A DNA stretch of 64,000 nucleotides from the NCBI RefSeq assembly GCF_964204645.1, contig NC_134025.1, positions 19,257,101 to 19,321,100 of the forward strand, read 5' to 3'. The translations under genes and the position numbers were made by a program. A model generated the notes under the pieces. The model searched no databases. It was not told where the DNA came from and was given only the letters and a program-made list of their open reading frames with translations. The stretch comes from Tubulanus polymorphus (lineage: Eukaryota > Animalia > Nemertea). This document shows positions 1 through 64,000 of the stretch, one piece after another. The stretch's first letter is position 1. Every line of letters begins with the position of its first letter.

Positions 1-618
1 ACTCTTAGATGTTCTGTCAGTAAACACATCGTCATCACCAGTTCAGTTGCGACTAGCTGTTTTCTGCTTCTTTTTATCGTCTGATGTGGTGGAGGAGGAC
101 TGCTCAAAGATCTCGCAAGAGTTGTTTTTTCTTCGTTTCCTACCCATTTTGCGCGGCTGAACTATTTATTAAGCGATCCTTTCACGATCAAACGAACATT
201 TGACGAACAAATTGAAATGATCATACATACGAGAATGACGACAGTGACTTAAATCCGTACAGTGACGATGACGATCACGATCATGAACAGTTGAGCTGCA
301 CTTCTGACGACTTTATGAACGGAGCGTCATGGGACTGGCTACCACATTGCCGCCATGTTGAATGACATTATGAATATTGAATAGATTCATATTCGTTTAC
401 TATTTATCATTTTTCATAGTCATTTAAGACTCAGTAGTTTATAAAACTAACACTTCAAAACTTTACAAAAACTTTCAATAAATTTCTACAGCCTTTACAA
501 CAAATATTCAAAGGAATAATGTTTTTCGATTAAAGTTTCACGCTGCAGAAGAGTTTTGATAGATTACATCACAAATCTTTCACAAACATTATTTCTAAGT
601 TTTAAATAGGATGGATGA

Positions 619-1368
619 TAGTCTAGTACTTAGCCGTTGTTCCAGAAACAACGTCTAGGGCGAAAGTGCTCATATAAGGTTAATTTTCGTCCCTCATTTT
701 GAGGGACGAGGCTTTGAGCGTCTATTTCACCCCTTAAAACACCATCAACTTACCTCAAACTGACTGTTCTGTAATCAGACGGAAGTTACCTATTGTTTGT
801 GCATAGATTTGTAATCCTAAGTAGCTTTTGACGATCGTAGTAGCTCAAAACTTTTGACTTGTCGCCTCAAAAAATGGTTTAAGTGAGCAACATAACAAAT
901 ATGGCGGCTTTTCGTGGTGCATGAGGGGAGTGTAAATTACGGATTTGGACTTGAACTTGGACTGACATTATTGATGTCAATGCAGACATTATTCTTGTTT
1001 CAAATTCTTAAGGTTAAAATTGACCAAAATTTATGCGTTTCATCAACAAAAAATAACATTTAGAGTAATTTTAGAGAGACATATTGAATTTTTCACATTT
1101 TATTAATTTAGTCCGTATTGGAAATCCCGATAGTGGCAATCAATTCAATTCAAATCAAATCAATAAATTCTCTGGTTCGCGATTTAAATAATCAAAAATA
1201 TTGTCATAAAACACGTTTTCAAAGTCAACAAGGTAACTAATTGATTTATTTTAGTAAAAAGGTTTGATTTGACACTACAATCAGTTGTTGCATTGCAATT
1301 AACAGGAGTTAACCTCTATATGCGTCAGACGTTGTAGGGAACCGTAACAACGACTGGTATTCAGACTA
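619..1368. mobile_element. Non-autonomous DNA transposon, 750 bp, 9-bp TSD (AcademH/MULE-like)
   Basis: GATGGATGA is duplicated at 610-618 and 1369-1377. Termini TAGTCTAGTAC / GTATTCAGACTA form a short imperfect TIR. No ORF. Confidence 0.75.
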
Positions 1369-2182
1369 GATGGATGAGGAAATATTCTAATTTTGTGACC
1401 AAAGGTGCTACCAATACGAGGTATATTTCAAGAAAAGAATTGAAATTGCTCTTGCGGCTAATTCTGTCTAAGTTTCATCAGTGGCTAATTCTGTCTAAGT
1501 TTCATCAGTTCATGTCAAAATATTCTTAGATCTAACCATGATGATTTAAACATCCGTGTTCCTTGCTGTTTACTAGAAAATGCCATAGATTGCTATTCAA
1601 ATCCTATTTCTGCGCTTAGTTTGAACGGATATGGTCTGTTCAACAGCTAATTATAATCATTGATATGTAGACTTTCAAAATCAAGAGGCATTTTGTCTCA
1701 ATTCGAATGCCAAATAGGTATAAAATTAAGTGGAATTGCTCTTGTAGCTTATTTCCTATTCATTTCTATAGACATCATTGCCGAGCCGTCACTTTAGTGA
1801 CGTAGTTCTATTTATAGACACGGTACCACGCGTTCGGCAGAAACAATGTATACACTGAACATCAATTCTGACTAGATTGAAAAGATTTTTTCAATTATGA
1901 AATCACCTAGCCTTATTGTATACTATAATATATCGTTTAGTGTAAAAAATAGGAAATCTTTAAAAAAGTTTCAGTTACCCTTTAAAGACTTATTCTTGGA
2001 TATTCAACATCTATTACAAAATCCATTATTTTTTCCATTATTTCAATAACTTTACTATAATCTTCTAATGTTGTACCTTTAAAAATGTAAATATCATAGC
2101 TGCAGGACCAATTTTTATTTAACACGTAATGTTTCTAATTAGGGTTTTCTGACTTTCATCGAAAACCCTCTTGTAATTCTAT

Positions 2183-2394
2183 TGATTAAGGCGTTGTTCC
2201 ATGTCCGATGTCCATACAATTCAAATAAGAAGCTTTGGATATATGGATATGACAAGCGATTTATTATGACCTAATAAATCTCCAAGGTCGACAAGCGACA
2301 ACAATACAGAATGAAACATATATAAATCAAATTCAGAAGTCAAACAAATCGGTGAACAGAATTATTACAAATTAATAGAATAATAAGAAAATAT
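2183..2394 (-). repeat. 3' LTR of the BEL/Pao element (truncated by a LINE fragment)
   Basis: Matches 9806-~10001 apart from small indels. Confidence 0.85.
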
Positions 2395-2745
2395 GGCATA
2401 ATGAAATAAGCACAAAACAGAATAAAAAATGTAACAAAATATTCCACAATATGGTACCAAACATATCTTAGTGCTTTTTTTCTGAATAGTAAAGAGACCT
2501 TTGGATTGACTAGATGATAACAATGGCCCCCACGCAATAAGTGCATACGTTAGGTGACTTTGGATATAGCTTATATATAACAATTTTTTAGTCCAGCTGG
2601 GAATGAGATTTTTTAAGCTTCTAAAAAGATATAAATTTTTGTTCAATTTGTTAATTAATTGTTTTACATGAGGTTCCCAATTTAGACGATCATCAATTAG
2701 CAAACCGAGAAATTTAGTAGAGTTTACTATATATTTACTTTATGA
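2395..2745 (-). mobile_element. CR1/L2-type LINE RT C-terminal fragment
   Basis: Translation FLGLLIDDRLNWEPHVKQL...YISYIQSHLTYALIAWG is typical of the non-LTR RT thumb region. Confidence 0.8.
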
Positions 2746-2929
2746 GTTTACTTCATATATTTTCTAACAGTAACGACAACTTTGTAATAGGTCGACGAAA
2801 TATTCCATTTTTGGTTTTAACCGATACAACTCTCACATGCCCGTCTTTGCCACAGTGCAAATCTACTACGCGAGCCATTAACCATTTCGTAGGCGGTAAC
2901 TGCTTATCTGCGACCAAAACCAAATCGCC

Positions 2930-4453
2930 GGCGCTATTGCACTTTCGTACCCCTCCCAAAATGTTTATTTTAGCATATTATTTATCAGTGAGGTCTTGGG
3001 AATAAAAATCAGTAAGTTTTATCCAAATAAACTTACTTTTTGGGGTCAAAATTTTAATATTTTGGGCCTGAATTAGAGCCGTTTTTCGACCGAATGAGAC
3101 GCCATATTGGTTTCTCCGACTCCATAGTTGTGCTAACTACCGCCGAAAACCGTCCTATGGAGCACTCCTACTTTCGGACAGAGAAAACTGCGGGATCGTG
3201 GTTTTCGGGAGTGTTACAACAGTGTATTTTCATATGGATTATTTTAATGAAGCAAGCTAGTGGTTCAGGCATAGCCAGCTATTTCTTGGATATTTAGGTT
3301 GGCCCTTGAAAGGGCCGTTTTGACGGGAGGATTACAGAGGGACTAGACGACGTAAAGATCAGTTGCTATCTGATTCCAAAAGTTGAAATAGGCATGATCA
3401 CCAAAACGTTGGACCCGCATGAATTCGGCTAGGTAATCAGGTATCATCGCGCGATTTGACGGGCCAGCCATCGCTTTAAATTTCGCCTTCGCTCGCTGCC
3501 ACATCGCCTCCACACGGTTCGTCGTTACGGCTGTGGCTGGATCGACGAAGCTGACCGCATGGTTGACTGTTCCGTGTTGGTACCCCAGCTGGCCAATCCG
3601 ATTATATGCCTGCCACATATCAGACCATATGGTGGAGCCGGGACGAATCCATCGTTGTATGATTGGCAACAGCGTGGCAGCATCTCTCCTGGGTACCGGA
3701 ACAAGGAAACCTTGTTTCGTCTCTGCCTCGTAGCCACCGAATATCCACTTATCTGCCACTATTCGTCCCTGGTTATATTTTCGCAGAGCAAAAAGTGATT
3801 CGTCTATTTCTACCAGTCTACCTGGTCCACCAAACTGTGTCGGATGATTAACGAAGTAGGATACACAGACATCGTGGCAGAACTGATTCCAATCGACGAT
3901 GGTGTGCTCCGACTGTATTTCAAGCTCGCGCATGGTGTCGGCAACACCCATGCCATGGCTTGAACCAGCACTTCGGCTCCAGATGTAGTTGAGCCCCAGC
4001 AGCTGCCACAAGTGAAGATATGACTTCTCGAAAAAACTCCCGCGTCGAATACTAAAACCTCGCTTGCATCGTCGTGCTGTACACCTCCAAGCCACAAAAT
4101 ATCATATAACTCTAATTTAACCGATCCCGATTAGCAAGCGATGCGTGGGCGGGCTGCAGTGTCAATCGGCGCGCGTCGCACGTGTCCGTTCTGTGACCGT
4201 AGTCGGAGCGCTCCATACGTGGGAATGCTCCATAGGACGGTTTTTGGCGGTAGTTAGCACAACTGTCGAATCGGAGAAACCAATATGGCGTCTCTTTCGG
4301 TCGAAAAACGGCTCTAATTCAGGCCCAAAATAATATTTTGACCCAAAAAAGTAAGTTTTTTTGGCTAAAAATTACTGATTTACTGACCTCACTGATAAAT
4401 AATATGCTAAAATAAACATTTTTGGGAGGGGGGTACGAAAGTGCAATGGTGCC
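2930..4453 (-). mobile_element. Merlin (IS1595/ISXO2-like) DNA transposon inserted in the BEL integrase
   Basis: GG...CC termini, ~240-bp imperfect TIRs (2930-~3170, ~4219-4453) and 8-bp TSD AAATCGCC (2922-2929, 4454-4461). Confidence 0.93.
3343..4095 (-). CDS. Merlin/ISXO2-like DDE transposase, 5'-truncated
   Basis: Motifs VEIDESLF, WIFGG, RDAATLLPII, IWSDMWQAY, HGTVNH, FVDP, TNRVEAMW. Confidence 0.9.
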   Translation of the reverse strand: MAWRCTARRCKRGFSIRRGSFFEKSYLHLWQLLGLNYIWSRSAGSSHGMGVADTMRELEIQSEHTIVDWNQFCHDVCVSYFVNHPTQFGGPGRLVEIDESLFALRKYNQGRIVADKWIFGGYEAETKQGFLVPVPRRDAATLLPIIQRWIRPGSTIWSDMWQAYNRIGQLGYQHGTVNHAVSFVDPATAVTTNRVEAMWQRAKAKFKAMAGPSNRAMIPDYLAEFMRVQRFGDHAYFNFWNQIATDLYVV

Positions 4454-5506
4454 AAATCGCCAATTTCAAGATCTCGACGTTCAGACTGCCATTTCGGCCT
4501 CTGCTGTAACATTGACAGATATTCTTGGGCCCAACGTTTCCAGAAATGTTGACCTAAGTACTGCAAGTGTTGTCATCGATTTAACCGATTAATAGGGACC
4601 TCCAAGAGGTTCGGCTCTGGAATCGCGTTCACGGGTCGGTTTACTAAAAAGTGACCAGGCGTTAAAACACTGAGGTCTGACGGATCACTTGACATCGGAG
4701 TTAATGGCCTAGAATTTAAACATGCCTCAATTTGAGTGAGAACTGTCGCAAGTTCTTCAAACGTTAACTGCGAAGCACCAACCGATCGCGAAAGATGATA
4801 TTTGATGCTTTTTACGCCTGCTTCCCAAAGTCCACCAAAGTGGCTGGCTAACGGAGGGTTGAAATTCCAAATTATATCATCAGATTGCATATCCTTGATG
4901 ATTATTGGGTTAACTTCACGAAGAAAATTCACAAAGTCTCTTTTCATCTCTCGATCCGCTCCAATGAAGTTGGTTCCATTGTTATGTCGCTATAAATTGA
5001 ATGTGGTTACCGCGCCTGGCAACAAAGCGTTTTAACGCAGCGAGAAAGGCCTCAGAAGACAGCGAACTGACCAACTCAATATGATCGGCCTTTGTAGCAA
5101 AGCATACGAAAATCGCTATCCACGCTTTTTCAGATTTTTTCCCACGTCCACGACCGCTTTTTACTAGCACCGGGCCAGCATAATCAACGCCAGTCTTATA
5201 AAACACTGGAACTGGAACGACACGATCTTTAGGCAAAACACCCATTAATTGCTGCAGTATTATATAAGCTGCAGTACCTTATAAGGTTGCCTTGTTACGA
5301 CGACACACAACACATTGATGCACCCAATTTCGTATAACATCACGAGCTCCAAGAATCCAATATTTACGCCGAATACACGCTAACATTAATTGAGGACCAG
5401 CGTGTAAGTTTATTCGATGCTCGGAATCAAGAATCAAGTTCACCAAGGAATATTTTTTAGGCAATATCGCGGGATGAGATTCGGTATACTGTATAACAAA
5501 CGCGCT

Positions 5507-5819
5507 CAGGGGCGGATCTAGAGCCCAATTTAGAGGGGGGAGGCACCGAATAAATGTAGCTATGATGATACTGTATTGACACCGAGGGCGTAGGCGCGAG
5601 ACGTTCCTACGCGCGGCGCGAAGCCCCTGTGGGGTCTGGTAAAATTTTTGAAATTTAACTCTGTTTTGGGGCCATTTCCTGCATTCTGAGGCAAGAATTC
5701 ATGACAAATACTACACAGCGCGGCGTTAATATTAAGCGAGTGGCGGGAGGTCGGTCGAAAAAAACGATCTTCACTTAAAGGAGGGAGGGGCCCGGGTCCC
5801 CTCCCTAGATCCGCGTCTG
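5507..5819. mobile_element. MITE (CAG...CTG, hAT-like termini) inside BEL pol
   Basis: TIR CAGGGGCGGATCTAG / CTAGATCCGCGTCTG, flanked by GCGCT on both sides. Interrupts the GGRLSEA...YTESHPAILP region. Confidence 0.8.
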
Positions 5820-6690
5820 GCGCTTCACTCAATCTTCCGCCAACACGAAGTATGCCTTGAGTGTCGAGATACGGATTCAATTGTTTGATTTTGCTGCGAT
5901 TGCATATCGGTTTTTCATGCTGGAGACCTATTTCAGCGTTGAAATGATCTTTTTGCACGGATTTAATCCAAAACGCAAGAGAGCTTCGTATTTCATCGAC
6001 GGTTAAATGCGCATTAGATCCTTTTTTAAAGATCCACCGAAAACACCACGCCGAAATCCTGATTAACTTAGATAGACTGGAGTACGGAAATAATTCCATC
6101 TTTAACGCACTATCAACTGTCGCTACGGTGCAATGAACAACATTCTTTTTCATTTCGCACACTGAATCTCTTTAACTATACGGACGACGCTGGTCGGGCC
6201 ATTCTCCAGACTGTGACCAGGTAGGACCGTTCCACCATAACGCATGGTAATGAAGATCAGCTGGCATGATACTTCGTGAGGCGCAATCAGATGGGTTCAC
6301 ATCAGAAGGACAATATCACCATTGACATGGGCTAATTACGTCCTGTATAGCACTAACACGGTTCGCAACAAATGGTTTCCAGCGCCGAGAATCTCCACAA
6401 ATCCAATCAAGAGTAACCGAAGAATAAGACCACGCATAGATGTCTGGTTTACGAATTGGATGCATTGCAGCTAAAATGTATTCCAATAACTTTGACAGTA
6501 AATGAGCAGCACATAACTCGAGACGGGGTATTGACACTTTTTTAACTGGTGCCACTTTTGATTTAGCCGCAACTTTATCCATGCTCGGATGTATCCGGAA
6601 ACGCAAAATAATTTTCAATACATCCTGCTGCACACGAGGTCCAACCATCAACCGGTCGTTAAGTGAAATACCAGTCGATGTTTTAGCCGA

Positions 6691-7472
6691 CGGTACTCGA
6701 AAAACGCCTAATGAAATACACCGAATCGGAAAACGCATAACGCCTAATTCCTAGAAAATGACCTAATTTCGTAATTGCACCATCTACTGAGACTCACAAT
6801 CCAACTCATCAACGGAACAGTTTGAAAATACATGTGTTTTACGCTTCACGAAACGAGACTACCACTCTAATAAACTTCATTATAGGATGATGATAGAATG
6901 TCCGCAGTGCAAGCAATTAATTACATAACGCCATAGAAGTGTAAACTGAAACAGTTTACACTTCCATGATAACGCGAAAACAAACGCCGCGGTTATAAAC
7001 CGGCTTTCTTGAATTTTGAAACTGGAATGCATAAATATGGTACAACCTACGCTCGTAGGTACAACGCACACAAAGACTGATAAAATAGCCTTTCTCAAAA
7101 TTATCCTCCAAAACTGTTCACAACCACGTTTATGTGAACCTACCGAACCAATGAGAGACTAAATAATGTCCAGCCCCTGAACTTCCTTGAACAAAAAATA
7201 ATAAACTATATGTTCCATATAAAAAATATGATGTCTTTTATTATCATAATACTCTGTCTTAATATGAAATAATAACACAGATAAGCCTGTGTAACCAAAG
7301 ACAGTAGAAACGAAGATGGAACAGGCGGCGCTCCACGCACTCCGACGTGAACTATGTAGCGTTGCGTACATAGTTCACGTAGGGATTTAGGTCAATTTCT
7401 TGGATGTTACTTGAATCAGGCGTTATGCGTTTTCCGATTCGGTGTTTTTCATTAGGCGTTTTTCGAATACCG
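6691..7472. mobile_element. Non-autonomous MULE-like element inside BEL pol
   Basis: TIR of ~60-90 bp (CGGTACTCGAAAAACGCCTAATG...) and 9-bp TSD TTTAGCCGA (6682-6690, 7473-7481). Removing it restores DASAKTSTG. Confidence 0.88.
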
Positions 7473-8396
7473 TTTAGCCGAAGCATCGAATACAACACGA
7501 AGCTTTGTGGTCGTACTACTTTCCTTCAAAACGCAATGATGAGGTAAATAATAAACATCGCATGAGTCTTTCAACACGTTATTTACCAATTCCGCGTGAC
7601 CCAACTCAATATATTCTGTAACAGTTTTACAATACTCCTGCTTTAACTGCGGATTGTAGTCCAACCTGCGTTCAAGAGCCTTCTGGCGATTAACAGCTTG
7701 AGTTCTACTTTCCCCAAGAGTTGTACCATCGCGAAACGGGAGAGAAACGGTATATCTGCCATCAGAATTTCGAACAGTCGTTTCTTCAAAATGATTTTCA
7801 CAAATCTTTTCTTCTTGTGATAAAGCAGCTGTACTAGGAATGTTTTCGATCTCCCAAAAACATTTCAATAGGTAATCAGTACTCGTCGTTGTTTCTACAC
7901 TAGCGTAATGAGAACACACTGATGCAACTTCAGAATCCACGTTAGACACCTCTCCGATTAGAACATATCCGAAAATTGTTTTCTGCGCACATAATCCACT
8001 GAATCTTTTGACATCCGTGTCTTCAGGTAACAAATAAGTATAAACGTCGGCATCAAGCAATAGATCGATCTCACTCGGCCTTTGAAGACACATATCAGCA
8101 AGCGGTAGATTCATTAACTTCGAATAATGTTCAAGGTTCACATTTTCACTGGGGATCATTGAAGTTACACGCTCCATCAAAAATGCTTCAACGGTGACAC
8201 TATGGTCATTCGAAAGTACTGGAGACGAGTGACAAGTTATTATGTCGCATACATGACCAGGAGCGCTATCTCCAATGCCATTGACGGATATATCGGCAAC
8301 AGTCCTCGTTGATAGCTTCAAACGCTTCGCAAACGAATATCTCATAAAACTGCGCTGTGAACCTGGGTCGATTAATACCCGGCACGGAATCAAAGT

Positions 8397-9650
8397 TCAA
8401 TCAGTAGATCGGACATTCGCAACTGCGGTAGCTAATAAAACCTCACATTTTTTCAATGCGGAAAAATGGCTAGAAACATTTTCAGAGCTCGTAACAGTAG
8501 CATTGTCCGCTGACACATTAACATCTTGATGATGCTTCTTAACGGATAATGCTTCTTTTAACGGATGATGCTTCTTTTTACAATTTTTACAGCTAACCGG
8601 CTTTGAACACCTTGAAACATAATGTCTCGGTGACAAACAGTTAAAACATATTTTTAGGTCAGCAACCTTCTGTCTTCTCAACTCAGACGTAAGCTTTAGA
8701 AAATCCGAACAATGCGGTAAATGGTGCCTCCCTTTACATAGATAGCGTTCCTCACTTTGGGTTGACGTATGAAAAGCTTTAACACTCGAATGGTCAGTGC
8801 ATCTGGGTCGACTGTCTGATGATTCTATAGCACAAGCGAAGCTATTCACATATTCAACCATAGACAAGAATGTAGGATTGTCGTTTGGTTTCACTGACCT
8901 CTCCCATTCTAAACGAGTATCGTGATCTAGCTTACGCTTCGTAATATATATCAATATAGAGTCCCAGCTGTCAACGTTTTCACCAAGGTTTTCGAGCGAC
9001 TGTACATTTTCGTATATTCCACTAACTAATTTTCGCAATCCTGAAGTAGTTCTCGCTGAAATTGTTGGGGTACTGAAAATCTTATCGAAATGCGCGTCAC
9101 GAATAGCCTTTTTATTGTCATATCTCGCACGCAACTTATCCCAAGCTATCGAATAATTCTCCAAATTTTTTCGACAATCTACGGTACATTGGAATGAATC
9201 GCAAAACTCCAACCACTCGGTGTAACCTCCACTGAACGACTTAATATCCAAGTTAGGGAGCCTTGATGTCTCGGTGGTGGTAGTTTGAACACGAACAATT
9301 TCCGCGACGATACGTGAAATTTCCTGATGACTAGGTGAAACTGATTCAGCTGTCTCGGGCTGTGAACGGTTGATAATTTCATCAATCATTGACTCTACTT
9401 GAAAAGCTAGAGACTGAAAATCATCGTAAGATTTGTTCAAAGCTTTAGTATCGGTATCGTCTGCCTCCGTGAACAACATTTCATGAGCGTCTTCATATTT
9501 TTTCTGATAGACTCGTAATGAGTCTAATTTCGACTTCATTAATTTAGCTGAAACCGTTTTCGACGAATCTTCAAAAAATGGTTTCACTATCTGCAAAAGA
9601 CTGCTAACTTGATGCATAAGAGCCTGTGTCTTCAGTGCCATACGCTCCAT
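8397..9650 (-). CDS. BEL/Pao gag (DUF1759-like region plus zinc knuckles)
   Basis: LPNLDIKSFSGGYTEWLEF, ENYSIAWDKLRARY, CFNCLSPRHYVSRC, CKNCKKKHH. Confidence 0.9.
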   Translation of the reverse strand: MERMALKTQALMHQVSSLLQIVKPFFEDSSKTVSAKLMKSKLDSLRVYQKKYEDAHEMLFTEADDTDTKALNKSYDDFQSLAFQVESMIDEIINRSQPETAESVSPSHQEISRIVAEIVRVQTTTTETSRLPNLDIKSFSGGYTEWLEFCDSFQCTVDCRKNLENYSIAWDKLRARYDNKKAIRDAHFDKIFSTPTISARTTSGLRKLVSGIYENVQSLENLGENVDSWDSILIYITKRKLDHDTRLEWERSVKPNDNPTFLSMVEYVNSFACAIESSDSRPRCTDHSSVKAFHTSTQSEERYLCKGRHHLPHCSDFLKLTSELRRQKVADLKICFNCLSPRHYVSRCSKPVSCKNCKKKHHPLKEALSVKKHHQDVNVSADNATVTSSENVSSHFSALKKCEVLLATAVANVRSTD

Positions 9651-9786
9651 TCTGGAAATATTTACGCGCGCTCACTTAAACCAGAATAAACGAACACACA
9701 CAGCTACCAAATAGTTCACTTCCGAACTGCAGTCTAAATCACACATCCACGGTGACGATCCACTGTACCTATCCTTAGATACAGCA

Positions 9787-9804
9787 ATCCGGTTCGAGGG
9801 ACCA
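9787..9804 (-). promoter_or_regulatory. Primer-binding site (tRNA-Tyr type)
   Basis: Minus strand reads TGGTCCCTCGAACCGGAT, 1 nt from the 5' LTR end. This is the typical BEL/Pao PBS. Confidence 0.85.
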
Positions 9805-9805
9805 A

Positions 9806-10139
9806 TGATTAAGGCGTTGTTCCATGTCCGATGTCCATACAATTCAAACAAGAAGCTTTGGATATATGAATATGACAAGCGATTTATTATGACCTAATAA
9901 ATCTCCCATCAATACAGAATGAAACATATATAAATCAAATTCAGAAGTCAAACAAATCGGTGAACAGAATTATTACAAATTCATAGAATAATAAGAAAAT
10001 ATAGCTGCAAGCAGCGACAACGGTTTCTGCCTTTCTGGATAAAATGTCGTTCAGGAATGCGAGCAAAGATTTCACCCGGAATCAGTTCGTTACATTCCGT
10101 TTTTTTTAAAGAGTGCCACCTAGGGGTCAACTCACAACA
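9806..10139 (-). repeat. 5' LTR of the BEL/Pao element
   Basis: TG...CA bounded and adjacent to the PBS. The outer boundary is inferred from CTCACAACA at 10131-10139. Confidence 0.75.
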
Positions 10140-11125
10140 TGGATATGTTGACCCACATGTGCTACTACGCGCATGTGCTACTACGCGCAAAGTACTAATG
10201 TGCCAGGTTTTGGGGGAAATAACATCGAGAAGAACGAAGCTACGGTGTTTCTACCATTTCCTAGTGACAGTTTAAGCGCATATTCGGTTATAATTAGTTC
10301 CGAAAATAAGTTGACTAGATAAGAAAACCGAATTTGGCCCAAAGCACAAATTTGGCCTATAGGGTAAACTATGCAGGAGGGAAGGCCTTATAGTGTTACT
10401 ATTAGTAGAGGAGTGACAAGTCAAGCGATCAGATGGGGACTACAATTCGCATATGAAATCGCATATGAAATTGAATATCGGTGCAGTGGGTAGGTATTTT
10501 CAACTGACTTTGTTCTTCTATGACATTACCATCGCCGCTGCGTCACGATGTGATGTACATGTACAAGGGCCCTCCAATTTGTAATGTATGTGATGTGTAA
10601 ACTGACTTTAGACCGTTTAATATCGACGATAACAAGGTATCACCGACGCTGACATTTTCTGACGCTAACTAGTATGACCCGCTTTTTGGACCGGACCAAT
10701 TCAATTCAATTAAGAAAACGAGTACCTGTACAGTAAATAAATAAACTGCTGTTGATTTTTCAAAGTATTATATCCACGAACAAAACTATACTATTATAGA
10801 ATGTTTAAAAGGAACTGCTTTTAATAACAGCATGAATAAACTTACTTCACAAACAAGGAAGAACATCTTTAACTTGTGAATGGTCGAACCCCAGTTATTC
10901 ACAGTAACCAGTGGTTTGTATATTCTCGGAGCCTTCCTTATTTATCTATTTATGAAATGACGTCACTAACTTTCAGATTCGCACCAGTATGCGCGCCATG
11001 ATTGATGATTGATGATTGCTATTTCCACCGGTGTTATCTTTAAGTAACTTCAAGTTTAAAATACGAAGCACAGTACATCCATAGAAACTACGCGCAGAAA
11101 GAGACTGTTATATTATTATTAGAGT

Positions 11126-11767
11126 TTAACATTTCGTTTCAAAGTTGTTAGTAGTTAAATCTATCAGTACATCATATCCCGGGAGTAAGTGCGGCAAATT
11201 TCCTGCCTCGTAGCGGTGAAGCCAATGTTCTTGGAAAAGCATGACATCAGTTTGTTTTAGTTGATCTAGCAGATATACCAGGTTAATTTTTATTCCGCCA
11301 ATATTTAATGTTGTTATTCGCATTTTCGCGGGCTTGATTTCTTCAACCTCACTTGTGGTTTTTTGGTCTCTAATCCTGAAAAATGCTGTCTACTTTCCGA
11401 GGATACCAGATTTCTTGGGCTATCACATTTATTGGGGTCAGAGATACTTTCATCACTAGCCATTCCTTCAGGAAATATCACCTCTTCCAGTGGGTAGCTA
11501 CAGACATTTTCGACATCGCAGTGATGTATCAGTCTTAGTGGTAACTGTGTGTCAACAACCTCAGGACATCTGTTCATGAGTTCGGTTAGATCAATGTTTT
11601 CATTAGAGGGAGTCAAATCTTCAATTAGACATCTACTGTCTCTAGGATACTTTGGAATACACTCAGGTGACGACCTCTCTTGCCTTTGCATACAATCATC
11701 GTCACATTTATCCGTGTTTTTATCTATCTGAGTGTATGACCTTTCTACTTCTTCGTTTGGTATTTTT
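11126..11767 (-). mobile_element. LINE fragment (end of ORF1 plus start of APE endonuclease)
   Basis: MRITTLNIGG...DVMLFQEHWL is an APE endonuclease N-terminus, preceded by a low-complexity ORF1-like tail. Confidence 0.7.
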
Positions 11768-12375
11768 ATACTAGAATTACAAATTGTATCTTTAGTTGCT
11801 GTTTTTGTTGGGTCAATTAAATTGTAACAAATATAAAAATGCGTAAAAGGTATTATATTTGAATTACGGTCTACGTTTCCTGTAACAGTATCTGGTGCAA
11901 TTCCTAACAATTTAGCTAATGGTTTTTTTGCCATAAATGCATGTTGACTTTCATCATATACCTTTATTTTAATTTTTTCTCCATCTAATTGTACTGGTAA
12001 ATTATGAGATTTATAATTTGTAAGTCTTCTTGAATCAACAAATATTGTATATTCTTTTAATTCTGCCATTTATTTTACATATTTTTATATTATTCGAAAT
12101 CTATATCATGGTGCCCTTTTTCATTCTTACCTTTACAATAGAAATCACCAGAACATAATTCTTCTAAATCTTCACTAGATAATCTATGAAATCTATCTGG
12201 TAAATATGTTCTGAATTTATATTTATTTCCTTTTAATCCTTCATATTCTAAATGAGTAACTAATTTATTACCATATCTATTAGTAATTGTTTCAATATTT
12301 GTAATTAAATATTTCTTATGTAATGTTAATTCATTTATATGTTATTCATATATATGAATATGATTAGGAGTAATT
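11768..12375 (-). mobile_element. Internally deleted derivative of the Polinton/adintovirus at 23-38 kb
   Basis: Highly similar to 23652-23692 (left-end region), 27902-28033 and 28253-28470 of the main element. Confidence 0.88.
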
Positions 12376-12429
12376 GGGAATTGTTCAGTTTGGTGCGTAA
12401 TGCTAGCAACCTTAATCCAGTGAATATGG

Positions 12430-12780
12430 CACATCAGCGTACCAGATCCATTCAGAAGCTGGCAAAGGTAATTACTATCTTATTTGACATTCAAGCATTA
12501 TAGCTGATCTTATCCCTTGATTTCATGAAAATTATTATATATTCAGGCCCTCTCAGATGCTGATTCGATAAAGCTCGAAGGCGTTGATGTGATTGTCCAC
12601 CCGACTTCATTGACACTGATGTTCAGCAAAACCTCTCCCGCTTCAAATTGTACGACCGAGAAGCCGCTGGGCTGGATGAATTCTTCTCAGAATGATTACT
12701 GTCAACTATAAATTGTTGTTATAAGTCAAATGTTGTGCGCATAGTACTTATGTCTCATGGCCAAGCATATGCTATTCCGT
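12430..12780 (+). pseudogene. Degraded hAT-like transposase C-terminal fragment
   Basis: LDEFF and VLMSHGQA motifs lie in broken frames. Confidence 0.35.
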
Positions 12781-12783
12781 GCG

Positions 12784-13200
12784 AGTAATAGGGAAAGTGG
12801 GCTTTCAAATCAGAGTAAGAGAGTACGAGACACCACTCATCACCACAAGTAATTTTTTTTCCTTATAAATGGGAGATAGAAAAGCATTCTTAGCAACAAT
12901 AAATAACAGAATAAAACCAGCAAAAAACAATTTGAAATAAAAAAGTTAGTTGATGTTACAAAAGAAATTGAACATAAAATATTGAAATTAGAAAAGATAA
13001 AAACTAAATATGGAGAGAAAGTATCAGCGAATTTAAGCTACTGTAATGTTAGTACATCGCGAGAATTTAAAGTATTTTTACCTGATAAATGGGTTTCATT
13101 GAGTACAGAGGAATTAAAAGATTTAGAAGGATTTAAAATAATCTATCATGGAAAAAAAGAAGACGGTCATCATGATTTAGAAATTGTCGATTAAAATTAA
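12784..13200 (+). mobile_element. Remnant of a second, divergent Polinton/adintovirus family
   Basis: Starts AGTAATAGGG...GGGCTTTCA like 23264. A TATAAATG-initiated, frameshifted ORF (KKLVDV...TKYGEKV...FKVFLPDKW...GHHDLEI) is homologous to ORF 27797. Confidence 0.7.
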
Positions 13201-13937
13201 AAAATAAAAATAATGAATATCTAGAATCCAAATGACCTCAGTCGTTTTACGAACAACTACAATCATACCAGCCTAACATCTGTTACATGTTATTATAAGA
13301 GAGTGCTTCATTTGAATATTTATCGATCAAACAGGTGTTGCAATTCAACTTTGTTGTTATATTGGGTAGCTAGCAGTTATATTATAAGCACGCAGTACAT
13401 ACAACACACACAGGATACATTCGCTCTCGTGATTAGAAGGAATTCATTTTTCAAGGTAAGTTTTAGCAAAATTGCCCTATCCTCGACCTACAGAGTTTTC
13501 AGGGGATAAGCATCCCATCATTGAAAGGCACCACGGGACGCTCCAGTCATTTCTACTTACACCCCCGCGACCCACGTCAACCGGGATCTCCTTCAATGAT
13601 TGGCAGAAATTACATTATATTAAAGGCGCCTAATGTAATTTCTACCAATCTCGAAATTCGAAACCGAAGGAAAAACCCGGAGAGTGGACGAAGGTGCATT
13701 TTCAAAATGCCTCTGCTGGCCAGAGCTACTCCAGCGTTGGAATGAATTGCCTTATATACTTAGCTAAAACACCTAAGTAAATGTTGTTGGTGTTTACTAA
13801 AGAAATATATGAAATTTGAAATTATAAATTATTCCGAATGAAAAGAATATAGGAATGAAAACTGATAAATGAATTATGGATTTTTAACTTAATTATGATA
13901 TAATTTTTAATCAAATTAGTAATCAATTATCCATGTT

Positions 13938-15379
13938 AGGCGACAATTCATTATTTTGTTTTTGTCGCCCGAGACAATTCATTATTTTGGTTTTATCGCC
14001 CGCGACAATTCATAGTTTGGTTTTATCGCCCGCGACAATTCATTAGTTTGGTTTTGTCGCCCGCGACAATTCAATATTTTGGTTTTATCACCCGCGACAA
14101 TTCACAGTTTGGTTTTATCGCCCCCGACAATTCATTAGTTTGGTTTTGTCGTCTGTGACAATTCAATATTTTGGTTTTATCACCCGCGACAATTCATTAG
14201 TTTGGTTTTGTCGCCCGCGACAATTCTTTTTCAGTCCACTTGGGACTTTAGTCCCAGCGGGCTATTGCGTTCACTTTTCGTCCGTCCGTCCGTCCATAGA
14301 CAGTTATTTCGAGAAGTTTTGAAGACGCTTCAAGGTAATGTCTTGATATTTGGTTTATACATGTATCTACCCTAGACACATCGTCAGCCCAAAAACTGGC
14401 CCTGTCAGGTTCAAGATGGTCGACTGGCAGCCATTGTTGTTTGCCATAATCAGCACTTTTTAAACATTTTCGAAGTTTTCGTGGGAAATTTTGAAGACGC
14501 TTTGATCAATTACCTTGATCTTTCGTTTATATTTGAATCTACCAAAGGCCCATCAGCATAAGAAAATTGGGTCGATCTGACTCAAGATGGCCGTCCTATG
14601 ACCTTTTTAGTGCCCAAAAATGTAAATTTTGGCCAGAATTCTAGGTCCTGTAGCTTCCTACTGGTTTGCCATTTCTCATTGCAATTGCTGATGGGTATTC
14701 TTTAGAGAGGGATGTTTTATACCTGGGACGGGTATTTTTGATCAGCCAATTATGACGCAATTGGCGGCCATCTTGGTGTCATCAGTACTCATTCGTAGGT
14801 GGGAAAAAGTTTTTCCACATTAAATTGATACCTAAGCATATTGTGTTACTATATTCAATTGGAAAGTTGTAGCCCATAACGTGTTTCTATGATTTTGGTG
14901 AGTTTCAAGGTCATTGGTTTTAGTATGTGGCCATCAGGGGGCGTTGAATAATACAAAAACTTAGTATTGCTATATTATATTTGTACCAAGGCATATTTTG
15001 TTTCCATGATCGATTGCAAAGTTGCAGTTCATGACATCGTCTATGATTGTGGTGAGTTTTTAAGGACATTAGTTATTCCACATAGTCACCAGGGGGCGTT
15101 GAATAGTAGAATGGCTTAGTATTTCCTTATTAGATTGGTACCTAGGCATATTTTGTTACCATGATCCATTGCAAAGTTGTAGATCATGACATCGTCTATG
15201 ATTGTGGTGAGTTTTTAAGGACATTAGTTATTCCATATAGTCACCAGGGGGCGTTGAATAGTAGAATGGCTTAGTATGACAATTCAATATTTTGGTTTTA
15301 TCGCCCGCGACAATTCATTATTTTGGTTTTATCGCCCGCGACAATTCATTATTTTTGTTTTGTCGCCCGTGACAATTCA
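13938..15379. repeat. ~31-bp minisatellite (CGCGACAATTCATTAGTTTGGTTTTRTCGCC) split by a HINE insertion
   Basis: About 9 copies at 13938-14225 and about 3 at 15277-15379. Confidence 0.9.
14226..15276 (+). mobile_element. Helentron-associated non-autonomous element (HINE; CvA/pearl/DINE-like), 3'-truncated
   Basis: T-run start, subterminal CCACTTGGGA, (GTCC)n microsatellite at ~14280, and internal ~155-bp tandem units. An inverted homologous copy lies at 62.5-63.4 kb. Confidence 0.75.
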
Positions 15380-15383
15380 ATAG

Positions 15384-16130
15384 GTTTAACATTGAATAAA
15401 ACTATATTTTTAGATCTAAATATTTATAATACAAAAAGAAATAGAAAACCAAAAAGTAATACAATGTTTCCGAATAATTCAAAATTGTCAACAGAAAAGG
15501 ATATATAAGCATCATCTTATATTAGATTACCATCTACAACTTAACAAAAGCAGTAATAAATATTCGAAATGAAGATAATAAATGTTTTCTATGGTCAATT
15601 ATTAGTTGTTTACACCCAACTTAGGAAAATGTTCGTAGAATAACAGATGTCGGAAATATAAAACATAATATAAAATTGATCAATATCCAGTAACTATAAA
15701 AATAATTTCTAAAATAGAAAAAAGTTAATAATTTAAAGATAAATGTATTAAAATTGATACAATTACCAGAGACGATACAATTACCAAAGATGAAAGTATT
15801 AAAGATAATACATTAGAAGCTTTATATTCAACAGAAAAACATGATGATGATGATGATATACAATAGTATAATAAATCTATGTGGTTAAAACAAATAGATT
15901 TATTTTTCCAGAACAGAAAGTGATCACCATAATAAAATTCATTTATGAAAATGTTTATATTAATTTATGACAGAAAATGGATTATCAAAACATAAAGAAT
16001 TATGCGATAATAAAGATTTTTGTAAATTAATAATGCCAACAGAAAAAGCTAATAAATTGAAATTAACTAATTTGTTGATTTGTATTTAAAATCAGATGTT
16101 ATTTTATTGGCGGATATATTTGAAAAATTT
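15384..16130 (+). pseudogene. Degraded, divergent Polinton pPolB fragment
   Basis: Broken frames give ASSYIRLP, AVINIRNEDNKCFLWSIISCLHP, WLKQIDLFF and DLYLKSDVILLADIFEKF, all matching the 23739 pPolB. Confidence 0.85.
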
Positions 16131-17196
16131 TGCAATTCAAATGGGTATAGTGCTGATTTCAATGTCAAACACATGAAGTTAAATGGTCAAGGGCAGTCAA
16201 CATTAAGAACTCTCTTCGACTGATGTTGCACCATACCATAGAAGCTCTGATTCTTTCAACTCAAGCAAAGTGATTCAACACGATCGACATAACACTGGAA
16301 TAGGTTTGCAGTGACTAACAGTTCATTTCATGTACTTATTAGCCAATTTGGATTCGATTGTAATTGAAACTCTGGAATTGTAATCGAGAGACAAGTAAGA
16401 CAAGTGGAAAAGAACACAAAGTAATAAACATCGGCCCGAAACCTAATACGAAATTAAAATCCTAATACGTTCTTATCTGTAAATGTACTCAACCTATCGA
16501 CTAAGTAGATTCTTACGATGGTTTCATAATAAAACAGATCCATTTTTAAGCGTATGGTGATAATACAGTGTCATAAAGTTTGAATGTCAAAATAAATGCC
16601 TGGTCGAATCTATTCATATTCATTGATTGTATGTCCGCGTAAGTTCGGTTTCAAAGCTCAATCACATTAGAAGTTTACACAGTGGTTGCATATTAGGTTC
16701 GAATCTGTCAATGCATTTTATTCTATGTATCGATATTTAAATTTTCCACAATCCCCATCATCCTGAATGTCTTTGCAGAAAACTCGTTATCGCTGCTTTG
16801 CAGCTATATTCTTTATTTGTACAATGGTTATTCCACATCTAATAATAGTTTTACATTACCACGTATACTTATACTATTGTCTCAACTGTTAGGAACTGAA
16901 GAGGTTAACTATGGGTTTCGTAATCATGCTTGACTGTGTAACTAAATAAATAGGTCAGCTAACGGATTACTGGCTACTCTTGCCTTAAAACTGAAGAGGA
17001 ATTGTGTGTTACAAGGGCTAAGGAATATCATAATGTGGCGACGATCAAATTACGATGTGCAACGCGTGAATTGCACACAACGCAAGCTTGGTTATGTGTA
17101 CGCGACTTGACACGTAAATTTCCATGTTTATTAAATCACTTGCACTTCCTGAACGCAACCACCAACTAGTCGGATCACTTAACCCCAAATTTCAAA

Positions 17197-18981
17197 ATGT
17201 GGAATATCTCATATTTTGCGGTATGGGCCTGGGTCGTTTTCTCCTTCAAGGTACGTGGGCGCGTGGACATGATTTTTATCAGAAGTATCCGAAGGGTACG
17301 CCCATGAGCTTTGAACATTCATTCACGGAAAATCTAAATCGGTAATTGTGATTATTTTCAAATTTTAGTCTACATGTATCAAGACAGATGCGTCATGTGA
17401 TAATGATGGAACTAGTTTTGAAGTGCCGCGAGTGATAAGCTTTTCGACCTCAGAAAAATCAGAAGGCTTGCTTACATTATTGGCTTATATATCATCAAAT
17501 GAACATCTTCGAATATCTTGGACAAAATATCTCACATATGGAACTCAGTGGTCTGCAATGTATGTTGAAGGTATGTTGATTTACTTTAGAGATTCCTTTA
17601 CATTGACACTAGTAATGGTAAACAAATGTATATCTATGTCGATCGCCTACTTTCAGGGGATAGTAACCACCGTCCTCAGTGGAGAATTTTGGGAAATATT
17701 TACGAAGCTAAATTGCACATTCGCTACACTGAAGGATCCAACAAAGAACACTTAGTTTCTCAATATGAACTTGTTGTATCGATACCAGATCGTTGTTCAG
17801 ATGTTAAACTTTATGTTAGACCTCATAGCTTACTTCGACCAAAGGCAAAAATCGAACGATTTCCTAATCGAATCGCCGTGCCTACGTACATAAACGATAT
17901 CAAAGAAGGTGATAGATTCGAGCTCAAAACGATTCTTCTTGGAAATGCCGATGGATTTGCAAATGTAGAATTCAAACCCGTGCAGAAACTTCTTTCTCAA
18001 GGCTCCAAAACAATTATGTTAGGTAGATTTCCTGCAACTTCAGTAGAAGAAATTGAACCAAGAATTGATGTAAGATCTTCGGGAAATATGCAGAGAATTA
18101 CTTATCGCGTTGATTTCGAAAACATAACTGAAGGGAGTAGTGGTGTTTATGCAATGCGCATAGATGTCAAAGATTCTCAAGTATCTCAGTCACTGGTCGT
18201 ATTAACCGAACTAAGAACTGGTGAATTACCCATTTTAGATGTTGGTGTCACGTTCTGTAATTTAGGAGCGACTAAACGGTTGAGTGACCGAAGAATTGCT
18301 ATCAAAAAGGGTATCCCAAACTGCATTATGTGTGTAGCCTCTGGACAAAGAAGACCGTATCTTACAATACTGAAAGTCGTCCGAAAACCATACAACAGTG
18401 GACGTCCATTTTCAAGAGTTCGGGCACTGGGACAGTTGTACATGGCGTCGTCTTATATATTAAGACAAAGTAGCTTGTACAGCCCGTCGTTTGAAGATGC
18501 TGGCTATTACTACTGTTACGCGAGAGGTTACACGTCAAAACGCTATAAATTTGAGATTACCCTGTCAGACAATATCGAGCTCGATTCTAGGACAACCGAT
18601 GTAATAAATCTCAATGAACCAGAAACGGTAGGCCATTTTGAAAATCACATGATACTATGTATATGATACTGTCTACGATTTTAATATGAAAACTGATTAT
18701 TTCAGGTGGTATTCTCTTGTGCAGCATCTGGAGATCCAGTACCCGAAATACGTTACTACCGCAAAATACAGGACGAGTGGGTAAAACTTGAAAACGGTAC
18801 TAATTACGACAACGTCAATATAAGATTTTTGCGGTTTGGAAAAGGTATGTTTAAGAAGATTTTTAGCCGTCTGCGAATAGCGAAAGTAACGCCTGAAATA
18901 ACTGGTATCTACAAATGTGTCGCGTCAAATAAATACGAAACGAAAAGTAAACGAATTGAAGTGAAATTAAAGACTTTATGA
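17197..18981 (+). CDS. Secreted Ig-superfamily protein, ~500 aa, 4 exons (17197-17250, 17369-17570, 17657-18627, 18706-18981)
   Basis: All introns are GT-AG and phase-compatible, giving 1503 nt. Signal-peptide-like N-terminus MWNISYFAVWAWVVFSFK. I-set motifs CVASG..P/DAGYYYC and CAASGDPVPEI/TGIYKCVASN. No TM segment. Confidence 0.8.
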
Positions 18982-19775
18982 TTTACGCGTGTGCGCGTTG
19001 GCTACTGGAATACGCACATCAAGCGACTTTGAGGCAAAATGATCAAACTTGTCTCATTCAGTAAATAACATCAAAGCGTGAATTAGGATTGACATTATCA
19101 TATATCCTGGATAGATTGTGTTAAAAATAGTTTCAATGTGATGATAGTCCTGATGATTTAGTATTCATATAATTTATATTATACATGTATAGATTATATG
19201 TACAAGATGATTTGGCATCAACTATTTACACTAATTTCCATACGAATTAGATTATGATATATACATATAACTTTATTGCTTGTAGGGAATCGGTTGTAGA
19301 AATAAACGTGGCTTGTAAGTTATAACATACATACATACATACATATTGTGAGGTTTACCATGTTTTCACGACGATCGAAAATATACGGGTTAATTATTAG
19401 TAATCGTTGTACTTGTTTATTAAGTCGTGTCATAAAACCCGTGAATAGGTCCCGTGAAATGATATATTTACAAGGTCAAATCATATCTACTACTACTGAT
19501 TTGTTCAAATTATCACATCTATTGTGGCTTGCCTTGAAGTTTAGTTTAGTTTATTTTGCTCAACAAAAAGACATTTGTTTAGAGCAAAAGTAAAAAAATT
19601 ACAAATTTACAATTCATGTGTGAATACATACATAGACGGGCAAATTACGTTAACATACGTATGTAGACAAGATACTCTAAATTGAGTCTATTACCTTTTA
19701 CCCACTATTGGTACCGTTGAAGCGTGGCGATTGCTTAAGACAAAAGTGGGCTTGCCTTCTTTATAAAATAATTAG

Positions 19776-20342
19776 TCAGACTATTAGGGTTTTTCTATTA
19801 GAGCTATTAGAATTAAGAAGGGTGCACAACGTGTTAATAGTGGGGGATGAAATAAAATAGGTCCCTATATATTTTCGTCTTTTAAAATATGGACATACTA
19901 GTATAAAGTGCATATCATCCCCGATAACGTTTAGATTGCATTTATTACATACCCGTTGATCTCTTGATATATTTAAGTATCTTCCCGTTTCCACTGGTAA
20001 TTAAGTGTTACAGCCGCGGAAATTACACATTGTCTTAAGTAGATCCATTGGTAACCACTGTAGATAATTTTCAAATCCAAAATTTGGTTTGAGATATAAA
20101 TAAGTAGATGCTGCCCCTGAGGAACGCAGAGCTGCAAACCAATTTTGTACATAATGATCTTGCATTCTTTGTTTTAGGACAAAATTTGGGTTTTCAATTA
20201 TATGGTTGTACCAGTAATCCCCAAAGCAATTTGTGTTTAATAGGTTTTTAACTAAAGTGACCCATGGAATACGACAACCGTTTCCATGGTATCTATATAA
20301 AATGCGATAAATTTGTGAGGATAGTTTATTATCATTTACCAC
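19776..20342 (-). mobile_element. LINE (CR1/L2-like) ORF2 C-terminal fragment
   Basis: ETGRY...RVCNKCNLNVIGDDMHFILVCP is a C-terminal zinc motif; frameshifted. Confidence 0.8.
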
Positions 20343-23263
20343 TTAATTGGCGCGTGTGAATTCTTTTACTAAGTGTGTGAAATCGAATTCGCATTGTAGT
20401 TTTTCCAGCTACTCACGTGAAAATCAATTCACACGCGTAATTTCTCAAACTACTCGTGTGGAAATAAATTCACATCACAGTAAGTCCCATGTCTATCAAA
20501 TAGACGAGTTGCATATTACTTCCGCGAGTTTTATACATCAGCTTTTCACGTCAGAAGTCAATGTCTTTAGATGCAATGTCATCAGATCCATCACATGTAC
20601 CATTGTTCGTAGAAAAAACCATCGTCAATGTAACAATCCAAAAAGGTAAAATCCCCACTTCATGATTTGAAAGGAACTTTTGTAGCAAAATATTTTTCAG
20701 ATTCTCTGATCCATATATGACCATAATAGGGAATATTTCTCACATTCTATCTATCGATCTATAACCATTTCTTTAGAAAAATCAGTATAGAAAATGGATA
20801 GAATGTGAAAAATATTCTGCTTCAAAATCGTGAATTTGGGATTTGTACAATTTGAATAATCGAGGATCTTGCCTATTACTCACTGAGGGAATTGTTACCG
20901 CTAACCGTATAATGATATATGTTTTAAAATTAAACATATAATAATATGACAATTTTCCACAATGATTCAGTAATATGCAAAATGTACAGATATTTAATAG
21001 GAAATGGATGATAAATTTCCACCGTTCGGCGAATTTCCGCCTTTTCAATCAATTTTTATCATTTTTCAGATCGTTGCAAATCCGTTGAAAAAATGGGAGG
21101 GGGTGAGGATAATGGCATCTTAAGGATAGATTGGTATGACCATAAAAGCGTTTCCCGATCTATTTTTAATTGCGAACATTTTCGTTAGCGGAATGTGTGT
21201 ATACTAACGAAGTTTTTGCATATTACGATGACCAAACCGCCTGGTGTCTTCCAATACCACCACCTGATGGGCTCAATTCAAGTTCAAATAATTTCAAAGA
21301 CTCATAAACTAATAAAATCACAAAGACTTAATTGATACTTATTCAAATAACTTTATTATTACTTTACTTTATTGTCCCCAGTAATGCAAATACATCGGAT
21401 TTCCACAATTAAGTAGACAATACACAAGTATTCAGAAAACAACGTATCTTATTTTTCATTTATCAACTTTTTAATTACTTATTAGCAACGAGATATTTTT
21501 TTGCGACAGAACGGATCGTGCGCACGGCATTTCCTTTTCGGGAAAGGCTGATCTGCTCTTCCCAGAAAAATCAATTGCTGAATCGACGTCCCGCTAATTA
21601 TATACTATTTTTAGATCCCCTGATTACACAATTTAAAACTCAAAAATATAGATTTATATGAACCTTAGGTCTACTCTTGTAATTTACAAATTATCCGAAA
21701 GCACAGATCTTGCATTTGGGATATTCATTTTGCCGCCGGATATTGATTGACCGTAAATCTCTTTCGTACTCTTCTCTCGACTTATTTATTACGTAAATAC
21801 TAGCAGTAGCCAATTCGTTTCTTTTCATTCCGTTTTTTGCATTTTATCGCGGTGCTTCCGTCCAAAATAAACAACATGTTTCGTTCATTATTTTATACTT
21901 CTGATTTTTTAATCTTCATAATTTATTCATTCTTAATGACTTCTCCCTCCAATTGGAAGAGTTATATCATTAGAAGGCTTTTAATCTTAATCTGTAATGA
22001 CTTTAGAAAAACCACCTGTCGCAGTATATTTCCTTTTAGAAATATACCTTGTATCTATCTGTTGCCCAACCGTGTGTCTGTGGATATATGTATCTGCATT
22101 ATTGATTTTTTACCGAGTGTTGCTCATGCAGTGTTGAAAAACGGCTTTTGCGGCCCGTAACGTGACGCCGCCTACATTGTTTTCTTGTGCAAATGAAAAG
22201 ATGATGAGCATCTTGACTCGTCTTGGAACTAGCAGTGTGTTGACGGTAAAACATGGACGATGTTATTTGATTTTCTGAGTGAAATTTCAATGTAAAACAT
22301 GCTGAAAACGATCTGAAACGATGTGAAAAATCAAAATTTAGGGAGCGATCGAATTCGGGTTCACAACACCAGTATTCTAAAATTCTTATAAGATTTTAGC
22401 AAAACTGTCGGAAAATGGCCAAGGTATTACCTAGGATAAATGATCGCATTCTAAGGATATAACATTAACAAAGTAACGTTCATACTATTATCATGTACGT
22501 TCATACTATGTATCAGGTACTAGAACAAAGTTTTCCTATTGATACACCGGTCACAATTCTCTCTTTAATCGTTAATTATTAAATGTGTTGACCGGTTCCT
22601 GGCGGAGAACTTGTCCGTGCACAACCCAAATAATTTCCTAGAAATGCCGGAATTCTGACTGATGATAATAGTAAATGAATTTTATTTACCTAAAATCGCA
22701 ATGCCAGCCTAGCTCAAATTTTCCCCATCGCACACTCCTGCTGGTAACTTTCACAAATTTTCCGAAATTCCAAACCGGATGGCAGTTTCGAATCGAGTAA
22801 GCCTGAATCAAGTCCGCTCTCCCAAGACTGCGGACCCCTTTTGTAGAAAGAATCGGCATTCTTAAAATTCCGACTCTCCCACTCAACTTTTGGCAAGGAG
22901 CAGCAACCTAACTGTCATGACTGTTTTGGTCATGTAGAATTTAGCCTTAATGATTCGCTGATCTAAAATTATTTTGAAAACTGATTTGCTAAAATAACTT
23001 TTTCCTTCTAACCCTCCTGTCATGACGCGGAATGATTTACTCACTCCTTGCTTATCATCGTCGAGAGAACAGCTACTCTTTGCGAATTACCAACAGACGT
23101 ATACAACAACAGAAACTTTAGATAGCTAGTATTAACATTTTACACAAATTAATTTTCCTAAATCTTAAGCGATTATTAACATTTTGTTCATAAATAACAT
23201 CCAGATTACTCAAATTAAATATATTTTCAAAACCTGGTTTTCATCACAAATTACGGTACAAAT

Positions 23264-23658
23264 AGTAATAGGGGTAATGGGCTTTCATACCAAAGGTGGA
23301 ACGGTCGAGCTCATTAAAAAACAAAACATTAAAAGTAATTTAAAACTATAATATATTTTCATAACCGTGAGCATTTTATATTATAACTAAATATTTATTC
23401 TAAGATATCAATAATTTAAAAAGCATATTGTATTAAATCAATTGGTCGCTCCACTTCGCTACCGCTCCGCTCCCCGACCAATTGATTTATTTACAATACA
23501 CAAGTTCATATAATCAAATATATTCAAATAATAATAGTATTCAACTGAAATACACACGGTTATGAAAATATATTATAGTTTTAAATTACTTTTAATATTT
23601 GTTTTTAATGAACTCGACCATTCAACCTTTGATATGAAAGCCCATTACCCCTATTACT
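23264..23658. repeat. ~395-bp imperfect palindrome at the left end of the viral element
   Basis: AGTAATAGGGGTAATGGGCTTTCAT... pairs with ...ATGAAAGCCCATTACCCCTATTACT. The inner stem AAATCAATTGGTCG/CGACCAATTGATTT encloses a CGCT-rich loop. Confidence 0.9.
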
Positions 23659-23738
23659 CTTAAAATATTCATATATATGAATAAAATATAAATCATTGAA
23701 CTTCTAAAACCAATTTTAATAAAAATTTAAGTATTAAA

Positions 23739-26700
23739 ATGGAAGCAAATAAGTACTACTGTCCAACATGTAATATCAATGTAGATAAATCCCAAAAAGC
23801 AAGACACAATAAAACTAAAACACATTTAGAAAATAAATTGAAACTAGAATATAAAGATGATATATTAGAAACTAAATTAGATGAATTAAAGAATGATAAA
23901 GAAACATATAAATGTGATACATGTAATCAATCATTCAGTGATAAAAGATATTATAATGAACATTTAAAATCTAAAAGTCATATTAGAAATAAGAATAATG
24001 ATATTTTAGGTGAAGATTATTTTGATAAAGATAATGATAAGAAACAGAAGACAATTAAAAGCATAAAAAATAAATTAAACAATAAAAGACCATACATGGA
24101 AGATGTAAGAAATTATATTAATTCATTAGATAATAAAAAAGATATAGAGATAACCGAAGCATTTAAAAGTGATATTGGCCCAGCAGCTATCGAGTTTAAA
24201 TTTCATAAAGGAAAAACATTAGAAGAAAATAAAAAACATTTAGAAAATATGAAAGAAATAATAAAAATAATTACAGATGTTGAATACCCTAAAATTAGTA
24301 TATCAGTTAAAGTAAAGTTTATAAAATCTGAAGATAAACCAATATATAATATAAATTCTCATTCACAACATATTATTTCAAAACAACATATAGATGATAA
24401 ATTAGATAGATGTTATAATGAAGTAAAAACTAAAATAGAAGAGAAATATTTTGAAGGATCTGGTTTAATATTTGATGAAATAATATTTATGACTTTACAT
24501 GTTTATAACACAAAATATAATAAGTTAACTAAATCAAAACCAATTGATGAAAATAATGTATCATATTATAAAGAACCAGATATTGAAGCATCGAGTTATA
24601 TTAAACTACCATTTAAAACTAATGCTGTTATAAATATACAAAATGAAGATGATAAATGTTTTCTATGGGCTATAATAAGTTGTTTACATCCAACAGAAGA
24701 TATTACACATAGTTTTAGATTAACTCATTATAAACCATTTGAAAATAATTATAAGATAGATAAGTATCCTGTTAGAATTAAAAACGTCCCAAAGATAGAA
24801 AGAGATAATAATTTAAGAATAAATGTATTTGATTTAATCAAATTACCAAATACAAAAGGTAACAATATAAAACATTATACATTAGAACCTTTATACCTAT
24901 CAAAAGATTATGATTCAAACGATGTTATAGATATACTATATTATGAGAATCATTATATGTGGATTAAACAAATTGATTTATTTTTTAAATCAGAAAATGA
25001 TCACCATAAAATATATCTTTGTAGAAAATGTTTACATAGATTCAGTAATGAAAGTACATTATTAAATCATAAACAATTATGTGAAAATCATGATTATTGT
25101 AAATTAGTTTTACCAAATGAAAAGGATAAAATATTAGAATTCAAAAAATATGATTACAAAAATAAAGTTCCATTTGTTATATATGGAGATTTTGAATCAT
25201 TAAATAAAGAACTAACTGATCAAGATAGAAAAGAAATATATTATAAGAGAAAGAAATTAAATTCTAATGAAAATGATTATTCTGAAGAACCACCAAAAAC
25301 AAATACTATTAAAAAGATTCATCAATCAGCTGCACCTTTCGGGTTATATATTAAATCTGATTATCCAGAACTAATTGAAAGTGAATATTATGATTATAGA
25401 AATGAAAATGTTATCAATCATTTTTGTGACTTATTAATTGAATATGAAATAAGATTTAGTAAATTATTGAATACAAATATAGAAATAATTATGACAGAAG
25501 AAGATAAAGAAGCATTTGAGTTTGCAGATAAATGTTATTATTGTGAAAAGATATTTAATTATAAAGATAAAAAAGTAAGAGACCATGATCATTTGAACGG
25601 AAAGTTTAGAGGCGCTGCGCATGAGAATTGTAACTTACAAGCTAAGAAAATTAATTTTGTACCAGTTATATTTCATAATCTATCAGGATATGATGCACAT
25701 TAATTCATCAAACAGTTATGCCATAAAATAGAAGAAATCAATAATGAAATAGAGAGATTAAATTCAAATAGATCAAAAGATAAAATACCAACTTATAAAT
25801 TTAGAATGTTAGCTAAAACATCTGAGAATTATATATCATTCCAATTTGGGTGTCTAAGATTTATAGATTCATATAGATTTTTAAATAGTTCATTAGATAA
25901 CTTATCAAAATCATTAGTTGATGATGAATTAAAAATATTAAAACAACATTATCAAAATAATGATGATTTTCAATTAATGAGATATAAAGGAGCAATTCCA
26001 TATTCATTTTATAAGAATCATAATGATTTCAATATAACTGAATTATTGAAAGAACAATGCTATGATGAATTAAAAAATGAATATGTTAAAGATGAAGTCT
26101 ATAATAGAACATTGAATCATTTCAAAATAGAAAATCATGGGCAATTAGTAGATTTATATTTAAAATCAGATGTATTATTATTAACCGATATATTCGAAAG
26201 GTTTAGAGATGTAAACCTAAAATATTTCAATATTGATCCTTGTCATTGTTATTCATCACCAGGTTTAACATGGGATTGTGGATTAAAATTTACAGATATA
26301 AAAATGGATTTGTTAACAAATATAGATCAATTACTATTATTTGAAAAATCTATAAGAGGAGGAGTTTCAGGTGTATTAGGTGATAGATATTTCAATGTAA
26401 ATGATAACCCTGGATATAAGTTATTATATATAGATGCAAATAATTTGTATGGTTGGGCAATGATGGAACCACAACCTTATGGAGTATTTGAAATAAGTGA
26501 AGTTTTACAGAATGAAAATAATGATAAATTTGATTGGAAGAAAAGAATTCTAGATATTGCAGATGATTCAGATACTGGTTACTTCTTTGTTGTAGACTTA
26601 GAATATCCTGAACATATTAAATTTAAATCTAGAAATCTAGCTTACTGTCCCGAACATAAAACTGTAACTCATGAAGAATTATCAAATTACCAAAAAAGAA

Positions 26701-27767
26701 TTAAACCCGAAAATCATATTCATACAGAAAAGTTAATGGTAACTCAAGAAGATAAATATAATTATGAAGTACATTATAGAATGTTAACGTTTTATCTAAA
26801 ACAAGGAATGGTTCTAAAAAAAGTACATAGATATATTTCATTTAGTCAATCTAAATGGTTAGAAAAATATATAGATTTTAACACCAAACAGAGAACTGAA
26901 GCTAAAACTGATTTCGAAAAAGATTTCTTCAAGTTAATGAATAATGCATTCTATGGTAAGACTTGTGAAAATATTAGAAATAGAAATGATATTGAGTTAG
27001 TTAGTAATGGTAAAAGGATAAGGCATTTACAATCATATCCTAAGTTCATTGGTAACAGAATATTTGATGAAAATTTAGCTGCAGTTAAGATGAGAAGAAC
27101 TTCTATGAAATTTAATAAACCAATCTATGTTGGTGCTTCAGTTTTAGAATTATCAAAATTACTAATGTATGAATTCTATTATAATGTATTACAACCACTT
27201 TTTGGAGAAAAACATATAGAAATCTTATATTTTGATACTGACAGTTACATATTAAAGATAAAAACTGATAACATAACTGATGATTTAAAAACATTAAAAC
27301 ATCATTTTGATTTTAGTAATTATCCCAAAGATCATGAATTGTTTAGCAATGATAATAAAAAAGTTCCCGGTAAATTCAAAGATGAATTAGGCGGTGAAGA
27401 AATGATAGAGTTCATTGGTATTAGATCTAAAATGTATTCATATAAAACTAAAGAACATGAAGCTAAAAAGTTAAAAGGAATAACCAAAAGTGTAGTAGAA
27501 AAGAATATTCATTTCAAAGATTACATCAATTGTATATTCAATGAAGAAGTTAGAAAACATAAGATGAGATGTTTAAGATCTGAAGATCATGAAATGTTTA
27601 TTGAAGAAATTGAAAAGATAAGTCTAAACCCATTTGATGATAAAAGATATATTCTGGATGATGGAATTCATACAGTTGCTTATGGTTGCAATTTAGATGA
27701 ATACTTAAAATTTAAAAGAGAAGAAACAAAAGAGAACGAGATATTGAAAAGAATTCTAACGTGTTAA
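23739..27767 (+). pseudogene. polB: Protein-primed family B DNA polymerase (1342 codons, one in-frame TAA at 25701-25703)
   Basis: Both ORFs are in the same frame. N-terminal C2H2 fingers, DDKCFLWAI/ENHY (vOTU-like), YGDFE exonuclease I, RDHDHLNGKFRGAAHENCN (Endo VII-like), FHNLSGYD, YIDANNLY, KLMNNAFYGK, YFDTDS. Confidence 0.95.
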
Positions 27768-27796
27768 TCAAATTTTAATAAAAATATGTTATTAAC

Positions 27797-28033
27797 ATGG
27801 AGAGTAAACAAGCAAACAGTGAGAACAACAAATTATTTCTAGATAGAATTAAAGATATAACAAATGTAAAATCTGTAGATTATAAATTCAAAAAGTTAAC
27901 AGAATTAACAATTCATAAGAAATATCTAATTACAAATATTGATACAGTTACTAATAACTATGGAGATAAATTAGTTATACACTTAGAATATGAAGGATTA
28001 AAAGGAAATACATATAAATTCAGAACATATTTA
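27797..28033 (+). pseudogene. Small conserved viral protein (TxYG...F-x-x-[YF]-LP type), C-terminus deleted
   Basis: Homologous to the copy at ~12090-12330 (minus), which keeps the C-terminus, and to 12869-13194. Confidence 0.7.
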
Positions 28034-28665
28034 AGTTTATGTAATTCTTTTTATAATATAACGGATAAAACTATTGAAGATAATACCTTTTTAATTCATA
28101 TTGGAAACGTAAATAAATGGTTTCATATAATTTTAAAACCAGGATTATATAATTTAGAAACATTAGCTCAAGAAATTAATCGAAGAGCACGGTTGAAAAT
28201 TAGAAGAGAAGATAAATTTTTAATTAGATTTATAAAAAGTGATAGCACAAATAAAATTAAAATAAAGGTATATGATGAAAGTCAACATGCATTTATGGTA
28301 AAAAAAAACCATTAGCTAAACTGTTAGGAATTGCACCAGATACTGTTACAGGAAACGTAGATGGTAATTCAAATATAATACCTTTTACACACTTTTATAT
28401 TTATTGCAATTTAATCGAGCCTACAAAAACATTCGAAGCAACTAAAGATACAATTTGTAATTCTAGTATATTAGATATTTTACCATTAAAAAACGTTAAA
28501 CAATTTGGAACTCAAATAAATTATAATTTAGCTGAATGTGATTTTAAACCTTGTATTCCTAAATTTAATAATTTTAAATTAGAAATAAGAAATCACAATG
28601 GATATTTAATTGATTTGAATAACTTTCCTGTAATTTATGAATTAGTTATAAGATGTAGAGAGTAA
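28034..28665 (+). pseudogene. Minor capsid (penton) protein, N-terminus deleted, frameshift in the A-run at ~28300
   Basis: NSFYNI, LKPGLYNLETL, LAKLLGI, FYIYCNLI, ILDILP and IDLNNFPVIYELVIR fit a single jelly-roll penton pattern. Confidence 0.75.
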
Positions 28666-28681
28666 TTTTTTCACTATATAA

Positions 28682-29041
28682 ATGAATATAAATGTTGGAC
28701 CGAGCATATGTTTTGGATTTGATTTTAAACGTGAGAAAGAAATGAAATTTAACATTAATGATGTAATTACACATATTAAAAATATTGCATTTTCTAATGA
28801 AACAACATTTGAGTATGAAACAACAATAGATAAAGAAACTTTAAATGTAGAAAAGATTACTAATTTAATTAGAGAATCTTTAAGATTTTATGAATTAGAT
28901 GAAGATTTTATCATCGATGATATTAAAAAAATAATAATTGAAATATATACAAATGAAACTAGTAATGAAATAAATGTTGAATTAATCGTAAATAAGTTAA
29001 CTAAATATTTTGATGATAGTAATTTTTTTATAAATAAATGA
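28682..29041 (+). CDS. Viral hypothetical protein, 119 aa, acidic
   Basis: Intact ORF with TATATAAATG start. Confidence 0.7.
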   Translation: MNINVGPSICFGFDFKREKEMKFNINDVITHIKNIAFSNETTFEYETTIDKETLNVEKITNLIRESLRFYELDEDFIIDDIKKIIIEIYTNETSNEINVELIVNKLTKYFDDSNFFINK

Positions 29042-29259
29042 GTGATAATAAGTGGATAATAACTGGATTATATAATGGAGCATTACTATCAGTTGGAACT
29101 GTTGGTTATTCAATGGTATTAAAAAAAATATTCAAAATGGGAAGTGTTAATGTTGATAGATTTGATATAAATGATATTTTAAAGTTAACATTAGCAGTTA
29201 CTTTATCTAATTTAACTATAGATTATTTAGAAAAACAAAAATATATTCCTCCCATATAA
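29038..29259 (+). CDS. Viral small hydrophobic protein, 73 aa
   Basis: Intact ORF with TAAATG start and two hydrophobic stretches. Confidence 0.7.
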   Translation: MSDNKWIITGLYNGALLSVGTVGYSMVLKKIFKMGSVNVDRFDINDILKLTLAVTLSNLTIDYLEKQKYIPPI

Positions 29260-29283
29260 ATGCATAATTATTTTACTAAATAA

Positions 29284-29706
29284 ATGGCTTCTGCAGTTAT
29301 AACTATTATAGGATCGGCAATTGTTAACGATTTAGCATTTACTGGTGGTGGTTATTTATTCAAGCATATTGATAAAAATGGTTCATTAACAGAACAAAAA
29401 AGACATAACTTAGCATTAGAGAAATATAATAAAGCAGCAGAAGAATATAGAGAAAATAGACAAAACTATATGGATTATATTAACAAGGAATTATATGATC
29501 AGAAGATTTCACATAGAGATTTTCAATCAGTTGATGATGCAATGAGTTTATATAACGCGGTAACCAATAAAGAAAAATTACATCTATACAAACCCAAATC
29601 ATCAGATTATTATACCCCAAGTAATGAACAGAAGAAATATGAAATAATATGGATTTTAGGTGGAACAGTTATTGTTATATTTGTTGCTTATAAGTTTACT
29701 AATTAG
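29284..29706 (+). CDS. Viral membrane protein, 140 aa
   Basis: Hydrophobic Gly-rich N-terminus, coiled-coil middle and C-terminal TM (IIWILGGTVIVIFVAY). Confidence 0.75.
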   Translation: MASAVITIIGSAIVNDLAFTGGGYLFKHIDKNGSLTEQKRHNLALEKYNKAAEEYRENRQNYMDYINKELYDQKISHRDFQSVDDAMSLYNAVTNKEKLHLYKPKSSDYYTPSNEQKKYEIIWILGGTVIVIFVAYKFTN

Positions 29707-29730
29707 TAATTTTTTTTTTTTGCTAAATAA

Positions 29731-30165
29731 ATGGATGATAAAGTTGATAATATTGATATTATTCCTCATGATATAAATAAAACTAAATTAAAAACATATT
29801 TAGAAAAACAAATATTAGAATTTGAAAGTGACTTAAAGATAAAAAAGAAAAAATATTTAAAAAGTAAAATTATATATTATTTGATTATAAGTGGTTCGGT
29901 TACAATTAGTTCTGTAATAACATTTCTAGCAATATTTTCACCATTAACACCTTTAGCTATATCAATTGGTGTATTAGGATTAAGTTCAAGTGTTTTAACC
30001 GGTATAAGTTCAAAATTAAATATAAAAAGCAATAAAGAAAAAATTAAAACTAATATAAAAGAAATTAATAAATTAAAGAATACACTAGATTATATAATAA
30101 GTTTAAATGGCCATATAACAGTTGAAGAACAAGATAAATTATTAAAAGAATTAATAAATTATTAA
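29731..30165 (+). CDS. Viral 2-TM coiled-coil protein, 144 aa
   Basis: Central hydrophobic hairpin flanked by coiled coils. Confidence 0.75.
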   Translation: MDDKVDNIDIIPHDINKTKLKTYLEKQILEFESDLKIKKKKYLKSKIIYYLIISGSVTISSVITFLAIFSPLTPLAISIGVLGLSSSVLTGISSKLNIKSNKEKIKTNIKEINKLKNTLDYIISLNGHITVEEQDKLLKELINY

Positions 30166-30181
30166 TTTTTTAATTATATAA

Positions 30182-31348
30182 ATGGTAGATAGTTTTCCAA
30201 AAGCTTTCCAATATAATAAATCAATTAAATATAATATTCCTGCAATAGATTTTAATAAAGATATTACATATAGAAATGAAGTTTTAAATTCATTAATTGA
30301 TTTATATATTTATGTTACTGAAAGTAATAATTTTCATGTAAAGATGGAAAATATATTTCATGTGTATACAATTAATTTCAAAAATTTAAATGAGGCAAAA
30401 CAATGGTTATTAAAATCTAATATGAAGTATTGGCAGAACCAATTAAATTTTGCTGTTTATTGTGCAACAACAGGATGTGGAATTAGTTGGAATGATCATT
30501 TAAACAAACCAAGTTTACCATTGATGTTATCACTTTTTAGATTTCATACTTATTTTCAAATAAAATTAATATTAGATGAATTAGAATGTCCTTTACCAGG
30601 TTCAAAATATTTTAAAGAATTGAATATTAATATTAATTTATCTTTTGGAAAAATAATGACAAATTCAGATATAAGAACACTAAATTGGAATGAATTACCA
30701 AAATATTATAATAATATACAACAACAAAACAATAATGGTTGGGATAATTTCATTTTAGAAAATGGTGAAGGTTTTACTAAAGCTGGTATACAAAGAATAA
30801 ATCAATCTATTAGAACTTATTTGATATGTATTTTAGGTGCGCAAGTTGAAACAAGATCCCCAATAATTGGAAATGATAACACTTCATTCGATGCGCAGAA
30901 ACAATTCAAAGTATTATTTGAAGATTCCATTCATAATGATAAAAATAGATCGATTCCAGAAAACATTGTAAGATATCAAAATCATTTAGATAAATCACAT
31001 ATTAGATTAAATTATTGTATAGGCCCTAATCTATTTATTATTTCTAATGATTTAGTATTAAAGATGGGAAACATAATTGGTTATAATAATCTAATTAAAA
31101 CTGCAACAATAAATAATTCATTTGGATTGAATGATATAAATAAAAAGATTATCACTGCTCCAAAATTAATGGAAGGTGAAAAAAATAAAAAACATATTCA
31201 ATCAACTGAAACTAAAACTAATAATATTAAATTAAATAATGATTCTAAAATAAAAGATTATAATACTACAGAAGATATTAAAACTGATATTATTCAACAT
31301 GATATAATTAAACTAAATGATGATAATCCCATGAAAATGCTAAATTAG
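30182..31348 (+). CDS. Viral hypothetical protein, 388 aa
   Basis: Long ORF with motif WQNQLNFAVYCATTGCGISW. A hydrophobic tail appears frameshifted at ~31340-31400. Confidence 0.75.
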   Translation: MVDSFPKAFQYNKSIKYNIPAIDFNKDITYRNEVLNSLIDLYIYVTESNNFHVKMENIFHVYTINFKNLNEAKQWLLKSNMKYWQNQLNFAVYCATTGCGISWNDHLNKPSLPLMLSLFRFHTYFQIKLILDELECPLPGSKYFKELNININLSFGKIMTNSDIRTLNWNELPKYYNNIQQQNNNGWDNFILENGEGFTKAGIQRINQSIRTYLICILGAQVETRSPIIGNDNTSFDAQKQFKVLFEDSIHNDKNRSIPENIVRYQNHLDKSHIRLNYCIGPNLFIISNDLVLKMGNIIGYNNLIKTATINNSFGLNDINKKIITAPKLMEGEKNKKHIQSTETKTNNIKLNNDSKIKDYNTTEDIKTDIIQHDIIKLNDDNPMKMLN

Positions 31349-31758
31349 CTTTATCTTGTATAGGAATTGTGATCGGAGGAATATTATATTTTAAATTTTA
31401 ATTTTTTTATTATGTAAATGGCAGAAGGTGGAGGAGATATTCCATTGGATCCTTTAGATGAACCTGGTATAAGTGATGAACAACCACTTGATTTTGATGA
31501 AACAAGTTTTAGTAATGATAATAAAACAGAATATAATACTAATTTAAATACACCTGAATTTATTGATAAAACACGTTCAAAGATAAGTACTGAAAATGAA
31601 GTACCAGAATTAACAGGAAAAGAATTTAAATATAATGAAATTGCTAGTGATTTTAAACCAACGTTAAAAAGATCTGGTTTCAATATAACACATAAAGGTA
31701 TGGATTATTTAGTAAAAGGTTTGAAATATTTTAATGGTTCTTAGGAAGAGAGTTCAAA

Positions 31759-32591
31759 TATCCGAATAACCATAGAAGCGATAACATTAAAAACCTCATT
31801 TTCTAATGAGTAAATACAGTTTATTAACACGAACGTTTTCGGGATCATATCCCCTCATCAGGTGAAATACAAGTGAATCAAATGATTAAACTACAGGTTT
31901 ATATACAACATAAGTTACAAAATTACAAGTGCTAAATTCTAAGCTTATTACAAACCAAGTATTTAATTACAAACTAATTATTTGAATACATTTAGGATAA
32001 AGGATGAGCCGTTTTGAAATAATTGTTGATTTAAAGAGGGTCGTTGCGCTTTAATAAACAGGGCCTCCCTAATTTTTTTACAGTCGAGATCAGATGAACC
32101 TTTGTCTAGAATTTTGAATTTGTTGTTACTATATTCCTGATCACAAGTGTGACAAATTGCGAGATGTTGTCCAATCGCAGAAGTCTTTGATCTGTGTTCC
32201 TTAATCCTGATGGCCAAATGTCGTTTAGTTTTCCCAATATAGGAAGTGTTTATATCACATAAACAATTAAATTTATATATGACTTTAGCCTTCAGCGATT
32301 TAGGGGTAGCACATTTCAAAGAGAAAAAATTCTTAATTTTGGTCGTAGTGAATGCACATTTCAAGTTGATTTCAAAATTCCTTTTAAATAGATATTTTAA
32401 TTTTCGGGCAAATAGGATTGACGGGTTACCAATATACGGTAATGAAATGAATAGATCAATTCCATCTTCAACAGGTTTCGGTTGATTTTTTGAAAAATCT
32501 GTTTAAATCTAATGCGTTTCCTATTCATGTCATCGATCAATGTATTAATAGATTTTTGAAATCAAAACAGAACTCAGAACCTCAATCAAGA
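31759..32591 (-). mobile_element. Penelope-like retroelement, 5'-truncated with 5' inversion
   Basis: GIY-YIG ORF 31978-32364 (VIYKFNCLCD...YIGKTKRHL..RIKEH...EALFI). TSD AGAGTTCAAA at 31749-31758 and 32592-32601. The RT tail 32490-32590 lies on the opposite strand. Confidence 0.88.
31828..31864 (-). ncRNA. Minimal type I hammerhead ribozyme of the Penelope element
   Basis: Minus strand reads cac-CTGATGA-g-gggat(atg)atccc-GAA-AACGTT-C-gtg: complete catalytic core, stem II and palindromic stem III. Confidence 0.82.
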
Positions 32592-33421
32592 AGAGTTCAA
32601 ACTGAAAAACTTTTACCGAATGGATTACTTGATGCAACAGATCAACAATTAGAAGATTTAGATATATTTTCTGATAAAGCAATTAGAGAGATTATTAGTA
32701 TAAGAAATGAAGCTGATAAAATTGCACATGAAAAAAGTAAAAGAGATATTAAAATTAACAATTTAGAAAAAGAATTAACTGATAAAAATGAAGAAATAGA
32801 ACAACTAAAGTCTGATTTAGATCATCAAGTAATTGATGAAATAGAATATAAGCAAAAAGAATCACGTTTAAAAAAAGAAAAAGATGATTTAGAATATAAC
32901 ATAGAATTACAAAAAGAAGAAATTAAATTATTATTAAAATCATATGATTATAATAATAATAGATTAAAAGTTATTTCTAAAGATTTGTTGATTAAACCAA
33001 ATTCTGAAATATCGTTGAAAGATAGAATAAAGTTATTATTTAAATTAGAAGGAATAACAATTCTTTCAATTCTAACAGCTGTAACTATGTTATTCACAAC
33101 AATTGGTTTAGCTATATCAAATGCGTTAAAATCTACTCCTACTCCAAATAAACCAGATAAACCCCCAGATAATAATTCTATACAAGATAAAGTTAAAGAT
33201 GGTTTAAAGAAATTAGCAAAATATTTATGGGAACTATCTAAAAAATCTGCTGCAGCTTTACCAGGAATTATTGCATCAATTGTTGGTTTTATATTGAAAT
33301 CTGCAGGAAACATTATTAACTTTGCTACTGCTATTTTATTTTTAATTACAGTTGTAAGTGCTATTATTTTTGGTTTAGTAAACATGATAAAAAATAAATA
33401 ATTAATTTTTTTGTTAAATAA

Positions 33422-34671
33422 ATGAGTGGGAGTCATATAAGTCCTTCTAAGATTTCTAGAATATCTAATGCTATTAAAGCAGAAAGATCACATCATATAA
33501 TTACTCATAACCCTTCAAATATTAATCCCGATGAAACTTTATATGTTAGAATTCCTAGATTAACACAAAATACTTTTTATGTTCCAAATAGTATCTATTT
33601 ATCCGCCGATATAAAAGTAATCGGTAATAATAATAATTATGTTGTTGATAATGTTGGAAGATATTTGATTAAAAAATTAACTATAAAGATTGGTCCAGAA
33701 ACAGTTTTCTCATTAGATGATTATAATTTATTTATGCATTATAAAGATTTATGGTTAACTAAAGAAAATAGAAATAAGATGATATTTCAAGGCATCCAAT
33801 CAGAAAACCAAAATAAATTAAGATCAGAGGCTAATAGCGCAATATTAACTAATGCTGTAGATAAATTGATAAAAAGTATATATGGAAGCAAATATAAAAT
33901 TCCATTAGACTTTGAATTGATAAATAATAATGCACCTTTATATAAATACGCAATTCAAGAAGACGTTATATTCGAAATAACATTTGCTCCTGTAAATGAA
34001 ATTGTATTATCTAGCGTTAACAAAGATATGAGTTATAAATTATCGAATATATGTTTAGAATATGATACAGTAACTGATGAAAATATTTCAAGTATAATTC
34101 AAACTCAATACAATCAAGGATTTTCATTATTATATGATTATATTGATAAATTTAAAACCGCAACTATTAATGCAAATGATGAAATAATTAATGAGAATAT
34201 TAACTTCCCAAGAAGATCTATTAAAGGTATATTAATATTTTTTACCATTGCAACATATACTAATGGCGCAATAAATGTTGATAATTATTATAATCCTGAA
34301 ATAACAAAAGTAGAAATAACTATCGAAGGAATAGCAAATAAAATATATTTTGTCAAGGAATGAGAATGATTGATCAATGGCCAGAAATTAGAAAACATTT
34401 TATGAATGAAAAAGTAAAATCATCTGAAAATTGTAATATTAATCAAATTGATTATTATACCGGTAATAAATATGCATTATGGTTAGATTTTAGAACAACA
34501 GAGGATAATTTATTACATGGTTCTGGAAAAAAACTACAGAACACTAAAGATGGAATACAATTATTCATGACAAAGAAAAAGGGAAGCCTAAATTTCAAAA
34601 TGCACATTTATATTATATCTGACGCGCAATTAAATATTGTAAATACACAATTAGATAGTGTTATGTATTAA
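33422..34671 (+). pseudogene. Major capsid protein (double jelly-roll), single frameshift near 34350
   Basis: Overlapping 313-aa and 103-aa ORFs total ~415 aa. Beta-rich pattern (NPSNINPDETLYVRIP, FEITFAP, YKLSNICLEYD, ALWLDFR, YIISDAQ). Assignment rests on size, pattern and context. Confidence 0.8.
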
Positions 34672-34703
34672 AATTTTAACTTTAATAAAAAATCTTTTAT
34701 TAA

Positions 34704-35492
34704 ATGGAAGGAGGTAAAGTATATAAACATATTCCATACATCGATACACATGAAAATAATGATGGTTTATATTATGTAATACCTTGTAATATAGCTTTGA
34801 TATTTGATCCTATTTTCAAAATGAATAAAACTAAACTAATAGAAATCGATAATAATAAAAGTGAAGTTGTTGATAATTTAAGTAATGTAATTGATAATAA
34901 TGTAATACCTACTACAGTAATACCTACTACAGTAATACCTACTACATCTAATAATGTAATACCTTCTCCATCTAATAATGAAATAATATTAAATGTTAGT
35001 GAAAATAGAAATTATTGTGATTATTGTAAAGGTGAATTTTCAAACGCTCCATCAAATTGGAATAAACATATGAATACAAAGGTACATATTACTAATGTAA
35101 TAGAACGTGTTGGTTTAAAAGAATTTATAGAACACCCATTTAGATATGTTACAAAGTTTGTTTCAAATAAAAAAGTAAATGGTAAAGAATTATATGAAGA
35201 TTTTTTATTAGCAACACCTAATAAAGATGAATTAGATTTAACTGATGCTAATGAAATATTAGGATCAAACACTGTAAATGAAATATTAGGAGCAAACACT
35301 AATAAAGATTCTATGAAACATAAAGTAGAAAATAATGATAAATTTGATTGGATGAATAAGCATAACAATGAAACAACTATTGATGATGCGGTAAAAAGGG
35401 TGAAGAATAAGTATAAAAATAAAACAACTATTGACGATGATACGGTAGAGAATTTGAATAAATTGTTAGGATCTGATAGTGAAAGTGATTAA
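34704..35492 (+). CDS. Viral zinc-finger protein, 262 aa
   Basis: CDYC...HMNTKVH C2H2-like finger and VIPTT x3 repeat. Confidence 0.7.
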   Translation: MEGGKVYKHIPYIDTHENNDGLYYVIPCNIALIFDPIFKMNKTKLIEIDNNKSEVVDNLSNVIDNNVIPTTVIPTTVIPTTSNNVIPSPSNNEIILNVSENRNYCDYCKGEFSNAPSNWNKHMNTKVHITNVIERVGLKEFIEHPFRYVTKFVSNKKVNGKELYEDFLLATPNKDELDLTDANEILGSNTVNEILGANTNKDSMKHKVENNDKFDWMNKHNNETTIDDAVKRVKNKYKNKTTIDDDTVENLNKLLGSDSESD

Positions 35493-35526
35493 GATATTAA
35501 TTATATTTAACATATATAATAATAAT

Positions 35527-35875
35527 ATTGGTTGAAAATTGTATAAAATAATAGTAAATAAAAAAGGGGGTTTTAAGTATTTAAGGTATTTAAGGCATCT
35601 AATACATATCTAATACATATCTAATACATATCATTTGAAAATACCTTAAATTATATTTCTTTTTTAAATTTATGTTGAAACCTCAGTAATAATAAATAAC
35701 CTTTATTATTTTCAAACTTATTCATATATTTGTTGAAAAAATAAAAATAAATTGGTTGAAAATTGTATAAATAATATTTATTTTAAAAAAGGGGGTTTTA
35801 AGTATTTAAGGTATCTAATAGGGTATCAGGTATTAGGGTATCTAATAGGGTATCTAATACATAGGTATACAAATA
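35527..35875. repeat. Duplicated intergenic module between the convergent gene blocks
   Basis: ATTGGTTGAAAATTGTATAAA...AAAAAGGGGGTTTTAAGTATTTAAGGTAT occurs at ~35527 and ~35751, each followed by (ATCTAATA...) short repeats. Confidence 0.8.
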
Positions 35876-35876
35876 G

Positions 35877-36485
35877 TTATTTTGTAAATTTATATTCATA
35901 TGGAAATTGTAATCTCAGTAATAATTTTGAACCTTTATTATTCTTTAATTTTTTCATATATTCATCATATAATTCTGTAGGTATAATTTGATTTTCTTCC
36001 AATGATTGTTGCATAGATTTTCTATCTTTATTGTAGAATAAAACTAGAAATCTTATATTCTCCCTAAAGTCTTTAACAATTAAATTATATTTTTGATTTA
36101 AAACCCATGTTGTTATCCTAAAATGTCTTCCAGAGAAAGCTAAATAACATAACTCACTTTCTCTCACTTTTGAATCATGTAAATTTGCGCAATCATCTAC
36201 AATGAATAATGTATTTGATCCTTTATAAGCATCAATTGCTATTTTTATACAATTATCTAAATTTTCTTTTACTGTTTTAGGATTTAATATAATAAACTTT
36301 TTCATCTTAACTATATCTCTATTATATGTTTTATTCATTTCATAAGTAGGACAAAATAATATGATATTATCAAAATGATTCTTATAAATAGTTTCTAACA
36401 AATCTAATATGAAATGTGTTTTACCACAATTGGTTACACCAGTAACTAACATATGCGGTTCAAATATAAATAAATCTTTATTCAT
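35877..36485 (-). CDS. A32/FtsK-like genome packaging ATPase
   Basis: Walker A GVTNCGKT, Walker B FIVDD, SGRHF arginine motif, LNQ sensor. Confidence 0.92.
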   Translation of the reverse strand: MNKDLFIFEPHMLVTGVTNCGKTHFILDLLETIYKNHFDNIILFCPTYEMNKTYNRDIVKMKKFIILNPKTVKENLDNCIKIAIDAYKGSNTLFIVDDCANLHDSKVRESELCYLAFSGRHFRITTWVLNQKYNLIVKDFRENIRFLVLFYNKDRKSMQQSLEENQIIPTELYDEYMKKLKNNKGSKLLLRLQFPYEYKFTK

Positions 36486-37326
36486 TTATTCTTTTAATTT
36501 CACTAGATAAAATCCATTCATTAAATTTATCATCGTATCCTTTATATTTCACCAAAGAATACTTTTTTCCTTCAAGAGTTTTTGTTTTCAATACTTTTTC
36601 TATTTTGTATTCTATTTCATCTGGATTTGGAACAAGTGATAATTCTTGTTCATAGAAATAACCTAATATTTCTTCATCTTTTAGATCTTCTAATTTATAA
36701 ACAAAAGGTCGATATATTTATATGTTTCATTAGCAGTAAAATATTTCCACATTCTAGTTTTCAATGTTTTATTAAATCTTTCTATAATAGATGCTTTTTT
36801 ATCTGAATGTGTTGAAAAATAATCTACATCGTTATCAGATAATAGTTTTTTAAAATGTTATAAAATTCCTTACCTTCATCAAATTGTATCTTATCTGGAA
36901 AAGCTTCTTTAAATATAGATTTAAAAGCATTTGTTACTTCTATTCCAGTTTTATTTTGATTGGAATTGACCATGCGTATCTACTGAATATGTCTATAACA
37001 TTTAATATCCAGAAATATCCTTTGTTGTGTTCTTCTGAGTTCTTCATGTCAATTAAATCAGCTTGCCATTGTTGATCAATATGTGAAACCATAACTTTTC
37101 TTGTTAAATAAGTTTTATCCATTTTCTTATGTATTTGATATGTGGGTTGGTTTTGTAACCATGATTTTAATTCACTATATTTTATATCACCGTGTGGGTG
37201 CCATACGGCACCACCACCATTTTCCTTATCAGATTTAATTTTATTCCATAATTCTGAAACGTTAGAATATGATACTTCACTTTCTGGGTTATAATATAAA
37301 TCTCTTAAATATTGTTCTTTTTTCAT
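36478..37326 (-). pseudogene. int: Retroviral-type (rve) integrase with C-terminal chromodomain; frameshifted and internally deleted
   Basis: WQADLIDM, IDIFSRYAW, then after a frameshift PDKIQFDEGKEFYN, and finally LVKYKGYDDKFNEWI. Confidence 0.9.
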
Positions 37327-37332
37327 CTTATT

Positions 37333-37815
37333 TTAATCCATTAATAATAATTTAGATTTAGTTTCAATGGTTTTATGATTTGACTTATTTTCTGGTATGA
37401 TAGGTTTATTGTCTGTACACGGATAACTAAGTTTCCGATCATCATTGGAATCATCTTTATCATCAAATTTGAATTTTGATTTATATATTACACCGGATAA
37501 TATAATAACTGTGATTAACCCAATTGTAATATATAATTTATAATTACTTCCAGCATTAGAAGAATCAGATGGATTATCATTCGAATCAATATCAGATAAT
37601 TTCTGTGATTCATTTATATCAGTTAATTCTTTTTTCTTAGCTTTTTTTAATTCTGAAGATCTTTTTCCTAATTCTCTTACCCATTTAATTTGTTTCTCTA
37701 TATCAGTTAATTTCTTTTTCTTAGCTTTTTTTAATTCTGAAGATCTTTTACCTAATTCTCTTGCCCATTTAATTTGTTTCTCGGATCTAGCCTTTTTCTT
37801 AACGTCATCACTCAT
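37333..37815 (-). CDS. Viral basic protein with one TM segment and a 28-aa internal duplication, 160 aa
   Basis: EKQIKW[AV]RELGKRSSELKKAKKK[KE]LTDI x2; TM LYITIGLITVIILSGVIY. Confidence 0.75.
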   Translation of the reverse strand: MSDDVKKKARSEKQIKWARELGKRSSELKKAKKKKLTDIEKQIKWVRELGKRSSELKKAKKKELTDINESQKLSDIDSNDNPSDSSNAGSNYKLYITIGLITVIILSGVIYKSKFKFDDKDDSNDDRKLSYPCTDNKPIIPENKSNHKTIETKSKLLLMD

Positions 37816-38410
37816 TTATTTTAGTTAATTTTTGTTCTGATTCATTTTTTGTTTCGACGTTTGGTTGTAGTACATCTGTTTCGTTCTTACCTGATTTATA
37901 TTCCATAGGCTTGATGTTCGAAAATGTTATGACACCAGTAGAAATTAATGTCATAACCGATCCTAATTGAAATGAAGCATAACCAACCCATTTTTGTAAT
38001 TCAGTCATAACTAAATAGTCATTTTTCAAATCACTATATAATTTATTTTCATCATCAATTGGTATTAACTGGTTACATAATTTTGAATAACATTTGACAA
38101 TACCATCACTTATAGAGTCGTTTATTCTAGCTAATCTAGCTTCTTCATAAATCTTAAAATATTTTATTACTTTATCTGGTTTCATAGAGTCTAGTTCTTG
38201 AAAAGTAATGATTCTATTTAAAAACTCATTAGTTTTTCCACCGGCAATCAATAGTTCTAGATGATGCTTACAATATAAATAGTATTCATAATCTATATTG
38301 TTATTAACTTGAATAGAATTAGAAACAACTGTATCTTTATTATCACTAATACCCAAATCATCTAATGTCTTTTCAATATCAATACTATTCTTATTAGATT
38401 TCTTTGACAT
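37808..38410 (-). CDS. Viral hypothetical protein, 200 aa, hydrophobic C-terminal segment
   Basis: Intact ORF with TATAAATG start; overlaps the next gene. Confidence 0.72.
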   Translation of the reverse strand: MSKKSNKNSIDIEKTLDDLGISDNKDTVVSNSIQVNNNIDYEYYLYCKHHLELLIAGGKTNEFLNRIITFQELDSMKPDKVIKYFKIYEEARLARINDSISDGIVKCYSKLCNQLIPIDDENKLYSDLKNDYLVMTELQKWVGYASFQLGSVMTLISTGVITFSNIKPMEYKSGKNETDVLQPNVETKNESEQKLTKINE

Positions 38411-39559
38411 TTATATTAGAGAAAAAAGCGAAAAAAATATAATAAGTATTCTTCAAATGATACTAGTATCTCTTTAGATTAATACTAGCTTAGTTAAAGG
38501 TAAAGAATTTTAGTATTAGTTATTGTTTTTTTAGTATTTTTTATTTGTGATATAAAGTATTCTTTTTTGAAAAGAAAATATTAAAAAAACAATAACTAAT
38601 ACTAGCTAGTTGAAGATATGTAATTTTTAATACTTTTTATTTAAATTAGGATTTAGATTATCTCACTACTATTGTTTATCTATAGGAGCAGTAATTATAA
38701 CTGTCCAGATAAGTCATTTCGGATTCTTGATAATAAATCCTAAAACTAAAAATAAATTCAAAGAAACGACTGGTGGAAATACTATTTCATAAACACATAT
38801 ATTTTATTCTACAATCATTATCGATTTCCACATTCCAAGCCGATCGGCTGAGGCCCGGTAAGTTATGCGTGGAATGCAGGAATCAATAAAGTACAATACA
38901 ACATCTGTCACTGTGTGTCATAAACAACAGCTTAATGACGCAATTGAAATTCCGACAAACGTAATGCATTGAAAGCCTATACAGTATGGCTAAACTGCTA
39001 CAGGCTCATGAGTTGAAATATCCATTATTTCTGATTCCACATCCATCTATCTTCACTTTCTTGATTCAATGGCCTTCATTTTGTTATCTAAAAGATAAAT
39101 ATCTAGCGTAGAATAAAACTAACTTGAAGTTGTAGTTGTAAAATATTAATTACAACACTTAAACATGGCCATTTGTGGCTCATCTTACCAGGATAAGTTT
39201 TACATGTTTAGCGTTTTCCAACGCCTTAATAACAACAAAAACAGTACTTACATTTATAACTGTAAACTCCTAAAATTGTGTTTATAGAGAGAATATCCTA
39301 TACGTTCCTATGCTTATGTGCTGCGCGTTTATAACTGCCAGTTATTCACTAGCTAAACACTATCTGGTGCAACAGATGTTCCTTTGTTCTTTTATGATTA
39401 ATCCTTTTCAACTGAAATAGCACATTCGATCAATATTCAAATGAGATACACCCTATTCAACTGAATATGAAATACGGCACAGATGTTTTTGTAAACAACC
39501 TAATACAATTACATACAGGCGGTTTGACATAGATCGAGAGTAACCGGTTTTGTAAGCGT

Positions 39560-40291
39560 TTAATATTCAACGTATTTTTCATTATGTGTTGAGTTCCATA
39601 ATTCAACAAATGTCTTTGCTTTATCCAGTTGATCTAAATATAACTGTAAATCTAGTTTATTAGATTTAATTATGTTTTCCTTCTTTTCTAAAGGTCTTAA
39701 ATTCTTCCAGCACCAGATTAGCTTCTTATTATAATCATCACTCATGTCAAATTTAGAAATTGGCAACACATGATCAATATGAAAGTATTCACCATAATTA
39801 TCTATATTCATTTTATCATCGAATTGATATATTATCCATGATTTTAAGAATTCATCTGTACAACCCAACAAATTAGATAATGTTTCTGAATGTGTTTCTT
39901 TGTTGAATAATTGTGTTAATCTAATTCTCAAACATTGTTTCAATTTGTAATTAAAATCTGTATGATATTTTTCCTTATAATAATTTCTATTATACACTTT
40001 AATATGTTCTAAATGATTTTCTTTCCATTGCTTATTTTTATCTTTGCGTGTTTCAGTATTATTTCTATAATTTTGTTTGTCACTTAGTTTACTACAAGTT
40101 TTACAATAACTTTGCTTACCATCTTTCTGAGTTTTATAATTATAATATTCCGAGAGTTGTTTATTTATTTTACATTTAGAACATTTCTTATTGTTTATAT
40201 TTATAGTTTGTGTACTTTCCACACATCTGGAATTATCTGACGATCTCATCTCGGTAAAGTTAAAAGTTATTTTTCCAAAAATATCCGACAA
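39560..40291 (-). CDS. HNH endonuclease with N-terminal CxxC zinc ribbon (giant-virus/homing type); likely ATG at ~40248
   Basis: CSKC...KDGKQSYCKTC, FHIDHVLPISKFD, WKNLRPL...ENIIKSNK. Confidence 0.85.
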   Translation of the reverse strand: MSDIFGKITFNFTEMRSSDNSRCVESTQTININNKKCSKCKINKQLSEYYNYKTQKDGKQSYCKTCSKLSDKQNYRNNTETRKDKNKQWKENHLEHIKVYNRNYYKEKYHTDFNYKLKQCLRIRLTQLFNKETHSETLSNLLGCTDEFLKSWIIYQFDDKMNIDNYGEYFHIDHVLPISKFDMSDDYNKKLIWCWKNLRPLEKKENIIKSNKLDLQLYLDQLDKAKTFVELWNSTHNEKYVEY

Positions 40292-40485
40292 AATATGTAA
40301 AATATGAACCCAGCAGGCATTTATTACTGATATAATATGATTTCAATGGTTAAAATCGATATAGAATAAATAAATATGTTATATTTAATTTCATCTCGGT
40401 TGATCTCGGTTCATCTCGGTAAAATACATCATCTCGGTAATAAGGATGACCGCCTGCGATCTGCCCTCACAAAGCGGTAGACAAA

Positions 40486-41136
40486 ATGATTCGACCATAC
40501 GGAAACATCCTTACGGGATCCTATCACCCGACGATAGGAAAAACAACATTTCAGAACGGTGAGAAACGTATACTGGAGGTAGCTATTACATCACCTATCC
40601 CACGGAATATAACTTTTGATTCGAAACGTTATGGATTACTTCTTGTAAGGGTTTATTACAACGGTCAGCCTGAACATTGCGTGATATGTGGACAATTTAA
40701 TCACACCTGGGTTGAGTGCAACATTGCATGTACTCATCCAACCCATACACCCGATCGATGCCGTCAAATCCATTTCCGACAGACCGTTTCTTTAACATTG
40801 ATGAAAAAAGGAAACCCAACACCGTCGACAGAAATGGCCGTTGTCACTGATGAGTCGAGAAAGAGGCCATCATCTCCAACTGAACTTTCTCAAACGCCGA
40901 AGAAGTCGCACAAGTCAAAGGCGCCTTCGGAAGATGAGAAGTCCCCGATAATCGACCTGGAGAAGCCAGCCCAAACTGAAGACGAAGAATCTGACACGGA
41001 CGATGCGAGAGAAACTGCTGCAAAGCCAACAAATTCAAGCACTGCACTACCCGCACCAGTCCGACCACAGAAAAAGAGTCAACCAAAGAGTCAGCCAAAA
41101 AGTCAACCAAAACCAAAGACTAAAAGATCAAATTAA
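40486..41136 (+). CDS. Tx1/L1 ORF1 (partial)
   Basis: VYYNGQPEHCVICGQFNHTWVEC zinc knuckle followed by a low-complexity tail. Confidence 0.8.
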   Translation: MIRPYGNILTGSYHPTIGKTTFQNGEKRILEVAITSPIPRNITFDSKRYGLLLVRVYYNGQPEHCVICGQFNHTWVECNIACTHPTHTPDRCRQIHFRQTVSLTLMKKGNPTPSTEMAVVTDESRKRPSSPTELSQTPKKSHKSKAPSEDEKSPIIDLEKPAQTEDEESDTDDARETAAKPTNSSTALPAPVRPQKKSQPKSQPKSQPKPKTKRSN

Positions 41137-41184
41137 GGTGATGTAGAATTTTCACTAATTATGTAGGTAAAAAAAGGACATACA

Positions 41185-44100
41185 ATGGCGGATACTTTAG
41201 AATGTATAAGATTACTATCACTAAATTGCAACGGCTTAGTTTACTCGAATGCTCGAATTTTTGGCATTTTTGAAAGACTTAAAAACTATGATATATTTTT
41301 ACTTCAAGAAACTCACATATCGAATGATTATGAAATTCAAAAAATATTTAAGCCCTTGAGGAAAGATTTTGAGATTATATATAATATTATAAACGAAAGG
41401 AAATGTGGAGTAACCATAGGTATTCGAAAATCTTTAGAATATACAATTTTAGATAAGACTATAGACAGACAAGGGAGATTGATATCCTTGAAAATATCCT
41501 TGTTCAGCGAAATTTACAATATCGTAAACGTATATGCCCCAAATGAGGAACGTGATAGGAAAATTTTCCTAAGCAATATCAGTAATTATCTTAATCTCAA
41601 CCCTAATGAGCGTACAATAATAGCAGGGGACTTTAATTGTATAGAAAGTCCCATAGATCGTGATTCAACATCCGTCAATTCTTCAATACGAAGTGGCTCC
41701 GAACAATTAGCCAATTTATGTCAACAAAACAGATTAGCAGACGCTTACAGACTTAAAAACCCAGACACAACAGCTTTCTCTAGAGTAGCAAAACGCAATA
41801 ACAATGTCATTAAAACAAGAATAGATCGATTCTATGTGTCAGACACTTTACAATCAGACATAGAACAGGTGAAACACGTCAACTCTATTCATTCCGATCA
41901 CAAGATCGTCGAATTGACAATAAACACTTCTCAAGTCAAACGTGGCAAGGGATACTGGCATCTCAACAAAGAACTACTTAAAAACCCTAATTACATCACT
42001 ATGATAACAGACTTTTGGGCACAGTGGCAAAATCACAAACAGTTTTATGACTCAATTATTGAATGGTGGGAAGAGGGCAAAACTCAGATAAAACAAAGAT
42101 CTATAAAATTTGCATCGGAACTCCGGAGAATTAAAAACAATCTTAAGGAATCATTAGAATCTGAATTATTCATTCTCGAAAAACTTTCTGATATAGGAGT
42201 AAACACTAACCAAAATCAAATTGAATATCTCACCAAGCGTATTCGTTATTTCGAAATTGAAAAAGCAAAAAGTGCTATGATTAGATCTAAGATTCTGTGG
42301 AGAGAATTCGGAGAGAAAACAAGTACTTTCTTTGCGAATTATGAAAAACAACGCGCTAAAAAGAATCACATCTTGACTCTCAAAAATAATCTAGGTGAAA
42401 TTAAAACCGGACAAAAAGACATTGAAAAAATTCAACTCAAATTCTATAAAGACTTATATCGAAAAGAAGAAACGGATTTAGAAACCCAAAATATATTCCT
42501 GACTAATTTACCTCAAATCTCTAATCAAGAGAAACTTCAGCATGACTCCGAAATAGATATGGACGAATTAACAAATTCAGTAAAATCTTTTCAAAATAAT
42601 AAGTCCCCTGGTATAGACGGACTACCTGTTGAATTTTACAGAATATTTTGGCATACTCTCCGAAATGACTTCCTACAATTAATACATGCGTGTATACAAG
42701 AAAATAGACTTTCTAAATCAATGCAAACTGGTATTATATCATTAATTCATAAGAAAAATGACAAAACAGATTTGAAAAATTGGAGACCAATCTCGTTACT
42801 ATGTACAGATTACAAAATATTCACAAAAGTTCTCGCTAACAGATTAATTAACTGCCTAACAGACATAATACACCCAGATCAGACATGTAGTGTAAAGGGA
42901 CGTCGAATCCAAGACAATGGCCATATAATTAGAGACTTAATTGATTACGTTAATAATGATAATTTAGAAGCATTTTTAGTAACAATCGATCAAATGAAAG
43001 CTTTCGATCGCGTTGACTGGCAATATATGTTCAAAACTTTAGAATCTTTCGGTTTTGGAGAAAATCTAATTCGATACATCAAAACTTGCTATTCAAATCC
43101 AAAATCTAGAATCAAAAGTAACGGCTTCTTAACTCAACCATTCACTTTAGAAAGAGGCGTAAGACAGGGGTGTCCCATGAGTGCAATACTCTACATAATA
43201 GCAGCGGAACCATTAGCAATTAAAATACGCGAAAATAACAACATTAAAGGAGTGAAATTACCAGACGACACAGAAATCATACAATACGCAGATGACACTA
43301 CACTATGTCTAACCGACTTAGAATCATTGAATCAAGCCTTTACAACTTTAACTTTATTTGAACGAGCATCGGGTGCAAAAATTAATAAAGACAAAACTGA
43401 GTGTATGTGGTTAGGATCTTGGAAAACTAGAGGCAACTACAAAGCATTTAACGAAACACCATTAACAAATAGATTAAACCACACATGTATATACAATGCG
43501 ATTCCGCAACATTGGAAACTAATTCTATCTGACCAAAATTTAGATCCTGGTGAATTACCAAAAATCTATGTGCAATTTGATAATATAGACTGTACTATAG
43601 GAAAACTTTCATCATCCCAAATTTATAGAATACTATTATTAAAAAATCTCCATCAAATCACACCGATTGGGCAAACCAAAATTACTGAACTTTTAAATAC
43701 TGATCTGAATTGGCCGGAAATTTGGAATGAAGTTTATAATAAACATATCGATAGACGATTTAGTGATATTCATTGGAAATTACTACATAATACTCTTGCA
43801 ACAGCTTCAAAATTAGTACGGAAAATTAAAACTGATCCAAATTATAAATTTGTGGACGCGCGGCAACGAATGACCATGTAGTATATTCATGCACAGAAGC
43901 ACAGCAATTATATTCACGTATACAACCAATCTTTCAACGCATACTAAACGCACCTATAAACATCACTCAAGACATCGTCTACACAGGAATTACTAAAACA
44001 ATAGAAAGAGACTTCTTCAAACGCACACTCGCGAACTATCTTTTGTTTCTCGCACAATCCATTTTGTACAAAAATCATTACAATCTAGAACAAGGCTCTA

Positions 44101-44279
44101 GCCGCATCAACACTATAATTTATTTCAAAAACTCACTAATAGATCGCCTAAACCAAGAAATCATGCTTCAACAAAACCTTCATATTTGGAGTCTTAACAA
44201 TATACTTATACATCTGGACGCAAGCGGACTGAATGCAGTAAACAGAATCACAATCGATACCATTAGCGTAGTCTATTAA
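41185..44279 (+). pseudogene. Tx1/L1 ORF2 endonuclease-reverse transcriptase, with internal deletion and frameshifted C-terminus
   Basis: LQETH, AGDFN, SDHK, KSPGIDG, NWRPISLL, KAFDRV, GVRQGCP, YADD. The post-RT region is shortened. Confidence 0.92.
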
Positions 44280-47200
44280 TTAAACCCATCGCCATTTTCT
44301 TTTATTAATTACACCTACATACCCCGATTTTGACACTTGAGGTATGTTCTGATATGGATCGAACCGGAACGACGGTCTATCAATACGCATAGAACTGTCT
44401 GACCACTTTTGCTTTATTTCACCACATGCGCATTACAGTAAGTTTACTGTTTCTGATGTTTTGACTGTAAACTCAGTCTCATTGCCGCGATAGCTGGAAA
44501 GCTGCCTCCTTTTTGGCTTCAGTATAGCAAGCTCAGTCTATTTGCGCGTGGTGGTGGCTGGAAAGTTGCCTCTTGACATCAGTCTCATTAAAAACTACCA
44601 AAAACCTAATCGTGACAATGGAAATAAAACCCGATGAAGACTGTATATTCGTAAGTGTACAAATATGTATTCAATATTCACGTGCCTGTGCCGCTTTCTT
44701 ACTGACGGTCCATCAATGCGCATAGCACTGTCCGTTTGATTGCGACGCATCCACAGACCTACCTATGCACTGTATATTAGAAACACAAAACTGCTCCCGT
44801 GTAAAAACTTTTCTTTTTAGGCAAACTCAGCACCAGATGTGAAGTACCGATTGCGCTCCCCTTGACGGAGAAACCCATCCTCATCGGAGCTGCACCGTCG
44901 ATGTCATAAACTACACTTCGGATACCCAAGGACCATACTCTCGTCTGGAAAATTTGCGTTTCGAAATGTGCTTCCTTTCTATCTAGTCAACACGCGGAAC
45001 AATCAACTTAGAGGACTTCTACATCAACATCTACCCGAGAAAAAAAAAACCACAATAAACTATCGGACTATTTACACGTAGAAAACGACCAAAAAATATA
45101 ATAATGGACAAAATGATCTTCACCCTTGTAAATTAGCTATTTCCAAAATCTTGATGTATTAAATTAGGCAGCCAGAAAAATTCACCCCAATCAGTCGCTT
45201 GCCGTTTCAGACTGCTTGGAAGATTGTTTGAATGAACCGGAATCGAATTTCCAATTATGTACTTCGATTTAAAAAAGAAAATTCTGTAAATTAGACCGCC
45301 GAGCAAACAACTATATCTGTACTTCGATTTCCGATTTCAAAATCAAACCCCCTGTTTCGCTCCCGGCAGGTGTGGTGGGTCTGTAAGGGACACTCAATCA
45401 AAAAATCTAACGAAATTTACAAACCAAATAAACAACAGGGACTATCCCTATTTTAAGATCAAGAAATGAACCTGCGTGAACTTTCGCAACGCGAAGGTGC
45501 AGTTTATTTGGTCACTTAAAGGATCATTTGTATTTTTGGCGATGAGAGGTGTTCAAATGGTCTTGATGAAAGCTGAAAATCTAAGATATATAAATCGGTA
45601 TTAAAGAATGAATGTATTTCTCTATTACTCATTCGGGATTCGAACCTAGCACATACGTACAAGTAAACCAGATGACTATTAAAGTTCATTATTTCATATT
45701 CGGGATGCTATAACTTTTTTTACTCAGCAAACAATAAACCAGCGTCATCAAAGTTGTAACGCTTGAAAAACAAGCAGTAATTTTCGGGATTTTAACCTAA
45801 TAACGCCGCTTTTAAGATGAACCAGCGTAAAAAAATCAATATTTTTACGGGATTCGAAGTTTATGACAAGAAAGAAATTCTAAAAATGGGCTCGCTGACA
45901 TATGGTTGAACTGAAAGCTTGCTAGGTGGTTTTGTATTTCTGTAGTAGAATTCATCAAACTTTGAACTGATTACTTGTTAAAGAGCTAAGAGATCGGTGT
46001 TGTCTTACATCGTTACATAAAATGTTAGACACGGGGACTGGGGATCAGAATGGTTTTATTGTAGACGCGGACCAAGTTAGTGCAAGCTTTTGGATAGTTG
46101 TTATCTGAATATTGCAGTGTCTTAGCAGAATCTATCATCATGTTGTAATTGCTAGATTACGTGGAAATGATTTTGTAGAGAAAAATTTACAGCTGAAAGA
46201 AAAAACGTGACTAACTCGAGTGACTTCAGGTGAAGAGTAGCGAACACGAAAATAGATAAGTGCCACGATTTTTCTTTTTAAAATAATATAGACATTAAGC
46301 AAGATTAAGTTACATTTCCTTCAAATGAAATCCACTACGATCATCCGATAAAGTTTATTGCCACCATAGGCTACCAGGCTCTTTGAAAAGACAGGGAACC
46401 AGTCTTCGATTCAATTCAGAATTTATTCTACATAAAAGCGCTTTTTAAGTTTTAGATATTTAAACTGAAAAATATAAATGTTCATACAGAGATTTTACAA
46501 ATGGCTGCTAACGCAAGCACCCAATGAAAGTAAAAGAAAATTAAAAGAATTTTTAAAAAACTTGAAAGTAAATGTTTCATTGTGAAATTTTGTGTTAATA
46601 ATGAATGAATTGAATTGCTTGATTAGATACGATACAGTGTAAATATTATTACATTGTAGAAAGTTTTTAAAAAGTAACAGCGTGTGATCAACAATTCAAT
46701 TTCATTTCATCGTTTCACTTAGGGTGTACTCTATCAGATAGGAGAATCCGTTTGCCTCCAATTGTACTCTTTTATTGGTCACGTGACTTTTTGGAGAGTC
46801 AAAAACCTCCTTTCTGTCGAGGTGGTGTGATTCCGAGTTTGTGTCGAGCCAACCAGAGATTTCAGATGGAGACTTCGGAGGTCATAAAAGAGTACACCCT
46901 TGGGATCCTTTCACTTGTTCATCTTTTTACCTTTTCATTGTTTCACCTTTCCATCGTTCCATCTTTTTATCACCGGGTGTCTTTAGTAATTTTATCATCA
47001 TTTCACTATCTTTTCATCATCTTTTCACTATCATTTCATCATCTTTTTGTTATCTTTCAAAGTAATGCTATATTTTAGTGGTTATCGCCCACCATAAAAT
47101 ATACAACGTATCGGTTCACAGCTTAACCAACACAACCGAGTAAAAGTAAAAGATCGCAAAGGTGGCTACCTAACTCAACGCGACAAACCGTTAGCGAACC

Positions 47201-48019
47201 TACCGGTAACTATTACTGGCTGGGAGGGGGGACACACGGGACAGCGGTATTGCACTGTTTACTGTAAATTTCAAATACGTACACGCGTCTACACGACGGT
47301 GACTGTGCATCTGTAACTTAGTAGTGGCTGTGGAACATGACATTGTCAATATAATAATCGAAATTACAACGACCGATCGAACTGAAAATGCGAATTGTTA
47401 TCGAGTAATGACAAAGATGAAATTCCTCCTCCGCATAAAAAATTTACCTAACATTAACAGTCTTCCTGTTAATTCAGTCGTCGTATTCAAACTTAACCGT
47501 AAACATTATGTTACGACCAGAAGGTTCATTCGATTACAAGATTCTTTAAATTACCAAGCAAAGGATGGCGCTGAAAAAGGAAGATATCCCATTAAACTAT
47601 CGCTTATAGAAAGTGAGAGAACGAACGCAATACGGAAAATAGCTGATTGCAAGCTCGAACCTGAAAATGGCCGGTCGGCTCTTCTGCATTAATACTACTA
47701 CTATTTTCGCCATAAACATCTTCTTGTAGTCGATGTGTTGGTGACATAATATTGGAAAAACTTTAATGATTTTGTATGTAAATTTACTAGGTCCAACAAT
47801 AAAATGCATTGAATATAGACAAATTCAATTTGTAAATTGCAATGTGCGATAAACATGAAAAATGTCGCAGTATGTGATGAGTGATGTTTCGACCCTCGGC
47901 CTCTGATCTGAAAACCTACTTTTCCAATTACTCACACACACGCACACACGCGCGCGCTTGTGTAAATGAATACGTAATATTGAGCCCAATTTAACCGCTC
48001 GCTCACTCACGAGCCATAA

Positions 48020-48440
48020 TTTACGAAAATGTCTGGCGAATCTTTTTACCGTTGAAAACATTTTCCTTAAAAAATCAACCACCGCGGAACATGTCGACTT
48101 TGAAGATATCGACTGGTCTACCGGATTTGCTATTTGCAAATATTGTAAAACGACAATTACATACGGTAGTTTTCGAGAAACGACCTGCTGTGGGAAACCG
48201 ATTTGCGAAGATTGTTGGTTGGTGAACACTCGGTGGTTAAGCGTTCATCATAATTTCGAATGTCCTATCGAGGATTGCGTGGCGCATTTTAGGATTATAC
48301 GACAAATCGCGAAAAAGACAGCTATTTATGCCGCGGACAGGAGGATTTGTTGCGGCAAAACTATATGTCGGACATGTTGGCAGAACTCAAAGCGTATGAA
48401 GGATATGAAGAAAACTTTTTGTTATAACTGCATAACTTGA
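48020..48440 (+). pseudogene. Cys-rich tandem RING/zinc-finger-like reading frame
   Basis: One frame carries ICKYC...CCGKPICEDCW...CPIEDC...CCGKTICRTCW...CYNC, with no in-frame ATG. Confidence 0.45.
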
Positions 48441-48566
48441 TTTTGTGGCGTAAACACGTGTTAAGTATGTTTTTGGAGATAACTAAACCATAGACGGACC
48501 TCTGCGGCTCTTATATTCACTTCGGATTTAAACCTTGTTTTAACTGTAAATTCTAACGGTGAATAA

Positions 48567-49363
48567 TATGGAATACCTCAAGGGCCATACGACTTACGAG
48601 TTACGTTTTACGAGTTACGATTTACGTTTTACGAGTTACTATTACATTTCCTATAATACGTTACGATTTACGACTTACGTTTTACGAATTACACGTTTTT
48701 CACTAATTGGCTTCGGATATCCGAAGCGCGTAATTCAAAGAACGGGTTTCAAAATGAAGTCGAATTGTCATTTCAAACAGCATAATAAGAGTAATTTATT
48801 GTACATAGTGAATCAATCTCGACTGCAGTGGTCTATATTACAGGGCAGAAAATCTGCGCGTTGGCTATCTGCTGTGCGAACCTGGCAAAATCTATTAAAT
48901 TCTGACAATACATTTCACACTGACTGATGACTGCCCCGTTACGTGCACGATGGTTTTAATAGACGATATTTCAATAGATCTTAGCTGGAAATGATTTTGA
49001 TAATTAGAACAAGATTCATCAATTTAGAAAAAATGTATTTATTTTTTGAAAACACTGGGCTGCATACAGCCATCCATCATCGTTACAGTTATTCGTCTAA
49101 TAATTACACCCACACAGTGAAATGCCTACCACGTGGCCACTGTCCTTGAACTCTTGCGAACCGAAACTCCAACACTTAACTCGTAAATCGTAACTCGTAA
49201 TTCGTTAAACGTATTTAAGTTGTAATTCGTAACTCATAAAACGGAAGTCGTAACGAATATTCAAGGAAATGTGTAAGTAACTCGTAAAACGTAAATCGTA
49301 ACTCGTAAAACGTAACTCGTAAAACGTAACTCGTAAGTCGTATGGCCCTTGAGGTATTCCATA
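48567..49363. mobile_element. Non-autonomous IS3EU-type DNA transposon
   Basis: TATGGAATACCTCAAGGGCCATACGACTTACG TIR, subterminal 7-bp TTACG repeats, and 6-bp flanks GAATAA/GTATAA (5/6 match). Confidence 0.8.
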
Positions 49364-49679
49364 GTATAAAATGTTTTTATTTGTTTTTTAATATCTGGTT
49401 TCTTTGTCGCGAATTTACCCGTACTCCGGATTTCTTGGAATAGAAAGCGCCATCTAGGATTTTACCCCTCACATCCCCTCCACACACACACGCATAGGAT
49501 CTCGTAATCGATCTAATAAATACATTTGTATTTTATCATACCAATAAATAAATTTGGATTTAACAATAATTTAATTTGGATTTGTTTTATTTTGATTTGA
49601 CGGAAAAAAATAATTTTCCCGCCATTTGAACGTCATTTCCGGTGTGACGTCATTCCTCTCCGCCCTCACTCATTGAGGC

Positions 49680-50715
49680 CCCATAGTGACATTCCCTAAA
49701 ATGTTCAACATTGTGAATCTGAGCATTTATTCCAGAACAGATTTAATTTGGATGGATTTGAGAAGTTTGAAGACCTGATTGTCATCAGCAAAGCCGTGTC
49801 TGTTTAGTCCAAATGAGTTAATGATGTTGCCAAGTGGCAGTCATCCTCGCTTGCCAGGGGTCCGGTATCACTCCCGAACTCGCTTCCACCAGCCCCCGGC
49901 CTCACGAAGCGTGATTTCATTACTGGCGCTATTGCGCATGACGTCATGTAACGATTTTAGCGAAATACTTCCTTGTTCAGTAAAACGTTCGCTGATTGGT
50001 CCATTTAACGGGAAAACCAATAGAAGCCTAAAGTCGTTTGTTACAAGCGCTGTTATTGGTACCATCGGATCCTGGTCGGCTAGTACCGACTCCAACGACT
50101 CGTGAGGTCAAGGGGTTCGGCGAACAGCTTTAGCGTAGTGGGTTCGAAACCCTTGACGGGTGAAGGTGAGTGGCAGTACATATATAAGAAACAGTAAGGT
50201 CCCAGTAGTGAGCCTTGTGCGGCACCCAATATTTAAAACTGTGCGGCTCAGATTTCCGTCTATATCTATCTTAACTCTGAATGACCTAATGCCAATGGTC
50301 AAATAAAATTTAAACCATTCAAGTACGGTGCCACCTATGCCTAAGTAATGCCTGATACGACCGTATCAAAGGCAGCGCTTAAACGAGAACACTGCTCCAT
50401 TGCTTGCACCAATAAGACCACGAATGTCGTTCTGCACTCTCAATAAAGCTGCCTCAATGTTCACCCAGCACTGGCAGTGGTTGTCTCCACCAGTGATCTA
50501 CGATCCTAGTGTAACCAACATGTGGTACATCAGACACTAAGATTCTTGGTGAACCTCAATGCTGAAGTGGTTCATACACGGATTGAAGCCAGTTGGCATG
50601 CAGTGGCGGTCCATGTAGTCGCGGAGGCGCCACCACACGCTCGAGTACCTTAGACACAAAGGACAGACCCCTGATTAGACGGTAATCCTGGAGAATGTTC
50701 GGATTTAGTGAGAAG
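49680..50715 (-). mobile_element. Degraded L2/CR1-like LINE RT fragment
   Basis: AAFDTV, VLEWFKFYL and LLFLIYVLPL[insert]GNIINSFGLNRHGFADD. Confidence 0.75.
49842..50168. mobile_element. 327-bp non-autonomous element with 9-bp TSD inside the LINE RT
   Basis: AGTGGCAGT at 49833-49841 and 50169-50177. Imperfect CA...TG TIR with subterminal hairpins. Confidence 0.75.
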
Positions 50716-51904
50716 GACTAAAACTATGGAAGCCCTGAAACGACATTACGAATAACGTTTTACGTTTTACGAATTACGAGTTACGTTAACGATTTACCAT
50801 TTGAGCTCCCTGCATTTCGTATGTCGCGCGAGGTCAAGGTCTTATACAACTACGTTTTACGACTTACCGCGCTGCATTTCGGGTTATTTCATCGCGCGAC
50901 GTCAAGGTTGTGCAACAGTATATCCACTCACCATGTAGCAACTGACACCGAGTAGCTGCCACACTGTGTGGTAACTGACACCGAGTAGTACCTCTCTTGC
51001 CACAGGTGGCTACAATAGCACAGTTTTAGGCAAAGTAATGCTACTAGGTTCAAATCTCAGAATATGTTACTACTAAACACAATCGGTACTTTCAGATACA
51101 TATATAAATTCCGGCTGTGATCAGTGGCTCAAGTTTATGAAATGATTCTTTAAACCTGTTCGATTTTAATAGGTGGATTATCTAAAAGATTTCCAAACAA
51201 TCAAAAAATCAAAATGAAAATCGTTTTGCAGCCCGAAAATCAAAGCATGAAGTGCATCCGTGACTACAGTCAGAAAAATCTGAATCGAGTATCATTGTAA
51301 TTTCCTATTTTGAGGTTCGGATTAAGGGAGAGTCTAATACTACCAGATGGTCCTTCAGTTATACTTTTAAATCTAAATGGTGTTACGTTTAATCTCTTTT
51401 TTGGAATTAATTGTAATGAATGTTTAAAGTCACACTAATTAGTCTTCGGTGTTACATGCAACCCTCTCTAAAGATCATTGAGTTTGATAATCAGAATTTC
51501 TCTATACTTAAATCGGAATAATATTAATGTTTGATCTTGAATCTTTTTAGTAGGACCGGATTAAAAAGATGTTTGAACTAAAAAGAAAAGGTTTCATAAG
51601 GGATGATTCACACTTCCTGCATGTAGGCAAAAATTAGTTTTGAAAGTTTTGTAAGAAAGAATAATGCACAACAGAAAATGAAACAAAAAACGCTCAAATA
51701 TATTTCTATATAAAGGATCTTTATTTGTACATTTTATACTGAACCTACCAAAGAAAGGAAATAAACTCCAAAGCATATCGTTATAACTAAATCTTAGAAA
51801 TACATTCTGCTGAAAAGTATGACTGGGTGCGTTGTTCATGGCGACTACCATATTCTTTCCCAATAACATTGCGCTTACATTTCATACCACGAATAACGCA
51901 ATGC

Positions 51905-54550
51905 AAATATAGGGACTGGGTGTCAGCTACACAGGACCTAACATAAGGACTGGTGTCAGCTACACAGGACCTTATACAGGGACTGGGTGTCAGTTACACA
52001 GGGCCTAATATAGGGACTGGGTGTCAGCTACACAGGACCTTATACAGGGACTGGGTGTCAGTTACACAGGGCCTAATATAGGGACTGGGTGTCAGCTACA
52101 CAGGACCTTATACAGGGACTGGGTGTCAGTTACACAGGGCCTAATATAGGGACTGGGTGTCAGCTACACAGGACCTAATATAGGGACTGGGTGCCAGTTA
52201 CCCAGGGCCTAATATAGGGACTGGGTGTCAGCTACACAGGACCTAATATAGGGACTGGGTGTGAGCTACACAGGACCTAATATAAGGACTGGGTGTCAGC
52301 TACACAGGACCTAATATAAGGACTGGGTGTCAGCTACACAGGACCTAATATAGGGACTGGGTGTCAGTTACACAGGACCTTATATAGGGACTGGGTGTCA
52401 GCTACACAGGACCTAATATAAGGACTGGGTGTCAGCTACACAGGACCTAACATAAGGACTGGGTGTCAGCTACACAGGGCCTAATATAAGGACTGGGTGC
52501 CAGTTACACAGGGCCTAATATAGGGACTGGGTGTCAGTTACACAGGGCCTAATATAGGGACTGGGTGTCAGTTACACAGGACCTAATATAAGGACTGGGT
52601 GTCAGCTACACAGGACCTTATATAGGGACTGGGTGTCAGCTACACAGGACCTAATATAAGGACTGGGTGTCAGCTACACAGGACCTAACATAAGGACTGG
52701 GTGTCAGCTACACAGGGCCTAATATAAGGACTGGGTGCCAGTTACACAGGGCCTAATATAGGGACTGGGTGTCAGTTACACAGGACCTAATATAGGGACT
52801 GGGTGCCAGTTACACAGGGCCTAATATAGGGACTGGGTGTCAGTTACACAGGACCTAATATAAGGACTGGGTGTCAGCTACACAGGACCTAACATAAGGA
52901 CTGGGTGTCAGTTACACAGGACCTTATATAGGGACTGGGTGTCAGCTACACAGGACCTTATATAGGGACTGGGTGTCAGCTACACAGGACCTAATATAAG
53001 GACTGGGTGTCAGCTACACAGGACCTAACATAAGGACTGGGTGTCAGCTACACAGGGCCTAATATAAGGACTGGGTGCCAGTTACACAGGGCCTAATATA
53101 GGGACTGGGTGTCAGTTACACAGGACCTAATATAAAGACTGGGTGTCAGCTACACAGGACCTAACATAAGGACTGGGTGTCAGCTACACAGGGCCTAATA
53201 TAAGGACTGGGTGCCAGTTACACAGGGCCTAATATAGGGACTGGGTGTCAGTTACACAGGACCTAATATAAGGACTGGGTGTCAGCTACACAGGACCTAA
53301 CATAAGGACTGGGTGTCAGTTACACAGGACCTTATATAGGGACTGGGTGTCAGCTACACAGGACCTTATATAGGGACTGGGTGTCAGCTACACAGTACCT
53401 AAGATAAGGACTGGATGTCAGCTACACAGGACCTAACATAAGGACTGGGTGTCAGCTACACAGGGCCTAATATAAGGACTGGGTGCCAGTTACACAGGGC
53501 CTAATATAGGGACTGGGTGTCAGTTACACAGGACCTAATATAAAGACTGGGTGTCAGCTACACAGGACCTAACATAAGGACTGGGTGTCAGTTACACAGG
53601 ACCTTATATAGGGACTGGGTGTCAGCTACACAGGACCTTATATAGGGACTGGGTGTCAGCTACACAGGACCTAATATAAGGACTGGGTGTCAGCTACACA
53701 GGACCTAACATAAGGACTGGGTGTCAGCTACACAGGGCCTAATATAAGGACTGGGTGCCAGTTACACAGGGCCTAATATAGGGACTGGGTGTCAGTTACA
53801 CAGGACCTAATATAAAGACTGGGTGTCAGCTACACAGGACCTAATATAAGGACTGGGTGTCAGCTACACAGGGCCTAATATAAGGACTGGGTGCCAGTTA
53901 CACAGGGCCTAATATAGGGACTGGGTGTCAGTTACACAGGACCTTATATAAGGACTGGGTGTCAGCTACACAGGACCTAACATAAGGACTGGGTGTCAGC
54001 TACACAGGACCTAATATAGGGACTGGGTGCCAGTTACACAGGGCCTAATATAGGGACTGGTTGTCAGCTACACAGGACCTAATATAGGGACTGGGTGTCA
54101 GCTACACAGGACCTAATATAAGGACTGGGTGTCAGCTACACAGGACCTAATATAAGGACTGGGTGTCAGTTACACAGGGCCTAATATAGGGACTGGGTGT
54201 CAGCTACACAGGACCTTATATAGGGACTGGGTGTCAGCTACACAGGACCTAATATAAGGACTGGGTGTCAGCTACACAGGACCTAACATAAGGACTGGGT
54301 GTCAGCTACACAGGGCCTAATATAAGGACTGGGTGCCAGTTACACAGGGCCTAATATAGGGACTGGGTGTGAGTTACACAGGGCCTAATATAAGGACTGG
54401 GTGCCAGTTACACAGGGCCTAATATAGGGACTGGGTGTCAGTTACACAGGACCTAATACAGGGACTGGGTGCCAGTAGTTACACAGGGCCTATATATAGC
54501 ATAGAGACTGGCTGGGGCCGCGGGGATCTACACAGGGCTAATATAGGGAC
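51905..54550. repeat. 34-bp tandem satellite, ~77 copies
   Basis: Unit RGGACTGGGTGTCAGYTACACAGGRCCTAATATA, head-to-tail with no spacers. Confidence 0.97.
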
Positions 54551-54591
54551 AGAGAAATACAGAGACAGGGCCCAATATTAGGAGAAATTTA

Positions 54592-54841
54592 CCGGGCTGA
54601 AGGGATACCATCGTCAACATTATCATCGACACGCCTTCTTGGAATCTGGATGCGTGACTTCCAGTGACTGCTCAAAATATGACTTTTTTTGAACATGTGA
54701 AATCTTATTCGATTTGAACTTAGTGAATGGACAAAGTGGGAAATGGTAGCGCTCACTCTTGTATTTTTCAGCACAACATAAACCACTACACAGTTCAAGC
54801 TGAGCGTGAATCTCCCCAATATCACGGTAAAAAGTTGACAT
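54592..54841 (-). pseudogene. First exon of a TE-borne Cys/His-rich gene (frameshifted)
   Basis: MSTFYRD...CSGLCC...YHFPLCP...[shift]HILSSHWKSR..., ending at a GTAAAT donor just before the satellite. Confidence 0.4.
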
Positions 54842-55143
54842 CTTTAACCAGAACTAATCAACTAATCATCCAAACTGCCACCATTTTGTGAAATCACATG
54901 ACTGATATGTTTCCCAGGAGGAGTGCTCCGGATTGTGTGCTACGCGCACAGAGTGGGAGCTACTCGGTGTCAGTTGCTACATGTCAAGTTCATATGTAAC
55001 TCAGGTTGTGGTTACATAAGATTCCGCGTACCGGTAATGCGATTTGATTTGATCACCACTCAGTTTAATGCATGATCATGGTTCTAATAAATTTAATCAG
55101 CGGCACGAACCCAAGCAGTGAAGTGTTAGTGTCTGCGGGAGAT

Positions 55144-57069
55144 ATGGCAGAATTGAAAGTTAAAGGTAGGTAACTTATTAAACTGTTTCAAAGAATAATG
55201 TTGAGTTGACTTCTCTAGCCTCTAGTTAAGGCCTAATTTCTTTCCACGACGACGACATGTACATGTTCGAAAGGAAGCCTGCTTAGGCTAGTGCAATTTA
55301 GAGACTTACCGAAGGAATGATCTACATAGCCAGCCACTTTCAGGCAAAAACAGTATGTTATAGAATACCATAGAATCTTTTTAAACAATATATTTGCACC
55401 TATGAAGACAGAATTTAATAACAGAAACAGGCTAAAAATGATCCTTCATACCATCCACTTTACAAGAAACAACAACAGAGGATCAACATATTTATATTTG
55501 CACTGGTTTTTATCTTTGGTAGCTATGGAGAGACTGCCTTCACCCCCCCCCCCCCAAAAAAAAAGGTTGTGTTATTTGAAGATTCAACTGAGGTCGCAGA
55601 TGATGATGTAGTAAGGGATCTTGAGAAGATGACTGAAATAGTTGCGGTCCATCCTGAGGTACCACCTCCAGTGAAAAATACAGCTCAGCTTTGTATGACA
55701 AATGTTAATACGTGTAGTAAGTTTAATTGAATCTAAGTTTAGTGAAGCCAAGTCTTTTTTTCTTGTGTAGAGGACTAGATGCAGTAGATCTGCCAACAAC
55801 TTCGCATAAGTAACAGCATACATCATGGTTAATGCTATTATTCTCTTTTAATTTATCTCTAGATATGGATCAGCACAATATTAAGGTTAAACTGGAAGAA
55901 ATAAGGAAAGCGAGACTAGAAAGCGTAAGTAATTTTGCTTTTCGGCCTGGGATAGGTCAATGTAATAATGTGAAGTTGAAAATGGGCTTTGTTACATGAT
56001 GTTGTGATGATACAAGAGTGTTAATCAAAGAGGATTGGCGCCGCAAGTTTTCGTGTGGCAAAGCTGCGCATGTACTAGCGCATCCGGTCTAGTGTGGCTG
56101 GTGTTTGTGTCAAGACTGACTAGTAATGCCATTAGATCTTCAAATTCCTGCCAGGGGAGGATGGTGCAGCTTTACATGTATGTTAAGTATCAGTTTTTTA
56201 TTTTAAATAATTGGTATTGGTACATGTACTATTTGTAGGTATCAAAGAAAGCCAAAGTAGAGACTAAAAGGAAAGACTAAACACTGAAAATCAAAATCGG
56301 AATTCAAAATTACGATAAAAAACTGAAAATATACAAACCTGAAAGGGGTTCGTCGATGAAAGTAGATGTATTAAGGCATGTGAACAAGAATGAGATCAAA
56401 GAAATTATGTGTAACAAGTTGCTAACAGAAAATGAAGGTGATCTATATGATTGCATTATATGTTTACTTAATTCACGTGGAAAGGAACTACCAAAGGATT
56501 TCACGTTGGAAAAGTATGTACAAAATGTTGATGGGGAAATTCGACTATATATTGGTCTGAAATCTAACAAAACTGATCATGATGAAAGTAGTTCTCAGTC
56601 TTTGGACAGTCGTCATCAGTCAATGGATAAAAGTGATTCGAAACCGTGTAGTTCTCAGTCTTCAGATAAAAGTGATTTGAAGCCGTGTAGTTCTCAGTCT
56701 TCAGATAAAAGTGATCTGAAACATTGTAGTTCTCAGTCTTCAGATAAAAGTGATCTGAAACATTGTAGTTCTCAGTCTTCAGATAAAAGTGATCTGAAAC
56801 ATTGTAGCTCTCAGTCTTCAGATAAAAGTGATTTGATCCTTTTCTCTGATATCAGTGAGAATGAATTTCCTCGCGTAAACTCTGGATTTGGTGAATTCAT
56901 TCTTCTTACCCACGATCAAATGAAATCATACAAACATTTTCGAGAAGTGAACCAATTAAGTGACCTGGTATTAATTTCACCTCCTGTCCTTTACTTTATT
57001 CGGGAACAGAATTCTACAGATGACTTCCGAAACAATGGCAAGATATGGCAACTGGTTAGAAGACATTAA
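55144..57069 (+). pseudogene. Multi-exon accessory gene of the IS3EU element; last exon carries a 13-aa repeat
   Basis: Candidate short GT-AG exons at ~55144, ~55582, ~55863 and ~56239, with an in-frame stop near 56278. ORF 56356-57069 has (CSSQSSDKSDLK[PH]) x5. Confidence 0.5.
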
Positions 57070-58336
57070 ACAGCTTTTGGGCTAAAACAATTTTGCACAT
57101 TTCAAATGGCTTTATTGGTTGGTTGGCTGGCTGGCTGGTTAAGCACAAACTACATTTGCATATCTCTAAGGTAAAAAAAGGGTTAGGTTTAGGGTTTAGC
57201 TAAAATATACATGTAGACTGAGATAAAAATTTTGAAATTTTTCAAAAGTCGGCCGTCTACCTTCCAGTGACCAAAAACCTTTTTATATTTTAAATCCAGA
57301 TATACTACAGAAAGATATCTTATTTCTGTTTATAGTTTACATACATTCTTTTATGATGCCAGTGAGCATTTAGATGTTATTGAAGGTAGCTATTTGCTAT
57401 TAAGGTTTATTTTGTATAGATTTTAATTTTTCATCCGTCAGTAAATGAATAGATCAATTCTTATTTCTAATTGAGCATATCAGGTAAATACATGTACTTG
57501 TAATATTGTAATCTTTTTTTCTGTTAATTTTTATATTTCTTGCAGGACCATAGGTCAATATTATATTCGAATTCACTTAAGTTCATCTAATAAGTTGTTA
57601 CACTTGTTACATTGTGTCACTATTTTCCCATTTTAGACTCGTAAAACGTAAGTCGTAATTCGTAAAACGTAATTCGTAATGTCGTTATTCAGGACTTCCA
57701 TATAAAACAACTTAGTTAAATACGTACTAATTGAACGACCCCTTGTTGTTTTGCCAAAGTAGACGAACAGTTAAATTTGTCGACTGATTATATTTTACAG
57801 TATAATGTGATCGGCCGAAGTTGATGTAAAATGATGTAAGATGACGTAAACCGTCGTTGTGGTTAGTGCATTGGAATTAGAAAAATAAAGCGAAATATAC
57901 CAATTATATTAGAATATATTTATGATTTTTATATATACAAAACAAGAGTCAAATTAATCTGAGACAAAATCACCACCAGTATCATACAAGACATATAGTA
58001 TTGCCTAATTCACAGTGACCTATTTACATACACACTGCGAAATTCAGAGACATTTCTCCATTCTTGTTATTTCAGCAAGTTACCCCAGAAAACTAATCAC
58101 GTGTACTAACAAAATAACCCACCTAGTTATGCAAATGAAAAACGGTTGCAGGAGCCAGTGATAACCAAAATAAGTATTTCGTTCGTAATCATCAAGCTTA
58201 AGAGCCATACGGCCAACCACGCTGAAATTCTGTCATGGTCCCCATGTTTGAATGACCTCGTTTCAGGAATATACAGCGGTTACAGTGAAACCTCCTAATA
58301 ACGAATTCCTATGACATTGATTCAGGGGATCTTATA

Positions 58337-58906
58337 CAGTCCACCCTACACAAGTCGTAGCCCTCGGGACTGGCGATTTTTCTACGACTTACGTGATGTT
58401 CGAGTCACGTGTAAGTCGTATTTTTATGAGTTATCTATAAGTCGTGGTTTTATACGAATTCCGCGAATAACCCGTGAAAATACGATATATACGACGCTCG
58501 AAGATTCCAGCATGGTTCGTTATGTTCACGGTCGTATCCCAAGCTGGCAGTCCAGAACCTATATCGCTAAAATCTACCCTCAATCTATCAATTAAAGCTG
58601 TCACGTGCACCACGTAGGCAACGTCACAAGAAAGTTACATTGTAACTGTCTAAACACTAACAACACTGACAATATTGTAGCTTTTTAATCTGCTGTTGGC
58701 ATATCGGACTTACGCTAGGAATTTTGAATGGAATCAGAATATTTGGCTTCTAAAATTAATACGACTTACGTGAAAATACGACTTATGAAGTACATGTACG
58801 AGTTATAAGCATAATTTTATAAGGTTCAAAGAAGAAAATCTGGACCAAAATAATACAAGATATGATTATACGACATATTCCATGACTACTTGTGCGGGGT
58901 TGACTG
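58337..58906. mobile_element. Tc1/mariner-type MITE
   Basis: TA-CAGTCCACCCTACACAAGTCGT pairs with GACTACTTGTGCGGGGTTGACTG as an imperfect TIR. Confidence 0.6.
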
Positions 58907-61540
58907 CATTACAAAACAAACTTTCATTCTAGAAAAGCAATATTGATTAAATTCTTACAAGAAATATTAATCAAATCTATGTTTGATATATTCATGAAAA
59001 GATTTTTCAAAGGTTCCACTATATATGTACATATCCAACACACTGAACTTGGGGAGACTAGTTTCAATCATGACACAATATGTCCATAAAGGAAATTCCA
59101 ACTTCCCACTGCCACAGTCACAGTAATATGTAATTCAGTCCCATTTACAAGTACGGAAATGAGTCCAATGAAGATGCTGGCAATCATCAAATATCAAGAC
59201 TAATACACATGTTCTTAAAACCAATGGGGTACCGGCAACGCTACTTTGGAAAGCGGAATTCCACCATAATCCGCCAGGTTCGCTAGTGTACGATACGACA
59301 TCGACACTGGATTTCTTCTCAAACTCAATTAAAATCTCACGATAATTTCTCAAACTCTATGCATGATATATGAAAATCGTGGCACATATGAACTCTAAAG
59401 ACTAATAAGAGTTTATTTCGAAGCGTGATTTGCCCAATTTTTGGATTGGGAGACCAAAAATTGGGATCAAAGTTACTTGAAAATGAACTAATTTTGGTCG
59501 AGCGCGTCTGATATCTCAGTGGCGCAATCTGACGGGATAGCTGGTGTGCCGGCTTCCCATTGATATTTTCCTGAAAAAAAAAACTTTTATCACAGATGAC
59601 TTAGATGGCCCCTAATTGCGTAAAAAGTTAGTGATCGAAAGATTTAGGTACATTTATATGCACATTTAGTGAACAACGGAATAGCAATACATTGTGGACA
59701 CTTGTCATAGATCAATGTGGGGTGGAATATTCACCTGTGATTTTCAAAAGGGCATTTGGTCAGAAGGGGGGTTGGACACCCAGAACCCCCTTTGGGTCTA
59801 AGACTGTGAATGGAGTGAAAAAATATGCCTAGGTACCAATATAGGCTATATGGAAATACCATGAAACCAATTTTTTATTTTATTTCACTCAAAAATTGTT
59901 TGTCATTCGTTTCTTAACCGTTTGCTCTACGCGGGATTAAGCTCAAAATCAATGAGGTGTATGATGTTTCCATAACGTCATAGACACATCAGGTGCCCCT
60001 CGTATGACGTTTTCAAAGTTTCATGAGCTTCAATTCTGCAATCAAATGCAGTTGCAAAACATGCATATGTACCAATATAAATGGAAATTGTATAATTCAA
60101 CACTTAACACAATGATTGCAAAACCATAAGATGTTATATGGTCCCGTATACCAAGCGATTCCAGCACCTGTTTCTGATTTTTTTTTCATGCATAGAGTTT
60201 CCCTTGGCATTGCTAACATATACAACATAGATCGATTTAGGGGAAAACCCAGTTGATAATATATATGTTTTAGCATATTGAATGAACTGAAAATTTATGT
60301 ATCTTCATATATATTGCAAGTGTGATCAAAATCTACCAGTAGGGGGTTTATCACATTACCGCACGTGCCATGGGCTTTTAAAATGCATGGATAACCAACT
60401 ACAACAGACTCCTCTCTATTCAGATCATTTGGATTTTACACCATTAAAATGTGTCCAACTTGAGTAATTAATATCCAACTTGGATGTTATTTATTTCTTA
60501 CATCGTGTCACAAATAATATTTCAACAAACATTTGAGTTGATAGGATCTGACTTAAACGAGGCTAATGTTAGAAGTTCACTGTACTACTCTGCTATCGGA
60601 TCTAGTCAGATAACGTGTCAAAACGGACAAATTTTTAATACATTTCCTAAACTAAGCTCTTATACCATACAAAAATCAGCATCCAAGTCTGAATTGCAAC
60701 CAACTCAAATTTCTCCATCATATTCGTTTGGAGATCCGACTTGATGCTACTGTTTGTGCATAAGTGTTGGCAAATTTCTGTACACTTCCAACAGGTATAT
60801 ATATGTGGCTGGCAGTGAACCCAATTCCATGTGAGATGTATCCTATGACAGTGCTGAAAAATCTCAAATATCATCACTATTATTTAGAACCTGTTTACAT
60901 TTCAACTATAACAACCAGTCAGCCATCTTGAATCTGATCGGCCAAGTATTTGGGCTGCAGATGAGTTTTAGTAAGAAGGTATCACATGTACATGTATAAA
61001 CAAAATATCAAGACAATCCATTGAAGCACCTTCAAAACTTCCCAAAATAACTGGATTCCATCCTACGGGTAGAAAGAAAGTGAATAAAATAGCGCCCCTC
61101 AGAAAGCTGCCAATGTACCATTATCAGGTTTGTAGTTTGTAGTGATCACAATTGGGTACCAATTATAAATCACATTAATTTCCAGCTCATATATTTTTGC
61201 CCACAATCCCCGATAAAAAATGAACAAAACCCACTTAATGCAGATAAAAATCGTGAGTATATATGCAGATAAAATTTCTGATGTTTGTAGTCCATCTATC
61301 AGTTCATTATTCATCAAAGATGTATCAGAATGCAGAACTTGGACGATAAATAATTGCAAGAACGGTGACAAAGCATTGAATATCTGGCTGCCAGTTAATA
61401 CCTGCGTCAATTGGTGAGAATAATTTAGAGGTTGAAAACCCTATTCCACAGATAAAAGCAAAGCCGTCCAAAGTAACAAAATTTGATAGTCCTGATATTA
61501 CACTGACATTTCTTGATAACTTAACAACTCATTAGTATTT

Positions 61541-61857
61541 GAGCCAGCGGTGTGGCCGAGTGGTTAGAACGTTCGACTCTGGGAAGTGAGGTCGTGGGTA
61601 CGAATCCTGTACATTACGGTAGTGTCCTCTGGCAAGACACTTATCCTCCTTGCCTCTCTCTTCCCAGGAGTGGGTACCTGGCCTGATAGATGACTCCTAC
61701 GCGGTTAGTAGCTGCTCAGATGTTACTTCTCCCCAGGGAGAGATGACTGATACATGGAATAGAGTAATAGGCTGGGGGTAATAATACCAAGTTGGAGCAC
61801 ATCTGAACTCACTCAGGTTAGCAAACCTGCGCTATATAAATGTCAATTATTATTATC
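61541..61857 (+). mobile_element. tRNA-derived SINE (Deu/Nin-domain-like, L2-type tail)
   Basis: A box TGGCCGAGTGG, B box GGTACGAATCC, core GTGTCCTCTGGCAAGACACTT...CCCAGGAGT, tail GCGCTATATAAAT...(ATT)n. Confidence 0.85.
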
Positions 61858-62299
61858 AATACTCTAACCAACTTTTGAGTAACTGGCCCCTGGTGTGTAT
61901 CAAAGAAAAAATAAGATAGATTCCTCACATATTAAAGCAAACATGAATGTCTATATCTGGTTAATTTGTTGGGAACTTCACATAGAACAGACAGCAGGCT
62001 GAACATACAATCTAGGGGTACTAATAGATCTGAAATTACATGAATATTAACCTCAATGTAATTTTAAATGCAATCTTGCTGATTTATTGCCAGAGATTAC
62101 AACGGGAGATGAAATGCTCATCAGACAAATTGTATAAAACGAAGGGCAGGATTGGATCAGAAAAATACAACAAGAGTTCCATCATTTCTTTCAGCTTTAA
62201 CAGATTCACATCAGTTAACTGTTGTAAGATGAGTTTTATCACATTTTCAATTCGATTTGAAAAAAGTTTTTCCTTCCATCAGTTATCACGGTTTTTTCA

Positions 62300-62459
62300 C
62301 TAGGCCATAAACACCACAAATATTATGAAGAATACTATCAGTACACCAAATATCTTGATCATTAACCATCGATTTGATGTCACCGATTGAAAATATTTCA
62401 GGATTTCACCATGTGCTGCTTCAACATTCATCTGAGCATCATCAACATTTGAGTCGATT
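62300..62459 (-). CDS. STX5: Syntaxin-5, last coding exon (end of SNARE motif plus TM anchor)
   Basis: TTTTTTACAG acceptor, then IDSNVDDAQMNVEAAHGEILKYFQSVTSNRWLMIKIFGVLIVFFIIFVVFMA*. Confidence 0.95.
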
Positions 62460-62509
62460 CTGTAAAAAAGAAACTCTGCTAGCATTAGGTGGTCGAATAA
62501 TCAAAAAGG

Positions 62510-64000
62510 AACTAGGGGTCGAGGGACACCATGCCCACTTGGAATGTGCTATCAAATGCTCAACAATCTAACAACTCATATTCAACACCCCTGGTGACCA
62601 TATACTGAAATCAATGACCTTGAATCTTATTCTACGAATCAACGCCCCCTGGTGACTCTTGAAACTCACCACAATCATATAACATGCCTTATGCTACAAT
62701 TTTGCAATTGATTGCTGTAACACACTATTCCCAGGAAATATGCCGAGGTACCAATATAATATGGAAATACTTAGTTATTGTACTATTCAACGCCCCCTGG
62801 TGGCCATATAAAACTAGGGGTCCAGGGACACCATACCCAATTGAGAAGTGGTTTCAGTTGCTCAACAATATACAAAATATGTAAAGGCACGAATATAATA
62901 TAGAAATACTAAGTTATTGTATTATTCAGCGCCCCCTGTGGCCATGTACAAAAACCAATGACCTTGAAACTCACCAAAATCATAGAACACGTTATGAGCT
63001 ACAACTTTCCAATTGATTGTGGTAAAAAATATGCTTAGGTATCAATGTAATGTGGAAAAACGTTTTTCCACCTACGAATGAGTACTGACGACACCAAGAT
63101 GGCTGCCAATTGCGTCATAATTGGCTGATCAAAAATACCAGTCTCAGGTATAAAAGATCCCTTACCAAAGAATACCCATCACTAATTGCAATGAAAAATG
63201 GCAAACCAGTAGGAAGCTACAGGATTCAGAATTCAGGCAAAAATTGACATTTTTGGGCGCCAAAAAGGTCCTAGACAGCTATCTTGAGTTCAATTGACCC
63301 AATTATCCTTATGCTGATGAGCCCTTGGGGAATTCAAATATATCCCAACGATCAAGATGATTTATCAATGCGTCTTCAAGATTTCCCTCCAAAATAAAGG
63401 ACCATGGGTCCAGTAGGATCAACTGAGTACGTTTTAGTTTTGAGCACAAAAATCGATTCGTTCTTGGATTTGCAATTACGTATAAACAGCTGATAACGAT
63501 GAAATAAATCATCATGGTGCACTGTGTAGTAAGCATGTTCAACTTAGTTGATATACATGGTACTGGGTTTTCCCTATGAGTCACAAGTACCTGGTAGAAC
63601 AGTTCTCTATAATGATGTCACTGGGAAAGCCCTTCTAGAGGGATTTCCAAGTGATGCCCTTCTGAAGGGCTTTCCCTGTGATGTCATAAAACTAGGTCAA
63701 GCATCAATTAGTAGAATCGGAAAAAATTTATTGAAATTGCACATTTTCTCCCAGTACTTCCAAACGGCTTAGAGCTGATGGACGAAACCGGCCATATTAA
63801 TTCCACCATCCATTTTCCACCTATTGACAAAAATATCAGCTGTGCATATACAGTGGTTACAATTTGTGCCACAAAGAGCTAACAGAAACTAACTAGGGGT
63901 CCAGGGACACCATGCCCACTTGGGAAGTGGTTTCAAATGGTCAACAATCTAACAATTTCACTATTCAGGAAATACTAAGTTATTCTACTATTCAACGCCC
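62510..64000 (-). mobile_element. Cluster of HINE/Helentron copies in the STX5 intron
   Basis: Inverted homology to 14480-15270. Three 3' ends (CCCAAGTGGG subTIR, hairpin, CTAGTT) at ~62512, ~62812 and ~63891. Confidence 0.75.

What the first reader, a model, noticed from the sequence alone, without database searches (positions are those of the whole stretch)
23264..40440. Endogenous Polinton-like virus with no visible adenain protease and a block of membrane proteins
Seen: a near-complete viral gene set (pPolB, penton, MCP, A32 ATPase, integrase) in two convergent blocks. No adenain-type cysteine protease ORF is recognisable, although canonical animal Polintons/adintoviruses carry one. Instead about six ORFs have predicted membrane segments (29038, 29284, 29731, 31418-33401, 37333, 37808). 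Inference: a distinct lineage with a membrane-containing virion or membrane-entry module, maturing without adenain. Most genes are intact or have single lesions, which suggests recent integration.
Basis: partly seen in the sequence, partly recalled or inferred. Interest (0 to 1): 0.85.

Follow-up and report, generated by a model that had tools for sequence, protein, structure and literature searches.

The report
Protease-less Polinton with membrane-protein module
This is a decayed copy of an integrating DNA virus from a known but little-studied animal lineage that has no detectable capsid-maturation protease; its relatives keep the same set of about seven predicted membrane proteins beside the capsid genes, which likely give the particle a lipid membrane or a membrane-entry device.

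Summary
The element is real. It has a left terminus at 23264, pPolB, penton, a double-jelly-roll MCP, A32 ATPase and a chromodomain integrase, and many sister copies in the host. A tested protease profile finds no adenain in the window or in 80 related loci, two of them bounded by terminal inverted repeats, so the lack is a trait of the lineage. The lineage is not new: the MCP matches Polinton-3_NV of Nematostella (57 of 116 residues, by eye), listed without protease in 2014 and placed near protease-less Polinton-like viruses. What my ten literature searches did not find described is the conserved gene block. Five genes (29038, 29284, 30182, 31418-33401, 37808) plus probable equivalents of 29731 and 37333 travel with this MCP across three replicase types and 20-60% GC. 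Four of the six claimed membrane ORFs are clearly hydrophobic, two are marginal, and a seventh (30182, tail-anchored in 108 of 120 homologs) was missed. A membrane-bearing virion is the likeliest reading but is untested. 'Recent and mostly intact' is overstated: four of five hallmark genes are broken and the right end is missing.

The parts
23264..23658 (.). Left terminus beginning AGT; itself a 395-bp imperfect palindrome (77% identity between arms)
   Evidence: diverse flanks in reads at 23263/23264
23739..27767 (+). Protein-primed DNA polymerase B with N-terminal C2H2 fingers and an endonuclease VII-like insert; one in-frame stop at 25701-25703
27797..28665 (+). Small ORF fused by a deletion (about 28033) to the penton (minor capsid) gene, which also has a frame break between 28186 and 28375
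   Evidence: (blastn against the second fragment)
28682..29041 (+). 119-aa ORF of unknown function, shared with L001 only at its N-terminus
29038..29259 (+). 73-aa two-helix protein, conserved (21 of 80 loci); only marginally hydrophobic
29284..29706 (+). 140-aa protein: Gly-rich hydrophobic N-terminus, charged helical middle, C-terminal predicted TM segment; 28 of 80 loci
29731..30165 (+). 144-aa two-TM protein, weakly SLATT-like (PF18142 E 0.004, below cut-off); probable equivalent of family F8 in distant relatives
   Evidence: HHalign 83%
30182..31386 (+). Largest conserved unknown (420-500 aa in relatives): mostly helical domain with a conserved Cys/His cluster, flexible linker and C-terminal anchor; here with an internal in-frame deletion and the anchor out of frame after about 31327
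31418..33401 (+). One gene in relatives (430-485 aa): acidic N-terminus, coiled coil, hydrophobic segment, Pro-rich hinge, cationic amphipathic helix, two more hydrophobic segments; interrupted here
   Evidence: 42 of 80 loci
31745..32564 (-). Foreign insertion (approximate bounds) holding a nuclease-like ORF fragment at 31978-32502; the Penelope/GIY-YIG label is recalled from its motif and comes from no call
   Evidence: contig depth changes over this stretch
33422..34671 (+). [quoted passage not shown]
34704..35492 (+). 262-aa ORF with a zinc finger, shared with the closest relatives only
35877..36485 (-). A32 packaging ATPase, intact
36478..37326 (-). RVE integrase with chromodomain; two frameshifts and a deletion of about 85 codons
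37333..37815 (-). 160-aa basic protein with one predicted TM segment; holds an 84-bp tandem duplication
37808..38410 (-). 200-aa helical protein, conserved (34 of 80 loci); marginal hydrophobicity here, N-terminal hydrophobic extension in many distant relatives
39560..40249 (-). HNH / endonuclease VII-like ORF; homologs sit inside 5 related loci
   Evidence: (phrog_1035 E 2.6e-19)

Best explanation
This is a mutated, right-truncated copy of a high-copy integrating DNA virus of the Polinton-3_NV lineage, whose capsid module has no detectable adenain and whose conserved hydrophobic proteins likely build a lipid membrane into the particle and would carry the genome across a host membrane. SHOWN: the gene set; the double-jelly-roll MCP; the match to Polinton-3_NV; no adenain-type gene in this copy or in two repeat-bounded relatives; the membrane genes stay with MCP, penton and A32 while the replicase is swapped. 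INFERRED: (1) pPolB copies the linear genome from its termini and the RVE integrase inserts it, as established for Polintons. (2) MCP and penton assemble on a membrane seeded by the tail-anchored 30182 protein and the small proteins 29284 and 29038, and A32 pumps DNA in; the basic, single-TM 37333 would tie DNA to the membrane. (3) Assembly on a membrane would need no precursor trimming, as in the protease-less PLVs and, from my own knowledge, the membrane-containing phages PRD1 and PM2. (4) 31418-33401, with a coiled coil, a hydrophobic segment and a cationic amphipathic helix, would be the membrane-breaching protein at entry.
For: Lineage: MCP 57 of 116 identical without gaps to P3_NV (by-eye count against Fig. 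S3); Table S1 lists Polinton-3_NV as MCP+, ATPase+, protease-; 34 family A32s separate from 9 A32s of protease-bearing loci at 100/100. No protease: a profile of 64 domains from 63 loci gives no window hit at E up to 10 and best E 1.6 in L001-L080 among 20,911 segments; it recovers 4 of 4 left-out proteases at E 5e-14 or better; its best HHalign probability against 23 families or single ORFs is 0.5%; it finds 20 of 20 and 19 of 20 decayed controls at 5% and 10% divergence. L056 (126-nt repeats, 5-bp flanking duplication) and L034 (99-nt repeats) are bounded elements without it. Module: 8 of 18 loci of 6 kb or more hold all of 30182, 32451, 29284, 29038, 37808 and penton; those five genes occur in 0 of 63 protease-bearing loci; gene order is shuffled but the set persists with three replicase types. 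30182 has 1,137 homologs among 7,996 scored candidates, one named from the bivalve Mactra; 108 of 120 have a C-terminal hydrophobic segment and 0 of 120 an N-terminal one, against 0 of 72 MCP controls.
Against: No particle, transcript or protein evidence. Membrane prediction is a hydropathy window, and 29038 (5 of 21 homologs pass) and 37808 (12 of 36 fail; the N-terminal segment may depend on start-codon choice) are weak. Holin-like and SLATT proteins are already reported as common polisuvirus accessories with a proposed role in defence or exit, not in the virion (10.64898/2026.10.13.758929). The link to Polinton-3_NV rests on one by-eye MCP comparison; its other genes were not available to me. 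The right end of this copy is missing, so its own full gene list is unknown. The protease profile comes from metagenomic loci, not named Polintons, and its sensitivity falls to 14 of 20 and 8 of 20 at 15% and 20% decay. The 63 control loci were picked by their protease and hold other capsid types, so the zero counts show lineage difference, not functional exclusion.
Confidence: 0.55

Rival explanations
1. The lineage assignment and the lack of protease stand, but the particle is a bare protein shell. The hydrophobic proteins act in the infected cell, as holin-like exit pores, factory-membrane organisers or abortive defence against a helper giant virus.
For: 29731 is weakly SLATT-like; 29038 is a small two-helix protein; holin-like and SLATT families are reported across polisuviruses with these proposed roles. 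The nearest named capsid group, PgVV, includes a giant-virus parasite.
Against: Defence and exit genes are usually patchy (own knowledge), whereas five of these genes persist together across 20-60% GC and three replicase types and stay next to capsid genes.
Confidence: 0.3
2. Maturation does use a protease that the search cannot see: 30182 is a divergent membrane-anchored Cys/His enzyme, or the protease is supplied by the polymerase's vOTU domain or in trans by another Polinton in the same genome.
For: 30182 keeps an invariant His122 across 129 sequences and Cys94, Cys99, Asp105 and His106 nearly so in the 15-sequence set. A few papain-like chains appear among the low rows of the fold search (Z 2.3-2.6, about 60 residues). 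Polinton pPolBs carry an active vOTU (PMC11071308 passages).
Against: His122 lies inside a long helix (113-133) and Cys99 just after the end of another, unlike the strand-borne His of papain-like enzymes (own knowledge). The protease profile scores 0.1% against 30182. A Cys/His cluster fits a metal site or disulfide as well. vOTU is proposed to release the terminal protein and is absent from relatives that use a helicase replicase.
Confidence: 0.1
3. The family spreads only as a transposon inside genomes; the capsid and membrane genes are relics and no particle is made.
For: This copy is broken in four of five hallmark genes; all read evidence is genomic; no virion has been observed for Maverick-Polintons.
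Against: Intact full-length MCPs are widespread (351 clusters at 50% identity with E up to 1e-30) and fold with high confidence; relatives keep intact membrane genes at 20-45% identity.
Confidence: 0.05

Closest known systems
Polinton-3_NV and Polinton-N1A_NV of Nematostella vectensis (PMC4028283; PMC11296320)
   Same: MCP 57 of 116 identical to P3_NV over window MCP residues 19-134 (by eye); ATPase present, protease absent; similar size (16.6 kb for Polinton-3_NV; 14.4 and 15.3 kb for L034 and L056; 17.2 kb span here).
   Different: A penton was not found in Polinton-3_NV in 2014 but is recognisable here. The hydrophobic gene block is not mentioned in the passages I read. The other P3_NV genes were not compared.
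Polinton-like viruses, PgVV group / Aquintoviricetes (PMC4642659; 10.64898/2026.06.19.733378)
   Same: Minimal module of MCP, penton and A32 without protease; replicase swapping, including SF1-helicase forms in three relatives. [quoted passage not shown]
   Different: Has both pPolB and RVE integrase, which PLVs mostly lack; sits at high copy number in what is probably an animal genome; no lipase, tyrosine recombinase or methyltransferase was detected.
Canonical Mavericks/Polintons and adintoviruses (PMC8502044; PMC4028283)
   Same: pPolB of the endonuclease VII-insert type, chromodomain RVE integrase, A32, penton, AGT terminus; they too carry predicted membrane-active accessories (PLA2X, GasderminX, cupiennin-like).
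   Different: No adenain; different MCP lineage per the cited papers; no Pfam or PDB sequence match links the hydrophobic genes to those accessories, which were not compared directly.
Membrane-containing double-jelly-roll viruses: PRD1, PM2, PBCV-1, iridoviruses (internal membrane recalled, not from a call)
   Same: DJR MCP (best structural matches are PBCV-1, faustovirus, ASFV, EhV), A32-type pump, several small membrane proteins.
   Different: No sequence similarity to their membrane proteins was detected; the analogy is functional only.

Membership tests
Canonical Polinton/Maverick (adintovirus) | Protein-primed DNA polymerase B | tested here: met
   41% identity to L034 and L020 polymerases that hit PF03175; no direct Pfam hit for the window's C-half
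Canonical Polinton/Maverick (adintovirus) | RVE integrase | tested here: met
   broken in this copy
Canonical Polinton/Maverick (adintovirus) | Terminal inverted repeats and target-site duplication | tested here: inconclusive
   Left terminus shown; right one absent from the window. Relative L056 has both repeats and a 5-bp duplication
Canonical Polinton/Maverick (adintovirus) | Adenain/Ulp1-type maturation protease | tested here: not met
   Sequence-profile tests with controls; the right end of this copy is missing, but two repeat-bounded relatives also lack it
Canonical Polinton/Maverick (adintovirus) | MCP of the MavPol group 1 or 2 clade | not testable with these tools
   No named MavPol MCP sequences were on hand for a tree; published trees put P3_NV outside MavPol
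Polinton-3_NV-like clade | P3_NV-type double-jelly-roll MCP | tested here: met
   57 of 116 identical, by-eye count against Fig. S3 of PMC4028283; fold
Polinton-3_NV-like clade | A32 ATPase present, protease absent | tested here: met
Polinton-3_NV-like clade | Shared accessory genes with Polinton-3_NV itself | not testable with these tools
   The Repbase element was not available
Polinton-like viruses as defined in PMC4642659 | MCP, penton and ATPase without protease | tested here: met
Polinton-like viruses as defined in PMC4642659 | Usual lack of RVE integrase | tested here: not met
   RVE integrase present here and in relatives
Polinton-like viruses as defined in PMC4642659 | MCP or A32 within the PgVV/TVS clades | not tested
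   Taken from published trees for P3_NV only; my A32 tree had no named PLV
Clan CE or papain-like protease (for ORF 30182) | Protease fold with catalytic Cys-His pair | tested here: inconclusive
   Model; fold searches cannot exclude a family; profile comparison 0.1%
Membrane-containing DJR viruses | Lipid membrane and membrane proteins in the particle | not testable with these tools
   Needs particles

The most novel reading that the evidence does not exclude
The Polinton-3_NV clade is a large, overlooked class of animal DNA viruses with a membrane-containing capsid. It matures without a protease and enters cells with its own conserved machine: a tail-anchored 400-residue protein of no assigned family, a coiled-coil pore former and several small membrane proteins. 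It would be a tectivirus-like design kept in animal germlines.
Probability: 0.4. Interest if true: 0.8.

Novelty: new member of a known kind. Interest (0 to 1): 0.5.

Why it matters
No Polinton particle has been seen, and how these elements leave and enter animal cells is open. This clade is known only as two or three odd Nematostella entries, yet it has hundreds of MCP clusters and over a thousand homologs of its largest unknown gene. A fixed set of membrane proteins tied to the capsid genes gives concrete targets (lipid in particles, five to seven named proteins) for that question, and bears on whether loss or absence of the protease goes with assembly on a membrane. The lack of adenain alone is not news.

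Tried and rejected
No whole genome is held for this window, so sister copies were seen only through reads. MCP queries found no relative in viral contigs. Pfam alone is too weak a test for the protease: it found the L082 enzyme (PF00770, E 8.5e-5) but missed those of L081 and L083, hence the custom profile. A protein search with the L083 protease gave only 3 hits. tblastn of 64 proteases against the window gave best E 0.021, inside the polymerase; rejected. Fold searches with the 30182 model gave no clear match: best Z 3.7 among 48,161 chains, best Foldseek E 1.4 (PDB) and 0.55 (viral library); this shows neither a new fold nor a different one, and the model is above the 400-residue size where single domains can be missed. 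Sequence searches of solved structures with the MCP, 30182, penton, 32451, 29284 and 37808 alignments gave nothing significant (best E 0.037). The protein atlas gave no usable hit for 30182 and only scores below 0.9 for the 32451 family. Pfam on 15 members of 30182 and PHROGs on 26 proteins assigned no hydrophobic gene; a tape-measure hit for L034's 32451 homolog (E 0.009) is compatible with coiled-coil bias. A complex prediction of 30182 with MCP and penton was not run because the queue was full. No RNA holder was listed. Rejected: that the protease was deleted between the small ORF and penton (in L001 the two genes are adjacent); that 38733-39592 is core element (21 and 25 reads skip it); that 40452 is the Polinton's right end (it lacks the terminal motif).
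Full report
What is there. Between 23264 and about 40250 lies a low-GC element with a + strand block and a converging - strand block. It encodes a protein-primed polymerase, a penton, a major capsid protein, an A32 ATPase and a chromodomain integrase. An intact relative with 76% MCP identity folds as a double jelly roll, best matched by PBCV-1 (Z 27.0, rmsd 3.5, 351 aligned), with adenovirus hexon at Z 11.6. Reads of a genomic run of the same organism fix the left end at 23264: 1,984 reads leave the sequence there into unlike flanks. Summed depth over the element's bins is 110 to 1,335 against 43 in the bin over the neighbouring LINE, so the family is high-copy; the genome size is unknown and I give no copy number. 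The terminal motif occurs at 23264, at 23640-23658 (the left end is a 395-bp palindrome) and in a remnant at 12784, but not at the right side. There, 38733-39592 is skipped by some sister reads, an HNH gene follows, and a different repeat ends at 40452 before a LINE.

State of this copy. The polymerase has a stop; penton has a deletion and a frame break; MCP a frameshift; integrase two frameshifts and a loss of about 85 codons; 30182 an internal deletion and a frameshift before its anchor; 31418-33401 an 0.8-kb insertion. Only A32 among the five hallmark genes is whole. Of 81,718 laid reads, 3,481 are at least 99% alike, 31,782 are 95-99%, 37,301 are 90-95% and 9,154 are under 90%. This is a moderately old insertion in a diversified family.

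Is the protease really missing? Pfam cannot settle this, since it missed two of three proteases that I recognised by motif in control loci. I built a profile from 64 protease domains in 63 viral loci. It recovers 4 of 4 left-out members at E 5e-14 or better and randomly decayed controls in 20, 19, 14 and 8 of 20 trials at 5, 10, 15 and 20% divergence. It gives no hit in the window at E up to 10 and a best E of 1.6 in 80 loci of this MCP family, nothing in stop-masked frames (best window i-E 0.49, outside the element), and at most 0.5% HHalign probability against 23 families or single ORFs. The 80 loci are the best 80 of 157 confirmed matches, and most are short. Two are bounded by terminal repeats: L056 (15.3 kb, 5-bp flanking duplication) and L034 (14.4 kb, right repeat cut by the contig end). 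So the lack is a lineage trait, not a deletion in this copy.

Which lineage? Krupovic et al. 2014 (PMC4028283; I read parts 1-2 of 4 of the text and supplements 1, 4 and part 1 of 3) list Polinton-3_NV as MCP+, penton-, ATPase+, protease-, and N1_NV and N1A_NV as protease-. Their Fig. S3 prints the P3_NV MCP; by eye it matches window MCP residues 19-134 at 57 of 116 positions without gaps, and the C-terminal motifs also correspond. They found it in a clade with the PgVV capsid. Barth et al. 2024 (PMC11296320; passages and section 6) call Polinton-3_NV and N1A_NV a small clade with MCPs distinct from MavPol, next to the PgVV group. Yutin et al. 2015 (PMC4642659; passages) state that no PLV encodes the protease. 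Bellas et al. 2023 (PMC10120064; passages) note cnidarian MCPs outside the main Polinton cluster. [quoted passage not shown] Stephens et al. (10.1101/2023.10.06.561300; passages, section 8) report coral elements in the PLV clade and frequent unknown proteins. In my tree, 34 family A32s, the window's among them, separate from 9 A32s of protease-bearing loci at 100/100; no named reference was included. The element is therefore a Polinton replication and integration module joined to a PLV-like capsid module, and lacking adenain is expected.

The membrane block. Their families behave likewise: at least one segment in 21 of 24 homologs of 29284, 30 of 35 of 32451, 5 of 6 of 37333 and 18 of 20 of its probable distant equivalent, 16 of 17 of F8 (probable equivalent of 29731, HHalign 83%), 24 of 36 of 37808, but only 5 of 21 of 29038. 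ORF 30182 is a seventh: 108 of the 120 listed homologs end in a hydrophobic segment, none begins with one, and 0 of 72 MCPs do either at the C-terminus. Its model (pLDDT 84, pTM 0.78) is a mostly helical domain of about 350 residues, a low-confidence linker and a terminal helix, with a conserved Cys/His cluster. The set is stable. Eight of 18 loci of 6 kb or more hold 30182, 32451, 29284, 29038, 37808 and penton together; the other ten are partial contigs, which I did not check one by one. Gene order varies, GC runs from 0.20 to 0.60, and the replicase is an endonuclease VII-type pPolB (window, L034, L016, L020), a more distant pPolB (L056, 28% identity) or an SF1 helicase protein (L039, L040, L043). 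The five genes occur in 0 of 63 protease-bearing loci. The family is large: 351 MCP clusters at 50% identity with E up to 1e-30 and 1,137 homologs of 30182, one named from the bivalve Mactra antiquata.

How it likely works. Genes that stay with capsid and pump while the replicase changes are most simply particle genes (inference). I commit to assembly of MCP and penton on a membrane carrying 30182, 29284 and 29038, DNA filling by A32, and entry through 31418-33401, whose C-terminal half has a hydrophobic segment, a Pro-rich hinge, a cationic amphipathic helix (hydrophobic moment 0.63, net +4) and two more hydrophobic segments. None of these steps is shown. The main rival is a bare capsid with the proteins acting in the cell; Barth et al. 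2026 (10.64898/2026.10.13.758929; abstract, section 10 part 1 of 2, section 13, passages) report holin-like and SLATT families across polisuviruses and suggest defence or exit. Adintoviruses also carry predicted membrane-active accessories (PMC8502044; passages), so membrane proteins as such are not unusual. A hidden protease is a smaller rival.

Novelty. The clade and its lack of protease are in print. Ten searches and the passages above did not show a description of this gene block. The library lacks most subscription papers, and the supplements of the two 2026 preprints, which list gene families, were not seen; some of these families may be their holin-like groups. I also read passages of PMC11071308, PMC5499653, PMC7805220 and 10.1101/2025.04.19.649669. 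Verdict: a new member of a known, thinly described kind, with an apparently undescribed and testable membrane module; interest 0.5.

Noticed in passing
window 23264-23658: The left terminus is itself a 395-bp imperfect palindrome, and 606 reads leave the sequence at 23693, which may mark the inner edge of the terminal repeat. A hairpin end could bear on how replication starts.
   Followed up: partly
window 11647-12378 (-), 12784-13191 (+), 15383-16130 (+): Scattered remnants of related elements: a small-ORF/penton fragment (about 90% identical), a terminus followed directly by a small ORF 71% identical to L001:125-466, and a polymerase fragment (69% DNA identity).
   Followed up: partly
window 35516-35962 and 38511-38604: A 220-bp tandem duplication (75% identity) where the two gene blocks converge, and a 94-bp hairpin upstream of ORF 37808.
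   Followed up: no
window 40240-40452: End of another abundant repeat with short subterminal repeats and diverse flanks in 643 reads; its other end is not in the window.
   Followed up: partly
window 40486-43881: LINE with ORF1 and an endonuclease/reverse transcriptase ORF directly after the element.
   Followed up: no
L039:8797-11484, L040:9279-12458, L043:4807-6852, L056:12597-16619: The same capsid and membrane gene set is paired with an SF1 helicase protein or a different pPolB, a clear case of replicase swapping in one clade.
   Followed up: partly
L034:913-1788, L042:1181-1705, L028:5082-5576, L001:10343-10981: Accessory genes in relatives: a tail-fibre-like ORF and a C1q-like ORF next to penton, a VLTF3-like ORF, and a deoxynucleoside kinase. 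The window shows no fibre gene.
   Followed up: no
L083:2740-4248: A protease domain fused to the N-terminus of an RVE-chromodomain integrase in an unrelated element.
   Followed up: no
L081:3-12044: A Sputnik-type MCP with protease and lipase beside a polymerase 39% identical to the window's.
   Followed up: no
window about 51900-54600: Long tandem array with a 34-bp period.
   Followed up: no

Follow-up and report, generated by a model that had tools for sequence, protein, structure and literature searches.

TAAATG start motifs of poxvirus late type mark one clade of animal Polintons and may point to a helper virus

Most animal Polintons are seen only as integrated DNA. A Polinton in the nemertean Tubulanus polymorphus raises the question of which RNA polymerase reads its genes. 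The element occupies ~23.3-38.7 kb of the window (i.e., the whole 64-kb stretch of DNA analysed), is about 15 kb long, decayed and multicopy. If the polymerase belonged to a helper virus, this would provide a mechanism for both the silence and the spread of Polintons, and provirophage biology would extend from protists to animal genomes.

Three hallmarks of a Polinton are present, namely, an rve integrase, a double-jelly-roll capsid (by the fold of the homologue in locus L001) and a packaging ATPase. The element shares the rve integrase, A32 ATPase, double-jelly-roll capsid and, probably, the pPolB-type polymerase of Polintons/Mavericks (Polintoviricetes; adintoviruses, PMC8502044), and like them it is about 15 kb long and integrated in many copies in an animal. 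It differs from typical Polintons in that no adenain-type protease was recognised (no Pfam match in the ORFs of the window or of the clade described below) and terminal inverted repeats were not demonstrated. An adenain-type protease is usual in Polintons/Mavericks, not universal.

The likely left end is a 400-nt imperfect palindrome with inverted arms (23263..23661), with 1603 reads having loose ends at 23263/23264 and unlike flanks; no inverted copy of it was found for the right end of this decayed element within the 64-kb window. The probable polymerase ORF (23739..27767, +) aligns with a 1211-aa ORF of L037 at 34% identity (~1000 aa) and shows 34-41% identity to ~1200-aa ORFs of sister elements. 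Its catalytic half had no match in Pfam, PHROG or PDB; by eye, motifs of Family B type were made out in the ORF. It is preceded by an A-rich promoter type (23715..23741, +; TTTAATAAAAA) with a 9-nt spacer and TAAAATG. The deletion-fused remains of two genes follow (27797..28660, +; start TAACATG), namely, a small ORF resembling L001:125 and a part resembling L001:565, presumably a minor capsid protein by its position, for which there was no library match; loose read ends occur within these remains, at 28033.

The next genes on the plus strand each carry a TAAATG promoter. They encode a 119-aa ORF with an N-terminus common to L001:1333 (28679..29041), a 73-aa hydrophobic ORF whose promoter lies within the 3′ end of the preceding gene and whose homologues in L001, L006 and L008 likewise begin TAAATG (29035..29259), a conserved 140-aa ORF with hydrophobic ends (29281..29706; TAAATG in 4/5 clade vs 0/5 sister elements), and a 144-aa ORF with a weak likeness to SLATT, below the cut-off (29728..30165). 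A conserved 388-aa ORF (30179..31348) has an internal deletion relative to its 442-aa L001 homologue, and gave a model of pLDDT 63 with no fold match and no Atlas match. A gene of the ~450-485-aa type with a hydrophobic C-terminus (31415..33401) is interrupted by a retroelement fragment (~31750-32480). The double-jelly-roll major capsid protein gene (33419..34671) has a frameshift near 34340-34360; its relatives are 415 aa long and 72-77% identical to it, and the L001 homologue (76% identical, pLDDT 93) matches in fold the capsids of SGIV, PBCV-1, mavirus and Sputnik. The last plus-strand gene (34681..35492) is a 262-aa ORF in which a C2H2-like finger was spotted by eye, and its A-rich promoter type ends in TAAATG.

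On the minus strand, TAAATG promoters precede an A32-type packaging ATPase (35877..36488; Pox_A32, E 2.6e-11), a 160-aa ORF with a hydrophobic stretch (37333..37818) and a conserved 200-aa ORF (37808..38413). The rve integrase with chromodomain (36484..37326, −) is frameshifted, internally deleted and 68-74% identical to clade integrases; its start is TAAGATG, in L002 TAAATG, and the L001 homologue gave rve at E 1.5e-10 plus the chromodomain. Past the apparent right end, an Endonuclease VII/HNH-type ORF (39560..40249, −) has no TAAATG, whereas its homologues in clade elements have it in 4/4 cases.

The original prediction held that most viral genes here start with a poxvirus-late-like TAAATG, often behind a T-tract. 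All 11 starts that it named read TAAATG, among 14 element starts, and the enrichment was borne out, with TAA preceding ATG at 11/14 starts vs 38/621 other ATGs on both strands (6.1%; Fisher p=5.7e-11). In simulated DNA, the bias from always calling the first ATG behind a stop lifts the chance level only to 7-9% (p<1e-9), and inclusion of the nuclease at 40249(−), a 15th viral-type ORF without the motif, gives 11/15. The three exceptions (polymerase 23739, 27797 and integrase 37326) are all TAA-N-ATG, a form preceding 28/635 ATGs. The T-tract is also present: counted from the T of TAAAT, T stands at −9 in 10/11 and at −10 in 9/11 TAAATG starts of the element. An A-rich block precedes 23739, 27797 and 34704 and orthologues in L001, L002, L003 and L005; for the 262-aa ORF (34704), the orthologues in L002, L003 and L005 have the same A-rich promoter type.

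Comparison with other Polintons showed that TAAATG is clade-specific, conserved at the start codon and absent from sister elements. In the capsid tree, the motif is found in 14/15 members of one clade (GC 20-44%; support 100/99) and in 0/14 others. ORF starts are TAAATG in 52/62 cases in clade loci vs 5/218 summed over 64 other loci, the clade loci being mutually related, so that p-values overstate independence; the T. polymorphus element and 13 clade loci together give 58/74 ORFs. Gene by gene, the motif is present in clade vs sister elements at 5/5 vs 1/20 ATPases, 4/4 vs 0/11 of the 200-aa ORFs and 2/2 vs 0/10 of the large membrane ORFs. It is not confined to structural genes, as had been supposed, since in the clade TAAATG also stands before genes for the ATPase, integrase, nuclease and kinase. 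At loci with GC 0.36-0.44 (L006-L008) it is still found in 7/9 cases, whereas AT-rich sister elements have AAA before ATG at 18/40 starts and TAA at 3/40. TAAATG thus marks a lineage and not base composition.

The start motif is built like the vaccinia late promoter: both have TAAAT overlapping the ATG and a T at −10 amid T's, a T at −10 being part of the published late consensus (PMC11980589; PMC11423596, Table 1), and the core of the vaccinia polymerase reads TAAA directly (PMC12917281). T is nearly fixed at clade starts (−9, 51/58; −10, 45/58, vs 43/120 at control sites for −10, the controls lying mostly within genes), with the difference from vaccinia that the clade peak is at −9. G follows the ATG at 39/55 clade starts, which was counted as vaccinia-like. 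The intermediate consensus, with a TAAAAA core 14 nt before TAAA, matched 0/58 clade starts; the A-rich type of the clade is shorter (9-10 nt), and spacers of 8-11 nt between TAAAAA and TAAA occur at 9/58 clade starts vs 1/120 controls. The early-promoter core was not enriched (5/67 vs 3.5 expected). Judged against the published vaccinia consensus, clade genes carry a giant-virus late-type promoter. The claim of a poxvirus late promoter stands as to construction; it does not stand as a diagnosis, since TAAATG also opens 257/844 genes of iridovirus-like viruses.

A second poxvirus-type signal, new here, agrees with the promoters. The coding strand of 56 clade genes avoids TTTTTNT, with 10 seen vs 36.4 expected from synonymous shuffles. 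The ratio is 0.30, against 0.69-1.06 for four permutations and 0.95 for the template strand. AT-rich sister elements show 23 vs 27 expected, and two sets of iridovirus-like contigs 88 vs 105 and 239 vs 269. In capsid genes, the clade has 2 vs 12.4 expected, low across all four subgroups, and genes outside the clade 6 vs 6.9; the T. polymorphus stretch alone is weakly depleted (3 vs 6.8, p about 0.04). Vaccinia uses TTTTTNT as a signal in early genes (PMC11423596). The clade avoids this early terminator in late-type genes and shows no enrichment of it at gene ends (15/80 vs 16 antisense). The late machinery of vaccinia ignores TTTTTNT, and the avoidance is thus not predicted by vaccinia. Alternatively, the clade may be avoiding the T-run of its own promoters.

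Poxvirus-style promoters on nearly every gene, together with this avoidance, make transcription by a cytoplasmic helper virus likely, rather than by the host. The more specific proposal, that a helper RNA polymerase of probably poxvirus type reads the promoters and that the Polinton clade is an integrated parasite (provirophage), seems to us evenly balanced. TAAATG and its upstream T-run would then be initiators for the helper's polymerase which, by analogy with vaccinia, would begin inside TAAAT, slip on the A's and add a 5′ poly(A) leader; such a leader would explain the tolerance of T at −3. By analogy with mavirus, DNA of the element would enter the helper's factory, and its genes would be transcribed once the helper DNA has replicated; the element would copy itself with its own polymerase, use its own ATPase and capsid for packaging, and integrate anew through its integrase. 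More tentatively, one Polinton branch may have adapted every promoter to the RNA polymerase of a poxvirus-type virus yet to be discovered and persisted in host chromosomes as a provirophage, sister branches keeping host-type start contexts and the unrelated Polinton lineage L083 having done likewise; start motifs would then be a record of unseen animal helper viruses.

On the helper reading, the host should harbour a large DNA virus of the cytoplasm, probably a poxvirus-like one. No helper sequence was found here, no poxvirus-like contig being recognised among 74 loci of a promoter-pattern scan (3 annotated with Pfam, 16 read by eye). A look for RNA sequencing runs containing this stretch likewise gave none. 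The top loci of that scan were giant-virus contigs (L150 6/10, L128 5/11, L110 and L157 9/22), of which L110 carries an NCLDV capsid, nearest to an SGIV chain (8hif), VLTF3 and TFIIB. A helper-dependent life with an iridovirus-like giant virus (Pimascovirales) as helper, its late polymerase likewise using TAAATG, is unlikely, albeit with several points in its favour. Invertebrates are among the hosts of iridoviruses, whose late genes are likely transcribed in the cytoplasm (PMC5294985, section 9). In uncultured iridovirus-like viruses (L110, L160-L239), TAAATG is the commonest start context, as in the clade: the 257/844 starts (30%, vs 3.5% of other ATGs) come from 80 loci picked by capsid and not by promoter, and the nearest subgroup reaches 85/141. 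This wide use calls for caution, as the helper is not nameable from the motif alone. Their promoters nevertheless differ from those of the clade. No upstream T is fixed (T fractions of the nearest subgroup: −9, 0.44; −10, 0.39), TT at −9/−10 occurs in 41/58 clade vs 18/85 iridovirus-like starts (p 5e-9), TATAA instead of TAWA is favoured before the motif (21/85 vs 2/58 in the clade), and TTTTT[ACG]T is not avoided (69 vs 62 and 179 vs 174 expected). Only 10/77 of their capsid genes start with TAAATG, and the clade kinase is only 25% identical to that of L110.

It is quite unlikely that the promoters are a relic of helper-dependent ancestors, with copies in T. polymorphus inert or spread via leaky host transcription. 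This would suit a copy in which the polymerase, capsid, integrase and three further genes are broken, with 3/14 starts off by one base. However, the motif is retained among elements that share 48-76% capsid identity, differ in gene order and span GC 20-44%, a sign of long-lasting selection, and copies in the host are numerous and 90-99% alike, hence the family spread fairly recently, carrying these promoters.

An autonomous nuclear element, whose own factor would bring the host's RNA polymerase II to TAAAT as an initiator, is improbable. Such a factor might be encoded by one of the ORFs without assignment (e.g., the 388-aa and C2H2-finger ORFs), and the integrase bears a chromodomain. Against it, Pfam detected no RNA polymerase, several ORFs lacking assignment, and no TBP, TFIIB or polymerase-subunit families among the 23 ORFs of the window and about 40 of relatives; the 388-aa gene is also present in sister elements without TAAATG; no TATA box stands at a fixed distance (1/14 starts near −30); and AATAAA is not avoided within genes (136 vs 139, a weak test, with little avoidance in sister elements either). 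The avoidance of TTTTTNT would be left unexplained, and translation would be poor from a leader of 2 nt when T stands at −3.

A role of TAAATG in translation or RNA processing is highly improbable and already largely refuted: TAA is a stop codon, genes lie 16-32 nt apart or overlap and 6/11 element starts contain AATAAA, but TAA closes an upstream frame of >41 codons in only 2/54 clade cases, AATAAA is missing from 5/11 starts, AG lies within 8 nt before the motif (as for a splice acceptor) in only 7 of about 60, and in 6/16 clade loci head-to-head pairs carry TAAATG both ways, 19-30 nt apart with no same-strand gene upstream, so that neither stop-start coupling nor a poly(A) signal can account for it. 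A host translation-start context was rejected, as the clade has T at −3 where sister elements have a purine.

Returning to the helper-virus reading, related systems exist. The entomopoxvirus-associated PLVs AHEV_PLV1/2 and CBEV_PLV1 (PMC11296320) are also small capsid-encoding dsDNA elements, proposed as poxvirus hyperparasites in an animal. They were found in occlusion bodies alongside their helper and have protease and mu-core genes, with the integrase undetected or a tyrosine recombinase; the main text of that paper mentions no promoter, TAAAT, motif or transcription. Mavirus/EMALEs and Sputnik (PMC8547959, PMC6401483) are likewise integrated elements with genes under a helper-type late promoter, and helpers of such protist virophages have also been assigned from motifs alone. 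They differ in their protist hosts, virophage-class capsids and TCTA or mimivirus motifs, and activation of mavirus was demonstrated by experiment, while helper dependence of the present clade is proposed from sequence. The Polintons of PMC8502044, where the words "promoter" and "helper" are absent from the main text, differ from the clade and its poxvirus-late-type promoter on nearly every gene. Both entomopoxvirus-associated PLVs and promoter mimicry in protist virophages were thus already known; the case of an animal Polinton was absent from the literature searched.

Other traces of the family are present in the window. Remnants of other, deleted copies (11767..13213) include the two further starts of the original prediction, 12069(−) and 12869(+), and both read TAAATG. 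An older polymerase remnant (15383..16125, +) shows ~69% nt identity to 24462-25141.

The element (about 23.3-38.7 kb of the window) is a Polinton. Its coding content includes a polymerase (family B motifs recognized by eye, no library match), an A32 ATPase, an rve-chromodomain integrase, several small hydrophobic ORFs and a capsid protein which is a double-jelly-roll, based on the fold of its 76%-identical homologue in the metagenome locus L001 (pLDDT 93). The conserved 388-aa ORF (30179..31348) showed no fold match and no Atlas match, and Rfam gave no match anywhere in the window. This copy is decayed: the polymerase gene is interrupted by a stop, the capsid and integrase genes are frameshifted, there are internal deletions, and a retroelement fragment sits within one viral gene (31750-32480, minus strand). 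The fragment is itself decayed, has a GIY-YIG-like frame and is presumably Penelope-like; inversion joints are found in the reads beside it (32481-32585).

In one DNA run, read depth over the element is several hundred-fold, most reads being 90-99% identical to it, and at 23263/4 the flanking sequence differs between reads. This depth, identity range and difference of flanks show that the host carries many copies of the element and that 23263/4 is likely its left end. A right-hand inverted repeat was sought and not found. Two direct repeats of ~220 nt (35516-35962), located between the convergent ATPase gene and the gene starting at 34704, and an imperfect palindrome of ~95 nt near the right end (38511-38604) are possibly origin or end structures. 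A nuclease ORF lies beyond the apparent right end (39560-40249, minus strand), and a contig from another copy joins the 5′ end of this ORF to the region around 38630, a TAAATG adjoining.

The original prediction, that 11 of 14 gene starts read TAAATG at a rate far over chance, was borne out, and the hexamer is present at all 13 coordinates it named. In detail, TAA precedes the ATG at 11/14 gene starts of the element versus 38 of its 621 other ATGs (6.1%; Fisher p=5.7e-11), and the three exceptional starts are TAA-N-ATG. The nuclease ORF, starting at 40249(-) just outside the element, has no TAAATG start. The element is AT-rich (A 41%, T 35% over about 23263-38700); base composition was rejected as the source of the excess. 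ORF calling was also ruled out, since a simulated rule of "first ATG after a stop" yields only 7-9% TAA-ATG.

The motif follows one capsid clade. From the best 80 of 84 loci in a capsid scan of metagenomes, 28 with a near-full capsid ORF were placed in a tree together with the capsid ORF of the window, and 15 rows formed a single clade (support 100/99). The capsid gene starts with TAAATG in 14/15 of these rows and in 0/14 of the others. Two further loci (L025 and L029) were assigned to the clade on identity alone (53-55%). Among ORFs of at least 90 aa, 52/62 in clade loci start with TAAATG versus 5/218 in the other 64 loci. GC content within the clade ranges from 0.20 to 0.44, and the 40 starts of AT-rich sister elements show AAA in 18 and TAA in 3 cases, by which the motif as the host's translation-initiation context was rejected. 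The contrast between clade and sisters holds gene by gene, with the exceptions of the integrase (2/4) and the 388-aa ORF (1/2). Compared with simulated sequence and other Polintons, TAAATG is enriched, and it is a real, conserved and clade-specific feature. Its predicted presence on structural genes holds, but not a restriction to them, as non-structural genes of the clade carry it too.

Two observations concern elements of other branches. L083, an IMG/VR contig (GC 0.38), is a Polinton of a different gene set, with a 1253-aa polymerase and a protease-like domain (by eye) fused to an rve integrase. All six of its complete ORFs and one open-ended ORF start with TAAATG, a head-to-head pair among them, and it is possibly a second lineage with the same wiring. 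Genes of L039 and L043, a separate capsid branch, begin with TATATAATG or a like sequence, a hint of a different promoter type or helper.

The TAAATG sites behave like promoters. In 58 such starts (the window and 13 loci, three near-duplicates left out), T occupies position -9 in 88% and -10 in 78%, counted from the T of TAAAT, confirming the T-tract of the original prediction, and A occupies -14/-15 in 66-71%. As described in the sections covered of the respective sources, TAAAT overlaps the start codon of vaccinia late promoters, with a T conserved 10 nt upstream (PMC11980589; PMC11423596, Table 1), two traits in common with the clade, and TAAA is recognized directly by the vaccinia polymerase core (PMC12917281). 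In a minority type, found before the polymerase and the genes at 27797 and 34704, an A-rich block (TTTAATAAAAA) replaces the T-run, with a spacing unlike the vaccinia intermediate consensus. The poxvirus early promoter core is not enriched and occurs at no fixed place. Baculovirus-type DTAAG has 10 matches in 14 upstream regions versus ~5 expected, at scattered positions.

Promoters for a helper's polymerase are the best reading, with about an even chance that this helper is of poxvirus type. The proposed mechanism starts from observed gene content, promoter design, clade restriction and avoidance of TTTTTNT. Transcription would initiate inside TAAAT with an A leader, within the cytoplasmic factory of the helper, and the element would then replicate itself, be packaged and integrate.

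An iridovirus-like helper is suggested by other contigs. Scanning viral contigs with the clade promoter pattern gave 74 loci, the TAAATG-richest being giant-virus contigs. One of them, L110, encodes VLTF3 and TFIIB, and its capsid is most similar to the grouper iridovirus chain; with this capsid as query, the best 80 of 597 loci show TAAATG at 257/844 starts (85/141 in the nearest subgroup). The hexamer alone therefore cannot identify a poxvirus: of the predicted poxvirus late promoter, the likeness to vaccinia stands and the specificity does not. An iridovirus-like helper is nonetheless unlikely, as TT at -9/-10 occurs in 41/58 clade starts versus 18/85 in the nearest giant-virus subgroup and 41/133 in other giant-virus loci. 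Moreover, TTTTTNT, described as the poxvirus early termination signal in the parts covered of PMC11423596 and PMC3061580, is seen 10 times on clade coding strands versus 36.4 expected, compared with 88 versus 105 and 239 versus 269 in giant-virus sets and 23 versus 27 in AT-rich sisters. For capsid genes alone the counts are 2 versus 12.4 in the clade and 6 versus 6.9 in the sisters. The avoidance is strand-specific, exceeds that of permuted patterns and is present in four subgroups. Upstream TT and TTTTTNT avoidance favour poxvirus-type machinery. Counting against this, the window by itself shows only a weak effect and L083 none (2 versus 2.2), TTTTTNT is ignored by the vaccinia late machinery and is not placed at clade gene ends, other T-runs in clade genes are reduced too (T5 0.49, T6 0.23), and the avoidance could be that of the promoter's own T-run. 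Weight-matrix cross-scores between clade and giant-virus contigs (AUC 0.80-0.84) were set aside because the control sites were mostly coding DNA.

In the iridovirus-like contigs L160-L169, L110 and L157, TAAATG is found at about 60% of starts; their capsid genes carry a conserved TAATAAATG (9/9 scored), and AATTGAACT-like blocks stand upstream of other genes.

That the promoters are a relic, consistent with the decayed polymerase, capsid and integrase of the window copy, is distinctly unlikely. Autonomous transcription by host Pol II seems improbable: Pfam revealed no polymerase subunit, TBP or TFIIB in 23 ORFs of the window and 43 of relatives, several of these ORFs being without an assignment, and no TATA box was found at a fixed place. 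A translation or processing signal is highly improbable, since TAA ends more than 41 open codons, as an upstream gene's stop would, in only 2/54 clade cases, and head-to-head genes 19-30 nt apart carry TAAATG facing both ways in six clade loci (L011 and L014 near-duplicating L009 and L012); stop-start coupling, poly(A) overlap and a splice acceptor, for which no fixed place was found, were likewise rejected as its origin.

The co-occurring helper anticipated by the original prediction was not found, either through a clade kinase or in contig scans. This deoxynucleoside kinase gene (L001:10340-10981(-)) has a TAAATG start and three close homologues at 60-67%; the search with it gave no close helper relative, the remaining matches being generic. 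The kinase matches at 37% in one giant-virus contig, which lacks TAAATG starts, and at 25% in the contig of L110 (3/5 handles searched). Scans of viral_contigs with the capsid, ATPase and 388-aa ORF, and of genome_contigs with the capsid, gave no match.

Promoter sharing with helpers is described for protist virophages in the portions covered of PMC8547959 and PMC6401483. Occlusion bodies have yielded PLVs associated with poxviruses (PMC11296320); the main text of that paper, as far as covered, does not mention promoters. Among listings and abstracts, no work describing promoters of poxvirus type in animal Polintons was found, most subscription papers lying outside this coverage; parts of PMC8502044, PMC11131425, PMC4542343 and the bioRxiv preprints 10.64898/2026.10.13.758929 and 10.1101/2024.03.23.586382 were also covered. 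In its covered sections, a review of poxvirus and iridovirus promoters (PMC5294985) lists no iridovirus late motif reading TAAATG. PMC6401483 mentions, with detail in its supplement, motifs resembling promoters in iridovirus-like bins, and these may overlap the TAAATG use in iridovirus-like contigs.

The flanks of the element are consistent with animal DNA and include a 346-aa Ig-like ORF (17626-18666), labelled from Atlas only at a low score under the recognition threshold, with generic animal matches. A LINE ORF2 with endonuclease and RT is located at 41185-43881. LTR remains, which we take to be BEL/Pao-like, and what we take to be a transposase between inverted repeats are also present (4500-9650 and 2950-4430, respectively; labels by eye), and a 34-nt tandem array lies at 51800-54600.
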